Source of the DNA: Chitinophagales bacterium
Lineage (GTDB): Bacteria > Bacteroidota > Bacteroidia > Chitinophagales > CAIOSU01
Length of the DNA: 64,000 bases
Direction of reading: 5' to 3'
NCBI GenBank assembly: GCA_040877935.1
Contig: JBBDNB010000043.1
Location: 26,109-90,108 of the forward strand
Within the stretch, counting starts at the first letter, position 1. Each line of letters opens with the position of its first letter. Position numbers and translations under genes: made by a program. Shown here piece by piece: positions 1 through 64,000 of the stretch. The notes beneath the pieces are model-generated. The model had not been told where the DNA came from, made no database searches, and saw nothing but the letters and a program-made list of their open reading frames with translations.

Positions 1-1008
1 ACCCTTAGCCAGGGCTATGGCTCTGACGAAAGATTTTACCCGAATGTGGTATCAGATGCACAGAATACTACAGTAAGCGGTGCATGGATAGTGCATACAC
101 CTATTCCAAGAAACTCCAACAGAATGTTTACTATAAGAGTGCACGGTTATGGATATGGCAATGGAGATGTAATTGATTTTACTGTTTCTGGTTATGCATA
201 CAGTGGAAGTAATGGAAATATTGATGGAGGCTCAGGTTCAGTAAGAAATATAGAGTTGAGTGATCAGGGCAGTGATAGCTGGGACAAACACATAGGAATA
301 GATGCCAATGGCAATGTTGCTGTTGCTTTTGGAAATACAGGCAGCAGCGCATATTATTATCGCTTGTCGGTAGATGCCTGGATCACACGATCATCAGCAG
401 ATTATTCTACAGGCTGGAGCATTGACAGAAGCACTACAACAAATTTTGGCTGGAAAGACATCCACGGACCACTCACGGCAAACTGGAAACGTACCATTTA
501 TATCAATTCAAGCGAAAATGTGGGGATTGGAGGTGCACCCAATAACAGTTACAAAGTGATGGTGCATGGAAAACTCCGTACTGATGGTATAAACGAAACA
601 TCAGATGCGCGACTCAAAAAGAATGTGAAAAGCATAGAACATGCGCTGGAGAAGGTAATGGCATTGAGAGGCGTAAACTATGAATGGAATGCTGAGCAAT
701 ATCCCACTAAACAGTTTTCTGAAGGTGTTGAGCTGGGGGTTATCGCCCAGGAAGTAGAACAAATTGTACCGGAACTGGTCGATACCGATACAGAGGGTTT
801 TAAGTCTGTGCAATATTCACACCTGGTACCGCTCTTGATAGAGGCTATTAAAGAGCAACAGAAAATCATAGAACAGCAGTCAAATGATATGTGCCTCAGG
901 GATCAAAAGATTGAAAACCTTACAACAAAGCTTGATGAATTGGAAGATTTGAAAACACAAGTTTCGGAATTAAGAGGAATAATTGAGATGTCGGCAAAAA
1001 ATAAGTAA
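1..1008 (+). CDS. tail-fiber-like protein with C-terminal peptidase S74 (endosialidase intramolecular chaperone) domain; 5' end off window
   Basis: Frame 1 is open from nt 1 (the track ORF begins at an internal M, nt 46). The C-terminal SDARLKKNVKSIEHALEKVMALRGVNYEWN...GVIAQEVEQIVPELV...SVQYSHLVPLLIEAIKEQ plus a terminal coiled coil is the S74 chaperone signature of phage tail fibres/spikes. Confidence 0.7.
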   Translation, partial: TLSQGYGSDERFYPNVVSDAQNTTVSGAWIVHTPIPRNSNRMFTIRVHGYGYGNGDVIDFTVSGYAYSGSNGNIDGGSGSVRNIELSDQGSDSWDKHIGIDANGNVAVAFGNTGSSAYYYRLSVDAWITRSSADYSTGWSIDRSTTTNFGWKDIHGPLTANWKRTIYINSSENVGIGGAPNNSYKVMVHGKLRTDGINETSDARLKKNVKSIEHALEKVMALRGVNYEWNAEQYPTKQFSEGVELGVIAQEVEQIVPELVDTDTEGFKSVQYSHLVPLLIEAIKEQQKIIEQQSNDMCLRDQKIENLTTKLDELEDLKTQVSELRGIIEMSAKNK

Positions 1009-1029
1009 TGATTGAAAAGATAATTGGTA

Positions 1030-2823
1030 TCAAAACTCATAAATCATTGGTATAAGCAGGGTAGCCAACAGCCACAAGATCAAGCTTAGACCAATTCCCA
1101 CTTTAAAGAAATCCTTGAACTGATATTGCCCGGCACTGTAAACCATCGTGTTGGTTTGGTAGCCAATAGGTGTTATAAAACTGGCAGATGCTGCAAAGGT
1201 AATGGCCATCAAAAAGGGCATAGGATTGAGCCCCAACTTTTCGGCAGTGATAATAGCTACAGGAGCAAGGAGTGCCGCTGTAGCATTGTTTGAAATCATT
1301 TCAGTAAGAATAATAGTGATCAGGTACAGGCCCGATATAATTGCTACAGGGCCATATTCTCCGAGATGTAATAAAATATTTTCAGCAGTATACAATGCCA
1401 GTCCGCTTTTTTGCATGGCAGTCCCCAGACTCAGTGCTCCGGCAAGCAAGGTAATTACCTTCCAATCAATAGCTTCATAAACATCTTTCATGTTTATCTG
1501 ACGTATGAGTACCAGTGTAGCAACCCCTATTAGTGCCGCAGCTAAAATTGGCAAAATATTAAAAGTCGCAAGCAATACAACAATTAATGCTACACTCAGC
1601 ACAATGCCAAAGCGTTTTTTATCAAAGGAAATTCGACTTTCTTCAGAAAGAATAATAAAAGGACTTTCCTGTTTAGCTTCCTGGTTTTTAAAAAGTTCGA
1701 GCCGGTGTGTTTTGATTTCTGCCAGGATAATATCTCCTGCAGAAATACGCGTATTATTTAATTTTTCGTGTTGTATTTCTGCCCTGTGCCTTATGGCCAA
1801 AGGAACTGCCCTGAACCTTCTTTTAAATTCTACATTTCCCAGTGTTTCTCCTTCCAGAAAGGAATTTGGAGGAATAATCAGTTCTACAAGTGTAGTATCA
1901 TCTTCTGTTAAGTCCGATTCGCTGAAATATACTGCCGGGCCAATGAAAATTTTTAATTGGTTTTTGAGCTGCTTGATTTTTTCATAATTGCAGCGCACTT
2001 TCAGCTTGTCATTTTCCTGCAAAACCATATCCTGCGGTGGAAGCAGAAATTTTTCACCAGCTCTTCTGATCTGGATCACGTCCATATCAAGGTCTTTAAT
2101 GAATTCTACATCCATTATTCTTTGACCAACGAATGGGGCATCCTCTAAAATGGTGAGTTCAATAAGGTAATCCCGCATATTGAACTTCTTTTCCAGGTCA
2201 CTTTCCTGGATGCGGTCAGGCAATAGTCTCTGGCCAATAAAAAGCATGAACAGAATGCCTACCGTGAAAATCACGATTCCAAAAGGAGCTACCTGGAACA
2301 TAGAGAAAGGCTCCAAGCCATGTTGTACAGCTATTCCACTTACAAGCAGGTTGGTAGATGTGCCGATCAATGTGCAGGTTCCACCAAAAATGGAGGCAAA
2401 AGACAGCGGTATAAGTAGTTTAGTGGGATTGTATCCTGAGGATATTGCTGCTTTTATAATTATAGGGATAAAAACAGCTACTACGGGTGTGTTGTTGATA
2501 AATGCTGAAAATATACCCACCGAAACCATCAATACCAAAGAGCCCAGAAAAAAATTCTTTTTGATCAATTTTGCCAGGCGCGGACCTATAGTGGATACCA
2601 AACCGGTTTTTAACATTGCAGCACTTATGGCAAACATTGCAGCTACCGTAACCGTGGCTGGGTTGCTGAATCCTGAAACAGCTTCTTCAACATTCAGAAC
2701 ACCTGTTATTACAAGGGCTACCATTATTAATAATGCTACTAGGTCTATAGTGAGTAGCTCTGAAACAAAAAGTGCCAGCGCAATAACTATAATAACCAAG
2801 ACAATAATAGCATCTATTCCCAT
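1030..2823 (-). CDS. SLC13/DASS-family anion permease with two central TrkA-C (RCK_C) domains
   Basis: 597-aa polytopic membrane protein. Two hydrophobic transporter halves flank two soluble TrkA-C-like segments (LIELTILEDAPFVGQRIMDV..., LVELIIPPNSFLEGETLGNVEF...). Confidence 0.8.
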   Translation of the reverse strand: MGIDAIIVLVIIVIALALFVSELLTIDLVALLIMVALVITGVLNVEEAVSGFSNPATVTVAAMFAISAAMLKTGLVSTIGPRLAKLIKKNFFLGSLVLMVSVGIFSAFINNTPVVAVFIPIIIKAAISSGYNPTKLLIPLSFASIFGGTCTLIGTSTNLLVSGIAVQHGLEPFSMFQVAPFGIVIFTVGILFMLFIGQRLLPDRIQESDLEKKFNMRDYLIELTILEDAPFVGQRIMDVEFIKDLDMDVIQIRRAGEKFLLPPQDMVLQENDKLKVRCNYEKIKQLKNQLKIFIGPAVYFSESDLTEDDTTLVELIIPPNSFLEGETLGNVEFKRRFRAVPLAIRHRAEIQHEKLNNTRISAGDIILAEIKTHRLELFKNQEAKQESPFIILSEESRISFDKKRFGIVLSVALIVVLLATFNILPILAAALIGVATLVLIRQINMKDVYEAIDWKVITLLAGALSLGTAMQKSGLALYTAENILLHLGEYGPVAIISGLYLITIILTEMISNNATAALLAPVAIITAEKLGLNPMPFLMAITFAASASFITPIGYQTNTMVYSAGQYQFKDFFKVGIGLSLILWLLATLLIPMIYEF

Positions 2824-3079
2824 ATGGAAACTTTAACCCCTCTTATATACTTAAAAGCACCTCCACAAAATGAAGGTAGAAAAGAGATACGAATTTCATT
2901 GAATTAAATTCAAAAAAACCAAATCTACAAACTTAAAACTTCATAAAAATAGAAACTCTGCTTTAAAGATGGAGAATTAATTGATTGCTAATTTAACTGC
3001 GTTTTTATTTTCCATAAATATTGATTCACAAAATAAAAACATGCGGTTGCAGTTTTTTATCTTAGAGCAAATTACCAAT

Positions 3080-5062
3080 ATGCGCTTATTTCCGGTTGTA
3101 TTACTGATTTTGATAACTGCACTCAATATTTTCGCTAAGAAGAATGACATTGAGTTGCTTCCCGCTGTATATGATTTTGGGAAAGTCTATAATTGGGAAA
3201 ATCCGCCAGCAGTATTTAAGATCATCAATCACAGCAGTGAAAAACTGCAGTTTTTGCCTACTTTTCCCACCCAAAATTTCCAGGTGAAATTGCCACAAAC
3301 TTCCATTGCCCCTGGAAAAAGTGCTAAAATTGAAGTCTATTACTATACCTCTGAACTGGGCAGTTTTAGTGAAAAGATCAGTATTTATAGCGGCAGCAGC
3401 GAAAAAGCTATTGAATTAAAGATCAAAGGGGAAATCGTTTCTATGTCGGCATCAGCTCATACAGCTTGTCCTACAATTAACAAAGACAAACCTCAGGCCC
3501 AGGATTTTTATCAGGAAGTTTTAGTAATAAATGCAAAAACACGTGAACCTATTGAAAATGCTGAGATAAAATGGTTTTACAACAATCGCGCAGCCCACAA
3601 AAGTACCACAGACAAATCGGGTAAGGTTGTGGAGCAAATTGTGCTCGGAAATTACAGCTTGTTGGCAAGCAGGGAAGGTTTTGAGCCCAATACGGCCAAT
3701 GGTTTGATCAGCAGGAACAGCGGTATCGTTACTATTCCGCTAAAGCCAATAGAAGAAGCTACATTCGCCAGAAATGATTTGGATAATAAGCAATATGAAA
3801 ATCAAGCTGCTGAAGAAGGAATCTATTACCCTAAAACTCAACATACAGTACAGCGTGAAAAAACCATAGAGCCTACAAGGACAAATTTAGAAGAAAGTAA
3901 AACTTCTCAAATTAATCCAAGACAGGATAAAGGGGCTAGACAAAATCAAGTTTCTGAAGAAAACACAACATATAATTCGCCAGTAAAGACGCGAGCTGAT
4001 TATTCCGGAATTGGAACAGAAGAGGTTGAACTGGAGTTTTATAATAATGACAGGGCTGAAAAAAATAACTCAGATACAGGTCAGGATTATCTTGAGCGAA
4101 TAGAAGCCCTGAAAGAAGCTGAACGCGAAGAAGAACAAGCCTGGGAAAGTCCTTTTGATTATTCAGAAAATGAAATAGAAAGAAGCAATCAGCAGGACAC
4201 AACACTTTCAAAAACGGAATCGGCAAGTGAATTGGCTGAAACTGCTCCATTGGAATTCTACAACAGGGAGCGACCACCAACAGACCCCGAGAAAGACATG
4301 GGCTATGCAGCATACCAAGCTTACCTGGAAGAAGTGCACCAATTGGAAGAAAAGCAAAATGCAGGATATGAGAAGCCCGATTTTTTCTCTGAAGAAACTG
4401 AGGCAGCTCCAAGTCAGCGTGCGAAAACAGAACAGCCTCTTGAAAAAGCAGCAGCTGAAGCAGATTTAATCGAAGACCAAAAAACTCCCTTAGACCCCAA
4501 TGTTTATGCTGCAAATAATATTTTGTTTTTGATAGATGTATCTACCTCAATGAAAGGAGCAGAACGCATTGATCTTTTGAAAATGGCCATGAATAATTTG
4601 GTAGAGGTGTTGCGCGAATTTGATTTTCTTACAGTAATGACTTATTCCAGTGAAACCGATATTTTACTTGAACACGGAAAAGTAGAGGACAAGGAAGCAT
4701 TAAAAAACCAGATCAATAGCCTTGAAGCTTCCGGTTGGACATTTGGTTTAAAGGGGCTGAATCACGCTTTTGAAATTGTCAACGATCATTTTATAAGTTC
4801 GGGCAACAACCAGATCATTATTTCCACTGATGGTAAATTCAACAACCCGACTTTTACTGAAAGGGATTTGTACAGTCTTGTGCGCAGTAACAGAGGGGAC
4901 ACTAAAATTTCTGTTTTAGGTTTTGGCGATGATCAGGATGCGCTAAAAACAATGCAGCGACTGGCAAGAGTGGGCAATGGTAACTTTCTTCATATCACCA
5001 ATAAGCGTGAAGCGGGAGATATACTTGTGGAAGAAATTAAAACGCAGTCTCAAAAACAGTAA
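3080..5062 (+). CDS. secreted von Willebrand factor A domain protein
   Basis: The likely start is the in-frame ATG at 3080, which gives signal peptide MRLFPVVLLILITALNIFA (the track ORF starts at 2981). It has an N-terminal DUF1573-like region, a long acidic low-complexity linker and a C-terminal VWA domain with ILFLIDVSTSMKG (MIDAS-like DxSxS). Confidence 0.75.
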   Translation: MRLFPVVLLILITALNIFAKKNDIELLPAVYDFGKVYNWENPPAVFKIINHSSEKLQFLPTFPTQNFQVKLPQTSIAPGKSAKIEVYYYTSELGSFSEKISIYSGSSEKAIELKIKGEIVSMSASAHTACPTINKDKPQAQDFYQEVLVINAKTREPIENAEIKWFYNNRAAHKSTTDKSGKVVEQIVLGNYSLLASREGFEPNTANGLISRNSGIVTIPLKPIEEATFARNDLDNKQYENQAAEEGIYYPKTQHTVQREKTIEPTRTNLEESKTSQINPRQDKGARQNQVSEENTTYNSPVKTRADYSGIGTEEVELEFYNNDRAEKNNSDTGQDYLERIEALKEAEREEEQAWESPFDYSENEIERSNQQDTTLSKTESASELAETAPLEFYNRERPPTDPEKDMGYAAYQAYLEEVHQLEEKQNAGYEKPDFFSEETEAAPSQRAKTEQPLEKAAAEADLIEDQKTPLDPNVYAANNILFLIDVSTSMKGAERIDLLKMAMNNLVEVLREFDFLTVMTYSSETDILLEHGKVEDKEALKNQINSLEASGWTFGLKGLNHAFEIVNDHFISSGNNQIIISTDGKFNNPTFTERDLYSLVRSNRGDTKISVLGFGDDQDALKTMQRLARVGNGNFLHITNKREAGDILVEEIKTQSQKQ

Positions 5063-5152
5063 AATAAATTATTTTTAGCATGATATTTTTGATTTTATTG
5101 TTTAAATATTTATTTTGACACTGAGAGATATTGCTTATTTAGTTTAACTCTA

Positions 5153-7336
5153 ATGAGAGCTATTTTTTTTTCCATAACAATTATGTGCTTTTTACCAATT
5201 TATGGTCAAAAGCAAGGAAATATTTGGTTTTTTGGTGAAGGTGCAGGATTAGATTTTAATGGTTCAGCCCCAACCCCAATATCTGGGGGACAGATTTATG
5301 GGAATCCACAGGGACCTATGGATCACCTGTATAATGAAGGGTGTGCAACTATTTCTGATAGTAGTGGAAATCTTCTTTTTTATTCAAATGGAGAGAAAGT
5401 TTGGAATCGAAACCATCAAATTATGCCTAATGGTGATGGTTTATATGGACATTATTCTGCAACTCACGCTGCTTATATAGTTCCCAAACCATTGTCAGAC
5501 TCTCTATTTTACTTGTTTACATTAGACGGAATGCAGAGAAATTTACAATATGGCTTGAGATATTCTATTATCAATATGTGTTTAGATGGAGGGCTGGGAG
5601 ATGTAATACCTGGAAAAAAGAATATTCCTTTACTTCAACCAGCAAGTGAAAAAATTGTAGCAATATATCACACAAATGGTAAAGATATTTGGATAGTGTC
5701 ACATGAATTTTTTACAGATGCATTTTTCGCTTTTCTTTTAACTGAAACAGGCATTACGGATACTGTTATTTCGAATACAGGTTCAGTGCATATCGGATTG
5801 TTAAATTATTTCAATGGCACAGGAGCTGGAATAGGTCAAATTAAAGCAACCTCAGATGGGAATAAAATTGCTTTAGTTTTTTCCAATGCTCCTTCACCTG
5901 TAGGTGAGCTTTTTGACTTTAATAATGTTACAGGTATAATTTCTAATGCTATAAGTCTAGATGTTGATGGAGCAGTATTTGGTGTTGAGTTTTCACCTGA
6001 TAATTCTAAATTGTACATTACTAGCCTTTTAGGAGGGCTCCATCAATTTGATATTACTGCTGGAGGCGGTACTTCATTTGCAATTAATGCATCAAAAATT
6101 CAGATAGATCAAGCTGGTTGTTCTGAAAGAGGTCTTCAACTTGCTCCTGATGGTAAAATTTATATGAAAAGATGTATTCCAGATAATCATTATTTATCAG
6201 TAGTAAACAATCCTAATGCAACTGGTAATTTATGTGATTATGTGAATAGTGCAATTGATTTTGATACGGTTCAAACAGGAATTCCCCCAACTTTTATTCA
6301 AGGCTACCAATACAATAATGAAACATATGATTGTGATACAGTGTGTGATGAATTTAATAATTCAATTTCACTTGATTTTGAGATTGATTCTGTTACTTGT
6401 AATAATTCTAATAATGGTGTGATAAAATCTGTAGTTGCAAGTAATTACCCTCCATTAGAATACTTTTGGAGTGATGAAAATGATAATGTGTTTAGTCATG
6501 ATTCTATTGTTAGTAATATGGCACCTGGAACTTATTTTTTAAAGGTGGTTGATCAAAATAATTGTGTTATGAGAGATACTATTATTTTGAGTAACCCAAA
6601 TCCATTAAATTTTGATCTTGGACCAGATGATACAATTTGTAATACTTTGTTTCAGAGTATTGATGCTGGAAATTATACCAAATATATTTGGTCAACTGGT
6701 GATACTACAAGAGTAATAAACATTCAATTAAGTGGGAATTACAGCGTTACTGTAACTGATTCAAATGGTTGTTTATCAGTTGATTCTGTTAATATTTTTA
6801 TTAAAAATGATACTGCATCAGTTTATCTTGGAGAAGATACAACTATCAATCAACATGCCAGCATCCAGTTAAATAGTCATATAAATGGTGTTTTAAATTA
6901 TCCAGGTGAATACACTTGGTATCCCTCTCATTTGCTAAACTGTGAAAAATGTCCTGACCCGACAGCAACTTTGTCGGAATCTGGACCAATAATTCTAAAC
7001 TACTCTCGTGATGGTATTTGTTTTAATTCTGACACGCTTTATATAGAAGTTATGAAAGAATATTGTTATTTATATATGCCTAATGGTTTTTCTCCTAATA
7101 ATGATGGGATAAATGATTATTATAAGCCAGTTTATAAGTGTGTAGATAATTGGACTTTCCAAATTTTTGATAGATGGGGTGAGTTGGTTTTTGAAAGTAC
7201 TAAAGTTGGAGAGTATTGGGACGGCTTATACAATAATCAAGAATTAAATCCTGGTGTTTTTGTTTATTTAATAAAAGCAACATTTATAAATGGCAATGTG
7301 GTTACTAAAAGTGGTAGTGTAACAATGCTGAAATAA
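5153..7336 (+). CDS. T9SS type B (gliding-motility-associated) C-terminal domain protein with SprB/Ig-like repeats
   Basis: Signal peptide, then Cys-containing repeats (CNNSNNGVIKSVVAS...PGTYFLKVVDQNNC; GNYSVTVTDSNGC). The C-terminal YMPNGFSPNNDGINDYYKPV...FQIFDRWGELVFES...YWDG matches the CHU_C/type B sorting domain. Confidence 0.85.
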   Translation: MRAIFFSITIMCFLPIYGQKQGNIWFFGEGAGLDFNGSAPTPISGGQIYGNPQGPMDHLYNEGCATISDSSGNLLFYSNGEKVWNRNHQIMPNGDGLYGHYSATHAAYIVPKPLSDSLFYLFTLDGMQRNLQYGLRYSIINMCLDGGLGDVIPGKKNIPLLQPASEKIVAIYHTNGKDIWIVSHEFFTDAFFAFLLTETGITDTVISNTGSVHIGLLNYFNGTGAGIGQIKATSDGNKIALVFSNAPSPVGELFDFNNVTGIISNAISLDVDGAVFGVEFSPDNSKLYITSLLGGLHQFDITAGGGTSFAINASKIQIDQAGCSERGLQLAPDGKIYMKRCIPDNHYLSVVNNPNATGNLCDYVNSAIDFDTVQTGIPPTFIQGYQYNNETYDCDTVCDEFNNSISLDFEIDSVTCNNSNNGVIKSVVASNYPPLEYFWSDENDNVFSHDSIVSNMAPGTYFLKVVDQNNCVMRDTIILSNPNPLNFDLGPDDTICNTLFQSIDAGNYTKYIWSTGDTTRVINIQLSGNYSVTVTDSNGCLSVDSVNIFIKNDTASVYLGEDTTINQHASIQLNSHINGVLNYPGEYTWYPSHLLNCEKCPDPTATLSESGPIILNYSRDGICFNSDTLYIEVMKEYCYLYMPNGFSPNNDGINDYYKPVYKCVDNWTFQIFDRWGELVFESTKVGEYWDGLYNNQELNPGVFVYLIKATFINGNVVTKSGSVTMLK

Positions 7337-7437
7337 AAAAGAGTTTTAAGTAAACATTAACAGCAAAATAATGGTTGTTTAAATATCAAGTTTTTCATGA
7401 TGACAACCCTCTGCTGGATATTTCTGGTGGAGGGTTT

Positions 7438-8367
7438 TTATTTCCATGCTATACGCTTTCTTCTGTGTACTTTTTTCATGCTTTCCGGAATCACAGATTG
7501 TAAAGTATCGATTACTTTTTCCAGCAAAAGATCATTGACAAAGCTTTTGTGTGTAATTACACTCACTTCCCTTACCGGCTGTGGTTCTTTAAATTTTTTG
7601 ATCATTTTTGGATCTTTAGGATGCTGCGGCACACCGAGCTCAGGAATCAAAGTGTAGCCGTAACCTTTGTCAACCATACGGATTAGCGTTTCTATTGAGC
7701 CGCTTTCATACACAAATTTGCTTTTGCGTTTGCTGTCCTGGCTGCAAATATTCAATACCTGGTTTCTAAAACAATGTCCTTCATTGAGAATCAGCAGGTT
7801 TTTATTTTCAATATCAGAAGGCTCTACCATTTCCTGCTTGTAGAAATATTGATTTTGAGCCGTATAGGCTAAGAAAGCTTCGTAAAAAACTGGGTGTTCT
7901 TTGATTTGTCTGTCTTCTACCGGTGTCACCAGTATCGCCATATCCAGTTCGTCATTTTTTAGTTTTTCAATAATCTGATCACTTTGTTCTTCTTCTACTT
8001 TCAAATCCAATTCCGGGAATTCATTGAGAAAAGGTGTCCAGAATAGTGGTAAAATATAGGGGGCCAATGTTGGAATTACAGCAATTCTGAATTTACCGCT
8101 CAATAATTCCTTATCACTTTTAACCATAGTTCTCAATTGCCTGGCTTCGCGCAACACATCCCGGGCTTTTTCCAGAATTTTAGCACCTTCCTTTGTTGGA
8201 ACAAGCGGTGTTCTGTGTCTGTCAAAGATCACTACATTGAGTTCCTCCTCTAATTTTTTGATCTGCATGGTAAGGGTAGGTTGTGTGACAAAACAACTTT
8301 TGGCAGCTTGCACAAAGTGCCGGTGATTGTCAAGTGCTACAATATATTCAAGTTGTACTAAGGTCAT
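7438..8367 (-). CDS. oxyR: LysR-family redox regulator OxyR
   Basis: N-terminal wHTH MTLVQLEYIVALDNHRHFVQAAKSCFVTQPTLTMQIKKLEEEL and the redox cysteine pair in EGHCFRNQVLNIC. Confidence 0.8.
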   Translation of the reverse strand: MTLVQLEYIVALDNHRHFVQAAKSCFVTQPTLTMQIKKLEEELNVVIFDRHRTPLVPTKEGAKILEKARDVLREARQLRTMVKSDKELLSGKFRIAVIPTLAPYILPLFWTPFLNEFPELDLKVEEEQSDQIIEKLKNDELDMAILVTPVEDRQIKEHPVFYEAFLAYTAQNQYFYKQEMVEPSDIENKNLLILNEGHCFRNQVLNICSQDSKRKSKFVYESGSIETLIRMVDKGYGYTLIPELGVPQHPKDPKMIKKFKEPQPVREVSVITHKSFVNDLLLEKVIDTLQSVIPESMKKVHRRKRIAWK

Positions 8368-8370
8368 AAA

Positions 8371-9387
8371 TCAAGTTTTAGGCATTAATGCAGGTCTTTG
8401 GGTAATTTCGTGATAGCAAATTACATCTTTAGCGAAATAGTGTAAAACCATGCTTTTACGGCTTCGCTCGGCATCATTTACTGCACTGCCACCATGGATT
8501 AAATTGGCATGCCAGATCAATACATCTCCTTTTTTTGCGTAAAAAGTTTCTTTTTGCAATTGTTCTTTTTCAATAAGCTTTTCAATAGCCTTTTCATATT
8601 GGTTGTTGGCATTTTCACCAATTAATAAAGCATTGCCCCCATGGTCAAAATCTTTATTGAGCAAATAAGGCAGTTTGTGACTTCCCGGGTAATAAAACAA
8701 AGGCCCATTGTTTTCATCCACATCTTCCAACGCAATCCATGCGGCAATCAAAAAACCCAGAGGAAATGTAGTCATATGAATAGAATCGGAATGCGCTTTT
8801 TGTTGACTCCCTTCCAAAAAATTAATGCTTTGGAACAGATTCAATTCCCTGCCCAACAGCATCGATAAAATACTTTCAAGTTTTTTTCGCCCAATGATTT
8901 CCCTGATTTTTTTGGATTTTCTAATGGCAAACATAATTCTCGGCCTTGAATAATGCCAATCGGCAGCCCCTGCATCAACCAGCTTTTTGATTTCAGCATT
9001 GATTTCATCTACTTCATCAGAACTGAAATAGCCTTTGAGGATGCTGTAGCCTTTTTCAGACCAGGGCAATAGCGCTTGTTGTTGTTCTGCTTCAAGCGAT
9101 TTAAACAATTCCAGTTTTGGAAGTTTTGTTTTAGAAGAACCTTCGTCTAAGAAAGGAGAAAATGGTATTTTGTAGTTTTCAAATAAACTGCTGTCAATAG
9201 AGGTATAAGGGGAATGATTGATTCCCAAAGCATCCAATGCTTTTTTATTTTGTGCCAATTGATCTTTGTGCAGAATATTGTAGATCGTATAAGCGGGCTT
9301 AAATTTTCTTATTGCTTTAAACAATGTGTTTTTTATTTTGATAGATAAAATTAATAAAAAAACAAGCACTTTATAAAGAAACAGCAC
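8371..9387 (-). CDS. phytanoyl-CoA dioxygenase (PhyH) family Fe(II)/2-oxoglutarate oxygenase
   Basis: HSD facial-triad motif (QQKAHSDSIHMTT), WIALEDVDENNGPLFYYPGSHK and a distal H in IWHANLIHGG are typical of PhyH proteins. Confidence 0.7.
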   Translation of the reverse strand: MLFLYKVLVFLLILSIKIKNTLFKAIRKFKPAYTIYNILHKDQLAQNKKALDALGINHSPYTSIDSSLFENYKIPFSPFLDEGSSKTKLPKLELFKSLEAEQQQALLPWSEKGYSILKGYFSSDEVDEINAEIKKLVDAGAADWHYSRPRIMFAIRKSKKIREIIGRKKLESILSMLLGRELNLFQSINFLEGSQQKAHSDSIHMTTFPLGFLIAAWIALEDVDENNGPLFYYPGSHKLPYLLNKDFDHGGNALLIGENANNQYEKAIEKLIEKEQLQKETFYAKKGDVLIWHANLIHGGSAVNDAERSRKSMVLHYFAKDVICYHEITQRPALMPKT

Positions 9388-9456
9388 TATTGCTTTAACA
9401 TAAGTTACCGAATATTATCGCGGCAAATTTTATTTAGGGGTTTCTTTTTATAAACT

Positions 9457-10047
9457 TTGCGCATTATTAACAAATATAGACTACAAGCATTGAAATTAAA
9501 AGGAGATTATATAAAACAATTCATGAAGGACAAACAGGTAGCTTCTGTAGTGCCTTCTTCAAAATATAGTGTCCGGTATTTAAAAGGTAAAATCAATTTT
9601 AAGGATGCTGATGTAATTCTGGAATACGGCCCTGGCAATGGTGTGTTTTCAGAAATGCTATTGTCGAATATGACGCCTTCTGCAAAATTGGTGCTCTTTG
9701 AAACAAACCCTGAATTTGTCAAAGTTTTAAAACTAAAATTTGACAGTGATGATCGGGTAATCGTTGTAAAGGAAAGTGCTTTAAATGTAAATAAAGTTTT
9801 AAAGCGTTTAAAGATTAAGGAAGCAGACTATATAATTACCGGTATTCCTTTTACCTTTTTATCTCCACGACAACGATTGAAATTGGTTCAATCTTCTCAT
9901 TCAGCACTTAAAAAAGGCGGAAAATTTATTTCATACCAGTTTTCTATTACGGTGAACAAATACATCAAGCGGCAGTTTGGCACTATAAAGCTCGGAATAC
10001 AGCCACTGAATATTCCTCCATTGCTTGTTGTAGAAGGAGAGAAGTAG
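9457..10047 (+). CDS. class I SAM-dependent methyltransferase
   Basis: Motif I VILEYGPGNGVFSE. Size and layout resemble the small phospholipid/rRNA-adenine methyltransferase family. The track start is TTG at 9457; an alternative ATG lies at 9523. Confidence 0.65.
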   Translation: MRIINKYRLQALKLKGDYIKQFMKDKQVASVVPSSKYSVRYLKGKINFKDADVILEYGPGNGVFSEMLLSNMTPSAKLVLFETNPEFVKVLKLKFDSDDRVIVVKESALNVNKVLKRLKIKEADYIITGIPFTFLSPRQRLKLVQSSHSALKKGGKFISYQFSITVNKYIKRQFGTIKLGIQPLNIPPLLVVEGEK

Positions 10048-10395
10048 TACTTATTTTTTGAAAATGATATGTGCGACCCCGTTGGGGGTCAGGGTTACGG
10101 ATTAGACACGCGTTTTTGAAATTGAGTGATGCTGATGCAGGAGGTATCATATATTTATGAATTTGCCATCCACTCACTAAACCGACTCCAGAGGAGTCGT
10201 ATGTTTTCAGGTTCTATTCACAAACTTACACCCATGTTTTATTTTTACAATTAATCGTTTGTTTATCGGAAATCTAAACAGTAGTTTAAGATCATTTCTC
10301 AAAAAACTGCAATTTTTTTCCCTGATTTAGCACATTAGTTATAAATTGTTCAGGGATTTATTTACCCCGACATTATTCAGCAAGAAAATATATCT

Positions 10396-13300
10396 ATGAA
10401 GATCAATAAACTACTGGTAGCCAACAGAGGAGAAATTGCCATACGTGTTTTGCGCGCTGCATCTGAATTAAAGATCAGAACAGTGGCGATATATACTTAT
10501 GAAGACCGTTTTTCACTGCACCGCTACAAAGCAGATGAAGCCTATCAGGTAGGGCAGGACAATGAACCTTTGAAGCCCTATCTCGATATTGAAGAAATCA
10601 TTCACCTGGCGAAAAGAGAAGGGGTGGAGGCCATTCATCCCGGCTATGGTTTTTTGTCTGAAAATGTAAATTTTGCCAGGCGCTGTCGTGAAGAAGGCAT
10701 TGTGTTTATCGGCCCAGATCCTGAAATAATGGATCAGCTCGGAGATAAAGAAAAAGCCAAAAAGGTAGCTGTTTCTGCCGATGTACCCATTATTGAAAGT
10801 AGTGTTACCGTATTGAATGATGTAAAAGAGGCACTTAAAGAAGCAGAAAGAATTGGTTTCCCGCTGATCGTGAAAGCCAATGCAGGTGGTGGTGGAAGAG
10901 GAATGCGTGTAGTGCGCAATGCCACAGAACTGAAAAAAAGTTTTCCCGAAGCCAAATCAGAAGCAAAAAATGCCTTTGGCGATGACACGGTTTTTCTTGA
11001 GCGATTTATAGAAGATCCCAAACACCTTGAAGTACAAATTCTCGGTGATAAATACGGCAATGTGCTGCATCTTTATGAGCGTGATTGTTCGGTACAAAGG
11101 CGTTTTCAGAAAGTGGTGGAAATGGCACCTTCACAGGGTTTGAAACAAGTTACGCGCGATAAACTGTATGCTTATGCACTGCGAATTGCGCGTAAAGTAG
11201 GCTACAACAATGCCGGAACTGTCGAGTTCCTGGTCGATCCGGATGAGCATATTTATTTTATTGAAGTCAATCCCCGGATACAAGTAGAGCATACCGTTAC
11301 TGAAGAAGTAACAGGCGTGGATATTGTCAGAAGTCAAATATTGATTGCAGCAGGTCAGCGTCTTGATAGCCCAAGTATTTTTCTGCGCAATCAGAGCGAT
11401 ATCCAGTGCAAGGGTTTTGCCATTCAATGCCGCATTACTACAGAAGACCCCGAAAATGATTTCAAGCCGGATTACGGCACCCTGGTAGCTTATAGAAATG
11501 CCAGTGGCTTTGGTATTCGGCTTGATGAAGGAAGTTCTTATCGTGGCGTTACCATTTCTCCATTTTTTGATTCTATGCTGGCGAAAGTAACGGCCAACGG
11601 TCGTACTTTAAAAGGAGCCTGTCAGCGCATGCATCGTGCCTTAACAGAGTACAGGATTCGCGGTGTGAAAACCAATATCCCTTTTCTTGAGAAATTAGTA
11701 GAACATCCCGTTTTTCAGGAAGGAAATGCAAGAGTGAATTTTATAACAAAGCACCCAGAGCTTTTGAAGTATGAAGCCAAGCAGGACAGGGGCACTAAAA
11801 TGCTCCGTTACCTGGCACATATTACTGTCAATGGCAATTCAGATGTGCGCTTTGTTGATCCCTCTAAAAAATTAAAAACACCTGAAATCCCCATTTTTGA
11901 TAAATTCTCAGATCATCCAAAAGGGACAAAACAACTCCTGGATAAAAAAGGGCCGGAAGCATTTGCCAAATGGCTAAAAAAGGAGAAAACTGTAAAATTT
12001 ACCGATACTACTTTCAGGGATGCACATCAGTCGCTTTTGGCTACAAGGGTGCGCAGCCGTGATATGCTTTCGGTAGCAGAGGGTTTTTCCAAGCATTTTC
12101 CTCAGTTGTTTTCTATGGAAGTTTGGGGAGGTGCCACCTTTGATGTTTCCATGCGTTTTTTAAAAGAATCTCCCTGGGAGCGTCTGGCACAATTGAGGGA
12201 ATCCATGCCCAATGTGTTGTTGCAAATGCTCTTGCGCGGCTCCAATGCAGTGGGTTATACTGCATATCCCGATAATCTGGTAGAAAAATTTATTGAAAAA
12301 TCTGCTGAAACGGGTATTGATGTGTTCAGGATTTTTGATTCCCTCAACTGGCTGGAGAATATGAAAGTGAGTATCAATACAGTGCGGGAGCGTACCAACT
12401 CCATCGCTGAAGTATCGATTTGCTATACTGGCGATATCCTGGACAAATCGCAGAAGAAATATGATTTGAATTACTATGCTGATCTCTCAAAACGCATTGA
12501 AGATGCCGGAGCACATATTTTGGCTATAAAAGACATGGCGGGTTTGCTAAAACCTTATTCTGCTGAAATATTGATCAGTAAATTGAAAAAAGAAACTGAT
12601 TTGCCAATTCATTTACACACGCACGATACCAGTGCTGCTCAATTGGCCACCTACATGAAGGCCATTGAAGCAGGTGTGGATGTGGTAGATGTTGCTTTGG
12701 CATCCATGTCGGGGCTTACTTCCCAGCCCAATTTCAATACCTTACTGGAAATACTCAAAAATTCTGATCGATATGAACCCTACAATATTGATTTACTCAA
12801 TCAATACTCGCATTACTGGGAAGATGTGCGGGAATATTATTATCCCTTTGAATCGGGTTTAAAAGCAGGAACTGCTGAGATTTATCAGCATGAAATCCCG
12901 GGAGGACAATATTCCAATCTCAAGCCACAAGCCGAATCCCTCGGGCTGGATGATAGAATGCAGGAAATCAAACAAGCCTATATTGATGTAAATGAGCTCT
13001 TTGGTGATATTGTAAAAGTGACCCCTTCTTCAAAAGTTGTAGGTGACCTGGCTTTGTTTATGGTGTCCAATAATTTGAGTAAAAACGATATTTTGGAAAA
13101 AGGCGATTCTATTGCTTTTCCGGATTCCGTAAAAGCTTTTTTCAGAGGGGAATTGGGACAGCCTCATGGTGGGTTTCCAAAAGAATTGCAAAAAATAGTG
13201 CTTAAAGGTGAAAAGCCTTATAAAGGTCGTGCCAACGAACATCTTAAACCCATTGATTTTAAGCAAGAATTGAAAGAATTTCAGAAAGCTTTTCCCGAAG

Positions 13301-13839
13301 CCTCACCTACAGAGCTCGATTTTCTTTCTTTCAAGCTTTATCCAAAGGTTTATAAAGATTATTACAATCACAGAGAAGAATACGGGGATGTAAGTGTTAT
13401 ACCTACACCTTTGTTTTTCTACGGAATGACAGAAGTTCAGAAAGAGGCCATGATCACCATTGGGCGGGGAAAAAACATCCTGGTAGAACTGGTGCATGTA
13501 GGCGTTGCTGATGAGGATGGAATGCGCCTGGTGACATTCAAGCTCAATGGACAATCACGTGCAGTTATGGTACGTGATGAATCTGTAAAAGTGGATAAAG
13601 TAGCACATGTAAAAGCTGAAGGTGAAAATGAGATTGGAGCACCGCTGCAGGGTTTGTTGACCAAGGTGCTGGTAAAAGCCGGTGACAAGATCAAAAAGAA
13701 CACACCGCTTTTTGTAATTGAAGCTATGAAAATGGAATCTACCATTACGGCCAACAGCGGTGGGGTAGTGGAAGATGTTGTTTTAAAAGCCGGGGAAATG
13801 GTTTATTCCAATGATTTGGTGATCAGGATGAAGAAGTGA
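10396..13839 (+). CDS. pyc: pyruvate carboxylase (biotin carboxylase + carboxyltransferase + biotinyl domains)
   Basis: 1147 aa. N-terminal biotin carboxylase (KLLVANRGEIAIRVLRA, ATP-grasp GGGGRGMRVV), central HMGL-like carboxyltransferase (FRDAHQSLLATR, HLHTHDTS) and a C-terminal biotin attachment motif EAMKME. Confidence 0.95.
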   Translation: MKINKLLVANRGEIAIRVLRAASELKIRTVAIYTYEDRFSLHRYKADEAYQVGQDNEPLKPYLDIEEIIHLAKREGVEAIHPGYGFLSENVNFARRCREEGIVFIGPDPEIMDQLGDKEKAKKVAVSADVPIIESSVTVLNDVKEALKEAERIGFPLIVKANAGGGGRGMRVVRNATELKKSFPEAKSEAKNAFGDDTVFLERFIEDPKHLEVQILGDKYGNVLHLYERDCSVQRRFQKVVEMAPSQGLKQVTRDKLYAYALRIARKVGYNNAGTVEFLVDPDEHIYFIEVNPRIQVEHTVTEEVTGVDIVRSQILIAAGQRLDSPSIFLRNQSDIQCKGFAIQCRITTEDPENDFKPDYGTLVAYRNASGFGIRLDEGSSYRGVTISPFFDSMLAKVTANGRTLKGACQRMHRALTEYRIRGVKTNIPFLEKLVEHPVFQEGNARVNFITKHPELLKYEAKQDRGTKMLRYLAHITVNGNSDVRFVDPSKKLKTPEIPIFDKFSDHPKGTKQLLDKKGPEAFAKWLKKEKTVKFTDTTFRDAHQSLLATRVRSRDMLSVAEGFSKHFPQLFSMEVWGGATFDVSMRFLKESPWERLAQLRESMPNVLLQMLLRGSNAVGYTAYPDNLVEKFIEKSAETGIDVFRIFDSLNWLENMKVSINTVRERTNSIAEVSICYTGDILDKSQKKYDLNYYADLSKRIEDAGAHILAIKDMAGLLKPYSAEILISKLKKETDLPIHLHTHDTSAAQLATYMKAIEAGVDVVDVALASMSGLTSQPNFNTLLEILKNSDRYEPYNIDLLNQYSHYWEDVREYYYPFESGLKAGTAEIYQHEIPGGQYSNLKPQAESLGLDDRMQEIKQAYIDVNELFGDIVKVTPSSKVVGDLALFMVSNNLSKNDILEKGDSIAFPDSVKAFFRGELGQPHGGFPKELQKIVLKGEKPYKGRANEHLKPIDFKQELKEFQKAFPEASPTELDFLSFKLYPKVYKDYYNHREEYGDVSVIPTPLFFYGMTEVQKEAMITIGRGKNILVELVHVGVADEDGMRLVTFKLNGQSRAVMVRDESVKVDKVAHVKAEGENEIGAPLQGLLTKVLVKAGDKIKKNTPLFVIEAMKMESTITANSGGVVEDVVLKAGEMVYSNDLVIRMKK

Positions 13840-13842
13840 GTC

Positions 13843-13961
13843 GGGATTTTGAAGAATAGTTCGTAGCAAGGGTGCTACGAACAGTTGTCAAAGCAGTATT
13901 TCGTAGCAGGAATAGCTGCCAGCTGTCAAATCAACCTATCCGTAGCGCCTCGCTACGGATT
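13843..13961. repeat. REP-like hairpin cluster (left flank of RAYT gene)
   Basis: Hairpin A is TTCGTAGCA-AGGG-TGCTACGAA (13860-13881). Hairpin B is CCGTAGCG-CCT-CGCTACGG (13940-13958). A GTAGCA half-site lies between them. Blocks 13843-13884 and 13921-13961 are repeated exactly at 14614-14655 and 14719-14759. Confidence 0.85.
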
Positions 13962-13980
13962 ACAATGCTAATGAAACAAA

Positions 13981-14532
13981 TTAAATAAAATCAATTTTAA
14001 TTAAACTTGGTAAGCCTGCATAAGCTCCGGCACTACTATAGATATAATCTTCTGCATTAGCTACAATTCCTGCTTTCACAGGGTTTTGGTGAATGTAATC
14101 CAGTCGCTGCTTTAATTTGATATTGTCATCCAATAGAATAGGATGGCTATCGTGTGTCCATAGTTGAAATGAATCGTTTCTTTTATGTTTGCTTGCTGCT
14201 CTTTTCATCATCCATAGTATCCATTCTTTACGACTCTCATTGCTCTGTTCGATTTCATCCTTAATTTTCTTACTGGAAAGGGATTTGATTCTGCCAATAA
14301 TGCTACTCAAATCATTTTTTGATTGAGAAGCAGAAAGGATCAGGTGGATGTGATTGCTCATAATCACATATGCATGTACTTTCAAACCTTGATTTTCCTG
14401 ATAAAAGCGCAAGAGGTCTAAAAAGATATCTCTATATGTTTGTCGGGTGAACACATCAATCCAGTAAACAACTTGAAAAGTAACAAAATAACAAGCTTTC
14501 TGATCACGTATTTTATATCCACCTTTTGACAT
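13981..14532 (-). CDS. REP-associated tyrosine transposase (RAYT; IS200/IS605 TnpA-like HUH Y1 enzyme)
   Basis: 183 aa with the HUH motif in VIMSNHIHLILS and the catalytic-Tyr helix in LDYIHQNPVKAG. It is flanked on both sides by GTAG-containing hairpins. Confidence 0.85.
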   Translation of the reverse strand: MSKGGYKIRDQKACYFVTFQVVYWIDVFTRQTYRDIFLDLLRFYQENQGLKVHAYVIMSNHIHLILSASQSKNDLSSIIGRIKSLSSKKIKDEIEQSNESRKEWILWMMKRAASKHKRNDSFQLWTHDSHPILLDDNIKLKQRLDYIHQNPVKAGIVANAEDYIYSSAGAYAGLPSLIKIDFI

Positions 14533-14585
14533 ATCGTGAATTTATTAAAAATATATTAAAATGTCGAGTTTTTTGTTTGTAGTTC

Positions 14586-14760
14586 GGTACTACGAACAGT
14601 TGGGAAGTGAATTGGGATTTTGAAGAATAGTTCGTAGCAAGGGTGCTACGAACAGGATTTGATGAAGGTGCTACGAATCAGTTGCCAAAACATTAGTTCG
14701 TTGCGGGAATAGCTACACAGCTGTCAAATCAACCTATCCGTAGCGCCTCGCTACGGATTT
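14586..14760. repeat. REP-like hairpin cluster (right flank of RAYT gene)
   Basis: Copies of hairpin A (14631-14652) and hairpin B (14738-14756) plus CTACGAA half-sites at about 14591 and 14671. Order and orientation match the left cluster. Confidence 0.85.
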
Positions 14761-14773
14761 GCTTACTTGAATG

Positions 14774-14950
14774 CTACTTGCTGCTTTCCTCTATTTTCTG
14801 CTCAAGTTTTTCCAGCCGTTTGCTGATATTTTCCAGTCTTTGCAGAATAAGGATATGTGTTTTTTTGGCATCAATTCCGACAGGGCTGGTATCGCTGTGA
14901 ATGGCTTTTTCAATGTATTCGTAAGTGCTTTTGTCGATTTCGAAATTCAT
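14774..14950 (-). CDS. small hypothetical coiled-coil protein (58 aa, below ORF-track cutoff)
   Basis: Hand translation gives MNFEIDKSTYEYIEKAIHSDTSPVGIDAKKTHILILQRLENISKRLEKLEQKIEESSK. The ATG lies 13 nt after the stop of the upstream PspC-like gene on the same strand. Confidence 0.45.
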   Translation of the reverse strand: MNFEIDKSTYEYIEKAIHSDTSPVGIDAKKTHILILQRLENISKRLEKLEQKIEESSK

Positions 14951-14963
14951 AAGACACAGGTTT

Positions 14964-15128
14964 TTAGTAGTGAGAAGGCTTTATAAGCGCAAGGATAAGG
15001 TAGATCAATACCGGAGAGCCTACTCCCATAATGGCTGCTATAACAAATACAATGCGCAGGATACTCACATCTATTTCAAATTTGTCAGCCAGCCATGCGC
15101 AGACTCCAAGAATTTTTCTTTCAGTCAT
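14964..15128 (-). CDS. PspC-domain small membrane protein (54 aa, below ORF-track cutoff)
   Basis: Hand translation gives MTERKILGVCAWLADKFEIDVSILRIVFVIAAIMGVGSPVLIYLILALIKPSHY. This fits the PspC pattern (xGVCxxLAxxFxIDxxxxRxxFV...G..illY) and is paralogous to the next gene. Confidence 0.7.
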   Translation of the reverse strand: MTERKILGVCAWLADKFEIDVSILRIVFVIAAIMGVGSPVLIYLILALIKPSHY

Positions 15129-15169
15129 AATTTTGTGTTTTTAGCAAAGCAATTGATGTATAGAGCAAA

Positions 15170-15388
15170 TCAGATATCCCAAACCGGATTTCTCTGTCCT
15201 TTAATATAATTGCGCAACTTGAGCAGAAAAGCCATTGAAAGGTAAATGATGATTGGAGAGCCGACAGCTACAAAACTCGAGTAAATAAAAAACAAACGGA
15301 TTTTGCTCGAAGGCATATCCAGCTTTTCACCAAGATAAGTACAGACTCCGTAAAAACGCAATTGTAGGTAACTTTTAAGATCTGTCAT
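15170..15388 (-). CDS. PspC-domain small membrane protein
   Basis: 72 aa. RFYGVCTYLGEKLDMPSSKIRLFFIYSSFVAVGSPIIIYLSMAFLL matches the PspC domain. Confidence 0.7.
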   Translation of the reverse strand: MTDLKSYLQLRFYGVCTYLGEKLDMPSSKIRLFFIYSSFVAVGSPIIIYLSMAFLLKLRNYIKGQRNPVWDI

Positions 15389-15415
15389 TTCTGAAAAATT
15401 ATTCAGCCAAATATA

Positions 15416-16690
15416 TTAAGAATTGAAGAGTTTTGCACCAATTCTACATTTTAGACAAAGTATTTTGTCGCAGTATTCCTTTTTAAGCCCAATCAAAGCT
15501 TGACTTTCCAGCGCATTTTCAGCTTTATATCCCAAGCTTTCCCAGCGCTTTACTATTGAATTGTTCTCTGCGGGAATCTGCTCCAATAAATTTAACGCCC
15601 ACTCTTTAATCTCTAAATTATCATTTTTCTTTCCATAATAAAAAACAAGCGGCACAATTGCATTGATAATTAACAAGTTCAGAAATGAAGGACTCAGCAT
15701 TTTCTCCCTTTTTACTTTTGATGCTGTATCAATACGATAGTGATTGTCCCAATAGGAGGAGGCTTTAATTTTTGTGTGTTTGCTGAAATCAATTGCATTT
15801 TTAAGCGCTAAGAATTTGGAGAAAAGCTGTGGAAATTGATGAATGAAATGTGCCATTTGCACAATTTTTAAGTCGGGAAAGTTTGCGGGGCGCAATTTGG
15901 AGTAATTCCAGGCTTCGCGTTTCATTGCCTTTAGATTGTATTTTTTCTTTAAAAAGCGATATTCCTCAATCAGTTTTTGCACATAGGAATCATTGGCTGC
16001 TTTTGGTAACAAGTTTGCCTGTCCTAAAAGGAGTGCCTCAAGCTGGAACATATTGCCTGCATGTTTGATTAGGATTTTGTACGGAATGGATTGCATCAAT
16101 TGCTCAAAGGCAAATTTATTGGCTCGCGAACCAAAACTTCTGGCAAGCATAGCATAAGCTGTGGCTTCCCAGTCGGATTTGCTTTTTTTGAAAATTTCAG
16201 AAATTTCAGCGCAACGCTTTTCCATTCTCTCCATACAAAGTGCAAAGCCATAAAATGGCATTTGACTTTTTAAAATCTCAGGGGTGATCATTCTGGCACA
16301 AGGTATCCAATGCTTGTTTTGCTGCAATTTTTTGTATTTATCGAGCAGACTAGGCTGAACTATTCCATTGAGTACGAGTGTAGGCACATGCGCATTGAGT
16401 TCCGGAATTTCAGTATCCATGAAATAACAGACATGCAGAATAATATTCTTATATTTTGGATCTTTCTGGTGCCCGTGTTTTTGCCAGTCGGATTGATGCA
16501 CATGGATTTCCACATTGCCCGCCCAAAGCGTGTCATCTATTTTAATTCTGGCATTTAAAAAATCAGGCCCGGCATCGCCATTGTGTTGCCCAGAGTTGAG
16601 TACTTGAATTTGCTTCCCGTCAAAACTTTCGAGCTCATTTTGCTTAAAGTTCTGAAACTGCCATATAAAATGTAAAAGCTCCTCTTTCAT
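15416..16690 (-). CDS. DUF2851-family protein
   Basis: The likely start is the MKEELLHFIWQFQNF ATG at 16690 (track ORF extends to 16789). This N-terminus and the length are typical of the Bacteroidota DUF2851 family as I recall it. Confidence 0.6.
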   Translation of the reverse strand: MKEELLHFIWQFQNFKQNELESFDGKQIQVLNSGQHNGDAGPDFLNARIKIDDTLWAGNVEIHVHQSDWQKHGHQKDPKYKNIILHVCYFMDTEIPELNAHVPTLVLNGIVQPSLLDKYKKLQQNKHWIPCARMITPEILKSQMPFYGFALCMERMEKRCAEISEIFKKSKSDWEATAYAMLARSFGSRANKFAFEQLMQSIPYKILIKHAGNMFQLEALLLGQANLLPKAANDSYVQKLIEEYRFLKKKYNLKAMKREAWNYSKLRPANFPDLKIVQMAHFIHQFPQLFSKFLALKNAIDFSKHTKIKASSYWDNHYRIDTASKVKREKMLSPSFLNLLIINAIVPLVFYYGKKNDNLEIKEWALNLLEQIPAENNSIVKRWESLGYKAENALESQALIGLKKEYCDKILCLKCRIGAKLFNS

Positions 16691-16800
16691 TTTTTTGAAT
16701 ATATGAAAAATGCAGGAAAGTAAAGCAGGAAAATCATTCTTCATTCTACAAATACCAGATAGACTGAAATATGTAACTTTGAACAACAAAACATTTCAGT

Positions 16801-18003
16801 ATGAGCCAAAATGAAAATAAATCACACAAAAGCGACCTTTACCAACACCACGATTATTACAATGTAGATGATTTACTCAGTGATGAGCACAAGCTGGTGC
16901 GCGAATCGGTACGCAATTTTGTAAAGAAAGAGATCAGCCCGATCATTGACGATTATGCGCAAAAATCTGAATTTCCCAAACAACTGATCAAAGGGCTGGG
17001 TGAGATTGGCGCTTTTGGTCCGAATATCCCAACGGAATACGGAGGGGGAGGCATGGACGAAATCTCCTATGGCCTGATTATGCAGGAAATTGAACGGGGT
17101 GATTCGGGCATTCGTTCTACCGCATCTGTGCAGGGCTCGCTTGTAATGTATCCTATTTACAAATTTGCTTCAGAAGAAATCAAAAAGAAGTTTTTACCCA
17201 AGTTGGCCACAGGCGAAATGATGGGTTGTTTCGGCCTGACCGAGCCCAATCACGGCTCCAACCCTGGCGGAATGGAAACTACCATCAAAGATGACGGAGA
17301 CCATGTGCTGCTCAATGGTGCCAAAATGTGGATCAGCAATGCCACCTTTGCCGATATTGCAGTGGTTTGGGCAAAAGATGAAAGTGGCAAAATCCGAGGG
17401 TTGGTTGTGGAGAGAGGTATGGAAGGTTTTTCTACACCTGAGATCAAGCAAAAATGGTCGTTGCGCGCCAGTGCTACGGGCGAATTGGTCTTTAATAATG
17501 TAAAAGTGCCAAAGTCCAATCTTTTTCCAGAAATACGAGGACTGAAAGGTCCGTTAACTTGTTTGTCTTCTGCACGCTATGGCATCTCCTGGGGTGCCAT
17601 TGGAGTCGCATTGGATTGCTATGATACGGCTTTGCGCTATGCCAAAGAACGCTATCAGTTCGACAAACCCATTGCAGCTTTTCAACTGACACAAAAAAAA
17701 CTGGCAGAAATGATCACCGAAATTACCAAGATGCAATTGCTGGCCTGGCGCTTGGGTACATTGAAAAACGAAGGCAAGGCAACACCCGCACAAATATCCA
17801 TGGCCAAGCGCAACAATGTGGAGTTTGCATTGAAAATCGCTCGTGAATCGCGTCAGATTCTTGGAGCTATGGGCATTTCAGGTGAATATTCAATTATGCG
17901 CCATATGATGAACCTGGAATCGGTCATTACTTATGAGGGCACACACGACATCCATTTGCTCATCACCGGGCAGGATGTGACGGGGATAAATGCATTTGCC
18001 TAA
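16801..18003 (+). CDS. gcdH: glutaryl-CoA dehydrogenase (acyl-CoA dehydrogenase family)
   Basis: It aligns by eye along its length to GCDH: GCFGLTEPNHGSNPGGMETT, KWSLRASATGELVF, ARYGISWGAIG, YEGTHDIHLLITGQDVTGINAF. Confidence 0.9.
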   Translation: MSQNENKSHKSDLYQHHDYYNVDDLLSDEHKLVRESVRNFVKKEISPIIDDYAQKSEFPKQLIKGLGEIGAFGPNIPTEYGGGGMDEISYGLIMQEIERGDSGIRSTASVQGSLVMYPIYKFASEEIKKKFLPKLATGEMMGCFGLTEPNHGSNPGGMETTIKDDGDHVLLNGAKMWISNATFADIAVVWAKDESGKIRGLVVERGMEGFSTPEIKQKWSLRASATGELVFNNVKVPKSNLFPEIRGLKGPLTCLSSARYGISWGAIGVALDCYDTALRYAKERYQFDKPIAAFQLTQKKLAEMITEITKMQLLAWRLGTLKNEGKATPAQISMAKRNNVEFALKIARESRQILGAMGISGEYSIMRHMMNLESVITYEGTHDIHLLITGQDVTGINAFA

Positions 18004-18011
18004 GCAGGATT

Positions 18012-18263
18012 TTATTCAGCTTCCGGTTTTTTTAACCTGGATTTAATGCTGTTGTATTCCTCCGCTTCTATGGCTACAAAGTGGGCGGGTTCCGCTTCTA
18101 TCAATTGTTCGATATACAGACGGTCGAAATAATTATTGGCATGAAAATCATTGGTTTCCCATTGATCACCGGGAAGGCTTTTCAATTCAGTAAATGAGTT
18201 TTCATCATTGATTTGAAAATAACTCTTTTCATTGCTGTATTTTCGGAAAAGTGGAAATTTCAT
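18012..18263 (-). CDS. hypothetical protein (83 aa)
   Basis: ORF convergent with gcdH. No recognisable motif. Confidence 0.4.
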   Translation of the reverse strand: MKFPLFRKYSNEKSYFQINDENSFTELKSLPGDQWETNDFHANNYFDRLYIEQLIEAEPAHFVAIEAEEYNSIKSRLKKPEAE

Positions 18264-18372
18264 TTCAGCGGATTTTCATTTTTTGCAAAGAAATAAAAAA
18301 TGTGGCTCTTTGGAGACCAATAGATAAAACCCAGATCGGTATATTTACATTTTGATTCAATAAAATCCAAGA

Positions 18373-19026
18373 ATGCTCGAAGCAAGGGATATCCATAAAA
18401 AATACGGGGAACTGGAAGTGCTGAAAGGTGTAAGCCTGAAAGTGGAAAAATCTGAAATTGTAAGTATAGTGGGAGCTTCGGGTGCCGGGAAAAGTACGCT
18501 TTTGCAAATCATCGGTACGCTGGACAAGCCCGACAGCGGCAGCATTAAAATTGACAATACAGCAATAGACAGCCTGAATGAAAAGCAATTGGCCAAATTC
18601 AGAAATGAGAAGATCGGTTTTGTTTTTCAGTTTCACCATTTGTTACCTGAATTCACTGCGCTGGAAAATATTCTGATTCCAGCTTATTTGGGCAAAGCAA
18701 ATATTTCCAATCCGGAAAAGCGCGCAAAGGAATTGCTGGATTTGCTGGGTTTAAAGAATCGAATGGAACACAAGCCCAATGCCCTGAGCGGGGGAGAGCA
18801 GCAAAGAGTAGCTGTTGCCCGCGCATTGATGAACAAGCCTGCACTCGTGTTGGCTGATGAACCTTCAGGCAATCTGGATTCCAATAATTCAAAGGAACTG
18901 CACGAATTGTTTTTCCGCCTGAGAGATGAATTGGAGCAGACATTTATATTGGTCACCCACAATAAAGACCTGGCAAATATGGCCGACCGCAAACTGGAAA
19001 TGCAGGATGGGTTGATTCTAAGCTAG
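18373..19026 (+). CDS. lolD: lipoprotein-releasing/MacB-type ABC transporter ATP-binding protein
   Basis: Walker A GASGAGKST, signature LSGGEQQRVAVARA, Walker B LVLADEPSGNLD. The 217-aa size is LolD-like. Confidence 0.8.
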   Translation: MLEARDIHKKYGELEVLKGVSLKVEKSEIVSIVGASGAGKSTLLQIIGTLDKPDSGSIKIDNTAIDSLNEKQLAKFRNEKIGFVFQFHHLLPEFTALENILIPAYLGKANISNPEKRAKELLDLLGLKNRMEHKPNALSGGEQQRVAVARALMNKPALVLADEPSGNLDSNNSKELHELFFRLRDELEQTFILVTHNKDLANMADRKLEMQDGLILS

Positions 19027-19111
19027 AGCCAATGCTCAGGTGACGCGAGCTTCAACTGAGATTATATCTTGGATTTATTGGCAAAACTCAGGCTTTGAAA
19101 ATGTTTTATCG

Positions 19112-19999
19112 CTACCTGTATCGCGATAAAATAAATGCAAGTGCACTTCCCGAAATACCATGCCAAACGCCCCACCAGGCGGCAATTAAGGCCATATCCG
19201 CTGCGCCATTGAAAAAGGAAAAAATTATGACCAGACCCAGTGCCGAGTTTTGGATGCCTGTTTCGATCACAATGGTTTTCTTATCGGCAAGCGGTACTTT
19301 CAGGATAAAACCAACTAAAAAACCCACTGTGTAGGCCAGGGCATTATGCATGAGAACGAGCAAAAATATTTCGCTGAAATGTGCCGTAAACACATCAAAG
19401 TTTTGAGCTATTGCAATGACAATAAAGCCTACAAAAATGATCATGGATAAAATACGCACAGGTTTTTTAATCAAGAGCGCTTTGCTTGGAAACTTAAAGT
19501 TAAAAGCCATTCCCAACATAATCGGCACTGCCATGATCAGGAAAATCGTTTCAGCCAACTTGAGGGGATCTAGGGTGAAATATTCTGTATCTAAATTGTC
19601 AAACAGCAACTGTGACCAAAATGTAAAGTTAATTGGTGTAAGAACTGCTGCCGATGCAGTTGCCAGGGCAGTCATACTCACCGACAAAGCTGTATTGGCC
19701 TTTGCCAGATGACTGATAAAATTGGAAATATTACCTCCAGGGCAGGCAGCTACCAATATCATTCCCAGGGCATAACCGGTAGGAATTTCAAACAACCAAA
19801 TTAAAAGCGCAGTGACTGCAGGTAAGAACAAAAACTGGGAAACAAAGCCAGCAATTGCAGATCGGGGACTAGTGAGCACAAGCTTAAAATCAGAACCCTT
19901 TAAATCCAGTGCTATTCCAAAAAGTATAAAGCCTATGCAGATATTGAGCAATAAAAGACTCTCTTCATTGAATTGAATATTCCCGGAAAGTTTTTCCAA
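19112..19999 (-). CDS. bile acid:sodium symporter (BASS) family transporter
   Basis: 295-aa polytopic protein with CPGGNISNFISHLAKANTALSVSMTA and GIQNSALG motifs characteristic of the BASS/SBF fold. Confidence 0.7.
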   Translation of the reverse strand: MEKLSGNIQFNEESLLLLNICIGFILFGIALDLKGSDFKLVLTSPRSAIAGFVSQFLFLPAVTALLIWLFEIPTGYALGMILVAACPGGNISNFISHLAKANTALSVSMTALATASAAVLTPINFTFWSQLLFDNLDTEYFTLDPLKLAETIFLIMAVPIMLGMAFNFKFPSKALLIKKPVRILSMIIFVGFIVIAIAQNFDVFTAHFSEIFLLVLMHNALAYTVGFLVGFILKVPLADKKTIVIETGIQNSALGLVIIFSFFNGAADMALIAAWWGVWHGISGSALAFILSRYR

Positions 20000-20021
20000 A
20001 ATTAAGTGCTTTGGGGGATGT

Positions 20022-21113
20022 TTATTCGGCAGACCAGCTTACTAAAATATTTCGATCACCTACGTAGGGGAGTCTTCCGTGGCTGGTACTGTAATTGTCA
20101 ATAGCCACTACATCGCCTTTTTTCCATGGGAAAACGCTCATGTTTTTCCAAATAAGGTCTTCTACATGTTCCACATAAGCTCTTGGAATTTCAGAGCCAT
20201 CTTTAAAGGTACAATGCATGGCTTGATCCATCGGACTGCTGAATTTTTCTTTAAAGAATGTCATTATGGAAATGAAATTGTTGTAGAAAAAGGAGCGCAA
20301 ATTACCCTGCAATTTGTGGATCTTTTTGTATTCTATAGCCGCAGCAGAACGATGAAAAACCTGCAAATGATTGAACCAAACTTTTTCGCCAGTCACCGGG
20401 TGTGTAATACAAGCTTCTTGGTCATTGATTAGCCGTAGCTTATCATTGTCTTTCCAAACTACCTCCAAACCATTTTCTTTTGATTTTTCCTCAGCAACAT
20501 TTTTGTCATCTGTTAAAAACATTTCATCCCAACGCTTGAGCTTCCACAAATCAAATTTGCTTTTGCTGTTGGGGCCATTATAATTTCTAATATTTTTAAT
20601 ACCCCGGGTTTCAAATTCCTGCCTGATTTCGGGATCCATTTGTTCATATACTTTTCTGAAATTAACAATAGGTGTTTCTCCACCCAGTTCCGGTTGTGTT
20701 TCGCAAAAGAAAAAGAGTTTGCGGGGCGGGTTGGGTAAAAAACTCATTTCGCAGTGCTGCATGATAGGGTAATGAGAGGGGAGCTCACTTGCAGAAAAGA
20801 CATATTTTGTAACACTGTTGCGCGGTGAAGTTCCCAAATAATTGTTTTTTAAATCCGGGTCAATTTTTATTGCTACATCTTCAAAATCCTGGGCAGTGTT
20901 GATGTCAAATCCTCTAAAGAGAATTGCACCATCCTTATAAATTTGTTTGTCGATAAATTCTTTGTTTTGATCTATCCATTCGATAAGTGCAGCTTTACTT
21001 TTATCCTCCTTTGCTTCAGCAACGAGCGGTAAACTTATTTCCTCATCAAAATACCTGAAATTCAATTTGTCTTTTTCTTTCAATGTGTTGGTTTCCATTT
21101 TTCCTTGAATCAT
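20022..21113 (-). CDS. TauD/TfdA-family Fe(II)/2-oxoglutarate dioxygenase
   Basis: 363 aa with an H-x-E metal motif (MQHCEMSF), a distal HGR (STSHGRLPY) and a clavaminate-synthase-like layout. Confidence 0.6.
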   Translation of the reverse strand: MIQGKMETNTLKEKDKLNFRYFDEEISLPLVAEAKEDKSKAALIEWIDQNKEFIDKQIYKDGAILFRGFDINTAQDFEDVAIKIDPDLKNNYLGTSPRNSVTKYVFSASELPSHYPIMQHCEMSFLPNPPRKLFFFCETQPELGGETPIVNFRKVYEQMDPEIRQEFETRGIKNIRNYNGPNSKSKFDLWKLKRWDEMFLTDDKNVAEEKSKENGLEVVWKDNDKLRLINDQEACITHPVTGEKVWFNHLQVFHRSAAAIEYKKIHKLQGNLRSFFYNNFISIMTFFKEKFSSPMDQAMHCTFKDGSEIPRAYVEHVEDLIWKNMSVFPWKKGDVVAIDNYSTSHGRLPYVGDRNILVSWSAE

Positions 21114-21213
21114 TTAATTCTAAAGTAAAGAAAATAAAAAGAAAATAGAAATTTTAAAATGTGGTAAAACTTGTTTCTCTGTGGATTGATAAAAGATTGG
21201 CTAAATTTACTTT

Positions 21214-24200
21214 ATGTCATTGAATTTCAGATACAGCCTATGTTTTATTTTGCTGTTTTCATATAGTATCACTTTTTCGTTTTCATCCGAAAACAATTTT
21301 TCTAAACGAAGTTTTTTATTTGAAATACTCGATCCTAAAGCCAGCGGAATAGAACACGAGTTTGGCAAGCTATCACATGCCGGGATTGAAGGTGGGGGAG
21401 TGGCTGTGGGCGATTTGAATGGCAATGGCTTCTATGATATTTTCCTTGTTGGGGATTCATTGCACGGACTTTATGAAAACAAGGGCGGTTTAAAGTTTGA
21501 ACAGCGTTTTGGTCAAAGTGGTATCCCTTCAGTTAGAGGTGCTACTTCCGTTTTGATTTATGACATTAACAAGGATGGAAAACCTGACATTATTTTGGGC
21601 AGGCGTTCAGTGTCCAACAATCCGCTTCATCAAATGAAAACTAATACTTCCAATTTGGAAGAAACTGAAAGCAAGCTACTTGTTTATCTCAATTTAGGAG
21701 ATTTTAAGTTCTGTACCGATCCTGATTTTCATATATCTATGGACAGGCCGGTAAGTGGAATGACACTTGCAGATTTTGATAAAAATGGACTCATGGATAT
21801 AGCTGTGTCCACATGGGATGTAGATTTTTCAGAGATCAACAGTGCATTATTGAGTGTGGAAGAATTGAGTATGAAGAATGAAAGTCCTGTAAAACTTTTT
21901 ATGCAGCGTGAAAAAGGAGTGTTTGAGGAGCGTGGTTTGGAAATGGGTTTAAATGACGGAAGTGCAGTGAAGACTTCTTTTTCTCTCACCGCTACTGATT
22001 TGGATAATGATGGCTGGCCGGACCTTATTGTCAGCAATGATTTTGATATACCTGACATGATTTATATTAATAATGATGGAAAAAGTTTTAAAAAGAGCGA
22101 TATACAGGAAACAATGAGTTTTTTTTCAATGGGGATGGATGCGGCTGATATTTCTAATAATGGTTTTGTAGATTTTATGATATCGGATATGCGCCCACTG
22201 AATTATTACCGCCAAAAAACAGTGAAATACGAAAAGCTCTTTAACTGGGATAATATGCTAACTCATAGTGATATTGCAAGGCAAGAAGTTAGAAATACAT
22301 TATTTCTTAACCACGGGGAATTGCAATTTTCTGAAATAGCACAAATGATTAATGCTGACGCTACAGACTGGAGCTGGTCGGTACTTCTTGCAGATTTTGA
22401 CAACAATTCAAATAAAGATATTTTTATTTCAAATGGCTATTTCCACCAGGATTTTTTCAAACACGATACACCGCTTTTTTTCGATTCTGTTCGTCAGACT
22501 TTGCCGGCAATATCCGATAAAGATTTTCTCATCAAGCTTCAAAAAAGAGATACTCTCACAGCTCCTGTTTTTAAGAATTTCTTTTTTTCCAATACAGGAG
22601 CACTTTCTTTTAAAAACAGGAGTGATACCTGGCAGCCTTCAAAAGCTCTAAACACTCGTGGTGCTGCTTATGCCGACCTTGACAATGACGGTGACCTTGA
22701 CTTAATTCTCAATAATGCCAAATCACCTGCTCTGATTCTTAAAAACACAAGTGATGAACTAACAGGGAATAATTTTTTGAGAGTAAAATTAACAGACTCA
22801 GAACGCAGGCCTTTGTTGCACAGTAGAGTTCATATTTATTACTATGCTGAAAAGGGAATTGAAATGCAAATGCAGGAATTGCAGCCATGTCGGGGTTTTT
22901 ATTCCGCTTCAGAGGATGTATTGCATTTTGGGCTGGGCACACAAAAAATTATCGATTCTGTGATTGTTAGCTGGCCAAATGGCAAGCAAAGCATTGTGAA
23001 AAATATTGCTGCCAATCAATTGCTCGAAATTGAATATACTGATCCTCAACTTAGAAATTCACCTAAAAAGGAATTGACCAAAAAAGCTTTTGAAGCAGTG
23101 GAAATCAAAGGCTTGAAATATTTGCATAAAGAAAATAATTTCAATGATTTGGCAGAAAACCCATTAATGCCGCAAATGTATTCTCGCGAAGGGCCATGTA
23201 TAGCTATTGGCGATTTGAATGGCAATGGATTTGATGATGTAGTAATTGGTGGTGCGGCACAGGCGACTACAATCTTTTATCAGAACAGTCCGGAAGTTTT
23301 TGAGAGCGATACTTTAGCTGGTTTGGAAAATGAAGCATGGCAGGAAGATGCCGCAATTTTGATTTTTGATTACAACAGTGATGGACTTAATGATCTGCTG
23401 ATTGCTTCCGGTGGAAATGAAAAAGCAGAAGGTGATTCATTCTACAGGCACAGGATATACAGAAACCTTGGCAATGGTAACTTTAAGCAGGAGAATATTT
23501 TACCGGATATTCGCAGCAGTGCTTCTGTTGCGAAGCTAAATTATATAGCTTCTGATTCAACAAAGCCATTGATATTTATAGGCGGAAAAATTAAACCTAA
23601 AAATTATCCCCTTCCACCGGAATCTTATTTGCTGGCATATGAAAATGGGCGTTTTGTGGATGTGACTGATCAATTGGCCCCCGGGCTTAAAAATGCAGGT
23701 ATGATTAGTGATGCCATTTGGTCAGATTTTGATGGGGACGGCAATGTTGATTTGATTGTAGTTGGAGAATACATGTCCCCGAAATTTTTCAAAAATAAAT
23801 CGGGATTTTTTAAAGATGTCAGCCCAAAAGTTTTACCGGGGGACAGTTTAAATGGTTTTTGGAATTGTATTGTATCCGGTGATTTCAATAAGAATGGTTC
23901 AACTGATTACGTGATTGGCAATTTGGGTTTAAATACCAGGTATAAAGCCAGTGCTGATTTTCCACTGGAAATTTTTGCTGCTGATTTTGATGAAAATGCT
24001 TATAGGGATATAATTACTGCCTATTATGAGGATGGAAGACTTTATCCTGTAAAACAATTGAATACTTTTAAAGACAGGATTGCAGGGTTTTCAAAAAAAT
24101 ATTACAAACATGCAGATTTTGCTTCAGCAGATATGGAAGAGATTTTCGGAAAAGAGCCATTAGATAAGGCTTTGCATTTGAAAGTGCATACAACAGCTTC

Positions 24201-24570
24201 TGTATATCTTGAAAATAAGGGAAAGGGAACGTTTAAAATTCATCAATTACCAATAGCAGCACAGGTAGCCCCTGTAAAAGCAATGCAAGTATTGGATTAT
24301 AATAAGGACAGTAATCCTGATATTTTACTGGCGGGGAATTTTTTTCATACAGAAACCGAAAGGGGCAGCTATACAGCCCAAAAGGGACTTCTATTAGAAG
24401 GTGACGGAAATGGTGGGTTCACTGCTTTACAAGCTCCTGAGTCTGGATTTTATGCCAATGGCGATTGCCGTTTTATAGAAATATTGAATAAGCAGAACAA
24501 GCCACTGATACTTTTGGGCAGAAATGATGCTGCTCTTAAAATTTTCAGATGGGTAAACTCTGCAAACTAA
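21214..24570 (+). CDS. FG-GAP/VCBS repeat protein with ASPIC/UnbV domain (CRTAC1-like)
   Basis: Repeated GDLNGNGFxD, DLDNDGWPDLIV, DLDNDGDLDLIL and DFDGDGNVDLIV motifs, plus a central LRVKL...RVHIYYYAEKGIEMQMQELQPCRGFYSASEDVLHFGLG (ASPIC/UnbV). Confidence 0.8.
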   Translation: MSLNFRYSLCFILLFSYSITFSFSSENNFSKRSFLFEILDPKASGIEHEFGKLSHAGIEGGGVAVGDLNGNGFYDIFLVGDSLHGLYENKGGLKFEQRFGQSGIPSVRGATSVLIYDINKDGKPDIILGRRSVSNNPLHQMKTNTSNLEETESKLLVYLNLGDFKFCTDPDFHISMDRPVSGMTLADFDKNGLMDIAVSTWDVDFSEINSALLSVEELSMKNESPVKLFMQREKGVFEERGLEMGLNDGSAVKTSFSLTATDLDNDGWPDLIVSNDFDIPDMIYINNDGKSFKKSDIQETMSFFSMGMDAADISNNGFVDFMISDMRPLNYYRQKTVKYEKLFNWDNMLTHSDIARQEVRNTLFLNHGELQFSEIAQMINADATDWSWSVLLADFDNNSNKDIFISNGYFHQDFFKHDTPLFFDSVRQTLPAISDKDFLIKLQKRDTLTAPVFKNFFFSNTGALSFKNRSDTWQPSKALNTRGAAYADLDNDGDLDLILNNAKSPALILKNTSDELTGNNFLRVKLTDSERRPLLHSRVHIYYYAEKGIEMQMQELQPCRGFYSASEDVLHFGLGTQKIIDSVIVSWPNGKQSIVKNIAANQLLEIEYTDPQLRNSPKKELTKKAFEAVEIKGLKYLHKENNFNDLAENPLMPQMYSREGPCIAIGDLNGNGFDDVVIGGAAQATTIFYQNSPEVFESDTLAGLENEAWQEDAAILIFDYNSDGLNDLLIASGGNEKAEGDSFYRHRIYRNLGNGNFKQENILPDIRSSASVAKLNYIASDSTKPLIFIGGKIKPKNYPLPPESYLLAYENGRFVDVTDQLAPGLKNAGMISDAIWSDFDGDGNVDLIVVGEYMSPKFFKNKSGFFKDVSPKVLPGDSLNGFWNCIVSGDFNKNGSTDYVIGNLGLNTRYKASADFPLEIFAADFDENAYRDIITAYYEDGRLYPVKQLNTFKDRIAGFSKKYYKHADFASADMEEIFGKEPLDKALHLKVHTTASVYLENKGKGTFKIHQLPIAAQVAPVKAMQVLDYNKDSNPDILLAGNFFHTETERGSYTAQKGLLLEGDGNGGFTALQAPESGFYANGDCRFIEILNKQNKPLILLGRNDAALKIFRWVNSAN

Positions 24571-24813
24571 TTGACAAGTATAAGCACCAGCTTAGTGTAG
24601 CATTTTAGTGCATTAAATATCTTACACGATTGATTTTTTTTGCGGAATCTCTGTAGTCAATTGTGTATAAACCTATTTGCAATCAAACTCTTTTACGCAA
24701 AATGTTTATTTCTTCGAAAAACCGGTGGATATCTATATATTTTATGTGAATAAACAGGGATTTTTAGTGTATTGACTAGTGGGAATATTGTGTATTAATT
24801 TTTATCAAAAAGA

Positions 24814-24844
24814 TTTGTACATCTGGATTTTACATCTACTTTTG
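24814..24844 (+). promoter_or_regulatory. Bacteroidota sigma-A-type promoter (-33 TTTG / -7 TAnnTTTG)
   Basis: TTTG at 24814-24817 and TACTTTTG at 24837-24844, 19 nt apart. This matches the Bacteroides consensus spacing. Confidence 0.55.
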
Positions 24845-24849
24845 ATACT

Positions 24850-25198
24850 ATCGAATGAGAGATAAAGGGTAGAGGCGAAAGCCGAAAGCTTTGATCTTCA
24901 TCTGAGAAAAGGAAAGCTAAAGGATTGATTCTTTCTTCGGAAAGAAAAGATTGAAAAAGCGTAAGCTTCAGAAGGCTGAATTTTCTCGCTCCTGCGAAAG
25001 CTTGGAGTTACTGAATGAAACGGTGCAAGCCGGGGATTTCGATAGATGAGTTTTAAAGTTTTCCCGAAAAAACCTGTAGCATTTATGTTGCAGGAATATG
25101 GGAATCCGTAATAACTGTAATTCGACAATGATTCGCACTACGGTGCCGGATTGTTGAAGGCGGGATTTCAAAGCAATTTGAGTCCCGCCTTTTGTTTT
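24850..25198 (+). ncRNA. unclassified structured RNA candidate (about 350 nt, promoter to intrinsic terminator)
   Basis: It has no credible ORF. There are many tetraloop hairpins on the + strand: GGC-GAAA-GCC (24874-24883), a 7-bp stem with a UUCG loop (24929-24946), GC-GAAA-GC inside GCTCC/GGAGT (24988-25008) and GCAC-UACG-GUGC (25135-25146). An 8-bp helix at 25073-25094 contains G-U pairs. It ends in a strong terminator. Confidence 0.5.
25159..25198 (+). terminator. rho-independent terminator
   Basis: GGCGGGA...TCCCGCC stem (25159-25189) with an inner CAAA/TTTG extension, followed by TTTTGTTTTT. Confidence 0.8.
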
Positions 25199-25337
25199 TA
25201 TACCCTCCTGTTAGTTGCTGCAAATGGTTAAGGAAAATACCAACAAACAATTTTTGACAATAAATGTTAATGCAAAATGTATTCAAGCTTGCTTAAGTGC
25301 AAGTTCCTTATCTTAATTATTTAAAACTTATGAGTTC

Positions 25338-27431
25338 ATGAAAAGCTCTGTTGTCAGTATTGTCTGTATATATCTTAGTATTGGGATTATCTCACCTTTC
25401 AATCTTTATGCACAGAGTTTTTCAATTGGACAAAGCAGCCAAAGCATTAGTGATCCACAACGATCAAGAAATATCGATACAGAAATTTTTTATCCTGCAA
25501 CACAGCCTGGTAGCAATACCCCGTTAGCCAATGGTAATTTTCCGCTTATTGTTTTTGGTCATGGATTTTCAATGAATTTTGGTGCTTATCAGAATTTTGT
25601 GGATGAATTTGTACCAAAAGGTTTTATCCTGGTTTTTCCTAAAACGGAAGTAGGCCCAATTCCTTTTCCCGATCATGCAGCTTTTGGACAGGATTTGAGT
25701 TTTTTGACTGATTATTTCCAGGCACAGTCTACCGACCCAAATGCCTTTTTCTATCAAAAGATAAATGGTAAAACTGCTGTAATGGGACATTCTATGGGTG
25801 GTGGTTGCAGTTTTCTTGCCGCAGAGCAAAACAGCAATATTAATGTGATGGCTACTTTTGCTGCTGCCGAAACCAATGTTTCTGCAATTGCTGCTGCCCA
25901 GAACGTAAATATTCCCGCTTTGGTTTTTGCAGGTTCGGAGGACAATGTAGCACCACCTTTGGGCAATCAAATTGATATGTACAACAACCTGGCAAGCGAT
26001 TGTAAATACCTGATAACTTTAGATGGGGGCAGCCACTGTGGATTTGCCAATTCGAATGCCGCTTGTGATTTTGGTGAAACAAGTGTTTGTCTTTTTTGCA
26101 GTTTTATAAGTCGTGCAGAACAGCATTTACGCACTTTTTCGGTCTTGGGGCCTTGGCTGGATTTTCATTTAAAAACGGAGTGCAATAAATGGACGGATTT
26201 TGAACTTTCACTTCAGAACACTACCGGACTAGTGGTTCAGACAAACTGTACTTATGCATTGCCGGAAGCAAATTTTCAGGCACAAGGTGACAGTACATTT
26301 TGTTTAGGAGATTCGATTGTGCTCAATACTACTTCAACGCTTAAAAAAAAATGGTCAACGAATGATACTTCATTCAGCATCAAAACAAAAAACAGCGGCC
26401 AATATTATTTAATTGTAGAAGATCAATACGCCTGCAAAGATACCAGTAGAACTATTTCTGTTACTGTAAACCATCCGGCTGATATTGTTTTCAATTACCC
26501 GGATACTGTCTTTTGCGGAATAGATAGTATAGAATTGCAATTACTGGGAAATTACAATACCGTATCCTGGTCAGGACTTGGAGTAAATAGACTTTGGGTG
26601 AGCGAATCTGGGATATACACAGTAGAAATAACTGACAGCAACAATTGTGTAAACAAGGATTCAATTGATATAATTCTAAGTAAAGCCGATACAAATTTTT
26701 TACCGCAGTTAAGTGCCAAGCCATCAAATTTCACCTGCCCTGAAGAAAGCATTATTCTTTCTATGAGCGATACATTAGATGGGTCAGTTTTTTGGAGCAA
26801 TGGCTCAAATCAACAGGACATTAGCACTGATTCAGCAGGGATTTTCTTTGTGCAGCGGACAGATAGTTTTGGTTGCGTATATTATTCTGATAGTATTGAA
26901 GTTGGTTTCTATGATTTGCCCAATCCGCTAATAGACACTATAGCTGATTCAGTTTTTTTGGTAAATCCGGCCAATTACGGCAATATCAACTGGTATTATA
27001 ATGACAGCATTCAACTGAATCAATTTCAAAATGAGACGGCAATATTGCCCGACACAAGTGGCCTATATCAGGCTGAAGTAATTGACAGTAACGGCTGCAC
27101 TGCTTTTTCATTAGCGGTATATTTTAAATACAGTGCAACTGCTGATAGTTTAGGTGATACCACAAATGTAAGGGTGGAGGAATTAGATGAGTTTTCAATA
27201 AGGAGCAAAATTAAAATCCATCCTAACCCAGTTCAAGATCTGCTTTATATTGATGTTAAACTGGCGTATGATTTTCGCCTGGTGGATATAAGCGGACGGG
27301 TTTACAAGCAAGGGGAGCTGAAAGCCATGTCCAATATTATTGATTTACAGGAATTGCCTCAAGGGATTTATTTCCTTCAGCTTTTGTCTGATAAAAAAAT
27401 GCAAAGTTTCAAGATGCTGAAAATTTTATAG
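25338..27431 (+). CDS. secreted alpha/beta hydrolase (cutinase/dienelactone-hydrolase/PETase-like esterase) with Ig-like repeats and T9SS type A C-terminal domain
   Basis: Signal peptide. Catalytic Ser in VMGHSMGGG, Asp in FAGSEDNVAP, His in LDGGSHCGFANSN (compare PETase/cutinase GWSMGGG...D...GGSHSCANSG). Repeats of the GxYxVxVxDxNxC type. C-terminal KIHPNPVQDLLYIDV...GIYFLQL...KMLKIL. Confidence 0.75.
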   Translation: MKSSVVSIVCIYLSIGIISPFNLYAQSFSIGQSSQSISDPQRSRNIDTEIFYPATQPGSNTPLANGNFPLIVFGHGFSMNFGAYQNFVDEFVPKGFILVFPKTEVGPIPFPDHAAFGQDLSFLTDYFQAQSTDPNAFFYQKINGKTAVMGHSMGGGCSFLAAEQNSNINVMATFAAAETNVSAIAAAQNVNIPALVFAGSEDNVAPPLGNQIDMYNNLASDCKYLITLDGGSHCGFANSNAACDFGETSVCLFCSFISRAEQHLRTFSVLGPWLDFHLKTECNKWTDFELSLQNTTGLVVQTNCTYALPEANFQAQGDSTFCLGDSIVLNTTSTLKKKWSTNDTSFSIKTKNSGQYYLIVEDQYACKDTSRTISVTVNHPADIVFNYPDTVFCGIDSIELQLLGNYNTVSWSGLGVNRLWVSESGIYTVEITDSNNCVNKDSIDIILSKADTNFLPQLSAKPSNFTCPEESIILSMSDTLDGSVFWSNGSNQQDISTDSAGIFFVQRTDSFGCVYYSDSIEVGFYDLPNPLIDTIADSVFLVNPANYGNINWYYNDSIQLNQFQNETAILPDTSGLYQAEVIDSNGCTAFSLAVYFKYSATADSLGDTTNVRVEELDEFSIRSKIKIHPNPVQDLLYIDVKLAYDFRLVDISGRVYKQGELKAMSNIIDLQELPQGIYFLQLLSDKKMQSFKMLKIL

Positions 27432-27617
27432 CCTTATACTAAGTTCTATAAATATTATAAAAAATTTGTACTAAAGAATTTCTATGCTCAGTTTATTAAG
27501 AGCACTTTAATTTAGTGATTAGGCATACAACTATTTATACATGCTCCTTCGTCTTTCTATTGTTCCCAACAAACAAACAATAATATTACACGTATTCTTT
27601 GATGAGATGTTCTATTT

Positions 27618-30158
27618 TTGAACTTTCCTGTTATTTTGATATCAATATTGAGCCGCTTAATTTTTATTTTTTTATTCTGCATTGGATTAGGTCTGCATTT
27701 TTCAAGTGCTCAGATTGTAATCAGCGGCATGGTTAGTGAAGCTAAAAGTGGGGAACCCATTCCATTTTGCAATATTACAGTTCCGGGAAAATTCACTGGC
27801 ACATCAACAGATGTTGACGGGAAATTCAGTCTACAACTTAGCAAGCGCAGTGATTCTATTACCGTATCTGCGATGGGCTATAAATCTCAAACATTATCAA
27901 TAGCTAATCAAAATCCCAATAATTTAAAAATTGCTTTAGAACAGGATGAGATCAGTATTGGTGAGATAAGCGTGTCAGCAGAAATGGATCCAGCCAAAGT
28001 GCTGTTCAGGCGAATTATAAAGAATAAGGCCAATCACGATATTCACCGTTTAGATGCCATTAGCTATGAAGTTTACAATAAATATGAAGTTGATTTGCTT
28101 GATGTCACTCCTGAGGATATTCAAAAAAAGCTGATCATTTCTAAATTTCCGATACTGTCCGAGTACATAGATTCATTAGAAGATGAAAACACAACAATAT
28201 TGCCACTCTTTATGATTGAAAATATTGCAAGTATATACAAGCAGAACAATCCGCGTAAAGTTTCTGAAAAAATTCAGGGTGTAAGAGTTTCAGGTGTACA
28301 GCGCAAGGATTTTATTGCCAAACTCTTGTCTAATGTGGATCAGAATTTCAATATCTATGATAATCTGATGGTGGTATTTGGCAAAAACTTCATTAGTCCA
28401 ATTGCAGATTATGGGATGAATGTGTATCGCTACAATCTTAATGTTTACGATACATTATTCATACAGGGCGTACCTCATTTTGAAATGGAATTTGAACCCA
28501 AAAGAAAAGGAGAATATACTTTCAGAGGCAGTTTTATTGTAAATATTAAAAACTATGCTATTGCCAGTATTGAGGCTGAAATGGTGGAGGATATTAATAT
28601 TGAGCTGGTAAAGGCCCTGGAATTCAAGCTGCATTTTGCCCCTCGAATGATGCAGGTATCAAATGACAGCAGCACATTAATGTGGTTGCCCGATCGCGAA
28701 TTTATGAAAGTGAAAATGAATTATATTATTGGTGCTGAAGCCAAGATATTGGGCAAGAAAACCACAAGTTATAAGGATATTAAAATTGATGCAAGTCATA
28801 AATCAAAGGAATTCAATGCTTTTGAGGCTTCTAATATTGTTGATCAGGCCGGTGCACGTAGCGATTCATTTTGGCAAAGCAGGCGGCATATGGATTTGGA
28901 GCATAGCGAGCAGGGAATTTACGATATGGTCGATAGCCTGAAGCGTACGAGAACTTATAAAGTTTATGAATACCTGGTGCGTACCGCTACTTCAGGTTAT
29001 GTGAAATTAGGTGGAATTGGTCTTGGCGCAATTACTTCTTTAGTGAGCAGAAATGCTTTGGAAGGTTGGCGATTCAGGCTTGGATTTAAAACCAATACCG
29101 ATTTTTCCGAACGGGTTTTGCTCAGAGGATATGCAGCTTATGGCTTGCAGGATGAAAGGATTAAATATGGAGGTGAATTTCAGTTTATCATTTCAAAACG
29201 GCCCTGGAACAAGATTTCAATTTCTGCCCGGACAGATGTTGATCTGATGACACGTCATGCAGAAGAAATGGATAAGGACAATGTATTTACCATTATTCAA
29301 AAACCCAATACCCTGCAGCGGCTTTACAATATAGATGAATACAGTATTGTTTATGATACTGAATTTCATAAAGATGTAACCGCCTATTTTAGTGCACGGC
29401 ATAGGCGTATTACACCTGGGTTTGATTTTTTATACGAAAGCAATGGAGGTTTCAGCGATGAAGTTAAAATTTCGGAAGCGGGAATTGCGCTGAGGTGGCA
29501 GCACAAGTCCAGGCCATTGCCGGGCACATTCAACAGGGAAGCATCTGCCAGCAGTCTATTTGCTCAATTTAGAAAGAAGAATTCCTTTCCTGTTTTTCAT
29601 GGACGCTATACATCCGGGTTTAAAAATGTAATCAACAGTGATTTTGAATACCATGATGTAAGTGTAGGTATGCAGGGCGATGTGCGGCTCAATTCGAAAA
29701 TGTCAATGTATTACAACCTATGGGCAGGAAAGATTTATGGCACTTTGCCTTTTTTATTGCTGAAATCACCGGAGGGAAATTTTTCCTATATCCACAACAA
29801 ATACCTGTTTAACAATATGAATATACTGGAGTTTGTGGCAGATCAGTATGTCAGCTTGAATTTCCAGTATTTTATAGGCGGGTCTATTTTGGATAAAATC
29901 CCGGGGATTAAAAAATTGAAATGGCGCGAGGTACTCACAGCTAATGTTTTTTACGGGAATTTGCGTGATGAAAACAAGTACATCAATCGTTTCAATGAAT
30001 ATGATGTAGCCTATCCGGTACCCTATGTTGAGGCGGGTTTTGGTTTTGAAAATATTTTTAAAGTCATTCGCATAGATTCCATTTGGAGAATTACCCATCG
30101 CGATAAACCTCAAATTACCAATTGGGCTTTGTATTTGAGCCTGTATCTTAAAATATAG
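27618..30158 (+). CDS. CarboxypepD_reg-domain outer-membrane protein (DUF5686-like)
   Basis: TTG start. Signal/TM segment, then IVISGMVSEAKSGEPIPFCNITVPGKFTGTSTDVDGKFSL (carboxypeptidase-regulatory-like fold) followed by about 700 aa of beta-rich sequence. The DUF5686 assignment is from memory of the architecture. Confidence 0.55.
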   Translation: MNFPVILISILSRLIFIFLFCIGLGLHFSSAQIVISGMVSEAKSGEPIPFCNITVPGKFTGTSTDVDGKFSLQLSKRSDSITVSAMGYKSQTLSIANQNPNNLKIALEQDEISIGEISVSAEMDPAKVLFRRIIKNKANHDIHRLDAISYEVYNKYEVDLLDVTPEDIQKKLIISKFPILSEYIDSLEDENTTILPLFMIENIASIYKQNNPRKVSEKIQGVRVSGVQRKDFIAKLLSNVDQNFNIYDNLMVVFGKNFISPIADYGMNVYRYNLNVYDTLFIQGVPHFEMEFEPKRKGEYTFRGSFIVNIKNYAIASIEAEMVEDINIELVKALEFKLHFAPRMMQVSNDSSTLMWLPDREFMKVKMNYIIGAEAKILGKKTTSYKDIKIDASHKSKEFNAFEASNIVDQAGARSDSFWQSRRHMDLEHSEQGIYDMVDSLKRTRTYKVYEYLVRTATSGYVKLGGIGLGAITSLVSRNALEGWRFRLGFKTNTDFSERVLLRGYAAYGLQDERIKYGGEFQFIISKRPWNKISISARTDVDLMTRHAEEMDKDNVFTIIQKPNTLQRLYNIDEYSIVYDTEFHKDVTAYFSARHRRITPGFDFLYESNGGFSDEVKISEAGIALRWQHKSRPLPGTFNREASASSLFAQFRKKNSFPVFHGRYTSGFKNVINSDFEYHDVSVGMQGDVRLNSKMSMYYNLWAGKIYGTLPFLLLKSPEGNFSYIHNKYLFNNMNILEFVADQYVSLNFQYFIGGSILDKIPGIKKLKWREVLTANVFYGNLRDENKYINRFNEYDVAYPVPYVEAGFGFENIFKVIRIDSIWRITHRDKPQITNWALYLSLYLKI

Positions 30159-30159
30159 T

Positions 30160-30600
30160 ATGGAAAAACTGGAAATTGAATTGCCGGAAAAGTTTTTGTT
30201 TTCTACCGAAATGGAAGTCCGTGCCAATGATATCAATTATGCCGGACATTTGGGCAATGTACAAATCATTGGACTGCTTGATGAAGCCCGTGTACGTTTT
30301 TTCAGATGGCTTGGATATGATGAGGCCGATGTAGAAGGCAGCAGCTCTATTATGGGCGATATGTCTTGTCAATTTAAGGGAGAAGCATTTTGGGGAGATA
30401 CTTTAATTGTAGAGGTCACAATTACAGCATTTTTCTCTAAGGCTTATCGCGTTGTGTATCGTATTCGCCATGCAGATAGCGATAAAGAGGTGGCCAATGC
30501 TTTTTGTACACTGGTCACCTTTGACTATAAAAGTCGGAAGGTAGTTCCGGTGCCGGAGGCTTTTAAAAAGCGTATGGAAAAAATGCTGGAAGAATTATAA
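30160..30600 (+). CDS. hotdog-fold acyl-CoA thioesterase (4HBT/YbgC-like)
   Basis: 146 aa. VRANDINYAGHLGNVQIIGLLDEARVRFF fits the 4HBT thioesterase N-terminal pattern. The start is 1 nt after the upstream stop. Confidence 0.65.
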   Translation: MEKLEIELPEKFLFSTEMEVRANDINYAGHLGNVQIIGLLDEARVRFFRWLGYDEADVEGSSSIMGDMSCQFKGEAFWGDTLIVEVTITAFFSKAYRVVYRIRHADSDKEVANAFCTLVTFDYKSRKVVPVPEAFKKRMEKMLEEL

Positions 30601-30607
30601 TTTAAAT

Positions 30608-30970
30608 CTACTTCTTTGATTTCCATATCCATAAAGGCCAGGCGATAAATACAAATTGAATGGGAAGCCTTATATAGGCCATTGTTTTGCTGCCAATGGC
30701 AGGATTTTCAATAAATACATCGATAATGTGCAAGGGCAGAAAAGCACACATCAAAAGGAAAATTCCAAATGCGGCCATTTTTTGAAAAGCAGGAATTAAC
30801 AAACCAATACCCAACGCAATTTCTACAATACCGGTGATATAATTTACCGCCAATTTGGGAAGAAAATCCGGAATAAAAGGATTGTACATTTCAGGATTGA
30901 TAAAGTGCCCTATACCTGCAATGATCATAAATAGGGACAAAAGGAAGCTGACTATCTTTTTTATAAACAT
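30608..30970 (-). CDS. small DoxX-like membrane protein
   Basis: 120 aa with four predicted TM helices and AGIGHFINPEMY...IVEIALGIGLLIP, as in DoxX/YphA-like proteins. Confidence 0.5.
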   Translation of the reverse strand: MFIKKIVSFLLSLFMIIAGIGHFINPEMYNPFIPDFLPKLAVNYITGIVEIALGIGLLIPAFQKMAAFGIFLLMCAFLPLHIIDVFIENPAIGSKTMAYIRLPIQFVFIAWPLWIWKSKK

Positions 30971-31093
30971 TGCTCAAAGATAGGAGATATATTGTTCGAT
31001 AAAATACATTCTCAATTATTTACCGTGTTTAGCCTCAAAAGCTTTTTTAATGAGGCAGAAAATGGCTATTTTTGCAGTTCCAAATTTTAAAAT

Positions 31094-31203
31094 GGTCGCG
31101 TAGCTCAGTCCAGACGAAGCAAAGCTTGTCTGGATGCAGACATTCAGAGAATCGTCTGCATTGGATATCGCAATTTTTGATTACCGCAGGTTTTTAATCC
31201 TGC
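31094..31203 (+). pseudogene. degenerate tRNA-Arg-like copy A interrupted by two hairpins
   Basis: GGTCGCGTAGCTCAGT equals tRNA nt 1-16. Next come hairpins CCAGAC...GTCTGG (31110-31133) and ATGCAGAC...GTCTGCAT (31134-31161), then TGGATA (rest of the D-loop), then the T-arm-like GCAGG-TTTTTAAT-CCTGC (31186-31203). There is no 3' acceptor strand. Confidence 0.7.
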
Positions 31204-31214
31204 TTTGAAATATT

Positions 31215-31277
31215 GGTCGCGTAGCTCAGTTGGATACCCGCCCGTACCGAAAAGGCACGTTCGGGCGGGGAGCATCT
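31215..31277 (+). pseudogene. tRNA-Arg 5' fragment B (nt 1-30) with a 33-nt GC-rich palindrome in the D-loop
   Basis: GGTCGCGTAGCTCAGTTGGATA, then the insert at 31237-31269 (CCCGCCCGTACCGAAAAGGCACGTTCGGGCGGG), then GAGCATCT. Identity to the real gene ends in the anticodon stem. Confidence 0.85.
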
Positions 31278-31315
31278 TAAAGCATTACATTGACTATTTT
31301 AATTTTTGAAAACAT

Positions 31316-31389
31316 GGTCGCGTAGCTCAGTTGGATAGAGCATCTGCCTTCTAAGCAGACGGTCACAGGTTCGAATCCTGTCGCGATCA
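31316..31389 (+). tRNA. tRNA-Arg (anticodon TCT)
   Basis: Hand-folded cloverleaf: acceptor GGTCGCG/CGCGATC, D-arm GCTC-AGTTGGATA-GAGC, anticodon arm TCTGC-CTTCTAA-GCAGA, variable loop CGGTC, T-arm ACAGG-TTCGAAT-CCTGT, discriminator A. 74 nt, no encoded CCA. Confidence 0.95.
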
Positions 31390-31393
31390 CGAA

Positions 31394-31425
31394 AAGGCTT
31401 CACAAGTGTGGAGCCTTTTTTATTT
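31394..31425 (+). terminator. rho-independent terminator after tRNA-Arg
   Basis: AAGGCTTCAC/GTGGAGCCTT stem followed by a T-run. Confidence 0.7.
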
Positions 31426-31457
31426 TATAATTTGAGTGAATTTATTTCTTGAAAACC

Positions 31458-31520
31458 GCAGACGGTCACAGGTTCCCCGCCCGAACGCATTCAGGCGGGC
31501 GGGGAATCCTGTCGCGATCA
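31458..31520 (+). pseudogene. tRNA-Arg 3' fragment C (nt 39-74) with a 28-nt GC-rich palindrome in the T-loop
   Basis: GCAGACGGTCACAGGTTC, then the insert at 31476-31503 (CCCGCCCGAACGCATTCAGGCGGGCGGG), then GAATCCTGTCGCGATCA. A second terminator-like hairpin follows (31523-31557). Confidence 0.85.
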
Positions 31521-31562
31521 CAAAGCCTTCCAAGAAATTGGAGGGCTTTTTTGTTTTTCAAA

Positions 31563-31586
31563 CCCAAGGGGTCATGACCCCTTGGG
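31563..31586. repeat. perfect 24-nt palindrome CCCAAGGGGTCATGACCCCTTGGG
   Basis: Every position pairs with its mirror position. It lies in the non-coding tRNA-island junction. Confidence 0.9.
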
Positions 31587-31668
31587 GAAGGGGAATCCAG
31601 CAGTGCCCACATAGAATGGGAAAGCTTTACAGGATTTGGAGGTTTTTTTGTTTTTGGGCTATTAGGCA

Positions 31669-31737
31669 TTACTTTTTTCTGATAGTTTCCTTTAGGTCAT
31701 CACCCAAGCGTGTATTTACATTGTCGATTAGTTTCAT
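31669..31737 (-). pseudogene. 22-codon remnant resembling the N-terminus of PLD-nuclease/helicase defense proteins
   Basis: Hand translation gives MKLIDNVNTRLGDDLKETIRKK then a stop. MKLIDN....L...L...I is the N-terminal pattern I recall for PLD-domain helicase-associated proteins. Homology stops where the tRNA-flank sequence begins. Confidence 0.3.
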
Positions 31738-31743
31738 AGTGTA

Positions 31744-31997
31744 TCAGCCAAAATATTTTTCTTCATCACTCAGTTCCTTAATCAAGTGAGTGCAATTTCT
31801 TTCTTCTGCCCATCTACAGGTAGACTTCCAACGATCACCTTTTTCAAAGTCAGAGCTAAAGTTCCAACCTGCGAGAATCAAAGGCGTTGGCGGTTTTCAC
31901 CTTTTGATTCAAGTTCTTGCTTACAATAATTATCTAATGTCTGGTGTATTTCATGCCAAACTTTAGGAATAGGTGATATAAACTCCTTGTTATACAT
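31744..31997 (-). pseudogene. small conserved-looking ORF with a frameshift, translationally coupled to res
   Basis: The ATG overlaps the res stop (TAATG). Frame a reads MYNKEFISPIPKVWHEIHQTLDNYCKQELESKGEN and stops at 31878-31880. A second frame continues PPTPLILAGWNFSSDFEKGDRWKSTCRWAEERNCTHLIKELSDEEKYFG to the stop at 31744. The total of 254 nt is not a multiple of 3. Confidence 0.5.
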
Positions 31998-34900
31998 TAA
32001 CTCAATTGTACAATATCCATCAGCTTTTCATAGCTGCTTACTTTCTCAAATTTAACTTCTGCACCACTTATCTCATTAAAATGGACTTTGGCGCATTCAA
32101 TTTTTAGCTTCTCGATCTCTCTCAAGTCCATATCCGAATCAGAACCTTTGGTTTCTGCAACGAAGTAGATATGTCGGACTTTGTCCTTGTCAAAGACTAT
32201 CGCCCAATCCGGACTGTAATTGGCAACTGGTGTGGAAATATAGAAGCTTTTAGGAAGCTTGGCATAGACCACTACTTCGGTGCTGTTTTCTAAGGCTGTA
32301 GCAAAGTCCGATTCAATTTTAGAGTCGGAAGTAAGGAAGTCGTAAATGTGCTTTTTGAGAAATTCAGACTTGCGCAAAGCAAATTTATCATTGGTAAAAA
32401 CCGTTTTGACATCATGCCTTTCTTCAGTTTTGTGATAAACAATATTGTTGATTATCAGGCTTGCCTTCACTTCATTGATCAGCTTGCTGCATTTGCCAAT
32501 AAACTCTTCAGGATTCTTACGAATGAGCAGGAACTTCTCTTGCTTAATCTTCTTGAGTATCTCTACAATGGTTTTTCTTGTGAGGTTGGTTTGCACTTCA
32601 ATTTCACCCACCACATCATACACTGTATTGGAATAGAGGTCGTTTTTCAGTTTCATGTACTGACGTTTGGACTCACGTACCAAGCTGCCTTCTTTCATTT
32701 GCTCTGCTGTACCGTCTTCTAATTCTCCTGTCTTTATTTCATATACACGATCTCCAATATTGAGCTGCGCATCTATTCTGATTTTTGAATCTTGAATGAG
32801 CTGCTCTGTATCGAACTGTACTTCGTAAATGGTTTTCAGGTTTATTTTTTCCCAAAGTGCCTGAAACTCCTTTTTTGAAAAGTTCTTGTTGGTATTGAGA
32901 ATTACAGTTTGGCGTTCATCTTCAGGTTTAAACTCCTTTCCTGTATAGACCGATGTCAGCAATTTGCAAATTGAGGTTCTATAAGGCTCAAGCTGTTCGG
33001 GTAGAGGCACTTTGTTTTGTTCGATAAGTTCTTTTCCTTCATCGGTTACCTTGCCATTGGCATCCGCTACCCTCTCAAATAAAAGAGTGTTGTTCAGCAA
33101 AGTAGCTTCCAGCTCGTCTATTCGGTGTTCATCCCCCTTTTCGTTCGTTACTACTTTATTGATAAATATTCGAGCCTCAATTTTTTGCGGACGGTCTTTG
33201 AGGGTATCTGCAATTTCTTTTTGTAGTCCTTTGGCAAAGGCTTCATAAGTCTCGGAAGCAATGACGGTGAGTTTATTAATTTCATGTACTCGTTCTCCTA
33301 CTAATCCAAAATCCTGACGGACACCGTGGTTATTTACACAAAGGCGCATGCCGCGACCTACTTCTTGTCTGCGCCTGGTTAGGCTTCCACTTTCAGAGTG
33401 TTTGAGGGCGCAGATTTGGAATACATTCGGGTTGTCCCAACCTTCTTTCAATGCTGAATGAGAGAATATAAAGCGGGTTGGTTCTTCAAAACTGAGCAAC
33501 CTTTCCTTATTCTTCATTATCAGGTTATAAGCTGAAACATCTTCTGAATCTTCCTTGCCACGTTTCACAGTAGGATCTACAGTTTTTCCTTTTTTATCTA
33601 TTGAAAAATAACCATCATGTACTTTTTTAGGAGTATCACGCATAAGGTATTTGTCATATAGAGGCATTGTCATGTCGCGTTCTTCTTCACGGATTTTAGC
33701 ATATTCTTCTTCAAATATTTTGGCGTATTCGCCCAATTGCTGTTCCCCTAATTCATCATAAACACGGTATTTCTCTACGGTATCAATAAAGAAGAGAGAA
33801 AGCACCTTTATGCCCTGGCCAAAAAGCTGCTTTTCTTTTTGCAAATGAGAAAGGATGCATTCCCTTATCTGCACCCTGCGGAAAGCATGTTCATCTTTAT
33901 CATTAAGAATATCTCCTGGAAAAACATCCTGACCCCCAACCACTATCTTATTTAGATAGCCATTAATTTCGGTTATTGTTTGATTCTTGTATGCAGGCAT
34001 ATTTCCTGAATGCTCATAAATGTTGTAGCCTTCAGCAACCTTTATCCGCTTTTTGGTAATGGAACCGGAAGCCGTTCGTTTTTCATGTTCTATTAATGCA
34101 TAAGGTGGTTTTGTGGTACTCAGAATGATATTTTCTAAATACATATATCCCGTTGTACCTGTTGAACCTTTTAGGTTAATACCCTTTACTTGTATTTTCT
34201 TCACCAAGCGTTTGTTGTAGGCATCTAATGCATCGAGGCGATAAATCTTATTGTATTCAATTTTGTGGGTAGCTGAATAACGTAACGTGAAAAGTGCATT
34301 AAAGTCCTGCATACTCTTTAAGGTCTTTTCACCTTCTACTGATTGTGGCTCATCCACTATTAAGATTGGGTTAGTCTCTGCTATAATTTCAATAGGCTTA
34401 CGTGTGCCAAACTGGTCTAATTCCTGATAGATACGTCTTGCATCTTTACCACGCGCATTGAATGCCTGTGTATTGATAATCATGACACTGATACGGCTGT
34501 CAGAAGCGAAGTTCTCAATATCCTGCGGGCGGCCTGAATTATATATGAAAGGATTGATCTTGTGCCCATAGAGTTCCTGAAAGTGGTCCTGTGTAATCTG
34601 AAAGGATTTGTACACCCCTTCACGAATAGCAATGCTGGGCACAATGACAATGAACTTACTCCAACCGTATTTTTTATGCAGCTCGTACATGGTCCGGATA
34701 TAGGTATAGGTTTTACCAGTACCTGTTTCCATTTCAATGGTGAGGTTGTATCCCAAATTCACACCATTAGGGCGTTCAATTTTCTTGCTTTCATGAAGGT
34801 CATTCTGTTTTTGGACTTCCTGAATGTTTTTGAGCATTTGTTCATCCCAATTTTTAGGAAGTTCAGAATTTCGATAACCAATTTCTTTTTCTATTTCAAA

Positions 34901-35065
34901 GTCTAAGCTTTGAATTCCCATAGCTGCTTGCTTAGCTTTGCGAATGAGTTCCTTACTACGCTCTAAGGTGAAGTGATTGGTTTTTAGTGGTTGCCCTTCA
35001 AAACAATCTACTACAGCCTGAACCGCCTTTATCTGAAAGTCTTGTTCTTTAAACTGTAGTTTCAT
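31997..35065 (-). CDS. res: Type III restriction endonuclease Res subunit (SF2 helicase + C-terminal PD-(D/E)xK nuclease)
   Basis: 1022 aa. Walker A METGTGKTYTY, DExx box LIVDEPQS, helicase motif VI RRRQEVGRGMRL, and a C-terminal nuclease core YSPDWAIVF...IYFVAETKG. Confidence 0.9.
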   Translation of the reverse strand: MKLQFKEQDFQIKAVQAVVDCFEGQPLKTNHFTLERSKELIRKAKQAAMGIQSLDFEIEKEIGYRNSELPKNWDEQMLKNIQEVQKQNDLHESKKIERPNGVNLGYNLTIEMETGTGKTYTYIRTMYELHKKYGWSKFIVIVPSIAIREGVYKSFQITQDHFQELYGHKINPFIYNSGRPQDIENFASDSRISVMIINTQAFNARGKDARRIYQELDQFGTRKPIEIIAETNPILIVDEPQSVEGEKTLKSMQDFNALFTLRYSATHKIEYNKIYRLDALDAYNKRLVKKIQVKGINLKGSTGTTGYMYLENIILSTTKPPYALIEHEKRTASGSITKKRIKVAEGYNIYEHSGNMPAYKNQTITEINGYLNKIVVGGQDVFPGDILNDKDEHAFRRVQIRECILSHLQKEKQLFGQGIKVLSLFFIDTVEKYRVYDELGEQQLGEYAKIFEEEYAKIREEERDMTMPLYDKYLMRDTPKKVHDGYFSIDKKGKTVDPTVKRGKEDSEDVSAYNLIMKNKERLLSFEEPTRFIFSHSALKEGWDNPNVFQICALKHSESGSLTRRRQEVGRGMRLCVNNHGVRQDFGLVGERVHEINKLTVIASETYEAFAKGLQKEIADTLKDRPQKIEARIFINKVVTNEKGDEHRIDELEATLLNNTLLFERVADANGKVTDEGKELIEQNKVPLPEQLEPYRTSICKLLTSVYTGKEFKPEDERQTVILNTNKNFSKKEFQALWEKINLKTIYEVQFDTEQLIQDSKIRIDAQLNIGDRVYEIKTGELEDGTAEQMKEGSLVRESKRQYMKLKNDLYSNTVYDVVGEIEVQTNLTRKTIVEILKKIKQEKFLLIRKNPEEFIGKCSKLINEVKASLIINNIVYHKTEERHDVKTVFTNDKFALRKSEFLKKHIYDFLTSDSKIESDFATALENSTEVVVYAKLPKSFYISTPVANYSPDWAIVFDKDKVRHIYFVAETKGSDSDMDLREIEKLKIECAKVHFNEISGAEVKFEKVSSYEKLMDIVQLS

Positions 35066-36693
35066 TTTTCTTCTATTAGATCTATTAATTTCATTCCTGA
35101 GTCAGTGATTTTATATCGTTGTTTGGGATGAGTTGGAGTATCGGGGTATTCCATTGTTATCCAACCTATCTCAATCAGCGGATCTAAATACTTCTTTCTA
35201 TTAATCGTTTGGTTACTTAGGTTCATCTTTTCGAATAACTCTTCTCTTTTAATCCACCGTTTAGTAATATCAAGAACTTCTAGTACTCTACTATGAACTT
35301 CTTCATTAATTATAGCTCGAGCTTGGTCACTAGCTCCGTTAGTAGCTCCGTTAGTAGCTCCGTTAGTAGCTCCGTTACTAAAACTAACTATGTCTTCTAA
35401 ATCTTTAAATTTGAACACATTAGCTTGGTCACTAGCTTGGTCACTAGCTTGGTCATTCAGATGAGCAGAAAGGGTAACAAGTACATAACTAGCATCATCT
35501 GTTTCAAAAGAGGGTTCAGAAGAACCATTGGCTTCCAAAGCACCATAAATAGAAGGGAAGCCTGTCCCTCTTCCTTCAGTGAGTTTTAATTCTTTCAGAA
35601 AATCTCCGATTCTCCGATTCCTATATTCTCGAGCTATAATTCTTTTCTGGGTCGAAAGAACTTCACCGTTTACAGGAGGAACCGGTCCCGGATGACTCAA
35701 AATGGTCATTTTATCGGGAAACACTTGGATCTCAATTGGGGCAACATGCTCATAGCTTTTATGATATACCGCATTAGACAAAACTTCCTCAATTGCTTCG
35801 AATGGATAATTGAAAAAACGTTCTGACTCTGCTTTGTTAGCGTGTTTATTGACTTGTTCGGAAATTATGTTGCTCTTGATATAGGAAAGAGTCTCCCTCA
35901 ATTGCTTATGTAAGGGGCCTTTGAAATAGACTTCTTTAAAATTCTTTCCCGAATCATCTTTATGACGTACCAATTCAATCCATGCCCTATCAAAAAACCG
36001 TTCAGGTTTTTTAGAGAAAAATAACAAGCCAACATTCACTGGTCTCACATCTTCATTCGGACCTTTGGCAATGAGCATGGTTTTACACAAGTCAGCAAAT
36101 GGCATGTGAGCACTTTCTTCAAGTAAACCACTTTTGATTTCCTGAAGGTATTCGCGGATAAGCCCTAAGTCTAAGTCATCAAGAGAGGCTTGATTATTTA
36201 TTCTATCATCAAAAGGAATTCGAGCGGCTAACTCTTGAAGTTTTCTAAGGTTTTCTCCTTGAGCTATAATGCTTGTTGAGCCTACACGCACATAATGTCG
36301 TCTTTGAGCTCCATTCCCAAGAGTTGTTGGAGCTGTATAGGGCCGATTATCACCGGCAGGACACCAAAGTACCAAAACAAGTTGCCCTTCTAGCTCATAG
36401 GGTGCTGTAATTGGAAAGTAGGTTGGATTAATTCTATGACCTAGTTGAACGACTTCTCCTTGAATAGCATCTAATTGATTTCGTTGTAATCCTACTGGAG
36501 GAAGAACGGGTTGACCATTTTCTTCAGCAACACCAACGATTATATATCCACCTCCCCAATTTTGTAGATCATTGGCAAAAGCACACATGGAATGAATTAC
36601 ATCCTCGGGGTTCCACCCCTGCTTAAACTCTAAGCGCTCCCACTCAACGGTATTGCCATGTATCAACTCCTCTATGTTTACCGGTAAGGCCAT
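35062..36693 (-). CDS. AlbA_2 (Schlafen-like divergent AAA) + HATPase_c_4 + C-terminal wHTH-like protein embedded between mod and res
   Basis: N-terminal EWERLEFKQGWNPEDVIHSMCAFANDLQNWGGGYIIVGV (AlbA_2 pattern). Central EEVLSNAVYHKSYEHVAPIEIQVFPDKMTILSHPGP (HATPase_c_4 pattern). It has a 4-nt ATGA overlap with the res start and a 2-nt gap after the mod stop. Confidence 0.8.
   Translation of the reverse strand: MALPVNIEELIHGNTVEWERLEFKQGWNPEDVIHSMCAFANDLQNWGGGYIIVGVAEENGQPVLPPVGLQRNQLDAIQGEVVQLGHRINPTYFPITAPYELEGQLVLVLWCPAGDNRPYTAPTTLGNGAQRRHYVRVGSTSIIAQGENLRKLQELAARIPFDDRINNQASLDDLDLGLIREYLQEIKSGLLEESAHMPFADLCKTMLIAKGPNEDVRPVNVGLLFFSKKPERFFDRAWIELVRHKDDSGKNFKEVYFKGPLHKQLRETLSYIKSNIISEQVNKHANKAESERFFNYPFEAIEEVLSNAVYHKSYEHVAPIEIQVFPDKMTILSHPGPVPPVNGEVLSTQKRIIAREYRNRRIGDFLKELKLTEGRGTGFPSIYGALEANGSSEPSFETDDASYVLVTLSAHLNDQASDQASDQANVFKFKDLEDIVSFSNGATNGATNGATNGASDQARAIINEEVHSRVLEVLDITKRWIKREELFEKMNLSNQTINRKKYLDPLIEIGWITMEYPDTPTHPKQRYKITDSGMKLIDLIEEK
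35321..35377. repeat. in-frame 12-nt tandem repeat AGCTCCGTTAGT x3.8 (encodes NGAT x4), preceded by one GCTTGGTCACTA unit
   Basis: Units at 35332-35343, 35344-35355 and 35356-35367, plus a partial unit to 35377. A single copy of the other repeat unit abuts at 35321-35332. Confidence 0.95.
35421..35455. repeat. in-frame 12-nt tandem repeat TAGCTTGGTCAC x2.9 (encodes DQAS x3)
   Basis: Units at 35421-35432 and 35433-35444, plus a partial unit to 35455. Confidence 0.95.
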
Positions 36694-36695
36694 TA

Positions 36696-38738
36696 CTAAA
36701 TCACTTTCATTTCGGTTTCAGGACTCAATTGCTTCAGCAATTGCTTTACATTGGTCTTGGCAGTATCGTTCTTAAAGCCACTGTCTTTAAACACAATACG
36801 CAAGGGCACTTCTTTGGCTATGGCTTTGGCAAATGCCTCATCAATACCGCTATCGAAACAGGCATAGAGGGAGTTCTCTGCTACTTTAAACACCTTCTTT
36901 CCCGATACATCAATTTGCTCGATTTTGAGCGAAAGTGGCAAGCCCCAATCCAACATCACTTGTGCCAACAGATCATCTGCCGTGCGGTCGGGTTTTACAT
37001 TGTCTGCAAAGAGGTCTAAGTTGTTTTGCTCATAGTCCTGTGGCTTGTAATACACATCTTGCATATTGCTTTCATCCAAGCGATAGACACGGAAGCCATA
37101 ATCTATATCTACATTGGTTTCTTCCTTGATTTTCTTGGCTGCTCTGCGGATGCGTTCTTTGCCTATTTCGCAAATGTTTTTGTATCCAGCTTTATAAGCT
37201 TCACTTTTTTCATCTGTTTTTTCAGGTAATTGAACTTGTATGAACTTTCTATGACCATTATCAGTAGAGTTTAACTCAAGAATAGATTGTGCTGAACTCG
37301 CAGAACCTGAAAAAAAATCTAAGACAATAGCTTCTTGATCTCTACTTGTACAGTAATTTATCAAGTTTGCTAAAATCTCGTGATCTTTTGGATTATTAAA
37401 TACACGTTGTTTTCCGAAAATACTATTTAGCTCATTGGTGGCTTGAAGTCCACTTCGATAAAAATATGTTCCTAACACTTGAAGTCCTATCTCAGGCTCT
37501 TCGGAATTTTCATTTAGACTTCTAACAAGATATGTTTTTCGAATAGGTGGTTCTGTATGGTCATCCCGAAAAACTACATATCCCTGTTCAATCTTTTCTT
37601 GCATAACCTCAGCAGAAGCGTACCGCCAACCTCCAGATGGCATGGCACATGGCTTTCCAGTTTTTGGGTGAATAACATCATATCGAGCACCTCCTCGTGG
37701 CAAAGACATATTATCATCGCGCCAAACACCGCGTTTATCTACGTGAGAGTATCTCGAATGCTTTTTTGAAGGGTGGTCTTTGGGAAGATTTTTATAGAAC
37801 GTTTTTAATTCTTTTTCTATTTCTTCAAAATTATCACCATGTTGTTTTTTTGACTTTAAGAAAAAATTGTAAATCTCTCTTGCTCCAGGCTTTTCCTCTC
37901 TCCAGTGAATGTTTTGGTCAATTAAATACTCTTTGTCTTTAGCAAATACCAATATGTATTCATGTCCATGTGAAAAGAACCTTGAATCATTCTTCCTGCC
38001 TTTTTCCCAAAGTAAAGTTGATACATAGTTGAAATCTCCAAAAACTTCATTCATCATTGATTTCAAATTCCCTATTTCATCTTCCCCAATACTTATCAAA
38101 ATCACGCCATCAGAAGTCAAGGTATTCCTTGCTAACTTCAAGCGAGGATACATCATGCTCAACCAATTGGAATGGTAACGTCCTGCGGTTTCGGGGTTGG
38201 CTACCAGGCGTTGCATGTACTCGTCTTTTTGTCCGCTTTCAATCAGTTCTTCCCGGGCAGCCTTGCTAAAGTTGTCTTTGTACACAAAATCATTCCCTGT
38301 ATTGTAAGGCGGGTCTATGTAAATCATCTTCACCTTGCCCAGGTAGCTTTCTTGCAGTAGCTTGAGCACTTCCAAGTTGTCGCCTTCTATGTAAAGATTT
38401 TCGGTATTGTCAAAGTCTACGGAGTCTTCCCGTACAGGGCGTAGGGTTTTGGTAGTAGGTAGGTTGGCAGTTACTATGGCTTCTCGTTTCCCTGGCCACT
38501 CCAAACGGTAGCGTTCTTTATTGCCTTCTACCACGGCATGGTTGAGTTCCTGCTTGAGCAGGTCAAAATCTATGCTTCGGCTCCGCTCAGCAACCCCATT
38601 TCTTTCAATGGTACTTTCCGTAACGCAGTTAGGGAATAGGGCGGCTAACTTTTCAAAGTTTTCATTCACCAAGTCAGGTGATCTGAGGTCTAATTTTTCA
38701 TTACTCATATTACATGCTACATATTCAGCTTTATTCAA
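36696..38738 (-). CDS. mod: Type III R-M N6-adenine DNA methyltransferase Mod subunit
   Basis: Motif IV MIYIDPPYNTGNDF (DPPY) lies upstream of motif I VLDFFSGSASSAQS, with a variable region between them, as in beta-class Mod proteins. An alternative start is the MSNEKLDL ATG at 38708. Confidence 0.9.
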   Translation of the reverse strand: MNKAEYVACNMSNEKLDLRSPDLVNENFEKLAALFPNCVTESTIERNGVAERSRSIDFDLLKQELNHAVVEGNKERYRLEWPGKREAIVTANLPTTKTLRPVREDSVDFDNTENLYIEGDNLEVLKLLQESYLGKVKMIYIDPPYNTGNDFVYKDNFSKAAREELIESGQKDEYMQRLVANPETAGRYHSNWLSMMYPRLKLARNTLTSDGVILISIGEDEIGNLKSMMNEVFGDFNYVSTLLWEKGRKNDSRFFSHGHEYILVFAKDKEYLIDQNIHWREEKPGAREIYNFFLKSKKQHGDNFEEIEKELKTFYKNLPKDHPSKKHSRYSHVDKRGVWRDDNMSLPRGGARYDVIHPKTGKPCAMPSGGWRYASAEVMQEKIEQGYVVFRDDHTEPPIRKTYLVRSLNENSEEPEIGLQVLGTYFYRSGLQATNELNSIFGKQRVFNNPKDHEILANLINYCTSRDQEAIVLDFFSGSASSAQSILELNSTDNGHRKFIQVQLPEKTDEKSEAYKAGYKNICEIGKERIRRAAKKIKEETNVDIDYGFRVYRLDESNMQDVYYKPQDYEQNNLDLFADNVKPDRTADDLLAQVMLDWGLPLSLKIEQIDVSGKKVFKVAENSLYACFDSGIDEAFAKAIAKEVPLRIVFKDSGFKNDTAKTNVKQLLKQLSPETEMKVI

Positions 38739-38896
38739 TATTGAATCAGTCTGCTATTTCGTGAAAAAGATTTGAAAATCCATTAAAATAAAGCGCTTAT
38801 TTTAATTCTTAGGTGAAATTAAGATTAAAATTAAAACACCTTATTTTAAAGGGAAACAATGTCTTAATATAAAAATTAAATATTAGTATTTTTAAC

Positions 38897-39013
38897 TCAT
38901 AATTCGTCAATAATCAATTTTTCCCCATCAAAAGTGGTAACCACAGCAAATCCATTGTAAAAAGGCTCTACTGCTAAATAGCGCTGTTTGTATGCTTCAA
39001 TTCCATTTTTATT
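38897..39013 (-). pseudogene. C-terminal remnant of a WG/KWG-repeat protein
   Basis: Hand translation gives NKNGIEAYKQRYLAVEPFYNGFAVVTTFDGEKLIIDEL then a stop, preceded by an in-frame TAA. The pattern (FxNGxAxV...G...iD) is WG-repeat-like. More homology appears upstream in another frame. Confidence 0.35.
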
Positions 39014-39137
39014 TTACAGCTGCACGGTTACAATAATAGCCAAAGGTTCTTGTGTATTTTTCTACTAGACTTGCACACAATCTGCACATCATTCAGGCAT
39101 TATACTTAATTGCTTTAAGGGGCATTAATGCATTCCT

Positions 39138-40562
39138 TTAGCTATTCACCTTCCTTTCTACTATATCTTTCACCCACTTGAGGTAAGCTACATTCTTGTT
39201 TTTTTCGATTTTATTTTTCAGTTTTTTCGCCAGTTCTTTTTCATGAGGTCTGAGTTTAGAAGCTTCACGCACATACTTGATCAGGTTGAGGTATAAGGTG
39301 CGCTGATAATCTGAAACTTGTTTGTTGCGTTTTAAATACACGCGAAAGGAATCCAGCAGTGAAGCCAGTGGTTTCATTACTTCCAGCTCATAATATATGC
39401 GCAGCATCATAGCCTTGGAGTCAAGGCTGTAGAACAGGTCACTGAACTCTACATCCTGCAGCAGCTCCTGCGCCTTTTCAAAATCTTTTTTATCAAAATA
39501 AATACTCGCCATGTTATATGCGTAGGCATCTTTTCTGAAATCAGATTCTATATGCTCTTTATAGTTTTCTACAAATTGTTCTGCCCATTGAAATTCTTCA
39601 AGGCGCAATGCCACACTTGTAATGTTTTTATAGGTCCAGGGTGATATGTGTTTTCCAAAGAAAATTATCCTGCTGTCAATGGTCATTTTATAGAGCTGAA
39701 ACAAATCTTTGAGATAATCCATATTGCCGTTGTTCACCTGTTTGATGCAATAATTTTGTGCATAAGCATACATATCACGTGCTTCCTTGGATGAAAATTT
39801 ATCGGTATGTGCTTTCAGTAATTTTTTCAATTGCTCAAAATGCAGCGTTTTTTCAGGTTCTTTCAGCGTCATTAGGATAGAGTAATAGACCTGAATGGCA
39901 GGAGCCTGATTAAAATCATGTTTATCAATATAGCGCAGTATTTCGTCCAGTAATTTAATCTCATAATCAGAAGCAACTACATTTCTGCGATTGAGAATTT
40001 CGCAGGAGTATTTGAGTTTGAGCGTGAGAAAGTAAATGTCAAGGTTGTCGATGGCAAGCTGCAGGCTTTTGTCAAACCTATGGGAACGTTGCTTGTCAAA
40101 GTAGGCATTGTCAGCAGCTTCAAGCAAAAATTCATCGTAGAAGAAATCTGCATCTCTGAATGATTTTCGCTTTTGATCTTTGCGTGCAGTGGACATGGTG
40201 CTGCGGTAATGCTTTTCAAGGTCTAGTGCAGTGTATTCCATTAACAGGTAAAACTGCTGTTGGATGCTTTGTTCTTTAAACCTTTCCTGTACAACATATT
40301 GCTCGGCAATAGACAGGATATCGCTTAGTAGATAACTCAGTTTTTTTTCATCATATTTCTGCTTGGGGAAAGCCAGTTTAAAAATGTTTTCTTTTGTGAG
40401 TTCAGGGCTGTCAAAATCAGGGGCAAACTGCATAAGTACCTTTACCAATTGGCAAAGAGCTTCATCTGTATTGAAATATGGAGAGTCGGCCATAGCCTGA
40501 ATTTTCTTCAGTTGACCTGGTCTCATTTTTTTTAAAAAAAGGATCAGTTTGCTGTTTTCCAT
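39138..40562 (-). CDS. hypothetical all-helical (TPR-like) protein
   Basis: 474-aa ORF with helical-repeat character (DAYAYNMASIYFDKKDFEKAQELLQ). I recognise no family. Confidence 0.6.
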   Translation of the reverse strand: MENSKLILFLKKMRPGQLKKIQAMADSPYFNTDEALCQLVKVLMQFAPDFDSPELTKENIFKLAFPKQKYDEKKLSYLLSDILSIAEQYVVQERFKEQSIQQQFYLLMEYTALDLEKHYRSTMSTARKDQKRKSFRDADFFYDEFLLEAADNAYFDKQRSHRFDKSLQLAIDNLDIYFLTLKLKYSCEILNRRNVVASDYEIKLLDEILRYIDKHDFNQAPAIQVYYSILMTLKEPEKTLHFEQLKKLLKAHTDKFSSKEARDMYAYAQNYCIKQVNNGNMDYLKDLFQLYKMTIDSRIIFFGKHISPWTYKNITSVALRLEEFQWAEQFVENYKEHIESDFRKDAYAYNMASIYFDKKDFEKAQELLQDVEFSDLFYSLDSKAMMLRIYYELEVMKPLASLLDSFRVYLKRNKQVSDYQRTLYLNLIKYVREASKLRPHEKELAKKLKNKIEKNKNVAYLKWVKDIVERKVNS

Positions 40563-40820
40563 GTTTTAATTTGATTCACTGAAATTACAAAAGCTTCAAT
40601 CAAATAAATGCCGGGTTTTTAGTTTTTTGGCGGAAAATTTGTTTTAGTAAATATTTTGCAAAGCTTTAAAATAGCTGTATGATAATGTTTTCAGGATATT
40701 TTTTAAAAATATTTCAGCACATAAACTAATAAAAAATGTCGGAAATTAAACTATTTTGTCGCTTTACATTTGCACAAATTACAGCATTTTTGTGTTGCTG
40801 CTATTCAAAAGAGGAATTAT

Positions 40821-42203
40821 ATGAATCAGGTAAATAACAATATTGTGTTTTTTCAAAAATTACTCTTGTATGCTCTTTTCCTTGTATTTGCACTGGATGC
40901 AAAGGCGCAGTGTGATGTTGATTTTGATTATGTCATTATAGGTGACAGTGTACATTTTGAAAACCTTTCGAGCAATATCGGCCCCAATGACAGCTTTGAA
41001 TGGGATTTAGACGATGGAACGCTGCTGTCAGTTATAGACAGTCTTACATACAGCTATGCTACAGAAGGCATTTATAATGTATGCCTTACCCGCACCAATT
41101 TACTGGCAATTCCACCTTGTGTGGAAACAGTATGTAAAGATGTGGTTTTTTGTATCGATTGCGTGTGGCCGGGGGATGCCAACAGCGATTTTATTGCCGA
41201 CAATAAAGATGTGCTTTATATCGGTCTGGCTTACGGATTTTCAGGGCCTGCGCGTACAATTGATACAGCTACCAACTGGGCGCCAAAAATAAGTTCTACT
41301 TTATGGCTAGATATTAATTCCGATCCCCTGGATTTTACAACGGGAGTCAATTACAAACATGCAGATTGTGATGGCGATGGTATTGTTAATGAAGCTGACC
41401 TTCGTCCTTTGGACAGAAACTACAACCAAACCCACAACAAGTCAAGACCACCGGCCTGCACAAATATCAATGATGTGCCCCTGTATTTTGAGATTTTATA
41501 CGACAGTATTGAAGTAGGAACTGCAGTTGAGATTGCAATCCGCCTTGGCACTAATAATATTACAGCAAATGAAGCCTATGGTATTGCTTATACTTTGCAT
41601 TACGACAGACATTTGGTTGATTCCAGTAGTGTGGAAATAGATTATGATGATACGGGCTTTAAGAAAAATCCGAATGATACCATTATTCACCTCAATAAAT
41701 ATTTTGATCAGCAGGCTGAAATTGAAACGGCAGTAAGCCGTACCAATCAAGAAGGAAAAACCCTGAGCGGACAAGCAATTGGGCACGTATTTTTTGTAAT
41801 GGAAGACAATTTGGTTCAGAAAAACAGTACGATTTCCGAATACCTGCACCTTTCCTTTTCTGATGTATATTTAATTGACAGTGCTGAAAATCAAATTCCG
41901 GTTTGTGCTTTTAGCGATTCCGTTTTGGTATATCAAAAAGTCGCGGGAACAGGAGCGCATATTAATTCAAACGACTGGAAAATATACCCCAATCCTGCAA
42001 ATGATGTCCTTAATATTGAAGTTGAAGAAGATGAAATTTCATCATTGAATGTATTCAATTTATCCGGTCAAAATGTATTGACTGTTCCTCAACTCAATTC
42101 CGGCAAAACCAGGCTTTCGCTTGAGTCACTCCCCAATGGACTCTATTTTATAGAAATCAGGGTCGGAGATACTTATGGGTTTAAGAAATTTATTAAACAG
42201 TAA
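40821..42203 (+). CDS. T9SS type A C-terminal domain surface protein with PKD-like and dockerin/cohesin-like modules
   Basis: The ATG at 40821 gives a signal peptide (track ORF starts at TTG 40770). It has a PKD-like DFDYVIIGDSVHFENLS...YNVCLT, Ca-binding dockerin-like DANSDFIADNKDV and DCDGDGIVNEADL, and a C-terminal WKIYPNPANDVLNIEV...LPNGLYFIEIRV...KFIKQ. Confidence 0.8.
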   Translation: MNQVNNNIVFFQKLLLYALFLVFALDAKAQCDVDFDYVIIGDSVHFENLSSNIGPNDSFEWDLDDGTLLSVIDSLTYSYATEGIYNVCLTRTNLLAIPPCVETVCKDVVFCIDCVWPGDANSDFIADNKDVLYIGLAYGFSGPARTIDTATNWAPKISSTLWLDINSDPLDFTTGVNYKHADCDGDGIVNEADLRPLDRNYNQTHNKSRPPACTNINDVPLYFEILYDSIEVGTAVEIAIRLGTNNITANEAYGIAYTLHYDRHLVDSSSVEIDYDDTGFKKNPNDTIIHLNKYFDQQAEIETAVSRTNQEGKTLSGQAIGHVFFVMEDNLVQKNSTISEYLHLSFSDVYLIDSAENQIPVCAFSDSVLVYQKVAGTGAHINSNDWKIYPNPANDVLNIEVEEDEISSLNVFNLSGQNVLTVPQLNSGKTRLSLESLPNGLYFIEIRVGDTYGFKKFIKQ

Positions 42204-42229
42204 AGCGATTTTTGTTTGATTTTCTAAAT

Positions 42230-42457
42230 AGGGCTTCCTCAAAAAGTCCCAGATACATCAGATACAAACGGGCAAAGTGAAGATGTATAGGAATACTTCG
42301 AGCTGAAGCCCGTGAAGTAGATGGTGTGTCTGGGGCTTAGCTGAGATAAAACACAGGGAAAAATAGCAGATGTTCTAAAAAAATTTGCATTTCAAAGAAG
42401 GGTTAAGGCGTATAAGAAATAGATAATGAATACTTTATAGCGTTTTGAGGAAGCCCT
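42230..42457. repeat. 228-bp element bounded by 15-16-bp perfect inverted repeats (MITE-like, or a long-range RNA helix)
   Basis: (T)AGGGCTTCCTCAAAA at 42229-42244 is the reverse complement of TTTTGAGGAAGCCCT(A) at 42443-42458. AAAT flanks both ends (42226-42229 and 42458-42461). Nested internal helices occur at 42246-42260/42322-42336 and 42268-42273/42308-42313. Confidence 0.6.
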
Positions 42458-42463
42458 AAATAA

Positions 42464-42496
42464 GGGATGTACATCTGTGCATCCCTTTTGTTTTTT
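42464..42496 (+). terminator. rho-independent terminator
   Basis: GGGATGTAC-ATCT-GTGCATCCC stem-loop followed by TTTTGTTTTTT. Confidence 0.85.
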
Positions 42497-42858
42497 ATTG
42501 AAAAATGCAAATGAGTTATTCCGGCTAAATCACAGTTTAGGTAGTCGTGCTTCAGTATTCACAGCGATTTTAGCTGCTTTTTCCAGTGTTAAAAAACTTA
42601 AATTTTTCGGAAGGGCTCAAAATGTGTCGGTGCACTAAGGCTCACTTTGCTTGAAAAATCAAGCTTCATATTGATATACTTGTGTTTTTGTGGTGAAAAT
42701 TTCTCGGAAAACCACAAAATGTGTTCGGTAATTTCTTCTTTTATTCTTTTATAATCACCTAATAATTAGTGTAATTCACTTGTGTAAAAAATAGATAAAA
42801 ATATTTTTTGCGATGATTAATGTTTAAAATTCATTTTTTAATAAAAAAAGGAGAAATT

Positions 42859-45800
42859 ATGAAAACCTTAGAATTAAACCTCAAAAAAGTCGCTTTGCTT
42901 GTCGCAACAATTTTGCTGACAAGTACAAGTGCAATTGGAGCAACATTTACTGCTGTAGCTTCTGGAAATTTTAGCAGTTCAGCTACATGGGGAGGTTCCG
43001 CACCTCCTGCGAATGTCAGTACAGATCAGATTATTATCCCTGTTGGCATAACTGTGGATTTGGATAATGACCTGACTTTAAATGGCGCTACTGCCTCATT
43101 AGATGTAAATGGTACTTTAAATACCAGCTCTAATGCTTCCTTTTATGCGTCAACAGGAACCATCTCAGGAACTGGGAATATTATGGTGGATTCTGTTGCT
43201 ACGGGAGCCGGTGCCGTATTTTTGTTTACTGGCTCGCTTTCGGCAAATGCTATGGCCAATGCAGCTGCCAGTTTACAAATGGGTGCTGATCTTGATGTTG
43301 GTCAAACATTAACTCTTGCACCGGCAAGTACCTTAAGTCTTATCACCGGTGGAAGTCTTACAATCGGAAACAATGCAACTATTGTAGTTGATTCAGGTGG
43401 AGGGCTTTCAATATCCGGTGGTGGTATTGGATTTTCCGGAAATTATAATGTGGTTTATACTGGAGGTGCTGCCATTAGTGGAGTAGAGCTCAGTGGATCA
43501 AGTATTACTGATGTTAATGTTGATGTTGGTGCTGGAAATAATGTTACTCTGACTTCAGACCTTACTGTAAATGGTGACTTGATGTTGAACAGTGGTAACC
43601 TGGCACTTTCTGTCAATACACTTACTTTCAGTGCCAGCGGTGATCTTGCTGCGGGTGGCTCAGGTTCGATTTCCTCAAGTGGACTCGGTAATATTGATAT
43701 CAACTCCACTGCCGGATTATCCGGAGCATTGAGCTTTGATGCTTCAGGCAATACAGTAAATAATGTAAGCGTAAGCGTAGGAAGCGGAAGCAGTGTTCAG
43801 CTTGACAGCGACCTGAATATAGACGGAACCCTGCAAATAGATGGCGGAGCTACCTTCGATTTCAGTGGTGCTTCAGTGGCCATCAATGGCGACCTTAGCG
43901 GCTCTGGAATGTTGAGCGGAGATGCATCAGCAGATCTGAGTATCAATGCAGCCGGGGGAATCTACGATTCATTGAATTTTTCAGCCGGAGGAAGTACCGT
44001 GAATGACCTTACTATTAATGTAGGAACGGGAAATGCTGTTGACCTTGCAAGCGATGTAAGTGTAAACGGTACACTTGATCTTTCAGGTGGAAGCAATCTC
44101 AATATCAGCGGATCGAGCATACAGATCAGCGGAGACCTGAGCGGTTCCGGTTCGTTTGTTGCCGATTCTACCTCAAGCATCACAGTAGATGCAAGCGGTG
44201 GCCTTTCTACGGGTATTTCATTTGCCGGGGGAAGTGGTATTGTTGGTGATCTTACCATTGATGTAGGTTCAGGCAACAGTGTGTCTGTTGATTCTGACTT
44301 AATGATCAGTGGTACATTGGATCTTAACAGTGGCACATTGGACATCGGCAACAACACACTTACATTTGATGCAAACGGTGACCTGTCTGCCAGTGGTTCG
44401 GGCTCAATCTCATCAGCAGGAGCTGCGAATATTGCAGTAAACTCCACTGCCGGATTATCCGGAGCACTGAGCTTTGATGCTTCAGGCAATACAGTAAATA
44501 ATGTAAGCGTAAGCGTAGGAAGCGGAAGCAGTGTTCAGCTTGACAGCGACCTGAATATAGACGGAACCCTGCAAATAGATGGCGGAGCTACCTTCGATTT
44601 CAGTGGTGCTTCAGTGGCCATCAATGGCGACCTTAGCGGCTCTGGAATGTTGAGCGGAGATGCATCAGCAGATCTGAGTATCAATGCAGCCGGGGGAATC
44701 TACGATTCATTGAATTTTTCAGCCGGAGGAAGTACCGTGAATGACCTTACTATTAATGTAGGAACGGGAAATGCTGTTGACCTTGCAAGCGATGTAAGTG
44801 TAAACGGTACACTTGATCTTTCAGGTGGAAGCAATCTCAATATCAGCGGATCGAGCATACAGATCAGCGGAGACCTGAGCGGTTCCGGTTCTTTTGTAGC
44901 CGATTCTACCTCAAGCATCACAGTAGATGCAAGCGGTGGACTTTCTACGGGTATTTCATTTGCCGGGGGAAGTGGTATTATTGGTGATCTTACAGTTGAT
45001 GTAGGTTCAGGCAACAGTGTATCTGTTGATTCAGATATCACCATCAGTGGAACATTGACATTGAACAGCGGAACCTTAGCTGTTGGCAACAACACACTTA
45101 CATTTGATGCAAACGGTGACCTGTCTGCCAGTGGTTCAGGCTCAATCTCATCAGCAGGAGCTGCAAATATTATAGTGAATTCCACTGCCGGATTATCCGG
45201 TGCACTGAGTTTTGATGCTTCTGGAAATACTGTCAATGATTTTACCGTAAGCGTAGGAAGCGGAAGCAGTGTTCAGATTGACAGCGACCTGAATATAGAC
45301 GGAACCCTGCAAATTGATGGTGGAGCTACCTTCGATTTCAGTGGTGCTTCAGTGTCCATCAATGGCGACCTCAGCGGCTCTGGAATGTTGAGCGGAGATG
45401 CATCAGCAGATCTGAGTATCAATGCAGCCGGGGGAATCTACGATTCATTGAATTTTTCAGCCGGAGGAAGTACCGTGAATGACCTTACTATTAATGTAGG
45501 AACGGGAAATGCTGTTGACCTTGCAAGCGATGTAAGTGTAAACGGTACACTTGATCTTTCAGGTGGAAGCAATCTCAATATCAGCGGATCGAGCATACAG
45601 ATCAGCGGAGACCTGAGCGGTTCCGGTTCATTTGTGGCCGATTCTACCTCAAGCATCACAGTAGATGCAAACGGTGGCCTTTCTTCAGGTATTTCATTTG
45701 CCGGGGGAAGTGGTATTATTGGTGACTTTACTATTGATGTAGGTTCAGGAAATTCAGTAACAGTTGACAGTGATGTTGAAGTAACAGGCACTTTGAATAT

Positions 45801-46863
45801 TGTCAGTGGTGATCTGGATTTAAATGCCAATGACCTTGCGCTTACAGGCGATATCAATATTACTGTAAGCGGAGCTATAGATGCTGATGCCAACTCGAAT
45901 ATCAGCATAGACTTGGATGCTGCGCCATTCACAGCCATCAGTTTTTCAGCCAATGGCAATACTGTTAATGATTTCAGCTTGAATATTTCTTCTGGCGGAG
46001 CAGTTATGCTGGGTTCTGATTTGAATATTGATGGTGAACTGTCATTCTCTGGAAGCGGAAACCTGGATATTGAGAACAATGACCTTCAAATAGGAGCGAA
46101 TGGTTCTATAAGTGGAGCCGGAAGCAGTGCATATATTGTTACTTCAGGTTCCGGACAGGTAGCGATGCAATTGGATGCCGGAAGTGGTACTTCAGTAGAG
46201 TTTCCAGTAGGTACTGCAATTAATTTTGCACCAGCAAGCATTGAATTGAACAGTGGATCACAAAGTGGAAATGTGATGGTAAATGTTGATGCCGGAGTTT
46301 TGGCCAATGGAAGCAGCGGAGCCAATATGGCTAATTTCCAGAGTGTAGTGGATGCTACCTGGAATGTTACTTCTGACATCAGTGCCAATCTCGACATGAA
46401 TATGGAAGTAATGTGGTCTGCTGATATGGAGGTGAATGGCTTTAACAATGCAGAAGCCTATATTTCACACTATATCAATAGCAGCTGGGATGTTTCAGCA
46501 GAAGCATCTGCCACAGCCGAAGGAAATGGAATGTTCAGCCTTCAAAGAGAAGGAATTACTTCACTGAGTCCATTTGCTGTATTTGATAAAAGCACTTCGG
46601 TAGGAATTCCTGAAAATCTTGAAACTATGGAGATAAAAATATTCCCGAATCCTGTTACGGATTACGTGGTGGTGAAAAGTATGGAGACAACCGATCAGAC
46701 TCTGAACGCTCAAATTATTAGTGTTACTGGTCAGGTGATAGATAACTATGAGATCAATGAGCAACAGGAAACTATATCGCTGGAACACCTTGTGCCGGGC
46801 AATTACTTTATCCGCATATACAATGATAATACAAACTATGTAGAGCAAATCCAGAAACTATAG
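42859..46863 (+). CDS. giant Gly/Ser/Asn-rich repeat (beta-helix-like) surface protein with T9SS type A C-terminal domain (paralog 1)
   Basis: The ATG at 42859 gives a signal peptide (track ORF starts at 42820). Degenerate repeats of about 80 aa (xVGSGNSVxLxSDLxxxGTLxLxGG) are organised into 246-aa super-repeats. C-terminal IKIFPNPVTDYVVV...PGNYFIRIYN...QIQKL. Confidence 0.85.
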   Translation: MKTLELNLKKVALLVATILLTSTSAIGATFTAVASGNFSSSATWGGSAPPANVSTDQIIIPVGITVDLDNDLTLNGATASLDVNGTLNTSSNASFYASTGTISGTGNIMVDSVATGAGAVFLFTGSLSANAMANAAASLQMGADLDVGQTLTLAPASTLSLITGGSLTIGNNATIVVDSGGGLSISGGGIGFSGNYNVVYTGGAAISGVELSGSSITDVNVDVGAGNNVTLTSDLTVNGDLMLNSGNLALSVNTLTFSASGDLAAGGSGSISSSGLGNIDINSTAGLSGALSFDASGNTVNNVSVSVGSGSSVQLDSDLNIDGTLQIDGGATFDFSGASVAINGDLSGSGMLSGDASADLSINAAGGIYDSLNFSAGGSTVNDLTINVGTGNAVDLASDVSVNGTLDLSGGSNLNISGSSIQISGDLSGSGSFVADSTSSITVDASGGLSTGISFAGGSGIVGDLTIDVGSGNSVSVDSDLMISGTLDLNSGTLDIGNNTLTFDANGDLSASGSGSISSAGAANIAVNSTAGLSGALSFDASGNTVNNVSVSVGSGSSVQLDSDLNIDGTLQIDGGATFDFSGASVAINGDLSGSGMLSGDASADLSINAAGGIYDSLNFSAGGSTVNDLTINVGTGNAVDLASDVSVNGTLDLSGGSNLNISGSSIQISGDLSGSGSFVADSTSSITVDASGGLSTGISFAGGSGIIGDLTVDVGSGNSVSVDSDITISGTLTLNSGTLAVGNNTLTFDANGDLSASGSGSISSAGAANIIVNSTAGLSGALSFDASGNTVNDFTVSVGSGSSVQIDSDLNIDGTLQIDGGATFDFSGASVSINGDLSGSGMLSGDASADLSINAAGGIYDSLNFSAGGSTVNDLTINVGTGNAVDLASDVSVNGTLDLSGGSNLNISGSSIQISGDLSGSGSFVADSTSSITVDANGGLSSGISFAGGSGIIGDFTIDVGSGNSVTVDSDVEVTGTLNIVSGDLDLNANDLALTGDINITVSGAIDADANSNISIDLDAAPFTAISFSANGNTVNDFSLNISSGGAVMLGSDLNIDGELSFSGSGNLDIENNDLQIGANGSISGAGSSAYIVTSGSGQVAMQLDAGSGTSVEFPVGTAINFAPASIELNSGSQSGNVMVNVDAGVLANGSSGANMANFQSVVDATWNVTSDISANLDMNMEVMWSADMEVNGFNNAEAYISHYINSSWDVSAEASATAEGNGMFSLQREGITSLSPFAVFDKSTSVGIPENLETMEIKIFPNPVTDYVVVKSMETTDQTLNAQIISVTGQVIDNYEINEQQETISLEHLVPGNYFIRIYNDNTNYVEQIQKL
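43703..45750 (+). repeat. 738-bp (246-aa) tandem repeat, about 2.8 copies, near-identical at the DNA level
   Basis: ACTCCACTGCCGGATTATCCGG recurs at 43703 and 44441, and TCCACTGCC at 45181, giving a period of 738. The first ~450 nt of copies 1 and 2 show a single difference by eye. Copy 3 diverges after about 45750. Confidence 0.9.
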
Positions 46864-46892
46864 GTATGGATTAGTGTAGGTTTTCAGTTGTG

Positions 46893-46932
46893 CGGGCCCT
46901 CTGTCAGTTTGATAGAGGGCTCGTTTTATTTT
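46893..46932 (+). terminator. rho-independent terminator after paralog 1
   Basis: CGGGCCCTCT...AGAGGGCTCG stem followed by TTTTATTTT. It is duplicated after paralog 2. Confidence 0.8.
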
Positions 46933-47040
46933 GTGAGACTTGTTTCTAAAATTGCGCAGTATTTGAAATTTAATTGCCGAAAGAATAGAGCAAAGTAATT
47001 TCATAAACAACGGGAGTGATCCTGACACGTTTTGGGGTAA

Positions 47041-47175
47041 ACGAGTAGAAAACAATCCACTTCGGGTAGTTCTTACACAGGCGGGCTTTCAATCGATTCC
47101 CTTCCCAGCGGCTCGTATTTCATTGAAATTGAAAGCAAGTCCGGTATAGGATTTAGGAAATTCGTGAAGGAATAA
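47041..47175 (+). pseudogene. remnant of a T9SS type A C-terminal sorting domain
   Basis: Hand translation gives ...GGLSIDSLPSGSYFIEIESKSGIGFRKFVKE then a stop, with an in-frame TAA directly upstream at 47038. Only the last beta-strands of a CTD survive. Confidence 0.55.
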
Positions 47176-47573
47176 TTTTTATTGCTGGTTTAAGTCAACT
47201 ATCAAACAAAGGTCTTACCAAAATTAAATAGCTGCAAAATGTAGCCTGATCGTTTGATTCACCGTTAGAAAGTCAGCATTAAGCAGTAGCAAATTTGATC
47301 AATCTTATTTAAAGGGCAATGAAAAATCAATCTCAAGCCAAGGGCAACGCTAGTTAATCAGGTTCTGATTCAAAGTATCAGGGAAAAAATCTGCTAATAA
47401 AATTTAATAGTTAATCTGTTTTATTTAATAATCTCCGCCATTGCGGGTAGGGCATCCTATTCTGTCAAATGTGTGAATGATGTAAGTCTTAGCTTAAATT
47501 GTGTAACGGTTAAGCTCTATGAATGGCTCATATTTGTTGCAAGAAAATTCTTTCACAGCTAAATCAATATAGT

Positions 47574-47753
47574 ATGAACACTACCGAGTTAAAAGGCAAT
47601 TGGAATGAGCAGAAAGCAAAACTCAAAAAGAAATTTGCAATGCTTACCGATGACGACCTAATGTTTGCTGAAGGAAAAAGAGATGAAATGTTCTTAAAAC
47701 TTCAAAAAAAATTAGGCAAGACTAAAGAGGAATTGCGCAAAATTATCTCCTAA
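47574..47753 (+). CDS. CsbD-family general stress protein
   Basis: MNTTELKGNWNEQKAKLKKKFAMLTDDDLMFAEGKRDEMFLKLQKKLGKTKEELRKII matches the CsbD pattern (GxWxxxKGKxKxxxGxLTDDDL). The start is the internal ATG at 47574. Confidence 0.75.
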   Translation: MNTTELKGNWNEQKAKLKKKFAMLTDDDLMFAEGKRDEMFLKLQKKLGKTKEELRKIIS

Positions 47754-47984
47754 AACTTTCAGGATCAATTATAATTTTGATTTTTTTAATCAAATTATTT
47801 TTGAAAAAATCTCGGAAAACCATGTTTTTTGTTCAGTAAATATTCCATTTTAAGTTTGATAAACAATTAATAATGAACTTATTTTGGTTCTGATAAAAAC
47901 AGATAAACTATTTATTCTTCTGAAATTTAGAAGAAAAATAGTTTAATTTTTAAAATCATTTTTTAAACCAAAAAACTAACAAAT

Positions 47985-50519
47985 ATGAAAACGCTCAAAA
48001 TTTATTTAGGAAAAATCCCAATGCTTTTTGCTGCAATATTATTTGCAAGCACAAGCGCAATGGGGGCATCATTTACAGCCGTAAGTTCAGGCAGCTTTAG
48101 TAATTCAGCAACTTGGGGCGGATCTGCACCCCCCTCCACTATTACTGCCGATCAGGTTACTATCCCATCGGGAATCACGGTTGATCTAGACAATGACTTA
48201 ATGTTGAATGCGGCCATTGCCTCATTGGATGTAAATGGTACATTGAATACATCAACAAGTGCAGCGCTTACGATCAATTCCGGATCACTTTCTGGTACTG
48301 GAGATATCGTTTTGGATTCAGTCTCTACCGGATTAAGTGCGGTATTGCTTTTCACAGGTTCTATTACTACCAATGCCATGACAAATGCTTCGGCTAGTTT
48401 GCAAGTGGCTTCAGAACTGGATGTGGAAGAAACGCTTACCTTGATGGCAGGTAGTGCCATTAGCTTGAATTCAGGTGGAGATCTGATGATTGGCAATAAT
48501 GCTACTGTTATTATTGATTCTGGTGGTGGACTTTCCGTATCGGGAGGAGCACTTGGCTTTTCTGGAAACTACAATGTAGTGTATTCTGGAGGCTCAGCCA
48601 ATGCTGGACTGGAATTGAGCGGTGCTGGATTAACGGATATCGGCATTGATGTTGGTTCTGGAAACAGTGTTAGCTTAAGCTCAGATTTAATGGTAGATGG
48701 CGAATTGATGTTGGCCAGCGGTACACTTGATATTGGCAACAACACACTTACCTTTAACTCAAGCGGTGATTTATCTGCAAGTGGTTCAGGATCGATTTCC
48801 TCGGCTGGTGCTGCAAATATTGTAGTCAACTCCAATGCTGGTTTGTCTGGTTCTTTGAGCTTTGATGCTTCTGGAAATACTGTGAATAATTTTACGGTAA
48901 GTATAGGAAGCGGAAGCAGTGTGCAGGTTGACAGCGATTTAAATGTAAATGGAACGCTGCAATTGGATGGCGGAACTACATTTGATTTTAGCGGAGCTGC
49001 ACTGACCATCAATGGCGATTTGAGTGGCTCGGGCATGTTGAGTGCCAATGCCAGTTCAGATTTGACAATTAATGTTACTGGTGGAATTTCTGATTCTCTG
49101 TCATTTTCCAGCAATGGACAAGTAGTGAATAATTTGACCATCAATGTGGGTTCAGGCAACAGTGTTGACTTGGCTGCTGCAACTGATCTTTCCGTAGAAG
49201 GAACTTTGGATTTATCAGGAGGAAGCAGTTTGAATATTGCTGGTTCTGATTTGAATCTAAACGGTGACTTAAACGGCTCTGGTAGTATTTCAGCAAATGC
49301 TAGCAGTGCTATCAATATCAATGCCACTGGAGGACTTTCTTCCGACTTGTCATTTAGTGGAGGAAGTGCTACAGTAGGAGGTTTTAGTGTAAATGTAGGA
49401 TCTGGCAATAATGTAACAATTGACGGAAACCTAAATGTAACAAGCACACTGAGTATCCTAAGTGGTAATCTTGATTTGAACAGCAATGATTTGAGCGTTT
49501 CTGGCGCAATAAATGTAAATGCAGACGGTGCCATTCATTCCAATGCAGATTCTGATATCAGCATAGATTTGGCTACAGCTTCTGGTGCTTCTATCGGCTT
49601 TACTGCCAATGGCAATACTGTTGGGAATTTTGATTTAAATATCGACTCCGGTGACGCCATTGCGCTTGGTTCTGATTTGAACATTGATGGTGAATTGTCT
49701 TTTTCAGGAATGGGAAGCATTGATATTCAGAACAATAACCTTCAATTTGGAGCAAGTGGCTCAATCAGTGGTGCCGGAAGTAGCTCATATGTTATCACTT
49801 CCGGTTCAGGGCAAGTGGCTATGGATTTAAGTGCTGGCAGTGGAGCTTCAGTAGAATTTCCGGTAGGTACTTCAGTTAATTTTGCGCCTGCAAATATTGA
49901 GCTAAACAGCGGTTCTCAAAGTGGTACTGTAATGGTGAATGTTGATGCCGGAGTTTTGGCCAATGGAAGCAGCGGTGCAAATATGTCAGGCTTTCAAAGT
50001 GTAGTTGATGCTACATGGAATGTTGAATCCAACATCAATGCCAATATTGATATGAATATGGAAGTGCTCTGGTCAACTGATATGGAAGTGAATGGTTTTA
50101 ATAATGGAGAAGCCTATATTTCACATTATATCAATGGCGAATGGGATGCTACAGCAAGTGCATCTGCTACTGCTGAAGGAAGTGGAATGTTCAGTCTTCA
50201 GAGAGAAGGCATTACTTCATTGAGTCCTTTTGCAGTATTTGATGAAAACACAGCAGTAGGGATTCCTGAAAATGATGCAGCTGTTGAGATCAATATATTC
50301 CCAAATCCAACTTCGGATATAGTTGTGATAGAAAATAAGCAGATGCTTGATCAAAGGTTAAATGCTCAAATTATTAGTGTTACTGGTCAGGTGATAGATA
50401 ACTATGAGATCAATGGGCAACAGCAAACTATTTCGCTGGAGCACCTTTCAAGCGGAAGCTATTTTATTCGCATCTACAATGATGATATGAATTATGTAGA
50501 GCAAATCCAGAAACTGTAA
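47985..50519 (+). CDS. repeat (beta-helix-like) surface protein with T9SS type A C-terminal domain (paralog 2)
   Basis: The N-terminal ~130 aa and C-terminal ~300 aa are collinear with paralog 1 (FTAVSSGSFSNSATWGGSAPP...; ...NAQIISVTGQVIDNYEING...YFIRIYND..NYVEQIQKL). It lacks the near-identical 738-bp array. Confidence 0.85.
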   Translation: MKTLKIYLGKIPMLFAAILFASTSAMGASFTAVSSGSFSNSATWGGSAPPSTITADQVTIPSGITVDLDNDLMLNAAIASLDVNGTLNTSTSAALTINSGSLSGTGDIVLDSVSTGLSAVLLFTGSITTNAMTNASASLQVASELDVEETLTLMAGSAISLNSGGDLMIGNNATVIIDSGGGLSVSGGALGFSGNYNVVYSGGSANAGLELSGAGLTDIGIDVGSGNSVSLSSDLMVDGELMLASGTLDIGNNTLTFNSSGDLSASGSGSISSAGAANIVVNSNAGLSGSLSFDASGNTVNNFTVSIGSGSSVQVDSDLNVNGTLQLDGGTTFDFSGAALTINGDLSGSGMLSANASSDLTINVTGGISDSLSFSSNGQVVNNLTINVGSGNSVDLAAATDLSVEGTLDLSGGSSLNIAGSDLNLNGDLNGSGSISANASSAININATGGLSSDLSFSGGSATVGGFSVNVGSGNNVTIDGNLNVTSTLSILSGNLDLNSNDLSVSGAINVNADGAIHSNADSDISIDLATASGASIGFTANGNTVGNFDLNIDSGDAIALGSDLNIDGELSFSGMGSIDIQNNNLQFGASGSISGAGSSSYVITSGSGQVAMDLSAGSGASVEFPVGTSVNFAPANIELNSGSQSGTVMVNVDAGVLANGSSGANMSGFQSVVDATWNVESNINANIDMNMEVLWSTDMEVNGFNNGEAYISHYINGEWDATASASATAEGSGMFSLQREGITSLSPFAVFDENTAVGIPENDAAVEINIFPNPTSDIVVIENKQMLDQRLNAQIISVTGQVIDNYEINGQQQTISLEHLSSGSYFIRIYNDDMNYVEQIQKL

Positions 50520-50548
50520 GTATGGACTAGTGTAGGTTTTCAGTTGTA

Positions 50549-50589
50549 CGGGCCCTCTGTCAGTTTGATGGAGGGCTCGTTTTATTTTT
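50549..50589 (+). terminator. rho-independent terminator after paralog 2
   Basis: CGGGCCCTC...GAGGGCTCG stem followed by TTTTATTTTT. Confidence 0.8.
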
Positions 50590-50626
50590 ACAATCTGATT
50601 ATGAGTGAAATGGGATCAGTTTAATT

Positions 50627-51496
50627 CTACAAACTAATACCGGGAAAGTCCATTTTAGTGACGCCCCACATGGCAGCGTATTGACTTGGCCTCAGGTGTA
50701 GTTGAAGCGTTTCGTTGAATTTTCGCCAGTTCTTTTCGCCAATCATTTTGTATTCGTATTCAATTTTCCCGGTATAAACAGCTTTTTCATCCGATAGTAT
50801 TTCAACCTTGTCCTGCTCAAGTTTATTGAGCTTTATTGCTTCAATTGATTCTCTCAGGAGTAGGTATCTTTTATCAATTTCATCAGCATCAATCTTTTGG
50901 CCACTGGTATCAATAATCCCGTTTTCGTGAAATCGCCAGGTGTAAAATTTCGGTTCAAACTTTTCATCTTCTAATCCTTTTATGATCTCTTCCACAGCAT
51001 CCCTGGCATCCAACAATGGATTGGGGTGAAACTCCTCGTATGTGTAGTGGGTGAACATGCCCGGTACATCGTGCAGTTCTATTTCCTCTTCAAACAATTC
51101 TTCTGTGATAAATTTGTAAATAACACTGTCTTTATATTCTCCAATCACATCCAGGCAAATGTTATGTTGGTTAAGTAACTCAAGAAGACGGTCCAATTCG
51201 GCTTCTATCTCTTTATCGCTGAGCATTTCCGCTTTTTTAAAATCAGGCTTGCCGATACTTTTATACACTGTTGTAAATTCCCTGTCAGCGTAGTTTTTTT
51301 CGAAGAATGATATGTGCTTCAACCATTCATTTTCCACTTCAGGCGGTAGGTCATCAGATGTTTCGGAAAAATTTGCACCATGCTCTGCCCTCAGTTTCAG
51401 CTTGAGCAATTCGTTTTCCTCTTTTAAATTTTTGTCTTTATCTCCCGGGTCACCGGGCAAATGTTTGTTATCCATGATTGCAGTTTTTGTTGACAA
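50627..51496 (-). CDS. hypothetical protein (289 aa, acidic)
   Basis: Long ORF with no competing frame and no recognised motif. Confidence 0.6.
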   Translation of the reverse strand: MSTKTAIMDNKHLPGDPGDKDKNLKEENELLKLKLRAEHGANFSETSDDLPPEVENEWLKHISFFEKNYADREFTTVYKSIGKPDFKKAEMLSDKEIEAELDRLLELLNQHNICLDVIGEYKDSVIYKFITEELFEEEIELHDVPGMFTHYTYEEFHPNPLLDARDAVEEIIKGLEDEKFEPKFYTWRFHENGIIDTSGQKIDADEIDKRYLLLRESIEAIKLNKLEQDKVEILSDEKAVYTGKIEYEYKMIGEKNWRKFNETLQLHLRPSQYAAMWGVTKMDFPGISL

Positions 51497-51528
51497 TACC
51501 TAAATATAATAAAAAAACAGAGACTGTT

Positions 51529-51984
51529 TTACTTGATACTTTCTTCAAAACGATTCAACACAATCTCCCAGGCATTCTCAAAATATTCAAAAACTTTATT
51601 CCATTCATCACCATCTAGCCAACCGAGGTGGGTAAGCTTGACTTCGCATTGATTTTCATTGATTGGTTTAAAGGTGATCACTACCCAGGTTTTGTGCGGG
51701 TGATTTCTGATTTTGAGAAAAGAGGGAGGTGCATTCCATGAAAAAGAGAGCATTTCGTTGGGAAGATAGGACAAGACTTTACAGGTTTCCGACCCCCTGA
51801 GTCCGTATTCGTTTTCCATCAAAAAATAGATTTCAAATGCTCCTCCGGGTATCAGTTCAATTTTGTTGTCGCGGCCAAAAAAGGTCAATAGGCCTTCGTG
51901 GGTTGTCCATTTTTTCCAAAGTTGTTTTGCAGAAGTGTTGAGTACTTTGGTTTTTACTATTGATTTTTGATTAATGGAATACAT
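51529..51984 (-). CDS. SRPBCC/AHSA1-like (START-fold) protein
   Basis: 151 aa. LWKKWTTHEGLLTFFG...FSWNAPP...VKLTHLGW resembles the Aha1/BPI-like SRPBCC family. Confidence 0.6.
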   Translation of the reverse strand: MYSINQKSIVKTKVLNTSAKQLWKKWTTHEGLLTFFGRDNKIELIPGGAFEIYFLMENEYGLRGSETCKVLSYLPNEMLSFSWNAPPSFLKIRNHPHKTWVVITFKPINENQCEVKLTHLGWLDGDEWNKVFEYFENAWEIVLNRFEESIK

Positions 51985-51995
51985 ATGGGCTTATA

Positions 51996-52718
51996 TTAAA
52001 CCATCATATTTTCATCTTCCTTAATAGTGCTGCCCGAGCAGCGCCACAATCTTGCTGGATATTTCTCTATAATATGGTAATTGTGCGTAGCCATCAGCAC
52101 TGCTGTGTTGAATTCGCGGTTGATCTTCATCAAAAGCTGCATAATATCATCAGAGGTGTCGGGGTCAAGATTTCCGGTGGGCTCATCTGCAAGAATCAGT
52201 TCAGGGTTGTTGAGCAGGGCGCGGGCTATAACTACGCGCTGTTGTTCCCCACCCGACAGTTCATGCGGCATTTTAAAATCCTTGGTGCCGAGTCCTACTT
52301 GCGCCAATACCTCATCTATACGCATTTTGATTTTCTTCTCGTCTTTCCAGCCGGTGGCCCGCATCACAAAACGCAGGTTTTCACTCACGCTCCTGTCCAT
52401 CAGCAATTGAAAATCCTGAAAAACAATGCCGAGCTTGCGTCTTAAAAATGGAATTTGAGAGGTGGAAAGTTTTTCCAGATCGTATCCCAGGACTTGTCCA
52501 CTGCCCTGATTCAGCGGTAAGTCCCCATAAAGTGCTTTGAGCAGACTACTTTTCCCACTGCCGGTTTTGCCTATCAGAAAGATAAATTCACCATCATTGA
52601 TCTCTAAATCTAATTGATTTAATATCAAGGATTTTCCCTGGTAGATCACCGCATTTTTAAGTTCTACAATGGGCTTTAAGGGCTTTTCTTCTTGTTTTGC
52701 TGTTTCTTCTTCTGACAT
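51996..52718 (-). CDS. ftsE: cell-division ABC ATPase FtsE
   Basis: Walker A GKTGSGKSSLL, signature LSGGEQQRVVIARA, Walker B LILADEPTGNLD. Size and sequence are FtsE-like. Confidence 0.75.
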   Translation of the reverse strand: MSEEETAKQEEKPLKPIVELKNAVIYQGKSLILNQLDLEINDGEFIFLIGKTGSGKSSLLKALYGDLPLNQGSGQVLGYDLEKLSTSQIPFLRRKLGIVFQDFQLLMDRSVSENLRFVMRATGWKDEKKIKMRIDEVLAQVGLGTKDFKMPHELSGGEQQRVVIARALLNNPELILADEPTGNLDPDTSDDIMQLLMKINREFNTAVLMATHNYHIIEKYPARLWRCSGSTIKEDENMMV

Positions 52719-52724
52719 ATTTGA

Positions 52725-53252
52725 TTAAATATTGCTCAATTCAAAAGCAAGATAAACGATTACAGCCAAAAGAAAAACGATAAAAATTCCCAGTACATAG
52801 TAAGCGGTTTTTACACTTGCCTTGTACTTTTGAATTTGCTGCTCTTTTAAAATTTCATGAATGACATTGCGCACAATAATTTGTGCCCGGGCATAAGCTG
52901 TTTCGTTTTTTACTACATAGTCCTTTGCGCCATAATCATAGCATTGAACTGCCACTTCAATATTGTCCTGGTGCGACATCATTACAACGGGCAATTCCGG
53001 TCTTTTGGACTTAATGCGTTTTAAAACCTCAATACCGGTTGCTGAATTTTTATCTTCAGAATCGAAGTAATAATCCAGAATAACAATATCGGGATCTTTA
53101 CTTAGTGCATTGAGTACAGCTTCTCCGCTTTCGTAATTTTCCACTTCGATTTGATAAGGCAAATTTTTGGTAAGGCTGTCTTCCAATACCAGTAAATGCT
53201 TTTTATCATCGTCAACTGCGAATATTTTAATTGTTTTTTCTGCCGCTTCCAT
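52725..53252 (-). CDS. receiver-domain protein with a C-terminal transmembrane anchor
   Basis: REC fold (IFAVDDD..., phospho-acceptor D in IVILDYY, MMSHQ, K in AKDYVVK) followed by the hydrophobic helix AYYVLGIFIVFLLAVIVYLAF. There is no output domain. Confidence 0.7.
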   Translation of the reverse strand: MEAAEKTIKIFAVDDDKKHLLVLEDSLTKNLPYQIEVENYESGEAVLNALSKDPDIVILDYYFDSEDKNSATGIEVLKRIKSKRPELPVVMMSHQDNIEVAVQCYDYGAKDYVVKNETAYARAQIIVRNVIHEILKEQQIQKYKASVKTAYYVLGIFIVFLLAVIVYLAFELSNI

Positions 53253-53336
53253 AATTTTTCATTTTCAGGGTTTAAATATAAGATTTATTTGGTCATTTCA
53301 TTTTTAGTTTTCAACTATTCGCTCCCTTAAATTTAA

Positions 53337-56099
53337 CTAAATATTGTTTCTAAGTAAATCTAAATTATCAAGTATGCTTTTTTCAATACTGGAAAATTGC
53401 AGGGGGATTAGCTCCAAATCCTTTTCTTCTTTGGCTTCCAGCTCTATTGCTTTAATCACTTCAAGTATGTTTTTCATTCCAAGATAAGAAAAGGAGGATT
53501 TCATTTTATGGGCCACACTCCTTACGCGTTCCCAGTTTTGGTTCTCAATAGAGGATTTTAAAATAACGAGTTCTTCAGGTGTTTCTTCCAGCACCAGGTC
53601 AAGCAATTTCTTTTTCAATGCGCTGTTTTCACCGGTGAGCGTATTGATAAAATTCATATTGAGTTGATCCTCTACTATTTCTGGGATGCTGTTTTCTTGT
53701 TCTTCAGGAGTGTCGCTTTCTTCTTCTGTATCTTGTGCATCCAGCATTTCAGGGTTTAAAACTTCAGCCAATCTTTGATACAGTTCATTGGGGTCAATGG
53801 GTTTAGAAACATAGCTGTTCATGCCGGCCTCTATACATTTTTCTGCTTCACCTTTGGTGGCATAGGCAGTGAGGGCAATTATAGGTACATCACAGATTGG
53901 TGCATCCATTTCCCTGATGGCGCGAGTGGCATCATAACCATTCATTTCCGGCATTTGAATGTCCATCAGAATTGCATCGTACTGTTTGTTTTTTACTTTT
54001 TCACAGGCAATTACTCCGTTTTCTGCTATATCAATGCTGATGCTTTCGCCCCACCACGATTTTATTGTTTCGCTGGCCACCATTTGGTTGAGCTTTTTAT
54101 CTTCAACCAGCAGTAAATACTGAATGCCAATGGGCTTAAATGCTTTAACTTTGTTCACAGGTGCAATAGCGGATTCTTTACCAGGACTTGCATCCGACTG
54201 GCGAAATGGCATTGTGGCAATAAATTCAGAACCCTGTCCGACTTTGCTTTTCACTTCTATCTTTCCGCCCTGTAGCTCAATTAATTGACGAGAAATGGCC
54301 AGTCCCAATCCGGTGCCCTCTACCAGGCGGGCTGTGTTTTCATTAATCTGTTCAAATGTTTGAAAAATATTTTCAAGTTTATCATCAGGAATGCCGATGC
54401 CCGTATCTTTTACCAGCATTTGCAGAAAAATTTTATCCTTCTCTTTTTCTACAACACGCACTATTAGTTTCACAAAACCTTTGTCGGTAAACTTTACAGC
54501 ATTGCCCACCAGGTTGATCAATATTTGATTGAGCTTAACCGGATCGCCAATCAATACTTGTGGAATATCCTCGGCTATTTCAAAGATCAGCTCAATGTCC
54601 CGTTCTTTTGCTTTGAATTTGAAAGTGTAATTCAATCGGTCAAACAATTGTCTGGGCTGAAAAGGGGAGTAATCAAATTTCATTTCACCGGCCTCTATTT
54701 TTGAAAAGTCGAGTATGTCATTGATCAAGGCCAGCAAGTGTTCGGTAGATGACTCTATAGCTCCGAGGTATTCTTTTTGAATTTCACTAAGGGAGGTATT
54801 GCTCAACAAACGGGTAAGACCTGAAATGGCATTCATGGGTGTTCTGATCTCATGACTCATATTGGCCAGAAATCGCTCTTTCATTTTTGATGAACGCTGT
54901 GCAAATTCTTTTTCTTTAATCAGTTCTTCTGCCCTTCTTTTTTGGGTGAAATCGCGAATGGTTCCCTGAAAGCCAAGAATTTTGCCATCCAGTGTTTTCC
55001 ATATAGAAGAAGTTACTGTTCCCTGTATTCTGTTGTTGAATTTGTCTTTTAACTCAACTTCATAATCTTTTACAAAGCCTTTTTCTTTTATTTCTTTTAT
55101 AAAAGCACTGCGTTGTTCAGGATTGATATACAGGTCGCGCACATTGAGGTGCTTCATTTCTTCCTTACTGTAACCAAATATTTCAGTTGTAGCCTTGTTG
55201 AAATCGAGAAAATCACCGGCTTCGGAAGTGATATAAATGGCATCTCGCGATTGATCGAATAAGTTGTAATATTTCTCTTCGCTCTTTTTGAGTGCTTCTT
55301 CTATTTTCTTCCTATCGCTAATATCCTGTATAGTCCCTACTATTCTTTTATTGTCTATTTGCTTTGCATCATTGGATTTAAGTCTGAGATTGATGTGCCT
55401 GGCTTCAGACATTGTGTTTACATTAATGACAATATCTTCATTGTAAACCACAGTCCCTTCCATTGCATTTCTAAACAGATCCTTAATGTTCTTCCGGTCT
55501 TTTTGATCAACTATTTCCAGGAAACTCTGTAATGATGTTTTTTCTGTTTGGAATGCACTTTGTAATACATTTAGGGCTTCTATCGACCAATTGATTTTAA
55601 GAGTAATGGGGTCTAATGTCCAGTTGCCGATATTGGCAATGGCTTGTGCTTCAATCAGTCTTTCTTTTTTGTCTTTTAGTTCCTGGGCAATGCGGGTAAG
55701 CTGGTGTTTTAGCTGATGTCTTTCAATTGAATAGTCTATCGACCTTTGCAGCAGGCCTTCGTTCAGTTCTTTTTTTTCAATAAAATCTTCTGCTCCCGAT
55801 TTGATAGATTCAAGGGTGAGGGTTTCACTTTCTAAACCTGACATTACTATAATCGGCAGCTTTTTATTGTATTTTTTGATAAACTGCAATGCTTCTTTCT
55901 TATTGCTGTCAGGTAAATTGACATCCATCAGCAGTATATCAAAGGCTTTAAAATCCAGCTGAATTATAGCTTCTTCAAGGCGTTCAAGGCTGTGCACTAC
56001 GATTTTTTTGCGGTTGTGATTTTTTACATAGCGCTTTACCAATTCCACATCAGATGGATTGTCCTCAATAAGAAGAATATGCAATTCGGTTTCTTTCAT
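53337..56099 (-). CDS. hybrid sensor histidine kinase/response regulator (REC-PAS-PAS-HisKA-HATPase-REC-HPt)
   Basis: N-terminal REC (ILLIEDNPSD...LLMDVNLPD), H-box MSHEIRTPMN, G-boxes DTGIGI/GTGLGL, a second REC (ILMDIQMPEMNG) and an HPt histidine in VAHKMKSSFSYLG. Confidence 0.9.
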   Translation of the reverse strand: MKETELHILLIEDNPSDVELVKRYVKNHNRKKIVVHSLERLEEAIIQLDFKAFDILLMDVNLPDSNKKEALQFIKKYNKKLPIIVMSGLESETLTLESIKSGAEDFIEKKELNEGLLQRSIDYSIERHQLKHQLTRIAQELKDKKERLIEAQAIANIGNWTLDPITLKINWSIEALNVLQSAFQTEKTSLQSFLEIVDQKDRKNIKDLFRNAMEGTVVYNEDIVINVNTMSEARHINLRLKSNDAKQIDNKRIVGTIQDISDRKKIEEALKKSEEKYYNLFDQSRDAIYITSEAGDFLDFNKATTEIFGYSKEEMKHLNVRDLYINPEQRSAFIKEIKEKGFVKDYEVELKDKFNNRIQGTVTSSIWKTLDGKILGFQGTIRDFTQKRRAEELIKEKEFAQRSSKMKERFLANMSHEIRTPMNAISGLTRLLSNTSLSEIQKEYLGAIESSTEHLLALINDILDFSKIEAGEMKFDYSPFQPRQLFDRLNYTFKFKAKERDIELIFEIAEDIPQVLIGDPVKLNQILINLVGNAVKFTDKGFVKLIVRVVEKEKDKIFLQMLVKDTGIGIPDDKLENIFQTFEQINENTARLVEGTGLGLAISRQLIELQGGKIEVKSKVGQGSEFIATMPFRQSDASPGKESAIAPVNKVKAFKPIGIQYLLLVEDKKLNQMVASETIKSWWGESISIDIAENGVIACEKVKNKQYDAILMDIQMPEMNGYDATRAIREMDAPICDVPIIALTAYATKGEAEKCIEAGMNSYVSKPIDPNELYQRLAEVLNPEMLDAQDTEEESDTPEEQENSIPEIVEDQLNMNFINTLTGENSALKKKLLDLVLEETPEELVILKSSIENQNWERVRSVAHKMKSSFSYLGMKNILEVIKAIELEAKEEKDLELIPLQFSSIEKSILDNLDLLRNNI

Positions 56100-56562
56100 A
56101 TTATTTAACAGGCTTGGCTACAAATTTGCAAAAAAGCGGGATTAAATCGGCAGGTTTAATGTGAAAGGCGGAGTAATGGACAAAATGGGGGCTAAAAAAT
56201 AACCGAAAGGCTAAATGTGATTGAAAACCTTTCCTTTTATTATATTTCCCAATTCTTCTTTACATAATAAGTATAAACCTCTAACAAAATTCATCATTGC
56301 CAGGTTACTTTGCCTAATTTATACACTTACCCATTCAGCCTTAATAGCCCTGTATGTAAATAAAAACGGCAAATTTCCATCTATAAAATTGAGATGAAGG
56401 TATTTTTTAGGATTAAAGTTTGCTTATTCAAGTATTTGATAATCAGTAGGTTGTGTTTTTTAAGTGTGTTTATCAGTTGAGTGTAATAGTAAAAATTCTC
56501 TAATAATACGTAAAAAGACGTAACCTTGTAAGTGGTAAGTCGTATTAAGTGGTAGATAAACC

Positions 56563-59500
56563 ATGCTTACCATGAAATACTTAATTAACTACCTGTTATT
56601 ACTATTAACTTGTTCTCCTGTTTTTTACTTGAATGCACAAAATACTCCGGCCGGAATAGGTGGAGCTTATGATCTTAATTTATGGCTTTCTGCTGAAGAT
56701 ATTTCCGGTTTGGATGATGGTGATCCATTGTCTGTCAGTTGGATAGATCGTTCCGGTAACGAATTTAATGCATCACAAAGTGACTCGGTAAATCAACCTA
56801 CGTACCACGAGTCTGCTATTAATGGTTTTCCGGTTCTGCGATTTGATGGAGATGATGATTTTCTGGATGGTGTGCACAGTTATAGTGCCCGCACGGTATT
56901 TATTGTTTTTAAAATGAGCAATACACTACAGAAAACTACAGATTTGGCGCAGCTATGGGGCAATGATGCAGATGGTGTTCATATTGCAGCAGAACCGCGA
57001 GCTGGTTCTGCTCAAAAAGGCTTTAGTTTTGAAGGTCTTGGCTCAAGTAATACAAGGGCACAGTATGCACTTAATTCTAATGCTTATTCACGTTGGGTTA
57101 GCTATTCCAATACTCAGGCATGGAATTATAATCAATTTGAGCTTGTAGCTGTTGAATTTAAAAATGTTGAAAGCATCAACCGACAAGTGTTCGGTTCTTT
57201 ATACCCCAATCAGAATATTGGCGATCATCAGTTTGGTGGTGATATTGCAGAAATTATTGTCTTTGCGGATCAATTGGGGGAGACCCAAAAAATACTTGTA
57301 GAAAATTACCTTGCTGCCAAATACAACCTTACAATCAGCAATGATCTGTTTGCATATAATCTTACACATAAGCACGATTTGGCTGGAATTGGCCGCATCA
57401 CGGGAGGTGACAATCATACCGAGGGATACTCAGCCGGAATGCTTGGTTTAAAAGAATCAACAGCTTTAAATAATGGGGCATATGCGCTTATTGCGCACAA
57501 TAATGGAGCAGCAGATGCCTGGACTACAGCTGAAACTCCAATAAACCTTAGTATGGAACGCATCAGCAGGGAGTGGAAAATAGGCTTAACGGGTGCTCCA
57601 GGAGCTACTGTAGTTGTTTTAGACACAAGCGATTTGCCTGCTAAAAGCAATCCCAACTCAAGCTGGGTATTGCTCATTAGTTCTGATGGTAATTTCACAA
57701 CCAATCCTGAGATTCATTTTTTAGATGAAAACGCAGGGAAATACCAAAGCAATGCTTTACAATTAAATGATGGAGATCACTATACTATTGCTGCTTTAGA
57801 AACAAATTTTGATTTTACTCAAAATAACTTTAGCGCTTTAGAGTCCGAAGATTCAATTACTATAAGCATTGCACTGGATCTCCCCTTTAATGATGCTATA
57901 AATTTTACACTTCAAACTACCGATTCTACTGCTCTTAGCCCAGATGATTATCAGGCATTGAATGCTTCCTACAGCATTCCTGCCGGTGATACGCTTATTC
58001 AAATTGGGATTCAATTGGTAAATGATTTAAATGCTGAAACCGATGAATTTATCAAGCTTAAAATGATTCCTGATAATACTGATTTGTTTGAAGAAAAAAC
58101 AGCTATAGCTACAATTCACGATGATGACAATACCAGAAAAGTGAGCTTTCAAATGGCTTCAATGAGCGGGGCTGAATCTGTAAGTAATATTCCGGTAAAT
58201 GTAGTACTAAACGAAGTTGATTCAACAAATGCAACTACTGTAAAATATCGCCTTAAAGGAGGTACAGCTACAAATGCAGTTGATTATACATTAACAGAAG
58301 GCACGCTTACTTTTCCCCCATCATCAGTTATTCAGTCATTTGACATTACTGTTATAGACGATGCAATTTACGAAACCAATGAAACAATTATTTTAGAATT
58401 ATTTGATCCTTCTAACTGTAATATATCCGACACCGATCCTAAAGAGTTCACCTACACCATCACCGACAATGATCCAGCTCCGAAATTGAATTTCACTATT
58501 CCCACTATGTCAAAAACCGAAGGTAATTATAGTGTTGATATTCCATTAGAGCTTTCTGCAGCATCCGGCATAGATGTTAATTTTGAATACAGCATTAAAT
58601 CTGCTACGGCAAGTTCAGGAAGTGATTATATATTCAATGCATCCTCTTCAATAATTATTTCAGGGGATACCGGTAAAGTTCTATCGCTTCAAATTCTTGA
58701 AGACAATATTACAGAAGCAGATGAAACGGTAATCATTCGCATGAATGTACTATCTGGAGCTGAAACTGGATCTGATTCAATTTTCACGCTTACAATAAAT
58801 GACAATGATGTGTTTGGTTACTCTGGTCCCGGAGGTGTTGGTGATTCAGCGTTAAACACCTTTTGGTTAGATGCATCAAGTATTAGTGGTATTGCCTCGG
58901 GCAATGCAATCAATACAAACTGGCCTGACAACAGTGGGAATGACCACCATGTTTCCCAGGTTAATGCTGCCTATCAGCCTACATACATCGAAAATGAAAT
59001 CAATGGACTGCCTGTAGTGCGTTTTGATGGGGCAAATGACTTTCTTGACAACAGCTATAATTATGATATTGCAAGCGGAATAATTGTAATGAAAGTTAAT
59101 TCTGCTACACAGCAAAACAATCAGCAAGCACAAGTTATTGGCAATTATGCTGAAGCACATTTTGCTTTTGATCCCAGCAACGGAAATAATGTAAGAGGTA
59201 TGACCTTTAATGGTAGCACTACTGAAAAAGGAAGGTTTCGTTTAAATGGAGGTGCTTATACTACCTATGCTGAAAAAAGCAATACCCAGCAGTGGGCATT
59301 TGATGATTTTTTTATAGTAAGTGCTGATTTTGAAAATACCATCAGTTTTACCAGAATGGTAATTGGATCTATGTATCCATCATTTACTGTGGGGCAACAG
59401 CAGTTTGGAGGAGATATTGCAGAAATTATTTTGTTTCAGAACCATCTGAATGAAGCACAAAAAACAATTATTGAAAATTACCTTGCCGTTAAGTATGGCA

Positions 59501-61710
59501 TCGCTATTAGCAATGACAATTACAGTTTTGATGCTACACATCCTCATAATCTTGTGGGTATAGGCAGAGCCGGTGCTGATGATTTGCATATCAATTCAAA
59601 ATCAGCAGGAATATTGAAATTAGATAACCCTGTCGCCCTCTCTGATGGAGACTATGTTTTTGCAGGACATGACAATCAGAATATTTCTGCCTGGCAATCT
59701 GCTGGTGCACCCAATGCTTCAACAAGAATGCTGGAACGTCAGTGGAGAATTGATGCAACAAATGCAAATGCAGAACTCAACTTTTCAGTAGACACATCTG
59801 ATCTGCCTGCACTTCCATCAGGTTTCACAGCCTGGGCTTTGTTGGTAGATGAAGATGGTGACTTTACTCAAGCGAGTATGTTCCATTATTTAGATTATAA
59901 CAATCAATCTAATTATACCTCAACAAATGTAAAAGTAAATTCTGGTGACTATATAGCCATAGCTGCAGTGAAAAATATTTCTGCGGGAAATGGAAATTTT
60001 GCAGATGCTTCCACTTGGGCAGGAGCAGCACCTGAAAGTACAGACACGGTTATTATAGCAGCAAATCACACAGTTGAATTGAATGGTGATGTAAGTTCAG
60101 CACACTTGTATATAAGCGGATATGCAAGCCTCGAGCTAGGCAGCAATACATTAAGTATAAACGAAGGCAGTATGGAAATTTATGGCACGCTGGATATGGG
60201 AACAGGTACAATCAGTTATGCTGCAAATGGCAACCAGTCAATTGCTCATGTGACATACAACAATTTAAAACTGGAAGGTAGTGGGTTTAAAACTCTTAAC
60301 GGTAATACAATTGTAAATGGCAATTTGATATTGGATGCAGGAACTTTAGATGCCAATAATAGCAGTAATTACAGCCTGCAAGTAGCTGGGAACTGGGTGA
60401 ATAACGGTGGAGCTTTTGAACCGCGCAATGCAGAAGTAGAATTAAATGGAGCTGTAGAACAATCCATTACTTCTAATGGAACAGCCTTTTATGATTTAAC
60501 GATATCGGGCTCAGGCCCTTATCAATTGCTTGACGATGTTAGTGTCAATAATGTACTAAATCTGCAAAACGGGATTATCTCTACACAAAGCAACAAACTC
60601 ATTATCAGCAATTCCGCAGAAGCTGCAATTACAAATTACAGTACAGATGCTTTTATCAATGGTAATTTAGAAAGAGCAGTAACAAGTGGTGATAATGAAT
60701 ATTTTTTTCCGGTAGGAAATGGAGAAAACACTACAAATTATCATCCGGCAGAAGTAGCGAGCAATTCACTTGTTGGCGTAAACAACATTACTGTTTATTT
60801 TTCCAATGTTGAGCGACACAGTGATGAGGATATGGAAGCGGTAGATTCCTGGCTTGATTATCAGGCTTTATGCCATGATGGGCTTTGGATAATCACACCT
60901 GATCAACAACCAAGTGGTGGAACCTATAATGTGAAATTGTACATAATTAATATGGCAGGTCTTGAGGACAATAAATTTGCAGTAATTAAAAGACCTGAAG
61001 GTGCTCCTGATGCCAAAGCTTGGTCAGCCCAAGGTAGTATAAATGCTAAAAATGGTCAGGGGCGAAAAATTAGCGATGGCTATGCACTTCGAATGGATTT
61101 GAGCAGTTTTTCTGAATTTGGAATAGGTGAAGGTTCTGAAAGTGGAGATGGTCTGCCCGTAGAACTCATGTATTTTAATGCTTTCAAGAATGGAGATAAA
61201 GCTCAACTTGAGTGGCTTACTGCTACTGAGATCAATTCAGATGCATTTGAAATTCAGCGTTCAGACAATGCGATAGATTTTAAAAGTATTGGAAGAGTTG
61301 AAGCCCAGGGCAATAGTGTAGAAGAAGTTGAATATGTTTTCATAGATAAAAAACCATTAAAAGGAGACAATTATTATCGTTTGAAGCAAATTGATAAGGA
61401 TGGGCAATATGAAATATTTCCGGTAAAACAAGTCTATTTCGATACCTTTAATAAGGAGATTGAAGTAAATATTTACCCCAATCCTTCTAATGGGAAACAC
61501 CTGAATATTGATCTAAAAAACATTGCACGGGAAGATCAAAGACTCGAACTGAAAATCTATGACACAAGGGGCAGGCAGGTCTTTGAATATGGAAACTTTG
61601 TGTCAGAAAACAACAAGATAATCTTAAATGAAAGTTTAACTTCCGGTATTTATATACTTGACATACAAATTGAAAAATTCAGTCAAAAAGTAAAATGGAT
61701 TATAAACTAA
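56563..61710 (+). CDS. 1715-aa secreted LamG/ConA-like + Calx-beta + beta-helix-like protein with T9SS type A C-terminal domain
   Basis: Signal peptide. Two copies of a ~370-aa module (NQPTYHESAINGFPVLRFDGDDDFLD / YQPTYIENEINGLPVVRFDGANDFLD ... GGDIAEII.F). Calx-beta repeats (GGTATNAVDYTLTEGTLTFPP...ITVIDDAIYETNETIILEL). C-terminal NIYPNPSNGKHLNIDL...SGIYILDIQ. Confidence 0.85.
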   Translation: MLTMKYLINYLLLLLTCSPVFYLNAQNTPAGIGGAYDLNLWLSAEDISGLDDGDPLSVSWIDRSGNEFNASQSDSVNQPTYHESAINGFPVLRFDGDDDFLDGVHSYSARTVFIVFKMSNTLQKTTDLAQLWGNDADGVHIAAEPRAGSAQKGFSFEGLGSSNTRAQYALNSNAYSRWVSYSNTQAWNYNQFELVAVEFKNVESINRQVFGSLYPNQNIGDHQFGGDIAEIIVFADQLGETQKILVENYLAAKYNLTISNDLFAYNLTHKHDLAGIGRITGGDNHTEGYSAGMLGLKESTALNNGAYALIAHNNGAADAWTTAETPINLSMERISREWKIGLTGAPGATVVVLDTSDLPAKSNPNSSWVLLISSDGNFTTNPEIHFLDENAGKYQSNALQLNDGDHYTIAALETNFDFTQNNFSALESEDSITISIALDLPFNDAINFTLQTTDSTALSPDDYQALNASYSIPAGDTLIQIGIQLVNDLNAETDEFIKLKMIPDNTDLFEEKTAIATIHDDDNTRKVSFQMASMSGAESVSNIPVNVVLNEVDSTNATTVKYRLKGGTATNAVDYTLTEGTLTFPPSSVIQSFDITVIDDAIYETNETIILELFDPSNCNISDTDPKEFTYTITDNDPAPKLNFTIPTMSKTEGNYSVDIPLELSAASGIDVNFEYSIKSATASSGSDYIFNASSSIIISGDTGKVLSLQILEDNITEADETVIIRMNVLSGAETGSDSIFTLTINDNDVFGYSGPGGVGDSALNTFWLDASSISGIASGNAINTNWPDNSGNDHHVSQVNAAYQPTYIENEINGLPVVRFDGANDFLDNSYNYDIASGIIVMKVNSATQQNNQQAQVIGNYAEAHFAFDPSNGNNVRGMTFNGSTTEKGRFRLNGGAYTTYAEKSNTQQWAFDDFFIVSADFENTISFTRMVIGSMYPSFTVGQQQFGGDIAEIILFQNHLNEAQKTIIENYLAVKYGIAISNDNYSFDATHPHNLVGIGRAGADDLHINSKSAGILKLDNPVALSDGDYVFAGHDNQNISAWQSAGAPNASTRMLERQWRIDATNANAELNFSVDTSDLPALPSGFTAWALLVDEDGDFTQASMFHYLDYNNQSNYTSTNVKVNSGDYIAIAAVKNISAGNGNFADASTWAGAAPESTDTVIIAANHTVELNGDVSSAHLYISGYASLELGSNTLSINEGSMEIYGTLDMGTGTISYAANGNQSIAHVTYNNLKLEGSGFKTLNGNTIVNGNLILDAGTLDANNSSNYSLQVAGNWVNNGGAFEPRNAEVELNGAVEQSITSNGTAFYDLTISGSGPYQLLDDVSVNNVLNLQNGIISTQSNKLIISNSAEAAITNYSTDAFINGNLERAVTSGDNEYFFPVGNGENTTNYHPAEVASNSLVGVNNITVYFSNVERHSDEDMEAVDSWLDYQALCHDGLWIITPDQQPSGGTYNVKLYIINMAGLEDNKFAVIKRPEGAPDAKAWSAQGSINAKNGQGRKISDGYALRMDLSSFSEFGIGEGSESGDGLPVELMYFNAFKNGDKAQLEWLTATEINSDAFEIQRSDNAIDFKSIGRVEAQGNSVEEVEYVFIDKKPLKGDNYYRLKQIDKDGQYEIFPVKQVYFDTFNKEIEVNIYPNPSNGKHLNIDLKNIAREDQRLELKIYDTRGRQVFEYGNFVSENNKIILNESLTSGIYILDIQIEKFSQKVKWIIN

Positions 61711-61732
61711 AAGCGTTGCTCATGTCTTCAAG

Positions 61733-61768
61733 CGGAGTTTGTTTTAACGACAAACTCCGTTTTTTTTT
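61733..61768 (+). terminator. rho-independent terminator
   Basis: CGGAGTTTGT...ACAAACTCCG 10-bp stem followed by T9. Confidence 0.85.
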
Positions 61769-61839
61769 GCCAAAATATTAGATGCCTTAGATTAAATCTT
61801 TATTTTCGACTTTTGTCAGAAATGAAAAGCACTTAAGGT

Positions 61840-64000
61840 ATGTTGGGGGAAAAATGGAAAATAATTGGGGTGGGGCTCTTGCTGTATTTATTTGTAATAC
61901 AGGCTTCATTTGCACAAACAATTATTAAGGGACAAGTAAAAGATCAAACTACAAACGAGGCTATGTTTGGTGCTTCTGTAATAGTTGAGGGCACAACTAC
62001 AGGTACACAAACAGATTTTGACGGCAAGTTTGAGCTTGAAATTAAAAAAGACCTACCCCTTACTATAAAAATCTCATTCCTTGGATACGATGACTACACC
62101 CACCAGTTAACTGAAGAAAATAAAGATCAGGAGATTAAGGTCAAACTCAAAGAATCCAGTGTAAGTATGGATGTGGTTGAAGTAAAATCTACGCGACTTA
62201 CACAAAAGGAAAAAGAATCGCCCCTAACAGTAGAAACAATGGGGATTACTGCAATTAAGGAAAATACAGCAGCCGATTTCTATGAAGGCCTTGGACAATT
62301 GAAAGGTGTTGACCTCACTTCAGCCAGTATTGGGTTTAAAGTGATCAATACGCGTGGTTTCAACAGCACATCCCCGGTACGTTCATTACAGTTGATCGAT
62401 GGTGTTGACAATCAATCTCCCGGATTGAACTTTTCGCTGGGAAATTTTCTTGGGACTTCAGAACTGGATATACAAAAAGTCGACCTGATTCAGGGTGCTT
62501 CTTCAGCATTTTACGGCCCCAATGCTTTCAATGGGGTGATTGATATGCGCACACGCGATCCATTTATTCACCAAGGACTTTCTGCCCAGGTGAAATATGG
62601 AGAGCGAAATCTTTTTCAAGGGGCTATGCGCTATGCCAAAGTTTTTCAAAATAAAGAAGGCGAAGACAAATTTGCCTTTAAGTTGAATTTTTCCTACCTG
62701 CGTGCAGATGACTGGGAGGCTACCAATTATGACCCTGCAACAGATTCTGAAGTAGGGCGTGACAATTTGGGAGGTTACGATGCTGTGAACATATATGGCG
62801 ATGAAGACCTGGCCGGAGGCAACGATTTCAGACAAAACACAAGGTCTTATCCCGGGCTGGGCATCTATTATCGCGATGGATATAGAGAAGAAGATATACT
62901 TGATTATGAAACAAAAAACACAAAAGCTTCAATGGGTTTGTTTTACAAAATAAAATCAGACCTGGTTTTGAATTACAATCTCAGTTATGGCGGGGGAACT
63001 ACTGTTTACCAGGGAGAAAACCGATTTTCCCTGAAAAACATACACTTTTATCAGAACAAGCTTGAATTGAGCAAAAAAGACAAATGGTTTGTACGTGCTT
63101 ATTCTACCAATGAACGGGCCGGTGACACTTACGATGGTGTAGTGACAGCTTTTATTATGCAGGATGCGGCAAGGAGTAACACTAACTGGAACAGGGCTTA
63201 CAGCTCTTATTGGAACCGTTCAATAGTGCCCAGGTTTAATAATAGTGAAGGCTTTCCTCAATTGCCCGGAGTGGGTGGAGATATGAATGCCTATAATGAT
63301 TCGGTAAATATGTATGTTGAAAATAACCGTGCATTATTTGAAGATTACCATACTGAAACCCGCGATGTGACTAATAATTCGGTACGTGGGGAGCAAATGT
63401 CCTATGCACAGCCCGGAACTGAACAATTTGACTCACTTTTTAATGTAGTTACCAGTAATTATTTATCAGAGGGAGGTTCACGTTTTTATGACCGTTCTGC
63501 CCTTTATCATTTGCATGGGGAATATACCTTTGAGCCAAAATGGACAGACAATATAAAAGTAGGTGCCAACGGAAGATTGTTTGCGCCAAACTCTCGCGGA
63601 ACTATATTTCAGGATACCATTCAATATGCCTATGATACGACTTTCGATGCTTCAAATAATATGGTCATTGATACCAGTTCGGAATACAACAGAATCACCA
63701 ATTTTGAATTTGGGGTTTATGCAGGGATTGATAAGTCTTTTCTTCATGATCAGTTAAAAGCAAGTTTCACTATTCGTGTAGATAAAAACCAAAACTTTAA
63801 TTTTCTTGTATCGCCCGCTTTATCGCTTGTTTATAATTTAGATGAAAATAATACTTTCAGGTTGTCATTTTCTTCAGCAATAAGGAATCCCACATTATCT
63901 GATCAATACCTGAATTTTAATGTGGGCAGGGCCGTTTTGTTGGGCAATTTAAATGGATTCGACTCACTGATTACGGTTGAATCTTTTCAAAACTATATAA
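61840..64000 (+). CDS. TonB-dependent receptor with N-terminal CarboxypepD_reg domain (3' end off window; absent from ORF track)
   Basis: Hand translation of frame 1 from the ATG at 61840 finds no stop up to nt 64000. It reads MLGEKWKIIGVGLLLYLFVIQASFAQ (signal), IIKGQVKDQTTNEAMFGASVIVEGTTTGTQTDFDGKFEL (CarboxypepD_reg), then plug motifs DGVDNQSPGLNFSLGNF and QGASSAFYGPNAFNGVIDM. Confidence 0.85.
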   Translation, partial: MLGEKWKIIGVGLLLYLFVIQASFAQTIIKGQVKDQTTNEAMFGASVIVEGTTTGTQTDFDGKFELEIKKDLPLTIKISFLGYDDYTHQLTEENKDQEIKVKLKESSVSMDVVEVKSTRLTQKEKESPLTVETMGITAIKENTAADFYEGLGQLKGVDLTSASIGFKVINTRGFNSTSPVRSLQLIDGVDNQSPGLNFSLGNFLGTSELDIQKVDLIQGASSAFYGPNAFNGVIDMRTRDPFIHQGLSAQVKYGERNLFQGAMRYAKVFQNKEGEDKFAFKLNFSYLRADDWEATNYDPATDSEVGRDNLGGYDAVNIYGDEDLAGGNDFRQNTRSYPGLGIYYRDGYREEDILDYETKNTKASMGLFYKIKSDLVLNYNLSYGGGTTVYQGENRFSLKNIHFYQNKLELSKKDKWFVRAYSTNERAGDTYDGVVTAFIMQDAARSNTNWNRAYSSYWNRSIVPRFNNSEGFPQLPGVGGDMNAYNDSVNMYVENNRALFEDYHTETRDVTNNSVRGEQMSYAQPGTEQFDSLFNVVTSNYLSEGGSRFYDRSALYHLHGEYTFEPKWTDNIKVGANGRLFAPNSRGTIFQDTIQYAYDTTFDASNNMVIDTSSEYNRITNFEFGVYAGIDKSFLHDQLKASFTIRVDKNQNFNFLVSPALSLVYNLDENNTFRLSFSSAIRNPTLSDQYLNFNVGRAVLLGNLNGFDSLITVESFQNYI

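Follow-up and report, generated by a model that had tools for sequence, protein, structure and literature searches.

To our knowledge, bacterial RNAs of more than about 300 nt that adopt a complex fold are rare. Most of the large RNAs that are understood are ribozymes, cores of ribonucleoproteins or other unusual machines. Orphan large structured non-coding RNAs, such as raiA, IMES-1, HEARO and the ROOL, GOLLD and OLE RNAs, have been found in GC-enriched intergenic regions of bacteria (PMC2864571, PMC5737381, PMC12286853).

The locus described here, from an uncultured Chitinophagales bacterium, shares several properties with these RNAs. It lies in a long intergenic region, its GC content is above that of its flanks, and there is no obvious link to its neighbours. 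Moreover, it carries many helices capped by GNRA or UNCG loops, predicted multi-way junctions and what appear to be a promoter and a terminator of its own. In contrast to the described families, it has no sequence or structure match at E<=10 and is smaller than ROOL, GOLLD and OLE. Furthermore, the present unit is a candidate known from only one genus-level lineage. The described families are defined by covariation.

A second comparison is offered by type A RNase P RNA (RF00010), to which the unit is similar in size (about 350-400 nt) and in having several stable tetraloop caps. A short pairing of GGAAAGCU (24911-24918) with GGCU (24974-24977), the latter preceded by CAGAA, loosely recalls the P4 strands of RNase P, GAGGAAAGUCC and ACAGAA..GGCUUA. 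This resemblance (GGAAAGCU...CAGAAGGCU) is a loose one over 8 nt, to which the covariance models give no support. Unlike RNase P RNA, which ends in a P1 helix made with its 5' end, the unit ends in an intrinsic terminator. Neither the remaining conserved regions of RNase P nor the motifs of its specificity domain were seen in it. Bacterial RNase P RNA was dropped as a candidate, since neither RF00010 nor RF00011 matched the gap or the unit at E<=10.

We propose that positions 24849-25201 on the + strand of the window, by which we mean the whole 64-kb stretch of DNA that was analysed, are a stand-alone gene for a structured non-coding RNA of about 353 nt, which would extend from about 24849 to about 25199 and belong to a new, lineage-restricted family. 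We assign this reading a probability of about 0.55. The assignment to a new RNA family is made by exclusion and is provisional, drawing on one sequence and 30 nt of a second.

Results

The gap spans positions 24571-25337 (767 nt) and is flanked by two genes on the + strand. Upstream lies an FG-GAP/ASPIC gene (21214-24570), and downstream a gene for a PETase-like esterase with a type IX secretion (T9SS) signal (25338-27431). The first-pass annotation had found no credible ORF in this gap, and our data agree. The longest ORFs (76, 67 and 67 aa) all start with TTG and lie on the minus strand, and the concatenated six-frame translation of the gap gave no protein match at E<=1 among 5.8 billion sequences. 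A small protein gene was dropped as an explanation, because the ORFs are short, mostly TTG-started and without homologues. The candidate RNA unit (24849-25201, 353 nt, + strand) was delimited as a predicted transcript that is at the same time the block common to different genomic contexts. Its GC content is 0.39-0.42, compared with 0.29-0.31 in the flanks.

Folding of the + strand with RNAfold predicts a core domain (24851-25125) closed by helix P1, in which UCGAAU (24851-24856) pairs with AUUCGA (25120-25125). The mean pairing probability of P1, from minimum free energy (MFE) and partition function calculations, is 0.79, and its arms were also found as inverted repeat I6. Inside the core, a GGC-GAAA-GCC tetraloop hairpin (24874-24883, pairing probability 0.97) precedes a central multi-branched domain (24884-25063, 0.74-0.98), which contains inverted repeat I1 and was used as covariance model R1. 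Two long-range helices (24884-24894/25053-25063 and 24897-24903/25044-25050) would hold this domain together. They are predicted to enclose a three-way junction made up of the helix 24904-24910/24981-24987, the hairpin 24988-25008 and the helix 25012-25015/25038-25041.

Most of the capped hairpins fall into the central domain. They comprise a 7-bp hairpin with a UUCG loop (24929-24946, pairing probability 0.98) and three with GNRA loops, namely AAGC-GUAA-GCUU (aagcGUAAgcuu, 24957-24968, 0.82), GCUCC / GC-GAAA-GC / GGAGU (24988-25008, 0.97-0.98) and CGGU-GCAA-GCCG (cggtGCAAgccg, 25021-25032, 0.98). Farther downstream, a 9-bp hairpin with 2 G-U pairs, CCUGUAGCA-UUUA-UGUUGCAGG (25073-25094, 0.96), is predicted within the core. 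Beyond P1 follows a 13-bp hairpin with a UACG cap and 3 G-U pairs (25126-25156, 0.90-1.00), the inner part of which is gcacUACGgtgc at 25135-25146. The + strand is predicted to fold into a well-defined ensemble of 113 pairs, of which 16 (14%) are G-U, and the pairing probability is above 0.85 for most helices.

The tetraloop hairpins that the first-pass annotation had listed at 24874, 24929-24946, 24988-25008 and 25135-25146 are all present at these positions, and the helices for which it had claimed G-U pairs do pair in this way (CGGGGA/UUCCCG, and CCUGUAGC/GUUGCAGG with 2 G-U pairs). The capped hairpins at 24957-24968 and 25021-25032 are additions to that earlier list. It had also counted four copies of (G/T)AAAGCT. 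The motif is indeed clustered, but there are three copies, and what had been taken for a fourth, at 24961, reads GUAAGCU. Of the 11 occurrences of GAAAGCT in 128 kb (both strands), three lie inside the unit in a stretch of 113 nt.

The fold is considerably more stable than expected from composition. The MFE of 24845-25198 on the + strand is -118.3 kcal/mol, compared with -88.5 +/- 4.8 kcal/mol in dinucleotide shuffles (z -6.17), and none of 100 shuffles folded as well. For the reverse complement, z is only -2.74. When the whole window was tiled, the tile of the unit ranked third among 360 by lowest MFE and seventh by lowest z, in a control that is noisy with its 10 shuffles per tile. Values of z below -5 were also obtained in this control for some tiles in coding sequence. 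Because of these other tiles with low z, thermodynamics alone is not decisive.

The count of capped hairpins gives a similar picture. The unit has six hairpins of at least 3 bp with a GNRA or UNCG cap, where a 353-nt tile has 0.48 on average. Its opposite strand has one. A count of six is equalled at a single further place in the window, which lies mostly within coding sequence. The second tetraloop-rich tile (about 18150-18750) was dropped, as it lies mostly inside the coding sequence of an ABC-ATPase.

The Bacteroidota housekeeping promoter consists of TTTG at -33 and TAnnTTTG at -7, about 19 nt apart, and such a pair is found at 24814-24844 on the + strand. The -33 element is TTTG at 24814-24817 and the -7 element is TACTTTTG at 24837-24844, a perfect TAnnTTTG recovered by the pattern TTTG-N19-TAnnTTTG. 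The -7 box lies 5 nt before the unit and would place the start of transcription near 24849-24851. The left edge of the shared block, deduced from the end of a same-strain contig (L001, see below), falls at this position as well. The boxes, their positions and the 19-nt spacing are as first annotated. However, the pattern occurs at the rate expected by chance: TTTG-N17-21-TAnnTTTG is found 4 times in the window, where 4.03 occurrences are expected, and is not significant alone. With this frequency the motif is permissive rather than probative and by itself carries little weight. An imperfect inverted repeat, TATCAAAAAGATTTGTA / TACATCTACTTTTGATA (24803-24847, 17-nt arms, 76% complementary), spans the -33 and -7 boxes and may be an operator for a regulator.

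At the other end of the unit, RNAfold predicts an intrinsic terminator on the + strand (25157-25199), with a 15-bp stem interrupted by one bulged C, a GCAA loop and then UUUUGUUUUU. The hairpin (25157-25191) has a free energy of -22.1 kcal/mol, and the combination of a GC-rich hairpin and a U-tract is that of a Rho-independent terminator. The ensemble strongly favours this structure (pairing probability 0.86-0.96). From its end to the esterase ATG at 25338 there are 140 nt. A strong terminator about 140 nt before the next start codon had been part of the first-pass annotation, and the energy and the U-tract confirm it. The hairpin escaped a simple scan for terminators, for which the bulged C is the probable reason.

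Two metagenomic contigs provide information about the extent of the unit. The Logan assemblies from which they come are built as de Bruijn graphs (k=31): each 31-mer is unique within an accession, and k-mers seen only once are discarded. The same-strain contig L001 matches the window over 6665 nt with no mismatch and breaks off at 24878. The contig L002 derives from a sister species, in which the DUF5686 protein is 77% and the esterase 65% identical. It begins at the equivalent of 25172, is identical to the window over exactly 30 nt (25172-25201) and then diverges to ordinary intergenic similarity. Hence, two independent contigs break 30 nt (k-1) inside opposite ends of the unit. A contig end 30 nt inside a block is expected if at least two paths with differing flanks share that block, and with k=31 the breaks at 24878 and 25172 would therefore delimit a shared block of 24849-25201. 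The edges of this block lie 5 nt past the -7 box and 2 nt past the U-tract, so that both of its ends fall within about 3 nt of those of the predicted transcript.

Breaks at both edges suggest that the block would be present in at least two contexts per metagenome. Given that the neighbouring proteins are only 77% and 65% identical, the perfect identity of the 3' end of the RNA stands out. We regard this as good circumstantial evidence for the conservation of a transcript-sized unit among co-occurring relatives, or for its repetition, with no such constancy in the DNA around it. A multi-copy or mobile element would account for the breaks equally well. A contig could likewise end through a polymorphism (at 24879 or 25171) or through a drop-out of coverage caused by the loss of single-copy k-mers. 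Such causes would need to coincide at both positions.

We found no match of the unit to a known RNA family. With the 4227 covariance models of Rfam 15 at gathering thresholds, the only hit in the whole window was a tRNA-Arg at 31316. At E<=10, with the gap or the unit alone as query, the best hit was HrrF with 21.6 bits against a threshold of 77. ARAGORN detected no tmRNA in the window, and neither did Rfam. The first-pass annotation had looked for signature motifs of known RNA classes, had seen none and had named Rfam as the check; this has now been run, and the statement stands. A guide-RNA scaffold of the IscB/TnpB type (HEARO or omega RNA) was dropped, as the HEARO model gave no match and neither flanking gene is iscB or tnpB.

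Searches of the Logan, GTDB, JGI, viral, phage and plasmid collections retrieved no full-length homologue. Two GTDB scans were carried out with protein queries. The esterase retrieved no relative, and the best relative retrieved with an alignment of DUF5686 was only 30% identical. In the absence of a close relative from both scans, the lineage appears to be missing from the GTDB species representatives. In JGI metagenomes, the 20-mer from the 3' end of the unit had no match, and a pattern of three GNRA-hairpin blocks was dropped after its 85 loci had all turned out to be unrelated tandem repeats. Blastn against phages and plasmids gave no match, nor did three patterns in viral contigs. The six-frame pseudo-protein search for spurious ORF calls on homologous RNAs was also without a match. 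Only self-matches were obtained when nhmmer was run over all 106 fetched loci and when the window and 13 related loci were searched with a covariance model for the 180-nt core. Both blastn and the core covariance model find one copy in the 64-kb window, and no inverted repeat of the kind that bounds a MITE joins the ends of 24849-25201.

Beyond the window and L002, the unit is tied to neither of the flanking gene families. Upstream of esterase orthologues with 57%, 45% and 43% identity, the gaps are short (95 nt in L003, 79 nt in L018 and L019, and 9 nt in L021) and the element is absent. It was not found in any of the esterase relatives L003, L004 and L018-L021, and in the distant orthologues the esterase still stands in what is the older arrangement, TamB-TsaD-(T9SS genes)-esterase. 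In the FG-GAP orthologues with 62%, 60%, 51% and 49% identity, a convergent gene (SprB-like or other) follows directly. In two cases this gene begins 5-17 nt past the FG-GAP stop codon, and in the remaining two there is an overlap of 4 nt. Here too, the element was not found (L005-L007, L107 and L108). In the lineage of L002, the probable FG-GAP orthologue (L005) does not adjoin the esterase. The unit is thus located at a synteny breakpoint. Since the element is lacking at the distant orthologues on either side, a conserved leader or 3' UTR is not favoured. A cis role that is young and specific to the lineage would be compatible with these data.

Discussion

Overall, our data are in favour of a stand-alone RNA gene. 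The first-pass annotation had proposed a structured RNA of no described class. The strand-specific fold, the signals that bracket it and the lack of a family match agree with this proposal, while the fold and the function keep the rank of candidates. The RNA would be transcribed from its own promoter of the Bacteroidota type (TTTG at -33, TACTTTTG at -7), starting near 24849-24851, and transcription would end at the strong intrinsic terminator at 25157-25199. The transcript may fold into a compact core closed by a helix between its 5' and 3' parts, with a three-way junction and about 14 helices in all, seven of them GNRA- or UNCG-capped, and the core would be followed by two 3' hairpins. The closing helix, the long-range helices, the junction, the seven tetraloops and the A-rich joining strands are typical of RNAs with a tertiary structure or of RNAs that bind proteins. 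We infer from this that the molecule would work in trans through its fold, whether by binding proteins, by serving as a scaffold or by a tertiary structure of its own, and that it is probably not a linear base-pairing sRNA. Its distribution would be restricted to a poorly sampled lineage of the Chitinophagales.

A bolder form of this proposal, which we offer tentatively, is that the unit is the founding member of an undescribed class of mid-sized, ornate non-coding RNAs (about 14 helices, seven tetraloops), near-invariant across an unsampled genus of the Chitinophagales. Such an RNA would serve as the scaffold of a ribonucleoprotein, or be catalytic or ligand-binding, rather than work as an sRNA, and it may be able to move or duplicate. 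A self-contained RNA gene that is mobile or duplicating would explain the position at a synteny breakpoint as well as the branching of the assembly graphs at its edges.

An unlikely alternative is a cis-regulatory leader for the T9SS esterase gene that is specific to this lineage. It would use the same promoter, and 25157-25199 would be a conditional terminator under the control of a ligand or a protein that binds the structured domain upstream of it. The arrangement resembles that of riboswitch and attenuator leaders, where a structured domain and a strong terminator precede a gene on the same strand; in the window and in L002, the element lies directly 5' of the esterase on the same strand. 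There is also no perfect TAnnTTTG box between the terminator and the ATG, and two look-alikes of the 5' arm of the terminator, GAAGGCUGAAUUU at 24971 (repeat D8) and GGGGAUUUCGA at 25032, could allow alternative pairings. Unlike such leaders, however, the element is absent at distant orthologues of the esterase, where the gaps are short, and it matches no riboswitch aptamer or other leader family. A domain of about 300 nt would exceed every known aptamer class. Moreover, we found no convincing antiterminator to set against the highly stable terminator. Conservation with L002 ends at the U-tract, and a second, separate stretch is conserved between terminator and ATG (AAACAATTTTT..AATGTTAA), which suggests that the esterase has its own promoter. 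Pairing of the RNA, in cis or in trans, with the 5'UTR of the esterase (I2, I7 and I15) was dropped, because the complementary sequence is not conserved in L002, and this likewise speaks against a leader. An unusually long leader of the esterase had been the second reading of the first-pass annotation. The orthologues without the element, the strength of the terminator and the end of the L002 identity after the U-tract speak against it.

It is similarly improbable that the unit is a non-autonomous element, multi-copy or mobile, of the MITE or PATE type or an orphan scaffold of the guide-RNA type, whose identity between relatives would reflect recent spread instead of purifying selection. Its promoter-like and terminator-like features would then be partly incidental. 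Non-autonomous elements of the IS200/IS605 type (PATEs, omega RNA/HEARO) are likewise a few hundred nt long, strand-specific and rich in hairpins, with one hairpin near the 3' end. The location exactly at a synteny breakpoint and the branching of the assembly graphs at both edges in two metagenomes fit such an element, as does an imperfect direct repeat at the edges (CTTTTGATAC, 24839-24848, and GTTTTTATAC, 25194-25203). This repeat, however, shares sequence with the -7 box and the U-tract, and L002 does not keep its ATAC part. In contrast to IS200/IS605-type elements, the left and right hairpins are dissimilar, and the unit is not flanked by genes for TnpA, TnpB or IscB, nor for another transposase or a reverse transcriptase. 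Only one copy is present in 64 kb, terminal inverted repeats are lacking, HEARO and all other Rfam models are without a match, and nothing was found in the phage, plasmid and viral collections.

The odds are still poorer for a functionless intergenic remnant of a rearrangement that folds well by chance. Our searches retrieved no homologues, the promoter motif occurs at a chance rate, some coding tiles have z below -5 and one coding region equals the unit in its tetraloop count, all of which would be compatible with chance. Against this stand a z of -6.2 with strand asymmetry and the meeting, in 353 nt, of 6-7 stable tetraloops, the GAAAGCU cluster and a terminator of -22 kcal/mol. Chance would also have to account for the perfect 30-nt identity with a species whose adjoining intergenic sequence has diverged and for the contig breaks at both predicted ends.

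Hardly plausible, finally, is a structured and possibly processed 3' UTR of the FG-GAP/ASPIC gene, with the hairpin at 25157-25199 as the terminator of that gene: the two are on the same strand and no intrinsic terminator was detected between the stop at 24570 and 25157, but an AT-rich spacer of 278 nt precedes the unit, the shared block starts at 24849 beside the promoter motif and not at the stop codon, the FG-GAP orthologues (62%, 60%, 51% and 49%) have a convergent gene in place of such a tail, and in the L002 lineage the probable FG-GAP orthologue is apart from the esterase.

If the unit were an ordinary lineage-specific sRNA or a leader, its importance would be modest. If it is a stand-alone structured RNA of a new family, a class would be added to a short list, even if in a narrow lineage, and it would be a tractable target for studies of structure and function. 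It would also mean that under-sampled Bacteroidota still hide structured RNAs that are invisible to family-based annotation.

Gene order around the candidate RNA

Using the loci that carry relatives of the esterase (L003, L018 and L021) or of the FG-GAP protein (L005, L007, L107 and L108), we compared gene order with positions 20022-27431 of the window and found that this region is rearranged relative to the relatives' loci. The window lacks the PAP2/vanadium-haloperoxidase-like gene that, in every relative, overlaps the FG-GAP gene at its start, and it also lacks the convergent gene 3' of the FG-GAP gene, which is SprB-like in L005 and L007. Moreover, the esterase of the window has been relocated away from the TamB-TsaD neighbourhood, relative to the compared loci. 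The candidate RNA is positioned exactly at the rearrangement junction.

Between the terminator of the RNA and the start of the esterase gene lies a block, AAACAATTTTT(G/T)A....AATGTTAA (25247-25272), that is kept in the sister-species contig (L002, positions 75-100), while the rest of the intergenic DNA has diverged. This block is a possible promoter or operator of the esterase gene itself.

The left end of the same-strain Logan contig L001 maps to position ~14730, within an intergenic stretch (14560-14770) in which no Rfam match was found at E<=1. Both ends of this contig therefore break in an unusual intergenic element. GTAGC/GCTAC-type words recur in the stretch, among them TACTACGAACAG, GTGCTACGAACAGG, GGTGCTACGAATC and CCGTAGCGCCTCGCTACGG.

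Other intergenic features of the window

The 616-nt gap that separates two plus-strand genes at 42204-42819 (+) folds strongly, with a z-score of -5.3; in the coarse and noisy scan of the window, the tile at 42191-42544 reached -12.7. Inside the gap we found a near-perfect long hairpin of ~230 nt (~42229-42460), which is followed by a terminator-like GGGAUGUACAUCUGUGCAUCCC and a U-tract. A search of the gap against Rfam gave no match at E<=1. It may be a further RNA that the annotation lacks, or else an inverted repeat of great length.

Tiles in the apparent gap of 1.1 kb at 46864-47984 also had low fold z-scores in the coarse scan. This gap contains an unlisted small ORF (47576-47752, ~59 aa, MNTTELKGNWNEQKAKLKKKF...), whose product, we presume, resembles a CsbD-family stress protein. 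The gene at 47985 is preceded, at 47828-47858, by one of the window's four perfect matches to the promoter pattern TTTG-N-TAnnTTTG.

Repeated tRNA pieces were seen at the tRNA-Arg(TCT) locus (31094-31520, +). The 5' 16-mer of the tRNA, GGTCGCGTAGCTCAGT, is present in three exact copies (31094, 31215 and 31316) and the 3' 16-mer, AATCCTGTCGCGATCA, in two (31374 and 31505); the locus has a single intact tRNA, at 31316-31390. The surplus 5' and 3' pieces are broken up by GC-rich hairpins at D-arm and T-loop positions, for example by CCCGCCCG...CGGGCGGG at ~31237-31268 and ~31476-31503. Possible explanations for these pieces are disrupted tRNA pseudogenes, scars left by integration, or insertions of a hairpin element.

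What the first reader, a model, noticed from the sequence alone, without database searches (positions are those of the whole stretch)
31094..31586. tRNA-Arg(TCT) hotspot: one intact gene nested among three tRNA-derived fragments, each split by tiny palindromic inserts
Seen directly:
- The intact tRNA is at 31316-31389.
- Fragment B (31215-31277) reproduces tRNA nt 1-22. A 33-nt GC-rich palindrome (31237-31269) then sits exactly in the D-loop, tRNA nt 23-30 follow, and homology stops in the anticodon stem.
- Fragment C (31458-31520) resumes at the 3' anticodon-stem arm and runs to the discriminator base. It carries a 28-nt palindrome (31476-31503) exactly in the T-loop.
- The two inserts share 8-nt termini (CCCGCCCG...CGGGCGGG) and a 12-nt arm (CCCGCCCGAACG) in opposite orientations, so they look like one family of miniature hairpin elements.
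- B plus C add up to one tRNA lacking only the anticodon loop. The functional gene and its own terminator lie between them.
- A third, decayed copy A (31094-31203) has tRNA nt 1-16, two other hairpins, the rest of the D-loop and a T-arm-like hairpin.
- Two extra terminator copies and a perfect 24-nt palindrome (31563-31586) follow.

Inference: either repeated integration/excision at anticodon-loop and T-loop sublocations (a known preference of tyrosine integrases), or a hairpin-targeting miniature element comparable to Rickettsia RPEs or mitochondrial GC clusters. I know of no described element that matches this one.
Basis: partly seen in the sequence, partly recalled or inferred. Interest (0 to 1): 0.7.

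Follow-up and report, generated by a model that had tools for sequence, protein, structure and literature searches.

The report
Hairpin-capped tRNA relics around tRNA-Arg
One working tRNA-Arg gene is flanked by broken tRNA copies whose loops carry GC-rich palindromes, and the same layout recurs in many Bacteroidota, in every case I checked next to tiny GIY-YIG nuclease genes, so this looks like a decayed member of an undescribed tRNA-linked selfish module.

Summary
One intact tRNA-Arg(TCT) (31316-31389) has two 5' fragments upstream (A, B) and two 3' fragments downstream (C, D). Each fragment is interrupted in a D- or T-loop by a stable palindrome. The inserts in A, B and C are exact, with no tRNA base lost or duplicated. 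A second assembler reproduces both halves.

The locus is not unique. In three orders of Bacteroidota, partial tRNA copies (Arg-TCT, Arg-ACG, Val-TAC, Pro-TGG) sit beside the working gene, 5' pieces upstream and 3' pieces downstream. Their D-loop, anticodon arm or T-loop is replaced or split by CCCG...CGGG-clamped palindromes. The T-loop ones follow GGTTC, exactly as in fragment C.

All nine small GIY-YIG genes (83-94 aa) I examined lie beside such a copy, and eight read into one. Hairpin B aligns with the D-loop insert of one such module (0 of 2000 shuffles). Another Chitinophagales genome uses the same CCCGCCC stem.

The window has no GIY-YIG or integrase gene. My best reading is a decayed relic of this nuclease-linked, tandemly amplifying tRNA module; the closest known analogue is phage T4 SegB. 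How the palindromes arise is unresolved.

The parts
31067..31074 (+). TATTTTTG, a match to the Bacteroidota -7 promoter box (TAnnTTTG), 19 nt upstream of fragment A. This would be the likely promoter of the whole array.
   Evidence: Read. The consensus is from my own knowledge. In typical loci of the same tRNA this box sits just upstream of the tRNA; where 5' fragments exist (L030, L076, L129, L133) it sits upstream of the outermost fragment. Inferred, not tested.
31094..31109 (+). Fragment A, tRNA nt 1-16
   Evidence: 100% BLAST match
31110..31133 (.). Palindrome A1, CCAGAC...GTCTGG, inserted in the D-loop between nt 16 and 17
   Evidence: DNA fold -7.0 kcal/mol, z = -3.7
31134..31161 (.). 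Palindrome A2, ATGCAGAC...GTCTGCAT, directly abutting A1
   Evidence: DNA fold -8.5 kcal/mol, z = -5.2
31162..31167 (+). Fragment A continued, tRNA nt 17-22 (TGGATA)
   Evidence: Read. Continues nt 16 exactly.
31185..31203 (+). Decayed T-arm-like hairpin CGCAGGTTTTTAATCCTGC. It is closer to a tRNA-Pro T-arm than to the Arg one.
   Evidence: 17 of 19 identical to a Pro T-arm against 14 of 16 to Arg
31215..31236 (+). Fragment B, tRNA nt 1-22
   Evidence: 100% BLAST match
31237..31269 (.). Palindrome B (33 nt, CCCGCCCG...CGGGCGGG) at the boundary of the D-loop and the D-stem
   Evidence: Aligns 20 of 28 with the D-loop insert of a GIY-YIG-linked pseudo-tRNA-Arg in Aequorivita (L132); 0 of 2000 shuffles reach that score.
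31270..31277 (+). Fragment B continued, tRNA nt 23-30. Homology ends in the anticodon stem.
   Evidence: Read
31316..31389 (+). Intact tRNA-Arg(TCT). It holds the only GGTTCRANTCC T-loop motif in the window (31368-31378).
   Evidence: Identical 74-mer in 87 species representatives, nearly all Flavobacteriales.
31391..31420 (+). Intrinsic terminator of the intact gene
31458..31475 (+). Fragment C, tRNA nt 40-57, ending at GGTTC
   Evidence: 100% BLAST match
31476..31503 (.). Palindrome C (28 nt) at the centre of the T-loop TTC|GAA. It splits the GGTTCGAATCC motif.
   Evidence: Same site as the T-loop palindromes in L059, L117, L118, L120, L122, L123 and L134.
31504..31520 (+). Fragment C continued, tRNA nt 58-74
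   Evidence: 100% BLAST match
31522..31549 (+). Second terminator copy, after fragment C
31563..31586 (.). Perfect 24-nt palindrome D, CCCAAGGGGTCATGACCCCTTGGG
   Evidence: z = -4.5
31593..31611 (+). Fragment D: T-loop 3' half, T-stem 3' strand and acceptor 3' strand of a tRNA-Val(TAC)-like gene
   Evidence: 16-17 of 19 identical to Val-TAC 3' ends of other Bacteroidota; only GAATCC is shared with the Arg gene
31621..31655 (+). Third, decayed terminator copy
   Evidence: Similar by eye to the terminator after fragment C. Not called by the scan.

Best explanation
The locus is a decayed, nuclease-less member of a recurrent Bacteroidota arrangement. In that arrangement a functional tRNA gene sits at the centre of short tandem duplications whose breakpoints lie in the tRNA loops. 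This leaves 5' pieces upstream and 3' pieces downstream. The disabled copies carry GC-clamped palindromes in, or instead of, their D-loop, anticodon arm and T-loop.

**Shown.**
- The arrangement recurs in three orders and for several tRNA identities.
- The palindromes share a CCCG...CGGG design and fixed positions.
- All nine examined members of a family of GIY-YIG-domain-only genes (83-94 aa) lie beside such a capped pseudo-tRNA, and eight read straight into one.
- These units are tandemly repeated, and the copy number differs between close relatives.
- Hairpin B is homologous to the D-loop insert of one such module.

**Inferred.**
- The nuclease, or a relative acting in trans, breaks tRNA-gene DNA at or near the loops. 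Phage T4 SegB does this at the T-loop motif GGTTCRANTCC.
- Repair between tRNA-derived repeats duplicates segments.
- The palindromes travel with the disabled copies. They destroy the loop motifs and cut the uninterrupted homology to the live gene to 22 nt or less. As a result the copies are neither cut again, nor used as tRNAs, nor easily recombined away.
- In this window the nuclease gene has been lost, or was never linked, and only the fragments remain.

The step that creates or transfers the palindromes is not explained.
For: **Recurrence of the layout.** The exact tRNA occurs in 87 species representatives. All 4 head fragments lie upstream and all 8 tail fragments lie downstream of it.

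**Palindromes at the same sites elsewhere**:
- Anticodon arm, as T-CCCG..CGGG-A: L030, L075, L076, L090, L117, L120, L122, L123, L125-L130, L132, L133, L134.
- T-loop, directly after GGTT(C/T): L059, L117, L118, L120, L122, L123, L134.
- D-loop: L057, L075, L130, L132.
- In AT-rich loci totalling 633 kb, 12 of 32 non-terminator GC hairpins lie within 400 nt of a tRNA gene, and all 12 sit inside tRNA-derived pieces.

**Link to the nuclease.** The proteins are a Pfam GIY-YIG domain only, from a family of at least 222 clusters. Eight of the nine examined genes read into a capped pseudo-tRNA: L076, L117, L125-129, L130, L131, L132, L133 and L135. In L134 the gene stops at its own TAA and the capped copy starts directly after it.

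**Tandem units.** 2-3 identical units occur in L130-L133. There are 4 tail units in L059 and 8 in L118, and one versus two in L129 and L127.

**Direct ties to the window.**
- Hairpin B against the L132 D-loop insert: 20 of 28 identical, 0 of 2000 shuffles reach that score.
- The CCCGCCC..GGGCGGG stem is used by another Chitinophagales MAG.
- Hairpin C is at the same GGTTC| site as the others.
- The canonical promoter box lies upstream of the outermost head, as in other loci.

**Precedent.**
- SegB recognises GGTTCRANTCC in tRNA genes (PMC2330249).
- SegB drives tandem amplification of a tRNA + segB unit, in which the 3' end of segB becomes joined to the 5' end of the tRNA (PMC13096335).
- In the window that motif survives only in the intact gene.
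Against: - No GIY-YIG homologue or remnant is present in the 64 kb window.
- Only 1 of the 87 tRNA-anchored loci has a GIY-YIG gene within the stretch of up to 8 kb that was fetched. Among the loci with capped fragments that were found without using the gene as a query, only L076 and L117 carry one. The gene may therefore insert next to capped copies rather than make them.
- The 83-94 aa proteins have no DNA-binding domain. Their activity and target are unknown. They are related to SegB only at the level of the catalytic domain.
- The functional tRNA keeps all native loop motifs, so 'immunity' of the disabled copies does not by itself make the locus safe from such a nuclease.
- The window inserts are exact insertions with long loops (12-17 nt). 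Most relatives instead show replacements with 3-7 nt loops.
- The GC-rich sequence of the palindromes is not derived from flanking DNA, so simple break repair does not produce them.
Confidence: 0.5

Rival explanations
1. The fragments are att-site relics of serial integration by tyrosine-integrase elements. On this reading, each fragment is a displaced piece of the tRNA gene left by integrations at the anticodon-loop and T-loop sublocations. The islands were later deleted, and the palindromes are unrelated later insertions or integrase-binding inverted repeats.
For: - Integrase genes lie 230-300 nt downstream of the identical tRNA in 12 of 87 loci.
- Many loci have nt 59-74 tails with terminator copies, and arm-type direct repeats just after the terminator.
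- A 4.1 kb insertion in L103 is bounded by the tRNA and a 12-nt tail.
- A Type III restriction-modification island lies directly downstream in the window.
- Arrays of partial tRNAs from repeated integration are documented for tycheposons (10.1101/2020.12.28.424599).
Against: - No integrase is present in the window.
- Fragments lie about 70-100 nt from the gene with nothing between them.
- The 5' fragments lie upstream and include copies of the 5' flank (L117, L123).
- Precise excision would erase such repeats, not leave them.
- The same palindrome replaces the anticodon arm in Arg-TCT, Arg-ACG and Val-TAC copies whatever element is nearby.
- Loop lengths of 0-17 nt do not fit a fixed 6-8 bp crossover region.
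Confidence: 0.17
2. The palindromes are an autonomous, hairpin-targeting miniature element. On this reading they are themselves mobile units that insert into, or swap with, the loops and arms of tRNA-gene DNA folded as hairpins. Insertions survive only in redundant tRNA copies. The GIY-YIG genes are bystanders or the mobilising enzyme.
For: - The window inserts are exact, with no target duplication or loss.
- Palindromes at different loops of one locus resemble each other: both CCCGCCCGAACG in the window, both CCGAT in L120.
- The same cap, including its closing T-A pair, is found in copies of different tRNAs, even where the native tRNA has a C at that position (L130, L133).
- Inner stem pairs co-vary, so the palindrome is kept perfect.
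Against: - There are no copies outside tRNA-derived sequence in 64 kb plus about 680 kb.
- CCCGCCCG...CGGGCGGG-type matches in viral contigs are generic GC-rich hairpins, mostly in GC-rich contigs.
- No known transposase is associated.
- Most cases are replacements of a whole arm, not insertions.
- No empty-versus-filled pair of otherwise identical sites was found.
Confidence: 0.2
3. The fragments are functional tRNA-like RNAs. On this reading the capped copies are selected as RNA: for example leader or trailer structures that guide processing of the tRNA precursor, or a structure that limits expression of the GIY-YIG mRNA it overlaps. The loops are replaced by inert caps so that the RNA is neither charged nor decoded.
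For: - Stems are kept by compensatory changes across orders.
- The promoter box lies upstream of the head fragments, so they would be transcribed with the tRNA.
- Some copies keep the acceptor stem, D-arm and T-arm intact (L123, L130, L133).
- The ORF stop codon lies inside the tRNA-like part.
Against: - The window fragments are truncated and cannot form a cloverleaf.
- Copy number varies between close relatives.
- Several palindromes are perfect through their centre (24-mer D in the window; L120, L134, L117), which selection on RNA stems alone does not require.
- No Rfam family matches.
Confidence: 0.1
4. The arrangement is an assembly artefact, created by mis-joining reads from repeated tRNA sequence.
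For: Short-read contigs break inside or just before the array.
Against: - Two independent Logan contigs reproduce fragments A and B, and fragments C and D, base for base.
- The only unspanned point is inside the intact tRNA.
- The same architecture is seen in complete genomes: CP158861, CP034951, CP028923.
Confidence: 0.03

Closest known systems
Phage T4/T6 SegB, a free-standing GIY-YIG homing endonuclease in the tRNA gene cluster (PMC2330249, PMC13096335)
   Same: - A GIY-YIG gene sits next to tRNA genes.
- Its recognition site is the conserved T-loop motif GGTTCRANTCC, the very motif that hairpin C splits and at which several head fragments end.
- It drives tandem amplification of a tRNA + nuclease unit, in which the nuclease 3' end becomes joined to the tRNA 5' end. 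This matches the ORFs here that read into tRNA nt 1-21.
   Different: - SegB is a larger phage protein. The Bacteroidota genes are chromosomal and consist of the catalytic domain only.
- No palindromes or disabled tRNA copies are described for SegB.
- The window itself has no nuclease gene.
- Activity of the small proteins is untested.
Arrays of partial tRNAs left by integrative elements, such as tycheposons (10.1101/2020.12.28.424599), and sublocation preference of tRNA-targeting integrases (Williams 2002, from my own knowledge)
   Same: - Partial tRNA copies lie next to an intact tRNA at a variable island.
- tRNA-Arg(TCT) is one of the tycheposon targets.
- Integrases are common at this tRNA in relatives.
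   Different: - Here the fragments are adjacent, with no element between them.
- They include 5' pieces upstream.
- They carry loop palindromes.
- No integrase is present in the window.
Mobile GIY-YIG ORFs in fungal mitochondria that bring a replacement gene end and displace the resident one, such as Allomyces atp6 (from my own knowledge)
   Same: A nuclease ORF is inserted in an essential gene. A functional copy is supplied, and the displaced piece is left beside it as a pseudogene.
   Different: Those cases involve protein-coding genes in organelles and have no palindromic caps.
Short palindromic repeat families: REP/BIME, Rickettsia RPE, yeast mitochondrial GC clusters (from my own knowledge)
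   Same: They are short GC-rich palindromes in AT-rich DNA, kept perfect by co-variation, and sometimes found in tandem arrays after genes.
   Different: Those families are dispersed through the genome. The palindromes here are confined to loops of tRNA-derived sequence.
Archaeal non-canonical tRNA introns and split tRNAs (from my own knowledge)
   Same: Short inserts in D- and T-loops, and halves of a tRNA encoded apart.
   Different: - The host here is bacterial.
- I saw no bulge-helix-bulge motif.
- The fragments are incomplete, and an intact gene is present.
- This is a resemblance only.

Membership tests
Functional bacterial tRNA gene | Cloverleaf with an anticodon, detected by covariance model | tested here: met
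   31316-31389: ARAGORN calls Arg(TCT) and Rfam RF00005 scores 73.8 bits. None of the fragments is called.
GIY-YIG-linked capped pseudo-tRNA array (the class defined here) | Heads upstream and tails downstream of one intact tRNA, with terminator copies | tested here: met
   A and B lie upstream, C and D downstream, with three terminator copies. Same geometry in L076, L117, L123, L129, L133 and L134.
GIY-YIG-linked capped pseudo-tRNA array (the class defined here) | CCCG...CGGG-clamped palindrome in the D-loop, anticodon arm or T-loop, the T-loop one directly after GGTTC | tested here: met
   B (D-loop) and C (after GGTTC) both have CCCGCCCG...CGGGCGGG. B is homologous to the L132 insert. However, A1, A2 and D have other stems, and no fragment in the window retains an anticodon arm.
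GIY-YIG-linked capped pseudo-tRNA array (the class defined here) | Adjacent GIY-YIG-only ORF (83-94 aa) that reads into the capped copy | tested here: not met
   tblastn of two family members against the window finds nothing, even at E = 1 for the whole window and E = 100 around the locus.
SegB-type homing endonuclease locus | SegB-like protein with nuclease and DNA-binding parts | tested here: not met
   No such gene in the window. In related loci the proteins are a GIY-YIG domain only, with no solved homologue by sequence.
SegB-type homing endonuclease locus | Target motif GGTTCRANTCC present in the tRNA gene and disrupted in the immune copy | tested here: inconclusive
   The motif occurs once in the window, in the intact gene. 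It is split in C and absent from A, B and D. Whether any enzyme here uses it is unknown.
Integrase att-site relic array (tycheposon-like, or prophage and integrative conjugative element relics) | Tyrosine or serine recombinase gene next to the tRNA | tested here: not met
   No hit in the window with two integrases taken from relatives. The Pfam scans of 18 large ORFs between 21214 and 56099 show none.
Integrase att-site relic array (tycheposon-like, or prophage and integrative conjugative element relics) | Island bounded by the intact tRNA and a direct repeat of its 3' part | tested here: not met
   C lies 68 nt after the gene with only a terminator between them. There is no further tRNA repeat beyond the restriction-modification island.
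REP/RAYT palindromes | Many dispersed copies, a conserved GTAG head and a RAYT transposase | tested here: not met
   There are no other copies in 64 kb and no GTAG head. A different GTAGC-type palindrome family does exist at 13859-13960 and 14630-14758.
Rickettsia RPE or mitochondrial GC-cluster type elements | Dispersed insertion into many unrelated sites, including coding genes | tested here: not met
   The palindromes are confined to tRNA-derived sequence in the window and in about 680 kb of related loci. The whole source genome was not available.
Archaeal bulge-helix-bulge (BHB) introns and split tRNA | Bulge-helix-bulge motif at the insert boundaries and a splicing endonuclease | not tested
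   The host is a Chitinophagales bacterium. I saw no such motif by eye, and the fragments are incomplete. No formal search was made.

The most novel reading that the evidence does not exclude
The CCCG...CGGG palindromes and the minimal GIY-YIG nucleases together form a new kind of structure-guided mobile system. A nuclease of the Slx1/YhbQ type would cut tRNA-gene DNA folded as a cloverleaf (a natural four-way junction) at the base or tip of its arms. Whole hairpin arms would then be swapped for the element's own palindromes. This would disable one tRNA copy while the element supplies or duplicates a working one, and would let the module spread between tRNA genes and between orders of bacteria.
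Probability: 0.15. Interest if true: 0.9.

Novelty: new variant of a known kind. Interest (0 to 1): 0.7.

Why it matters
tRNA genes are the classic landing sites for mobile DNA, and the debris around them is usually dismissed as att-site scars. Here the debris has a regular grammar:
- 5' pieces lie upstream and 3' pieces downstream.
- Loops are capped by one family of palindromes.
- A minimal nuclease gene was found beside a capped copy in every one of the nine cases examined, and reads into it in eight.

This grammar is shared across three orders of Bacteroidota and several tRNA identities.

If the link to the nuclease is causal, three things follow:
- It would be a chromosomal counterpart of the SegB-driven tRNA amplification recently shown in phages.
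- It would assign a role to the very large, uncharacterised family of stand-alone GIY-YIG proteins.
- It would explain why short-read assemblies of these bacteria break at tRNA genes.

The identity of this tRNA between a Chitinophagales genome and many Flavobacteriales also hints that working tRNA genes travel with the module.

Tried and rejected
- **Orthologous locus through flanking genes.** The thioesterase next to the array has only 11 homologues, and relatives at 71-80% identity lack the DoxX-like gene and any tRNA at that place. No empty-site comparison was possible.
- **Hairpin pattern in viral contigs.** CCCGCCCGAACG-N5-20-CGGGCGGG gave 20 hits. They are generic GC-rich hairpins, mostly in GC-rich contigs, and are uninformative. 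For that reason I ran no further search on this pattern.
- **Interrupted-tRNA patterns in viral contigs.** No hits. One hit for the anticodon-arm cap, at the edge of a predicted provirus, again sits next to a GIY-YIG gene.
- **BLAST of the array against phage genomes.** Only ordinary tRNA matches.
- **Rfam at relaxed threshold.** Nothing matches the fragments.
- **TCCCGAC as an integrase arm site.** This 7-mer appears as direct repeats at both ends of the L103 insertion. It is not rare enough (41 observed against 25 expected) to carry weight.
- **GIY-YIG remnant in 31587-32000.** None found. That stretch holds a frameshifted small ORF of another kind.
- **Literature.** I found no description of capped pseudo-tRNAs, or of this GIY-YIG and tRNA arrangement, in Bacteroidota.
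Full report
**1. What is in the window**

The 64 kb window has one tRNA gene, tRNA-Arg(TCT), at 31316-31389. It lies between a small DoxX/MauE-like gene (30608-30970, minus strand) and a Type III restriction-modification cluster. That cluster comprises res at 31997-35065, an AlbA_2/HATPase_c_4 gene at 35062-36693, and mod at 36696-38738. The flanking genes have T9SS sorting domains and DUF5686. The thioesterase next door is annotated in NCBI as coming from a Chitinophagales MAG, on a 266,785-bp contig.

- Fragment A is tRNA nt 1-16, two abutting palindromes, then nt 17-22.
- Fragment B is nt 1-22, a 33-nt palindrome, then nt 23-30.
- Fragment C is nt 40-57, a 28-nt palindrome, then nt 58-74.
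- The inserts in A, B and C are exact: no tRNA base is lost or repeated.
- A perfect 24-nt palindrome follows the terminator of C.

Further checks:
- All five palindromes fold much better than shuffled sequence.
- CCCGCCCG occurs only in the four arms of the B and C inserts, 4 times against 0.39 expected.
- None of the palindromes has another copy in the 64 kb.
- Two contigs made by a different assembler from SRR27977662 are identical to 27381-31359 and 31361-35360. Both halves are reproduced, and only the join inside the intact tRNA is unconfirmed.

- The tail after the 24-nt palindrome (31593-31611) is Val-TAC-like, not Arg-like.
- The T-arm-like hairpin of A is Pro-like.

**2. The locus is one of many**

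The exact 74-nt tRNA is present in 87 species representatives. Nearly all are Flavobacteriales, which is odd for a Chitinophagales host. In those loci, extra pieces of the tRNA are common. All four 5' pieces lie upstream of the intact gene, and all eight 3' pieces lie downstream, usually with a copy of the terminator.

Several pieces carry GC-rich palindromes in the loops:
- Anticodon arm replaced by CCCGAC-N5-7-GTCGGG: L030, L075, L076 (twice), L090.
- D-loop palindromes: L057, L075.
- T-loop palindrome directly after GGTTC: L059.

A metagenome scan for any 10-40 nt insert after CACAGGTTC gave five more real cases:
- Among them is a duplicated two-tRNA operon (L123). In its second copy, both the Arg-TCT and the Arg-ACG genes have their anticodon arm and their T-loop capped.
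- tRNA-Pro-derived pieces show the same thing with a different stem (L040, L058, L081).

In these AT-rich loci GC hairpins are otherwise rare. Of 32 non-terminator GC hairpins in 633 kb, 12 lie within 400 nt of a tRNA gene, and all 12 sit inside tRNA-derived pieces.

A systematic listing shows a common design:
- The stems begin with CCCG and end with CGGG.
- The anticodon-arm caps are closed by a T-A pair.
- The inner pairs differ between lineages but always stay complementary: GAC/GTC, GAT/ATC, GAG/CTC, GGC/GCC, CCC/GGG.
- The Chitinophagales variant (L125-L129) is CCCGCCC...GGGCGGG, the stem used in the window.

**3. The link to small GIY-YIG genes**

In L076 and L117 a small ORF lies between the terminator of the intact tRNA and a capped 3' pseudo-tRNA. 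Its stop codon is the TAG of the D-loop GGATAG. The protein is a GIY-YIG catalytic domain and nothing else. It belongs to a family of at least 222 clusters in Flavobacteriia, Cytophagia, Lewinellaceae and Chitinophagales.

I looked up six further members, and one more turned up in a viral-contig scan. Each of the seven sits right after a functional tRNA or a tRNA-derived copy. Six read into a capped pseudo-tRNA; in the seventh (L134) the gene stops at its own TAA and the capped copy starts directly after it. The units are often repeated in tandem:

| Locus | Organism | Arrangement |
|---|---|---|
| L131 | Flavobacterium anhuiense | Arg, two units |
| L132 | Aequorivita | Arg, two units |
| L130 | Lewinellaceae | Val, three units |
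| L133 | Mangrovivirga | Val, three identical units plus a capped head |
| L134 | Mongoliibacter | Val, two heads and a tail with both anticodon-arm and T-loop caps |
| L125-L129 | Chitinophagales | Val |
| L135 | Provirus edge | - |

- Unit number differs between close relatives: 4 in L059 and 8 in L118, and one versus two in L129 and L127.
- In L127 the stretch before the extra tails looks by eye like a decayed 3' end of the nuclease ORF. This suggests how tails without a gene could arise.

Two direct ties connect the window to these modules:
- Hairpin B aligns 20 of 28 with the D-loop insert of L132, at the same place in the same tRNA. No shuffle out of 2000 reaches that score.
- Hairpin C occupies the same GGTTC| site as the T-loop caps.

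The window itself has no GIY-YIG gene or remnant. Only 1 of the 87 tRNA-anchored loci has one within the stretch of up to 8 kb that was fetched. In my sample the gene always sits beside capped copies, but capped copies often lack the gene.

**4. How it may work**

The closest studied system is SegB of T-even phages:
- It is a GIY-YIG endonuclease encoded among tRNA genes.
- It recognises the T-loop motif GGTTCRANTCC and cuts within tRNA genes (PMC2330249).
- It was recently shown to drive tandem amplification of a tRNA + segB unit. In that unit the 3' end of segB is trimmed through microhomology with the 5' end of the tRNA (PMC13096335).

The Bacteroidota arrays look like fixed versions of that process:
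- The units consist of a tRNA and a nuclease gene, with the ORF running into the tRNA.
- Head fragments end at or near GGTTC in the T-loop (L056, L075, L076; L090 two bases earlier).
- The T-loop motif is destroyed in the tails.
- In the window the motif survives only in the intact gene.

A tandem duplication with one breakpoint inside the tRNA and the other outside always gives 5' pieces upstream or 3' pieces downstream, and leaves exactly one intact gene. That is the observed geometry.

The palindromes would travel with the disabled copies. In the window they leave no stretch of uninterrupted identity to the live gene longer than 22 nt. This should hinder recombination with it, and they also remove the loops that tRNA enzymes read. 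These last points are inference.

Three things remain unexplained:
- How a palindrome comes to replace an arm so exactly.
- How the same cap reached copies of different tRNAs.
- What spares the working gene.

**5. Rivals**

- **Integrase scars.** They fit the context: an integrase is present in 12 of 87 loci, and partial tRNA arrays are known for tycheposons (10.1101/2020.12.28.424599). They do not fit the adjacency, the upstream heads with copied flanks, or the caps.
- **A free-living palindromic element.** It fits the exact inserts and the sharing of caps between tRNA identities. It does not fit the absence of copies elsewhere.
- **A selected tRNA-like RNA.** It fits the co-variation and the promoter position. 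It does not fit the truncated, variable fragments, or the palindromes that are perfect through their centre.
- **Misassembly.** This is very unlikely.

**6. Verdict**

The locus is best filed as a nuclease-less relic of a widespread, apparently undescribed tRNA-linked module of Bacteroidota. The module combines SegB-like segmental amplification with a conserved family of loop-capping palindromes.

My confidence differs by level of claim:
- That the locus belongs to this class: about 0.8.
- The full statement, including a causal role of the nuclease: about 0.5.
- The proposed role of the palindromes: lower still.

Literature searches found no prior description, but the library searched is incomplete.

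Noticed in passing
window 13859-13960 and 14630-14758: A second, unrelated family of intergenic palindromes with a CGTAGC core (GTTCGTAGCAagggTGCTACGAAC and ATCCGTAGCGcctCGCTACGGAT). It occurs as identical pairs on both sides of a 183-aa ORF (13981-14532, minus strand). The family looks REP-like, with a GTAG motif.
   Followed up: partly
window 31316-31389 against L029-L115: The tRNA-Arg(TCT) of this Chitinophagales MAG is 100% identical over 74 nt to that of 87 species representatives, almost all Flavobacteriales. This suggests the tRNA, perhaps with its array, was transferred between orders.
   Followed up: partly
window 31700-31997, minus strand: A frameshifted small ORF (MYNKEFISPIPKVWHEIHQTL... 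continuing in another frame as ...PPTPLILAGWNFSSDFEKGDRWKSTCRWAEERNC...), plus a stranded N-terminus (MKLIDNVNTRLGDDLKETIRKK*), between the array and the res gene. These look like gene debris at the edge of the restriction-modification island.
   Followed up: no
window 31997-38738: A Type III restriction-modification cluster with a gene for an AlbA_2 (Schlafen-type) + HATPase_c_4 + winged-helix protein inserted between res and mod. It lies directly downstream of the tRNA array, and no integrase is present.
   Followed up: partly
L131 (Flavobacterium anhuiense CP158861), locus positions 1188-2258: The repeated unit carries a second, different tRNA-Arg(TCT), with other acceptor and anticodon stems, in front of each GIY-YIG gene. 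The capped pseudo-copy is derived from the first tRNA-Arg. The module therefore brings its own variant tRNA.
   Followed up: partly
L103 (Psychroflexus curvus), both ends of a 4.1 kb insertion after the tRNA: The 20-nt sequence TTCCCGACATCTTCCCGACA is present at both ends of the insertion. It contains the 7-mer TCCCGAC twice, the same 7-mer that forms the anticodon-arm caps. This may be a protein-binding site, but the 7-mer is not rare enough to say so.
   Followed up: partly
L106, L041 and L107, downstream of tRNA-Arg or tRNA-Pro: Tandem arrays of 51-140 nt units, each holding a T-arm-like hairpin with an expanded loop (CAGGAT...AATCCTG) and a small GC hairpin (CAGCGCggaGCGCTG). There are at least 7 copies in L106.
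   Followed up: no
window 43840-44622: A 738-bp internal direct repeat inside the 1347-aa T9SS-secreted protein gene (42820-46863). It was seen as duplicated long-loop inverted repeats in the hairpin scan.
   Followed up: no

Follow-up and report, generated by a model that had tools for sequence, protein, structure and literature searches.

Prokaryotic Schlafens (pSlfn) have been shown to be phage-activated tRNases (PMC13056530; bioRxiv 10.64898/2026.05.29.728809), so that the statement in a preliminary description of the present locus that AlbA_2/Schlafen-like proteins have no assigned role is outdated. BREX/BR loci in at least 1017 taxa contain Schlafen-HisK-wHTH genes, for which a role as back-up suicidal effectors was proposed (PMC12839542). 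Papers of 2026 already place this pSlfn class in BREX-type loci, as standalone genes, and report it, as a fused or standalone module, in connection with a Type I R-M operon. The locus described here lies in a 64 000-nt stretch of DNA from a Chitinophagales bacterium (the whole stretch analysed, hereafter the window). It is a fresh instance of a theme present in the 2025–2026 papers; the kind of system is not new.

In the window, mod, a 543-aa pSlfn gene and res are arranged head to tail, all on the minus strand (Table 1). The preliminary description had reported these three ORFs, with mod at 36696–38738; the coordinates were borne out, and the junctions read as stated: TAG-TA-ATG between mod and the pSlfn gene, an ATGA overlap between the pSlfn gene and res and TAATG at the res stop. 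The domains claimed for the three proteins agree with the Pfam and PADLOC profiles. The mod ORF does reach the TTG at 38738, but the ATG at 38708 is the likelier start because homologues align from residue ∼10–14. In Mod, DPPY (aa 142) comes before DFFSGSAS (aa 474), as in beta-class enzymes. Res is an SF2 helicase with a C-terminal PD-(D/E)xK endonuclease (Pfam, PADLOC), in which GTGKT (aa 115–119), DEPQ (aa 238–241) and PD(952–953)...ETK(971–973) are invariant in alignment A2.

Table 1. Coordinates of the features of the mod-pSlfn-res locus and its boundary
Feature	Position	Strand	Description
tRNA-Arg(TCT) with flanking tRNA-derived fragments	31089..31560	+	ARAGORN, Rfam; marks locus boundary
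HKD-like Snf2 helicase stump	31669..31737	-	First 21 codons, then stop
Remnant of small ∼84-aa gene downstream of res	31744..31997	-	Frameshifted; ORFs 31878–31997 (39 aa) and 31744–31881 (45 aa)
res	31997..35065	-	Type III restriction subunit; Pfam ResIII and RE_endonuc, PADLOC REase_III 2e-289
pSlfn gene	35062..36693	-	Predicted 543-aa prokaryotic Schlafen, GHKL(HisKinase)-wHTH class (‘Schlatpase’ + HTH); Pfam SLFN_AlbA_2, HATPase_c_4, Fic-like_C, HTH_45
C-terminal winged-helix domain	35068..35283	-	Fic-like_C/HTH_45, aa 471–542; Pfam
Low-complexity linker	35320..35461	-	Perfect in-frame 12-nt tandem repeats; DQAS x3, NGAT x3–4
GHKL/HATPase_c_4 ATP-binding domain	35470..35826	-	aa ∼290–408; Pfam PF13749
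Schlafen (AlbA_2) nuclease domain	36268..36645	-	aa 17–142; EWERLEFK and Schlafen box CAFAN (aa 37–41)
mod	36696..38708	-	Type III beta-class N6-adenine DNA methyltransferase; Pfam N6_N4_Mtase 3e-29, PADLOC MTase_III 5e-225

The notion of a canonical two-gene mod-res unit, from which the preliminary description started, does not hold for this family. All complete relatives of the Type III family of the window also carry an HKD-like Snf2 helicase gene and a DUF4391 gene, and the conserved unit is mod-pSlfn-res-(variable insert)-HKD-like Snf2 helicase-DUF4391. The helicase stump of the window is 100% identical to residues 1–21 of a ∼1075-aa helicase in five related loci; the remaining helicase parts and DUF4391, searched for throughout the window, are absent. 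With only 21 helicase codons left, the locus is a truncated, decayed copy that has lost the last two genes of the larger unit. The ATG overlapped by the res stop opens an ORF of 39 aa only, the 5′ portion of a gene disrupted by a frameshift: blastx aligns the remnant with an 84-aa gene (L016:14778–15032) at 70% identity over aa 35–84 and 41% over aa 1–29, in differing frames. No Pfam or NCBIfam family matched this small gene downstream of res.

At the boundary, an intact tRNA-Arg(TCT) at 31316–31390 has three tRNA-derived fragments around it, with GC-rich hairpin inserts; within the window, CGGGCGGGG occurs at these three sites only. A tRNA does stand beside the locus, but the ‘tRNA hotspot’ comes down to one intact gene and three fragments, and a neighbouring tRNA is not a conserved feature of related loci (2/21).

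Judged from its domains and motifs, the product of the middle gene is a prokaryotic Schlafen of the HisKinase/GHKL + HTH (‘Schlatpase’) class. The AlbA_2, HATPase_c_4 and wHTH domains previously named were recovered (Pfam, PADLOC, Foldseek), with Pfam scores of 5.6e-15 for SLFN_AlbA_2 (aa 17–142), 9.7e-13 for HATPase_c_4 (aa 319–408) and 7.7e-13 for Fic-like_C/wHTH (aa 477–530). PADLOC matches the protein to the SLFN-GHKL part of a pAgo model (7e-22), and 3939 homologues were found at E ≤ 1e-10. Confidence in the structure model is low (pLDDT 61); its Foldseek matches include 3lmm (1.5e-16), 2kyy, SLFN13 (5yd0) and SLFN5 (7cux), as well as histidine-kinase CA domains and wHTH regulators. By the published definition of the Schlafen nuclease and box motifs (PMC13056530; bioRxiv 10.64898/2026.05.29.728809), the nuclease motif is intact (E17-x4-E22-x-K24), and the N-box E303-x3-N307 and the G-box G374-R-G-T-G378 are present as well. 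The nuclease motif, CAFAN and the ATP-binding motifs are invariant in alignment A1 and kept in 73–75 of the 75 aligned family members, E303 and N307 in all 75; this pair is spaced equally to E314/N318 of RzAgo, which coordinate Mg-ATP (bioRxiv 10.64898/2026.05.29.728809). The linker repeats (TRF: 3.9 and 2.9 copies, 100% match) correspond to a region that is repetitive and length-variable in all homologues of alignment A1. The C-terminal wHTH resembles a Fic-protein C-terminus (PDB 4rgl, 1e-05), and its mean pairwise identity is 40% versus 67% for aa 1–408; a conserved N-terminal enzyme part joined to a fast-evolving wHTH is the pattern expected of an effector plus sensor.

We surveyed the neighbourhoods of the 80 closest pSlfn family members in species-representative genomes. 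The order mod-pSlfn-res was found in 22 of the 80 loci, across Bacteroidota, and was met again in metagenome contigs; the middle gene is thus no one-off insertion confined to this genome. In the 19 mod-pSlfn-res loci where junctions could be measured, they span −1 to +4 nt and −4 to +21 nt, and 11 of the 19 have a 4-nt overlap like that in the window. An SF2 restriction helicase (Res, HsdR, HKD-Snf2) is the next same-strand gene in 34/80 pSlfn loci. Other family members occupy the matching position in Type I and Type IIG-like systems, where they immediately precede the helicase-nuclease subunit gene; a Parabacteroides plasmid has the order HTH-pSlfn-SNF2-N6 MTase. About half of the 80 homologues are solitary, beside housekeeping genes (sigma factors, urocanase, MutS, SAM synthetase, dnaG), from which it follows that R-M coupling is not obligatory and that R-M is not required for maintenance. 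The earlier suggestion that the middle gene works with the R-M system is thereby supported only in part.

The mod-res junction is itself a hotspot for inserted genes, mostly of toxin type. In a Res-anchored survey of 80 metagenome loci, 26 had mod and res separated by inserts. Annotation of ten representatives gave, among others, divergent Schlafen-GHKL genes (three loci), RhuM, Fic/DOC and SLATT_5; ABC ATPases occupy the slot likewise. Metagenome loci L089 and L094 contain close-family pSlfn copies, and in L084 such a copy lies upstream of res.

Our preferred reading, to which we give a probability of roughly 0.55, is that pSlfn is a semi-autonomous, ATP-regulated tRNase that forms a back-up or abortive-infection layer beside the R-M system, much as PrrC does. 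By homology to characterised Schlafens, the protein would normally be latent; the variable linker and the wHTH would sense an infection cue that turns the nuclease on, ATP binding to the GHKL domain would drive oligomerisation and assemble the active nuclease, and tRNA cleavage would stop translation once first-line DNA restriction has failed. This layer would share a transcript with the R-M genes. Since many close homologues are solitary, the module is probably semi-autonomous. Among the roles put forward in the preliminary description (regulator, sensor, second-line effector), the effector fits best, because the nuclease motif is intact and so widely kept (73–75/75). Against our reading weigh the solitary half of the family, the mixed tree and the missing R-M-type-specific signal described below, the low confidence of the structure model and, for the copy in the window, the lost HKD-Snf2/DUF4391 genes and the frameshifted small gene; this copy may no longer be functional.

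A possible, if rather doubtful, alternative is that the gene acts on its own, as a one-gene defence or toxin cassette merely exploiting a tolerated, transcribed and co-mobilised slot, with no functional cross-talk to Mod or Res. The solitary half of the family speaks for this, as do plasmid copies without an adjacent R-M system and the unrelated cassettes (RhuM, Fic, SLATT, ABC ATPases) accepted by the same slot. In the NJ tree, Type III, Type I and solitary copies are interspersed, which fits a cassette that merely moves around; no R-M-type-specific signal was found in the pSlfn C-terminal domain (residuals +0.02 to +0.045), which makes a dedicated interface for docking to Mod or Res less likely. 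Against the hitch-hiker stand junctions of −4 to +4 nt kept across genera, a consistent position immediately ahead of the helicase-nuclease subunit gene in three R-M types, and divergence in step with that of Res (distance matrices: r = 0.74, Mantel p = 0.0005; Res versus HKD-Snf2, 0.93). HisKinase-type Schlafens tested singly in E. coli did not figure among the two protective constructs (PMC13056530), which speaks against a self-contained cassette and also against the preferred reading.

That the wHTH controls transcription of the R-M operon in the fashion of a C-protein, as the old COG2865 annotation ‘transcriptional regulator’ would have it, is improbable. The domain does resemble MarR/ArsR/PadR folds and matches HTH_45 and Sso10a, and GHKL domains are found in signalling proteins; yet the almost invariant nuclease and ATPase motifs would be superfluous in a pure regulator, the gene is inside the operon and not upstream, Fic toxins bear the same wHTH, and in related loci small XRE-type HTH genes of their own precede mod, which makes a regulator role unlikely. 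We give even less credence to a non-defence nucleic-acid-binding or repair protein adjacent to R-M genes by chance. Database annotations of homologues (‘RecG-like helicase’, ‘RNA-binding domain protein’) and one clade with a conserved dnaG-PNPOx-pSlfn-epimerase neighbourhood point that way, but Pfam detects no helicase domain in pSlfn, half of the close homologues are inside R-M-type operons and the characterised relatives are defence tRNases.

Compared with canonical Type III systems (EcoP15I/StyLTI type), the window has in common the beta-class Mod, the SF2-helicase Res with its C-terminal PD-(D/E)xK nuclease and mod upstream of res on one strand. It differs in the gene between mod and res and in the normal linkage of its family to the HKD-like Snf2 helicase and DUF4391; with the enterobacterial equivalog model its Res reaches 341 bits, below the cut-off of 564. 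With the HisKinase-HTH/‘Schlatpase’ class (Perez Taboada et al. 2026, PMC13056530; Kuzmenko et al. 2026 preprint, 10.64898/2026.05.29.728809) the protein shares SLFN_AlbA_2, E-x4-(E/D)-x-K, the Schlafen box, the PF13749 GHKL domain with its E...N Mg-ATP motif, a short C-terminal HTH and a defence-island neighbourhood. The characterised pSlfns have other sensors (Ig-like domain, DUF262, Argonaute core); unlike them, the plain GHKL-HTH class has no member with a demonstrated trigger, substrate or defence phenotype, and unlike the characterised ‘Schlatpase’ members the present copy is embedded in a Type III operon. The Schlafen-minimal HisK-wHTH proteins of BREX and BREX-related loci (Rakesh & Krishnan 2026, PMC12839542) have the same architecture and are likewise encoded in or beside the core operon of a modification-based defence system, where a back-up suicidal endoRNase was proposed, on computational grounds only, as here; the host system in the window is a classical Type III Mod/Res pair (with HKD-like Snf2 helicase and DUF4391 in relatives), not a BREX or DUF499-centred one. 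The functional analogue of the proposed layer is PrrC of the EcoprrI Type Ic operon (and RloC). PrrC is a tRNA-cleaving enzyme that is kept latent and has a regulatory NTPase domain; its gene, like that of pSlfn, lies between modification/specificity genes and the restriction helicase gene, and it provides a second line of defence once restriction has been blocked (PMC3710099). The folds are unrelated (HEPN nuclease and ABC ATPase versus Schlafen and GHKL), only for PrrC have physical masking by the R-M complex and an activating anti-restriction peptide been demonstrated, and many pSlfn homologues, unlike PrrC, are solitary.

The genes mod, pSlfn (the prokaryotic Schlafen gene in the middle) and res were found head to tail on the minus strand, in the order given in the preliminary description, and its three junctions were all read in the sequence: TAG-TA-ATG after mod, the ATGA overlap into res and TAATG at the res stop. 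HMM searches (Pfam, PADLOC) agreed with its gene identities as well, namely a mod, an AlbA_2/HATPase_c_4/wHTH protein and a res. Mod matches N6_N4_Mtase (3e-29) and PADLOC MTase_III (5e-225, full profile); the order of its motifs, DPPY (motif IV, aa 142) before DFFSGSAS (motif I, aa 474), is that of a β-class N6-adenine methyltransferase. When a central target-recognition region was tested for, homologue alignments were seen to break at aa ∼270–440, the variable part of the protein. Res matches ResIII and RE_endonuc (Pfam) and PADLOC REase_III (2e-289), and its motifs GTGKT (SF2 helicase/ATPase), DEPQ and the C-terminal PD...ETK (PD-(D/E)xK endonuclease) are invariant in the Res alignment. Judged by these domains and motifs, the locus carries the Mod and the Res of a Type III restriction–modification (R-M) system. 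The true start of mod is probably the ATG at 38708 rather than the TTG, because homologue alignments begin at residue 10–14.

Strong terminators are absent from the mod-pSlfn-res junctions, and a sigma-70 promoter scan, whose model does not represent Bacteroidota promoters, gave 17 sites vs 19 in shuffled sequence. The 474-aa ORF directly upstream of mod was ruled out as a member of the unit: neither Pfam nor PADLOC assigns it to a family, and none of the related loci has a homologue.

Features of the window and of related loci (L002–L073, pSlfn-homologue loci in species-representative genomes; L084–L157, Res-anchored metagenome loci)
Feature	Position or locus	Strand	Remark
474-aa ORF upstream of mod	39138-40562	-	
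mod ORF	36696-38738	-	680 aa counted from TTG
Middle gene (pSlfn) ORF	35062-36693	-	543 aa
12-nt tandem repeats in pSlfn	35331-35377; 35421-35455	-	3.9 and 2.9 copies, 100% match
C-terminal wHTH of pSlfn	35068-35283	-	motif R..YL.P...PD.P..P.QRY..T..G
res ORF	31997-35065	-	1022 aa
Helicase stump ORF	31669-31737		22 codons
tRNA-Arg patch	31089-31560	+	
Intact tRNA-Arg(TCT)	31316-31390	+	
tRNA-derived 5' pieces	31094; 31215		
tRNA-derived 3' piece	31458-31521		own terminator-like hairpin
Divergent Schlafen-GHKL inserts, mod-res	L086; L088; L091		L088, separate wHTH gene; L091, adjoins ABC ATPase
Separate pSlfn-type wHTH gene	L088:6136-6600		154 aa
RhuM inserts, mod-res	L134; L122		same-sized inserts in three further loci
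Fic/DOC insert, mod-res	L100:1203-2318		SoFic-like C-terminal wHTH
SLATT_5 insert, mod-res	L115		identical-sized insert in L116
Inserts between res and Snf2 helicase (PDC-S06; PDC-S11; 151-aa gene plus LmuB-like ATPase, respectively)	L002, L017, L034 (L034:14794-17076); L007, L010, L011 (L007:14738-15682); L014, L023, L073 (L023:15396-17822)		
Helicase-DUF4391 pair, example	L005:14780-18673		pairs in L002-L005, L007, L010, L011, L017, L034, L037, L044

Three domains make up pSlfn: SLFN_AlbA_2 at aa 17–142 (PF04326, E-value 5.6e-15), HATPase_c_4 at aa 319–408 (the GHKL domain, PF13749, 9.7e-13) and Fic-like_C/HTH_45 at aa 471–542 (Fic-like_C, 7.7e-13). The N-terminal domain contains EWERLEFK at aa 17–24, that is E17-x4-E22-x-K24, followed by CAFAN at aa 37–41; the E-x4-(E/D)-x-K catalytic motif and the Schlafen box have been defined for prokaryotic and human Schlafen tRNases (PMC13056530; bioRxiv 10.64898/2026.05.29.728809). 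The GHKL domain has E303-x3-N307 and a glycine-rich GRGTG, and the spacing of E303 and N307 is that of E314 and N318, the Mg-ATP ligands of the Schlafen-Argonaute RzAgo (bioRxiv 10.64898/2026.05.29.728809). The nuclease and ATP-binding residues are invariant in an alignment of 16 sequences, and the motifs are kept in 73–75 of 75 aligned family members in any genomic context (E303/N307 and GRGTG in 75/75). An AlphaFold2 model built from the 16-sequence alignment reached pLDDT 61 and pTM 0.40, with the GHKL part <50 and the C-terminal HTH at 76–89. It matches the uncharacterised protein 3lmm (full-length; E = 1.5e-16), the ‘RecG-related’ N-domain 2kyy, histidine-kinase CA domains and, in the C-terminal part, wHTH regulators; matches to the N-domains of SLFN13 and SLFN5 are weak (probability 0.92 from a low-confidence model). 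Since model quality is low, these folds serve as supporting evidence only.

Because motifs, domains and folds match, the middle protein is assigned to the ‘HisKinase-HTH’ class of pSlfns, the ‘Schlatpase + HTH’ of bioRxiv 10.64898/2026.05.29.728809. This class makes up 19.2% of pSlfns; the plain GHKL and GHKL-HTH architectures (34% + 19%) are the commonest among prokaryotic Schlafens (PMC13056530) and provide most of the 60,692 Schlatpase proteins (bioRxiv 10.64898/2026.05.29.728809). For this family, ‘ATP-dependent DNA helicase RecG’ and ‘RNA-binding domain protein’, as found in databases, are misleading names.

The enzymatic core of the family is conserved (67% mean identity), and the linker and wHTH are fast-evolving (40%). 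The perfect in-frame 12-nt repeats of pSlfn encode (NGAT)n and (DQAS)n in the linker joining the GHKL and wHTH domains; homologue linkers are repetitive too and vary in length, which suggests that linker length changes by slippage. The wHTH, to which PDB 4rgl is related, is also carried by Fic/DOC toxins in the same mod-res slot and occurs in one metagenome locus as a gene of its own. Through this shared domain, R-M-embedded toxins may have an adaptor or sensor module in common.

To survey the neighbourhoods of pSlfn, the family alignment was used to scan one genome per species (GTDB), and the 80 closest loci, nearly all from Bacteroidota, were retained. The preliminary description had placed the middle gene between a Type III mod and res, and the same order was found in 22 of these 80 loci, including Flavobacterium, Maribacter, Mariniflexile, Winogradskyella, Seonamhaeicola, Jejuia, Dokdonia, Sunxiuqinia, Albibacterium, Cyclobacteriaceae and Lentimicrobiaceae among others. 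Both neighbours were called in 19 of these loci; there the gaps are −1 to +4 nt between mod and pSlfn and −4 to +21 nt between pSlfn and res, with a 4-nt overlap like that of the window in 11/19. Type I contexts account for 11/80 loci, typically in the order hsdM-hsdS-(Tmn)-pSlfn-hsdR, with HsdR directly downstream of pSlfn in eight; Type IIG-like contexts account for 4/80 (Eco57I-like methylase-DUF3644-pSlfn-HKD-type helicase), and a Parabacteroides plasmid carries HTH-pSlfn-SNF2-N6 methylase. In all three types of R-M operon pSlfn sits just upstream of the restriction helicase, and the next gene on the same strand is an SF2 restriction helicase in 34/80 loci.

Roughly half of the 80 loci are solitary, with housekeeping flanks such as sigma factors, urocanase, MutS and SAM synthetase. 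Four of the pSlfn-homologue loci (L059, L065, L067 and L070) form one clade with a conserved dnaG-PNPOx-pSlfn-NAD epimerase arrangement and intact catalytic motifs, which hints at a stably resident, possibly non-island copy. In a neighbour-joining tree the contexts are interspersed, with several coherent Type III and Type I clades.

In a reverse survey we collected 80 metagenome loci anchored on Res (42–80% identity). Mod and res are adjacent in 41/80, same-strand gene(s) lie between them in 26/80 and the order is res-mod in 6/80. The close pSlfn family occupies the slot in L089 and L094; in L084 it is directly upstream of res, in the order pSlfn-res-mod. Pfam annotation covered ten representative inserts, which included divergent Schlafen-GHKL, RhuM, Fic/DOC and SLATT_5 proteins. 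Schlafen inserts appear, among the 80 Res-anchored loci, only in the clade near the Res of the window (≥59% identical). Because inserts there recur in the Res survey, toxin-type cassettes have a hotspot at the mod-res junction of this Type III family. Anantharaman et al. described the same phenomenon for genes of the HEPN, RhuM and Fic types located within R-M operons (PMC3710099).

The Type III family itself is normally a larger unit. Each of the 18 Type III loci whose downstream sequence is long enough has, after res and on the same strand, genes for an Snf2 helicase (∼1075 aa) and a DUF4391 protein (∼217 aa). A more distant Res clade has the same four genes as helicase-DUF4391-mod-res, so that the four-gene unit exists in two gene orders, and the linkage is almost always present in the family (also across L098–L153); at least one metagenome locus (L148) has res-mod with no helicase within 6–8 kb. 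Divergence of Res and helicase is tightly correlated (r = 0.93), and that of pSlfn and Res more loosely (r = 0.74, Mantel p = 0.0005). The helicase matches PADLOC C3a139 ‘HKD+Snf2’ (4e-119); a strict HxKxxxxD search in the relatives gave no match, and we therefore call the domain ‘HKD-like’ after the PADLOC model name only. DUF4391 has no PADLOC or NCBIfam model, and the literature found for it is unrelated. That an HKD-like Snf2 helicase and DUF4391 are linked to this Type III family appears to be new to the searchable literature. As identities for the unit, DISARM was rejected on DrmD matches to the helicase that are sub-threshold only, a BREX-related system on the lack of DUF499 among annotated neighbours, and Hma on its different composition. 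Between res and the helicase, some relatives have a second hotspot of insertion; its inserts are PDC-S06 (AAA_13, weak PrrC-like match), PDC-S11 (DUF4268) or an LmuB-like SMC ATPase accompanied by a 151-aa gene.

In the window, the five-gene arrangement mod-pSlfn-res-(insert)-HKD-like Snf2-DUF4391 is incomplete. A 22-codon ORF downstream of res is 100% identical to helicase residues 1–21 of five loci, and neither the rest of the helicase nor any of DUF4391 was found within the 64 kb. A 39-aa ORF starts at the ATG that overlaps the res stop; combined with a 45-aa ORF in a different frame, it is the counterpart of an 84-aa gene intact in L016, a pSlfn-homologue locus. From this remnant and helicase codons 1–21, the operon therefore reads mod-pSlfn-res-pseudogene-helicase stump, and by its sequence the locus is a truncated copy of the larger unit. 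This kind of decay recurs, as comparable stumps are carried by two metagenome loci (L091 and L157). For annotation, the lesson is that a short ORF downstream of res can be what is left of a deleted partner gene.

The operon of the window ends in a patch of tRNA-Arg fragments around one intact tRNA-Arg(TCT). A GC-rich hairpin, CCCGCCCG...CGGGCGGGG, absent elsewhere in the 64 kb, interrupts the D- or T-loop of each tRNA-derived piece. The second 5′ piece and the 3′ piece together resemble a single tRNA copy that a ∼190-bp segment containing the intact tRNA divides at the anticodon loop. The pieces are probably scars of integration and excision. No second tRNA 3′ end was found beyond the R-M genes as an island end, no integrase lies near them and GC content is unremarkable; adjacency to tRNA was ruled out as a general feature, with 2/21 related loci having it.

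Our main reading, to which we assign a probability of about 0.55, is by analogy: pSlfn in an R-M operon would form a second line of defence, called on once restriction has failed. As in characterised relatives, ATP bound to the GHKL domain would lead to oligomerisation and build the active Schlafen nuclease; an infection cue would then release tRNA cleavage and translation would stop. Trigger-dependent tRNA cleavage and anti-phage activity are known for other Schlafen architectures only (PMC13056530; bioRxiv 10.64898/2026.05.29.728809). A fully autonomous cassette that only lodges in R-M operons is possible, on the unlikely side, and is favoured by the solitary copies, the interspersed tree, a C-terminal wHTH with no clear signal specific to R-M type and the negative outcome for HisKinase-type Schlafens expressed alone in E. 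coli (PMC13056530), which cuts both ways. That pSlfn regulates the operon, one of the roles proposed in the preliminary description, is very unlikely because its catalytic residues hardly vary and because, in relatives, distinct XRE-type HTH genes precede mod. An R-M controller (C) protein, a small (∼80–120 aa) HTH protein encoded upstream, was also rejected, pSlfn being a 543-aa multi-domain enzyme inside the operon.

The second-line reading can be extended to a more specific and, in our judgement, doubtful form. Here the Schlafen-GHKL-wHTH protein would guard a composite multi-nuclease system of Type III Mod/Res, HKD-like Snf2 and DUF4391; it would be inactive while restriction works and set free for tRNA cleavage once a phage blocks Mod/Res or the helicase, with the Fic-like wHTH, present also on Fic toxins of the same slot, as a common adaptor reading the state of the R-M machinery or of the DNA. 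If true, pSlfn would be an evolutionarily independent, Schlafen-based counterpart of PrrC.

The recurrent mod-pSlfn-res arrangement in Type III systems appears to be new to the searchable literature, in which no Schlafen-hsdR operon link was found either. Prokaryotic Schlafens were published as defence tRNases in 2025–2026 (PMC13056530; PMC13462974), and Schlafen-HisK-wHTH genes embedded in BREX/BR loci have been read as back-up suicidal effectors (PMC12839542). The main worth of the present results is a defined genetic context for testing the commonest, still uncharacterised Schlafen architecture: a single, fixed position in Type III, Type I and Type IIG-like operons, immediately before the restriction helicase gene, with cultured examples complete at the locus, for instance in Mariniflexile fucanivorans DSM 18792 and Maribacter polysiphoniae DSM 23514. 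To this the survey adds a widespread Type III family whose usual form is a unit of four genes, mod and res together with those for an HKD-like Snf2 helicase and DUF4391. The closest functional analogue of pSlfn would be PrrC in the EcoprrI operon. Signs of PrrC-like latency through binding to the R-M complex, and of release by a phage anti-restriction factor, are indirect and rather negative, given the C-terminal domain without R-M-type signal and the many solitary copies. Whereas PrrC-type proteins join a HEPN nuclease to an ABC-type ATPase, pSlfn joins Schlafen to GHKL; the folds are unrelated and the resemblance is functional and positional only. The position inside an R-M operon, flanked by modification genes on one side and the restriction helicase gene on the other, is seen in the window, in 22 Type III and in 8 Type I loci, and PrrC of EcoprrI, between the specificity gene and the restriction gene, lies in a slot like that of pSlfn.
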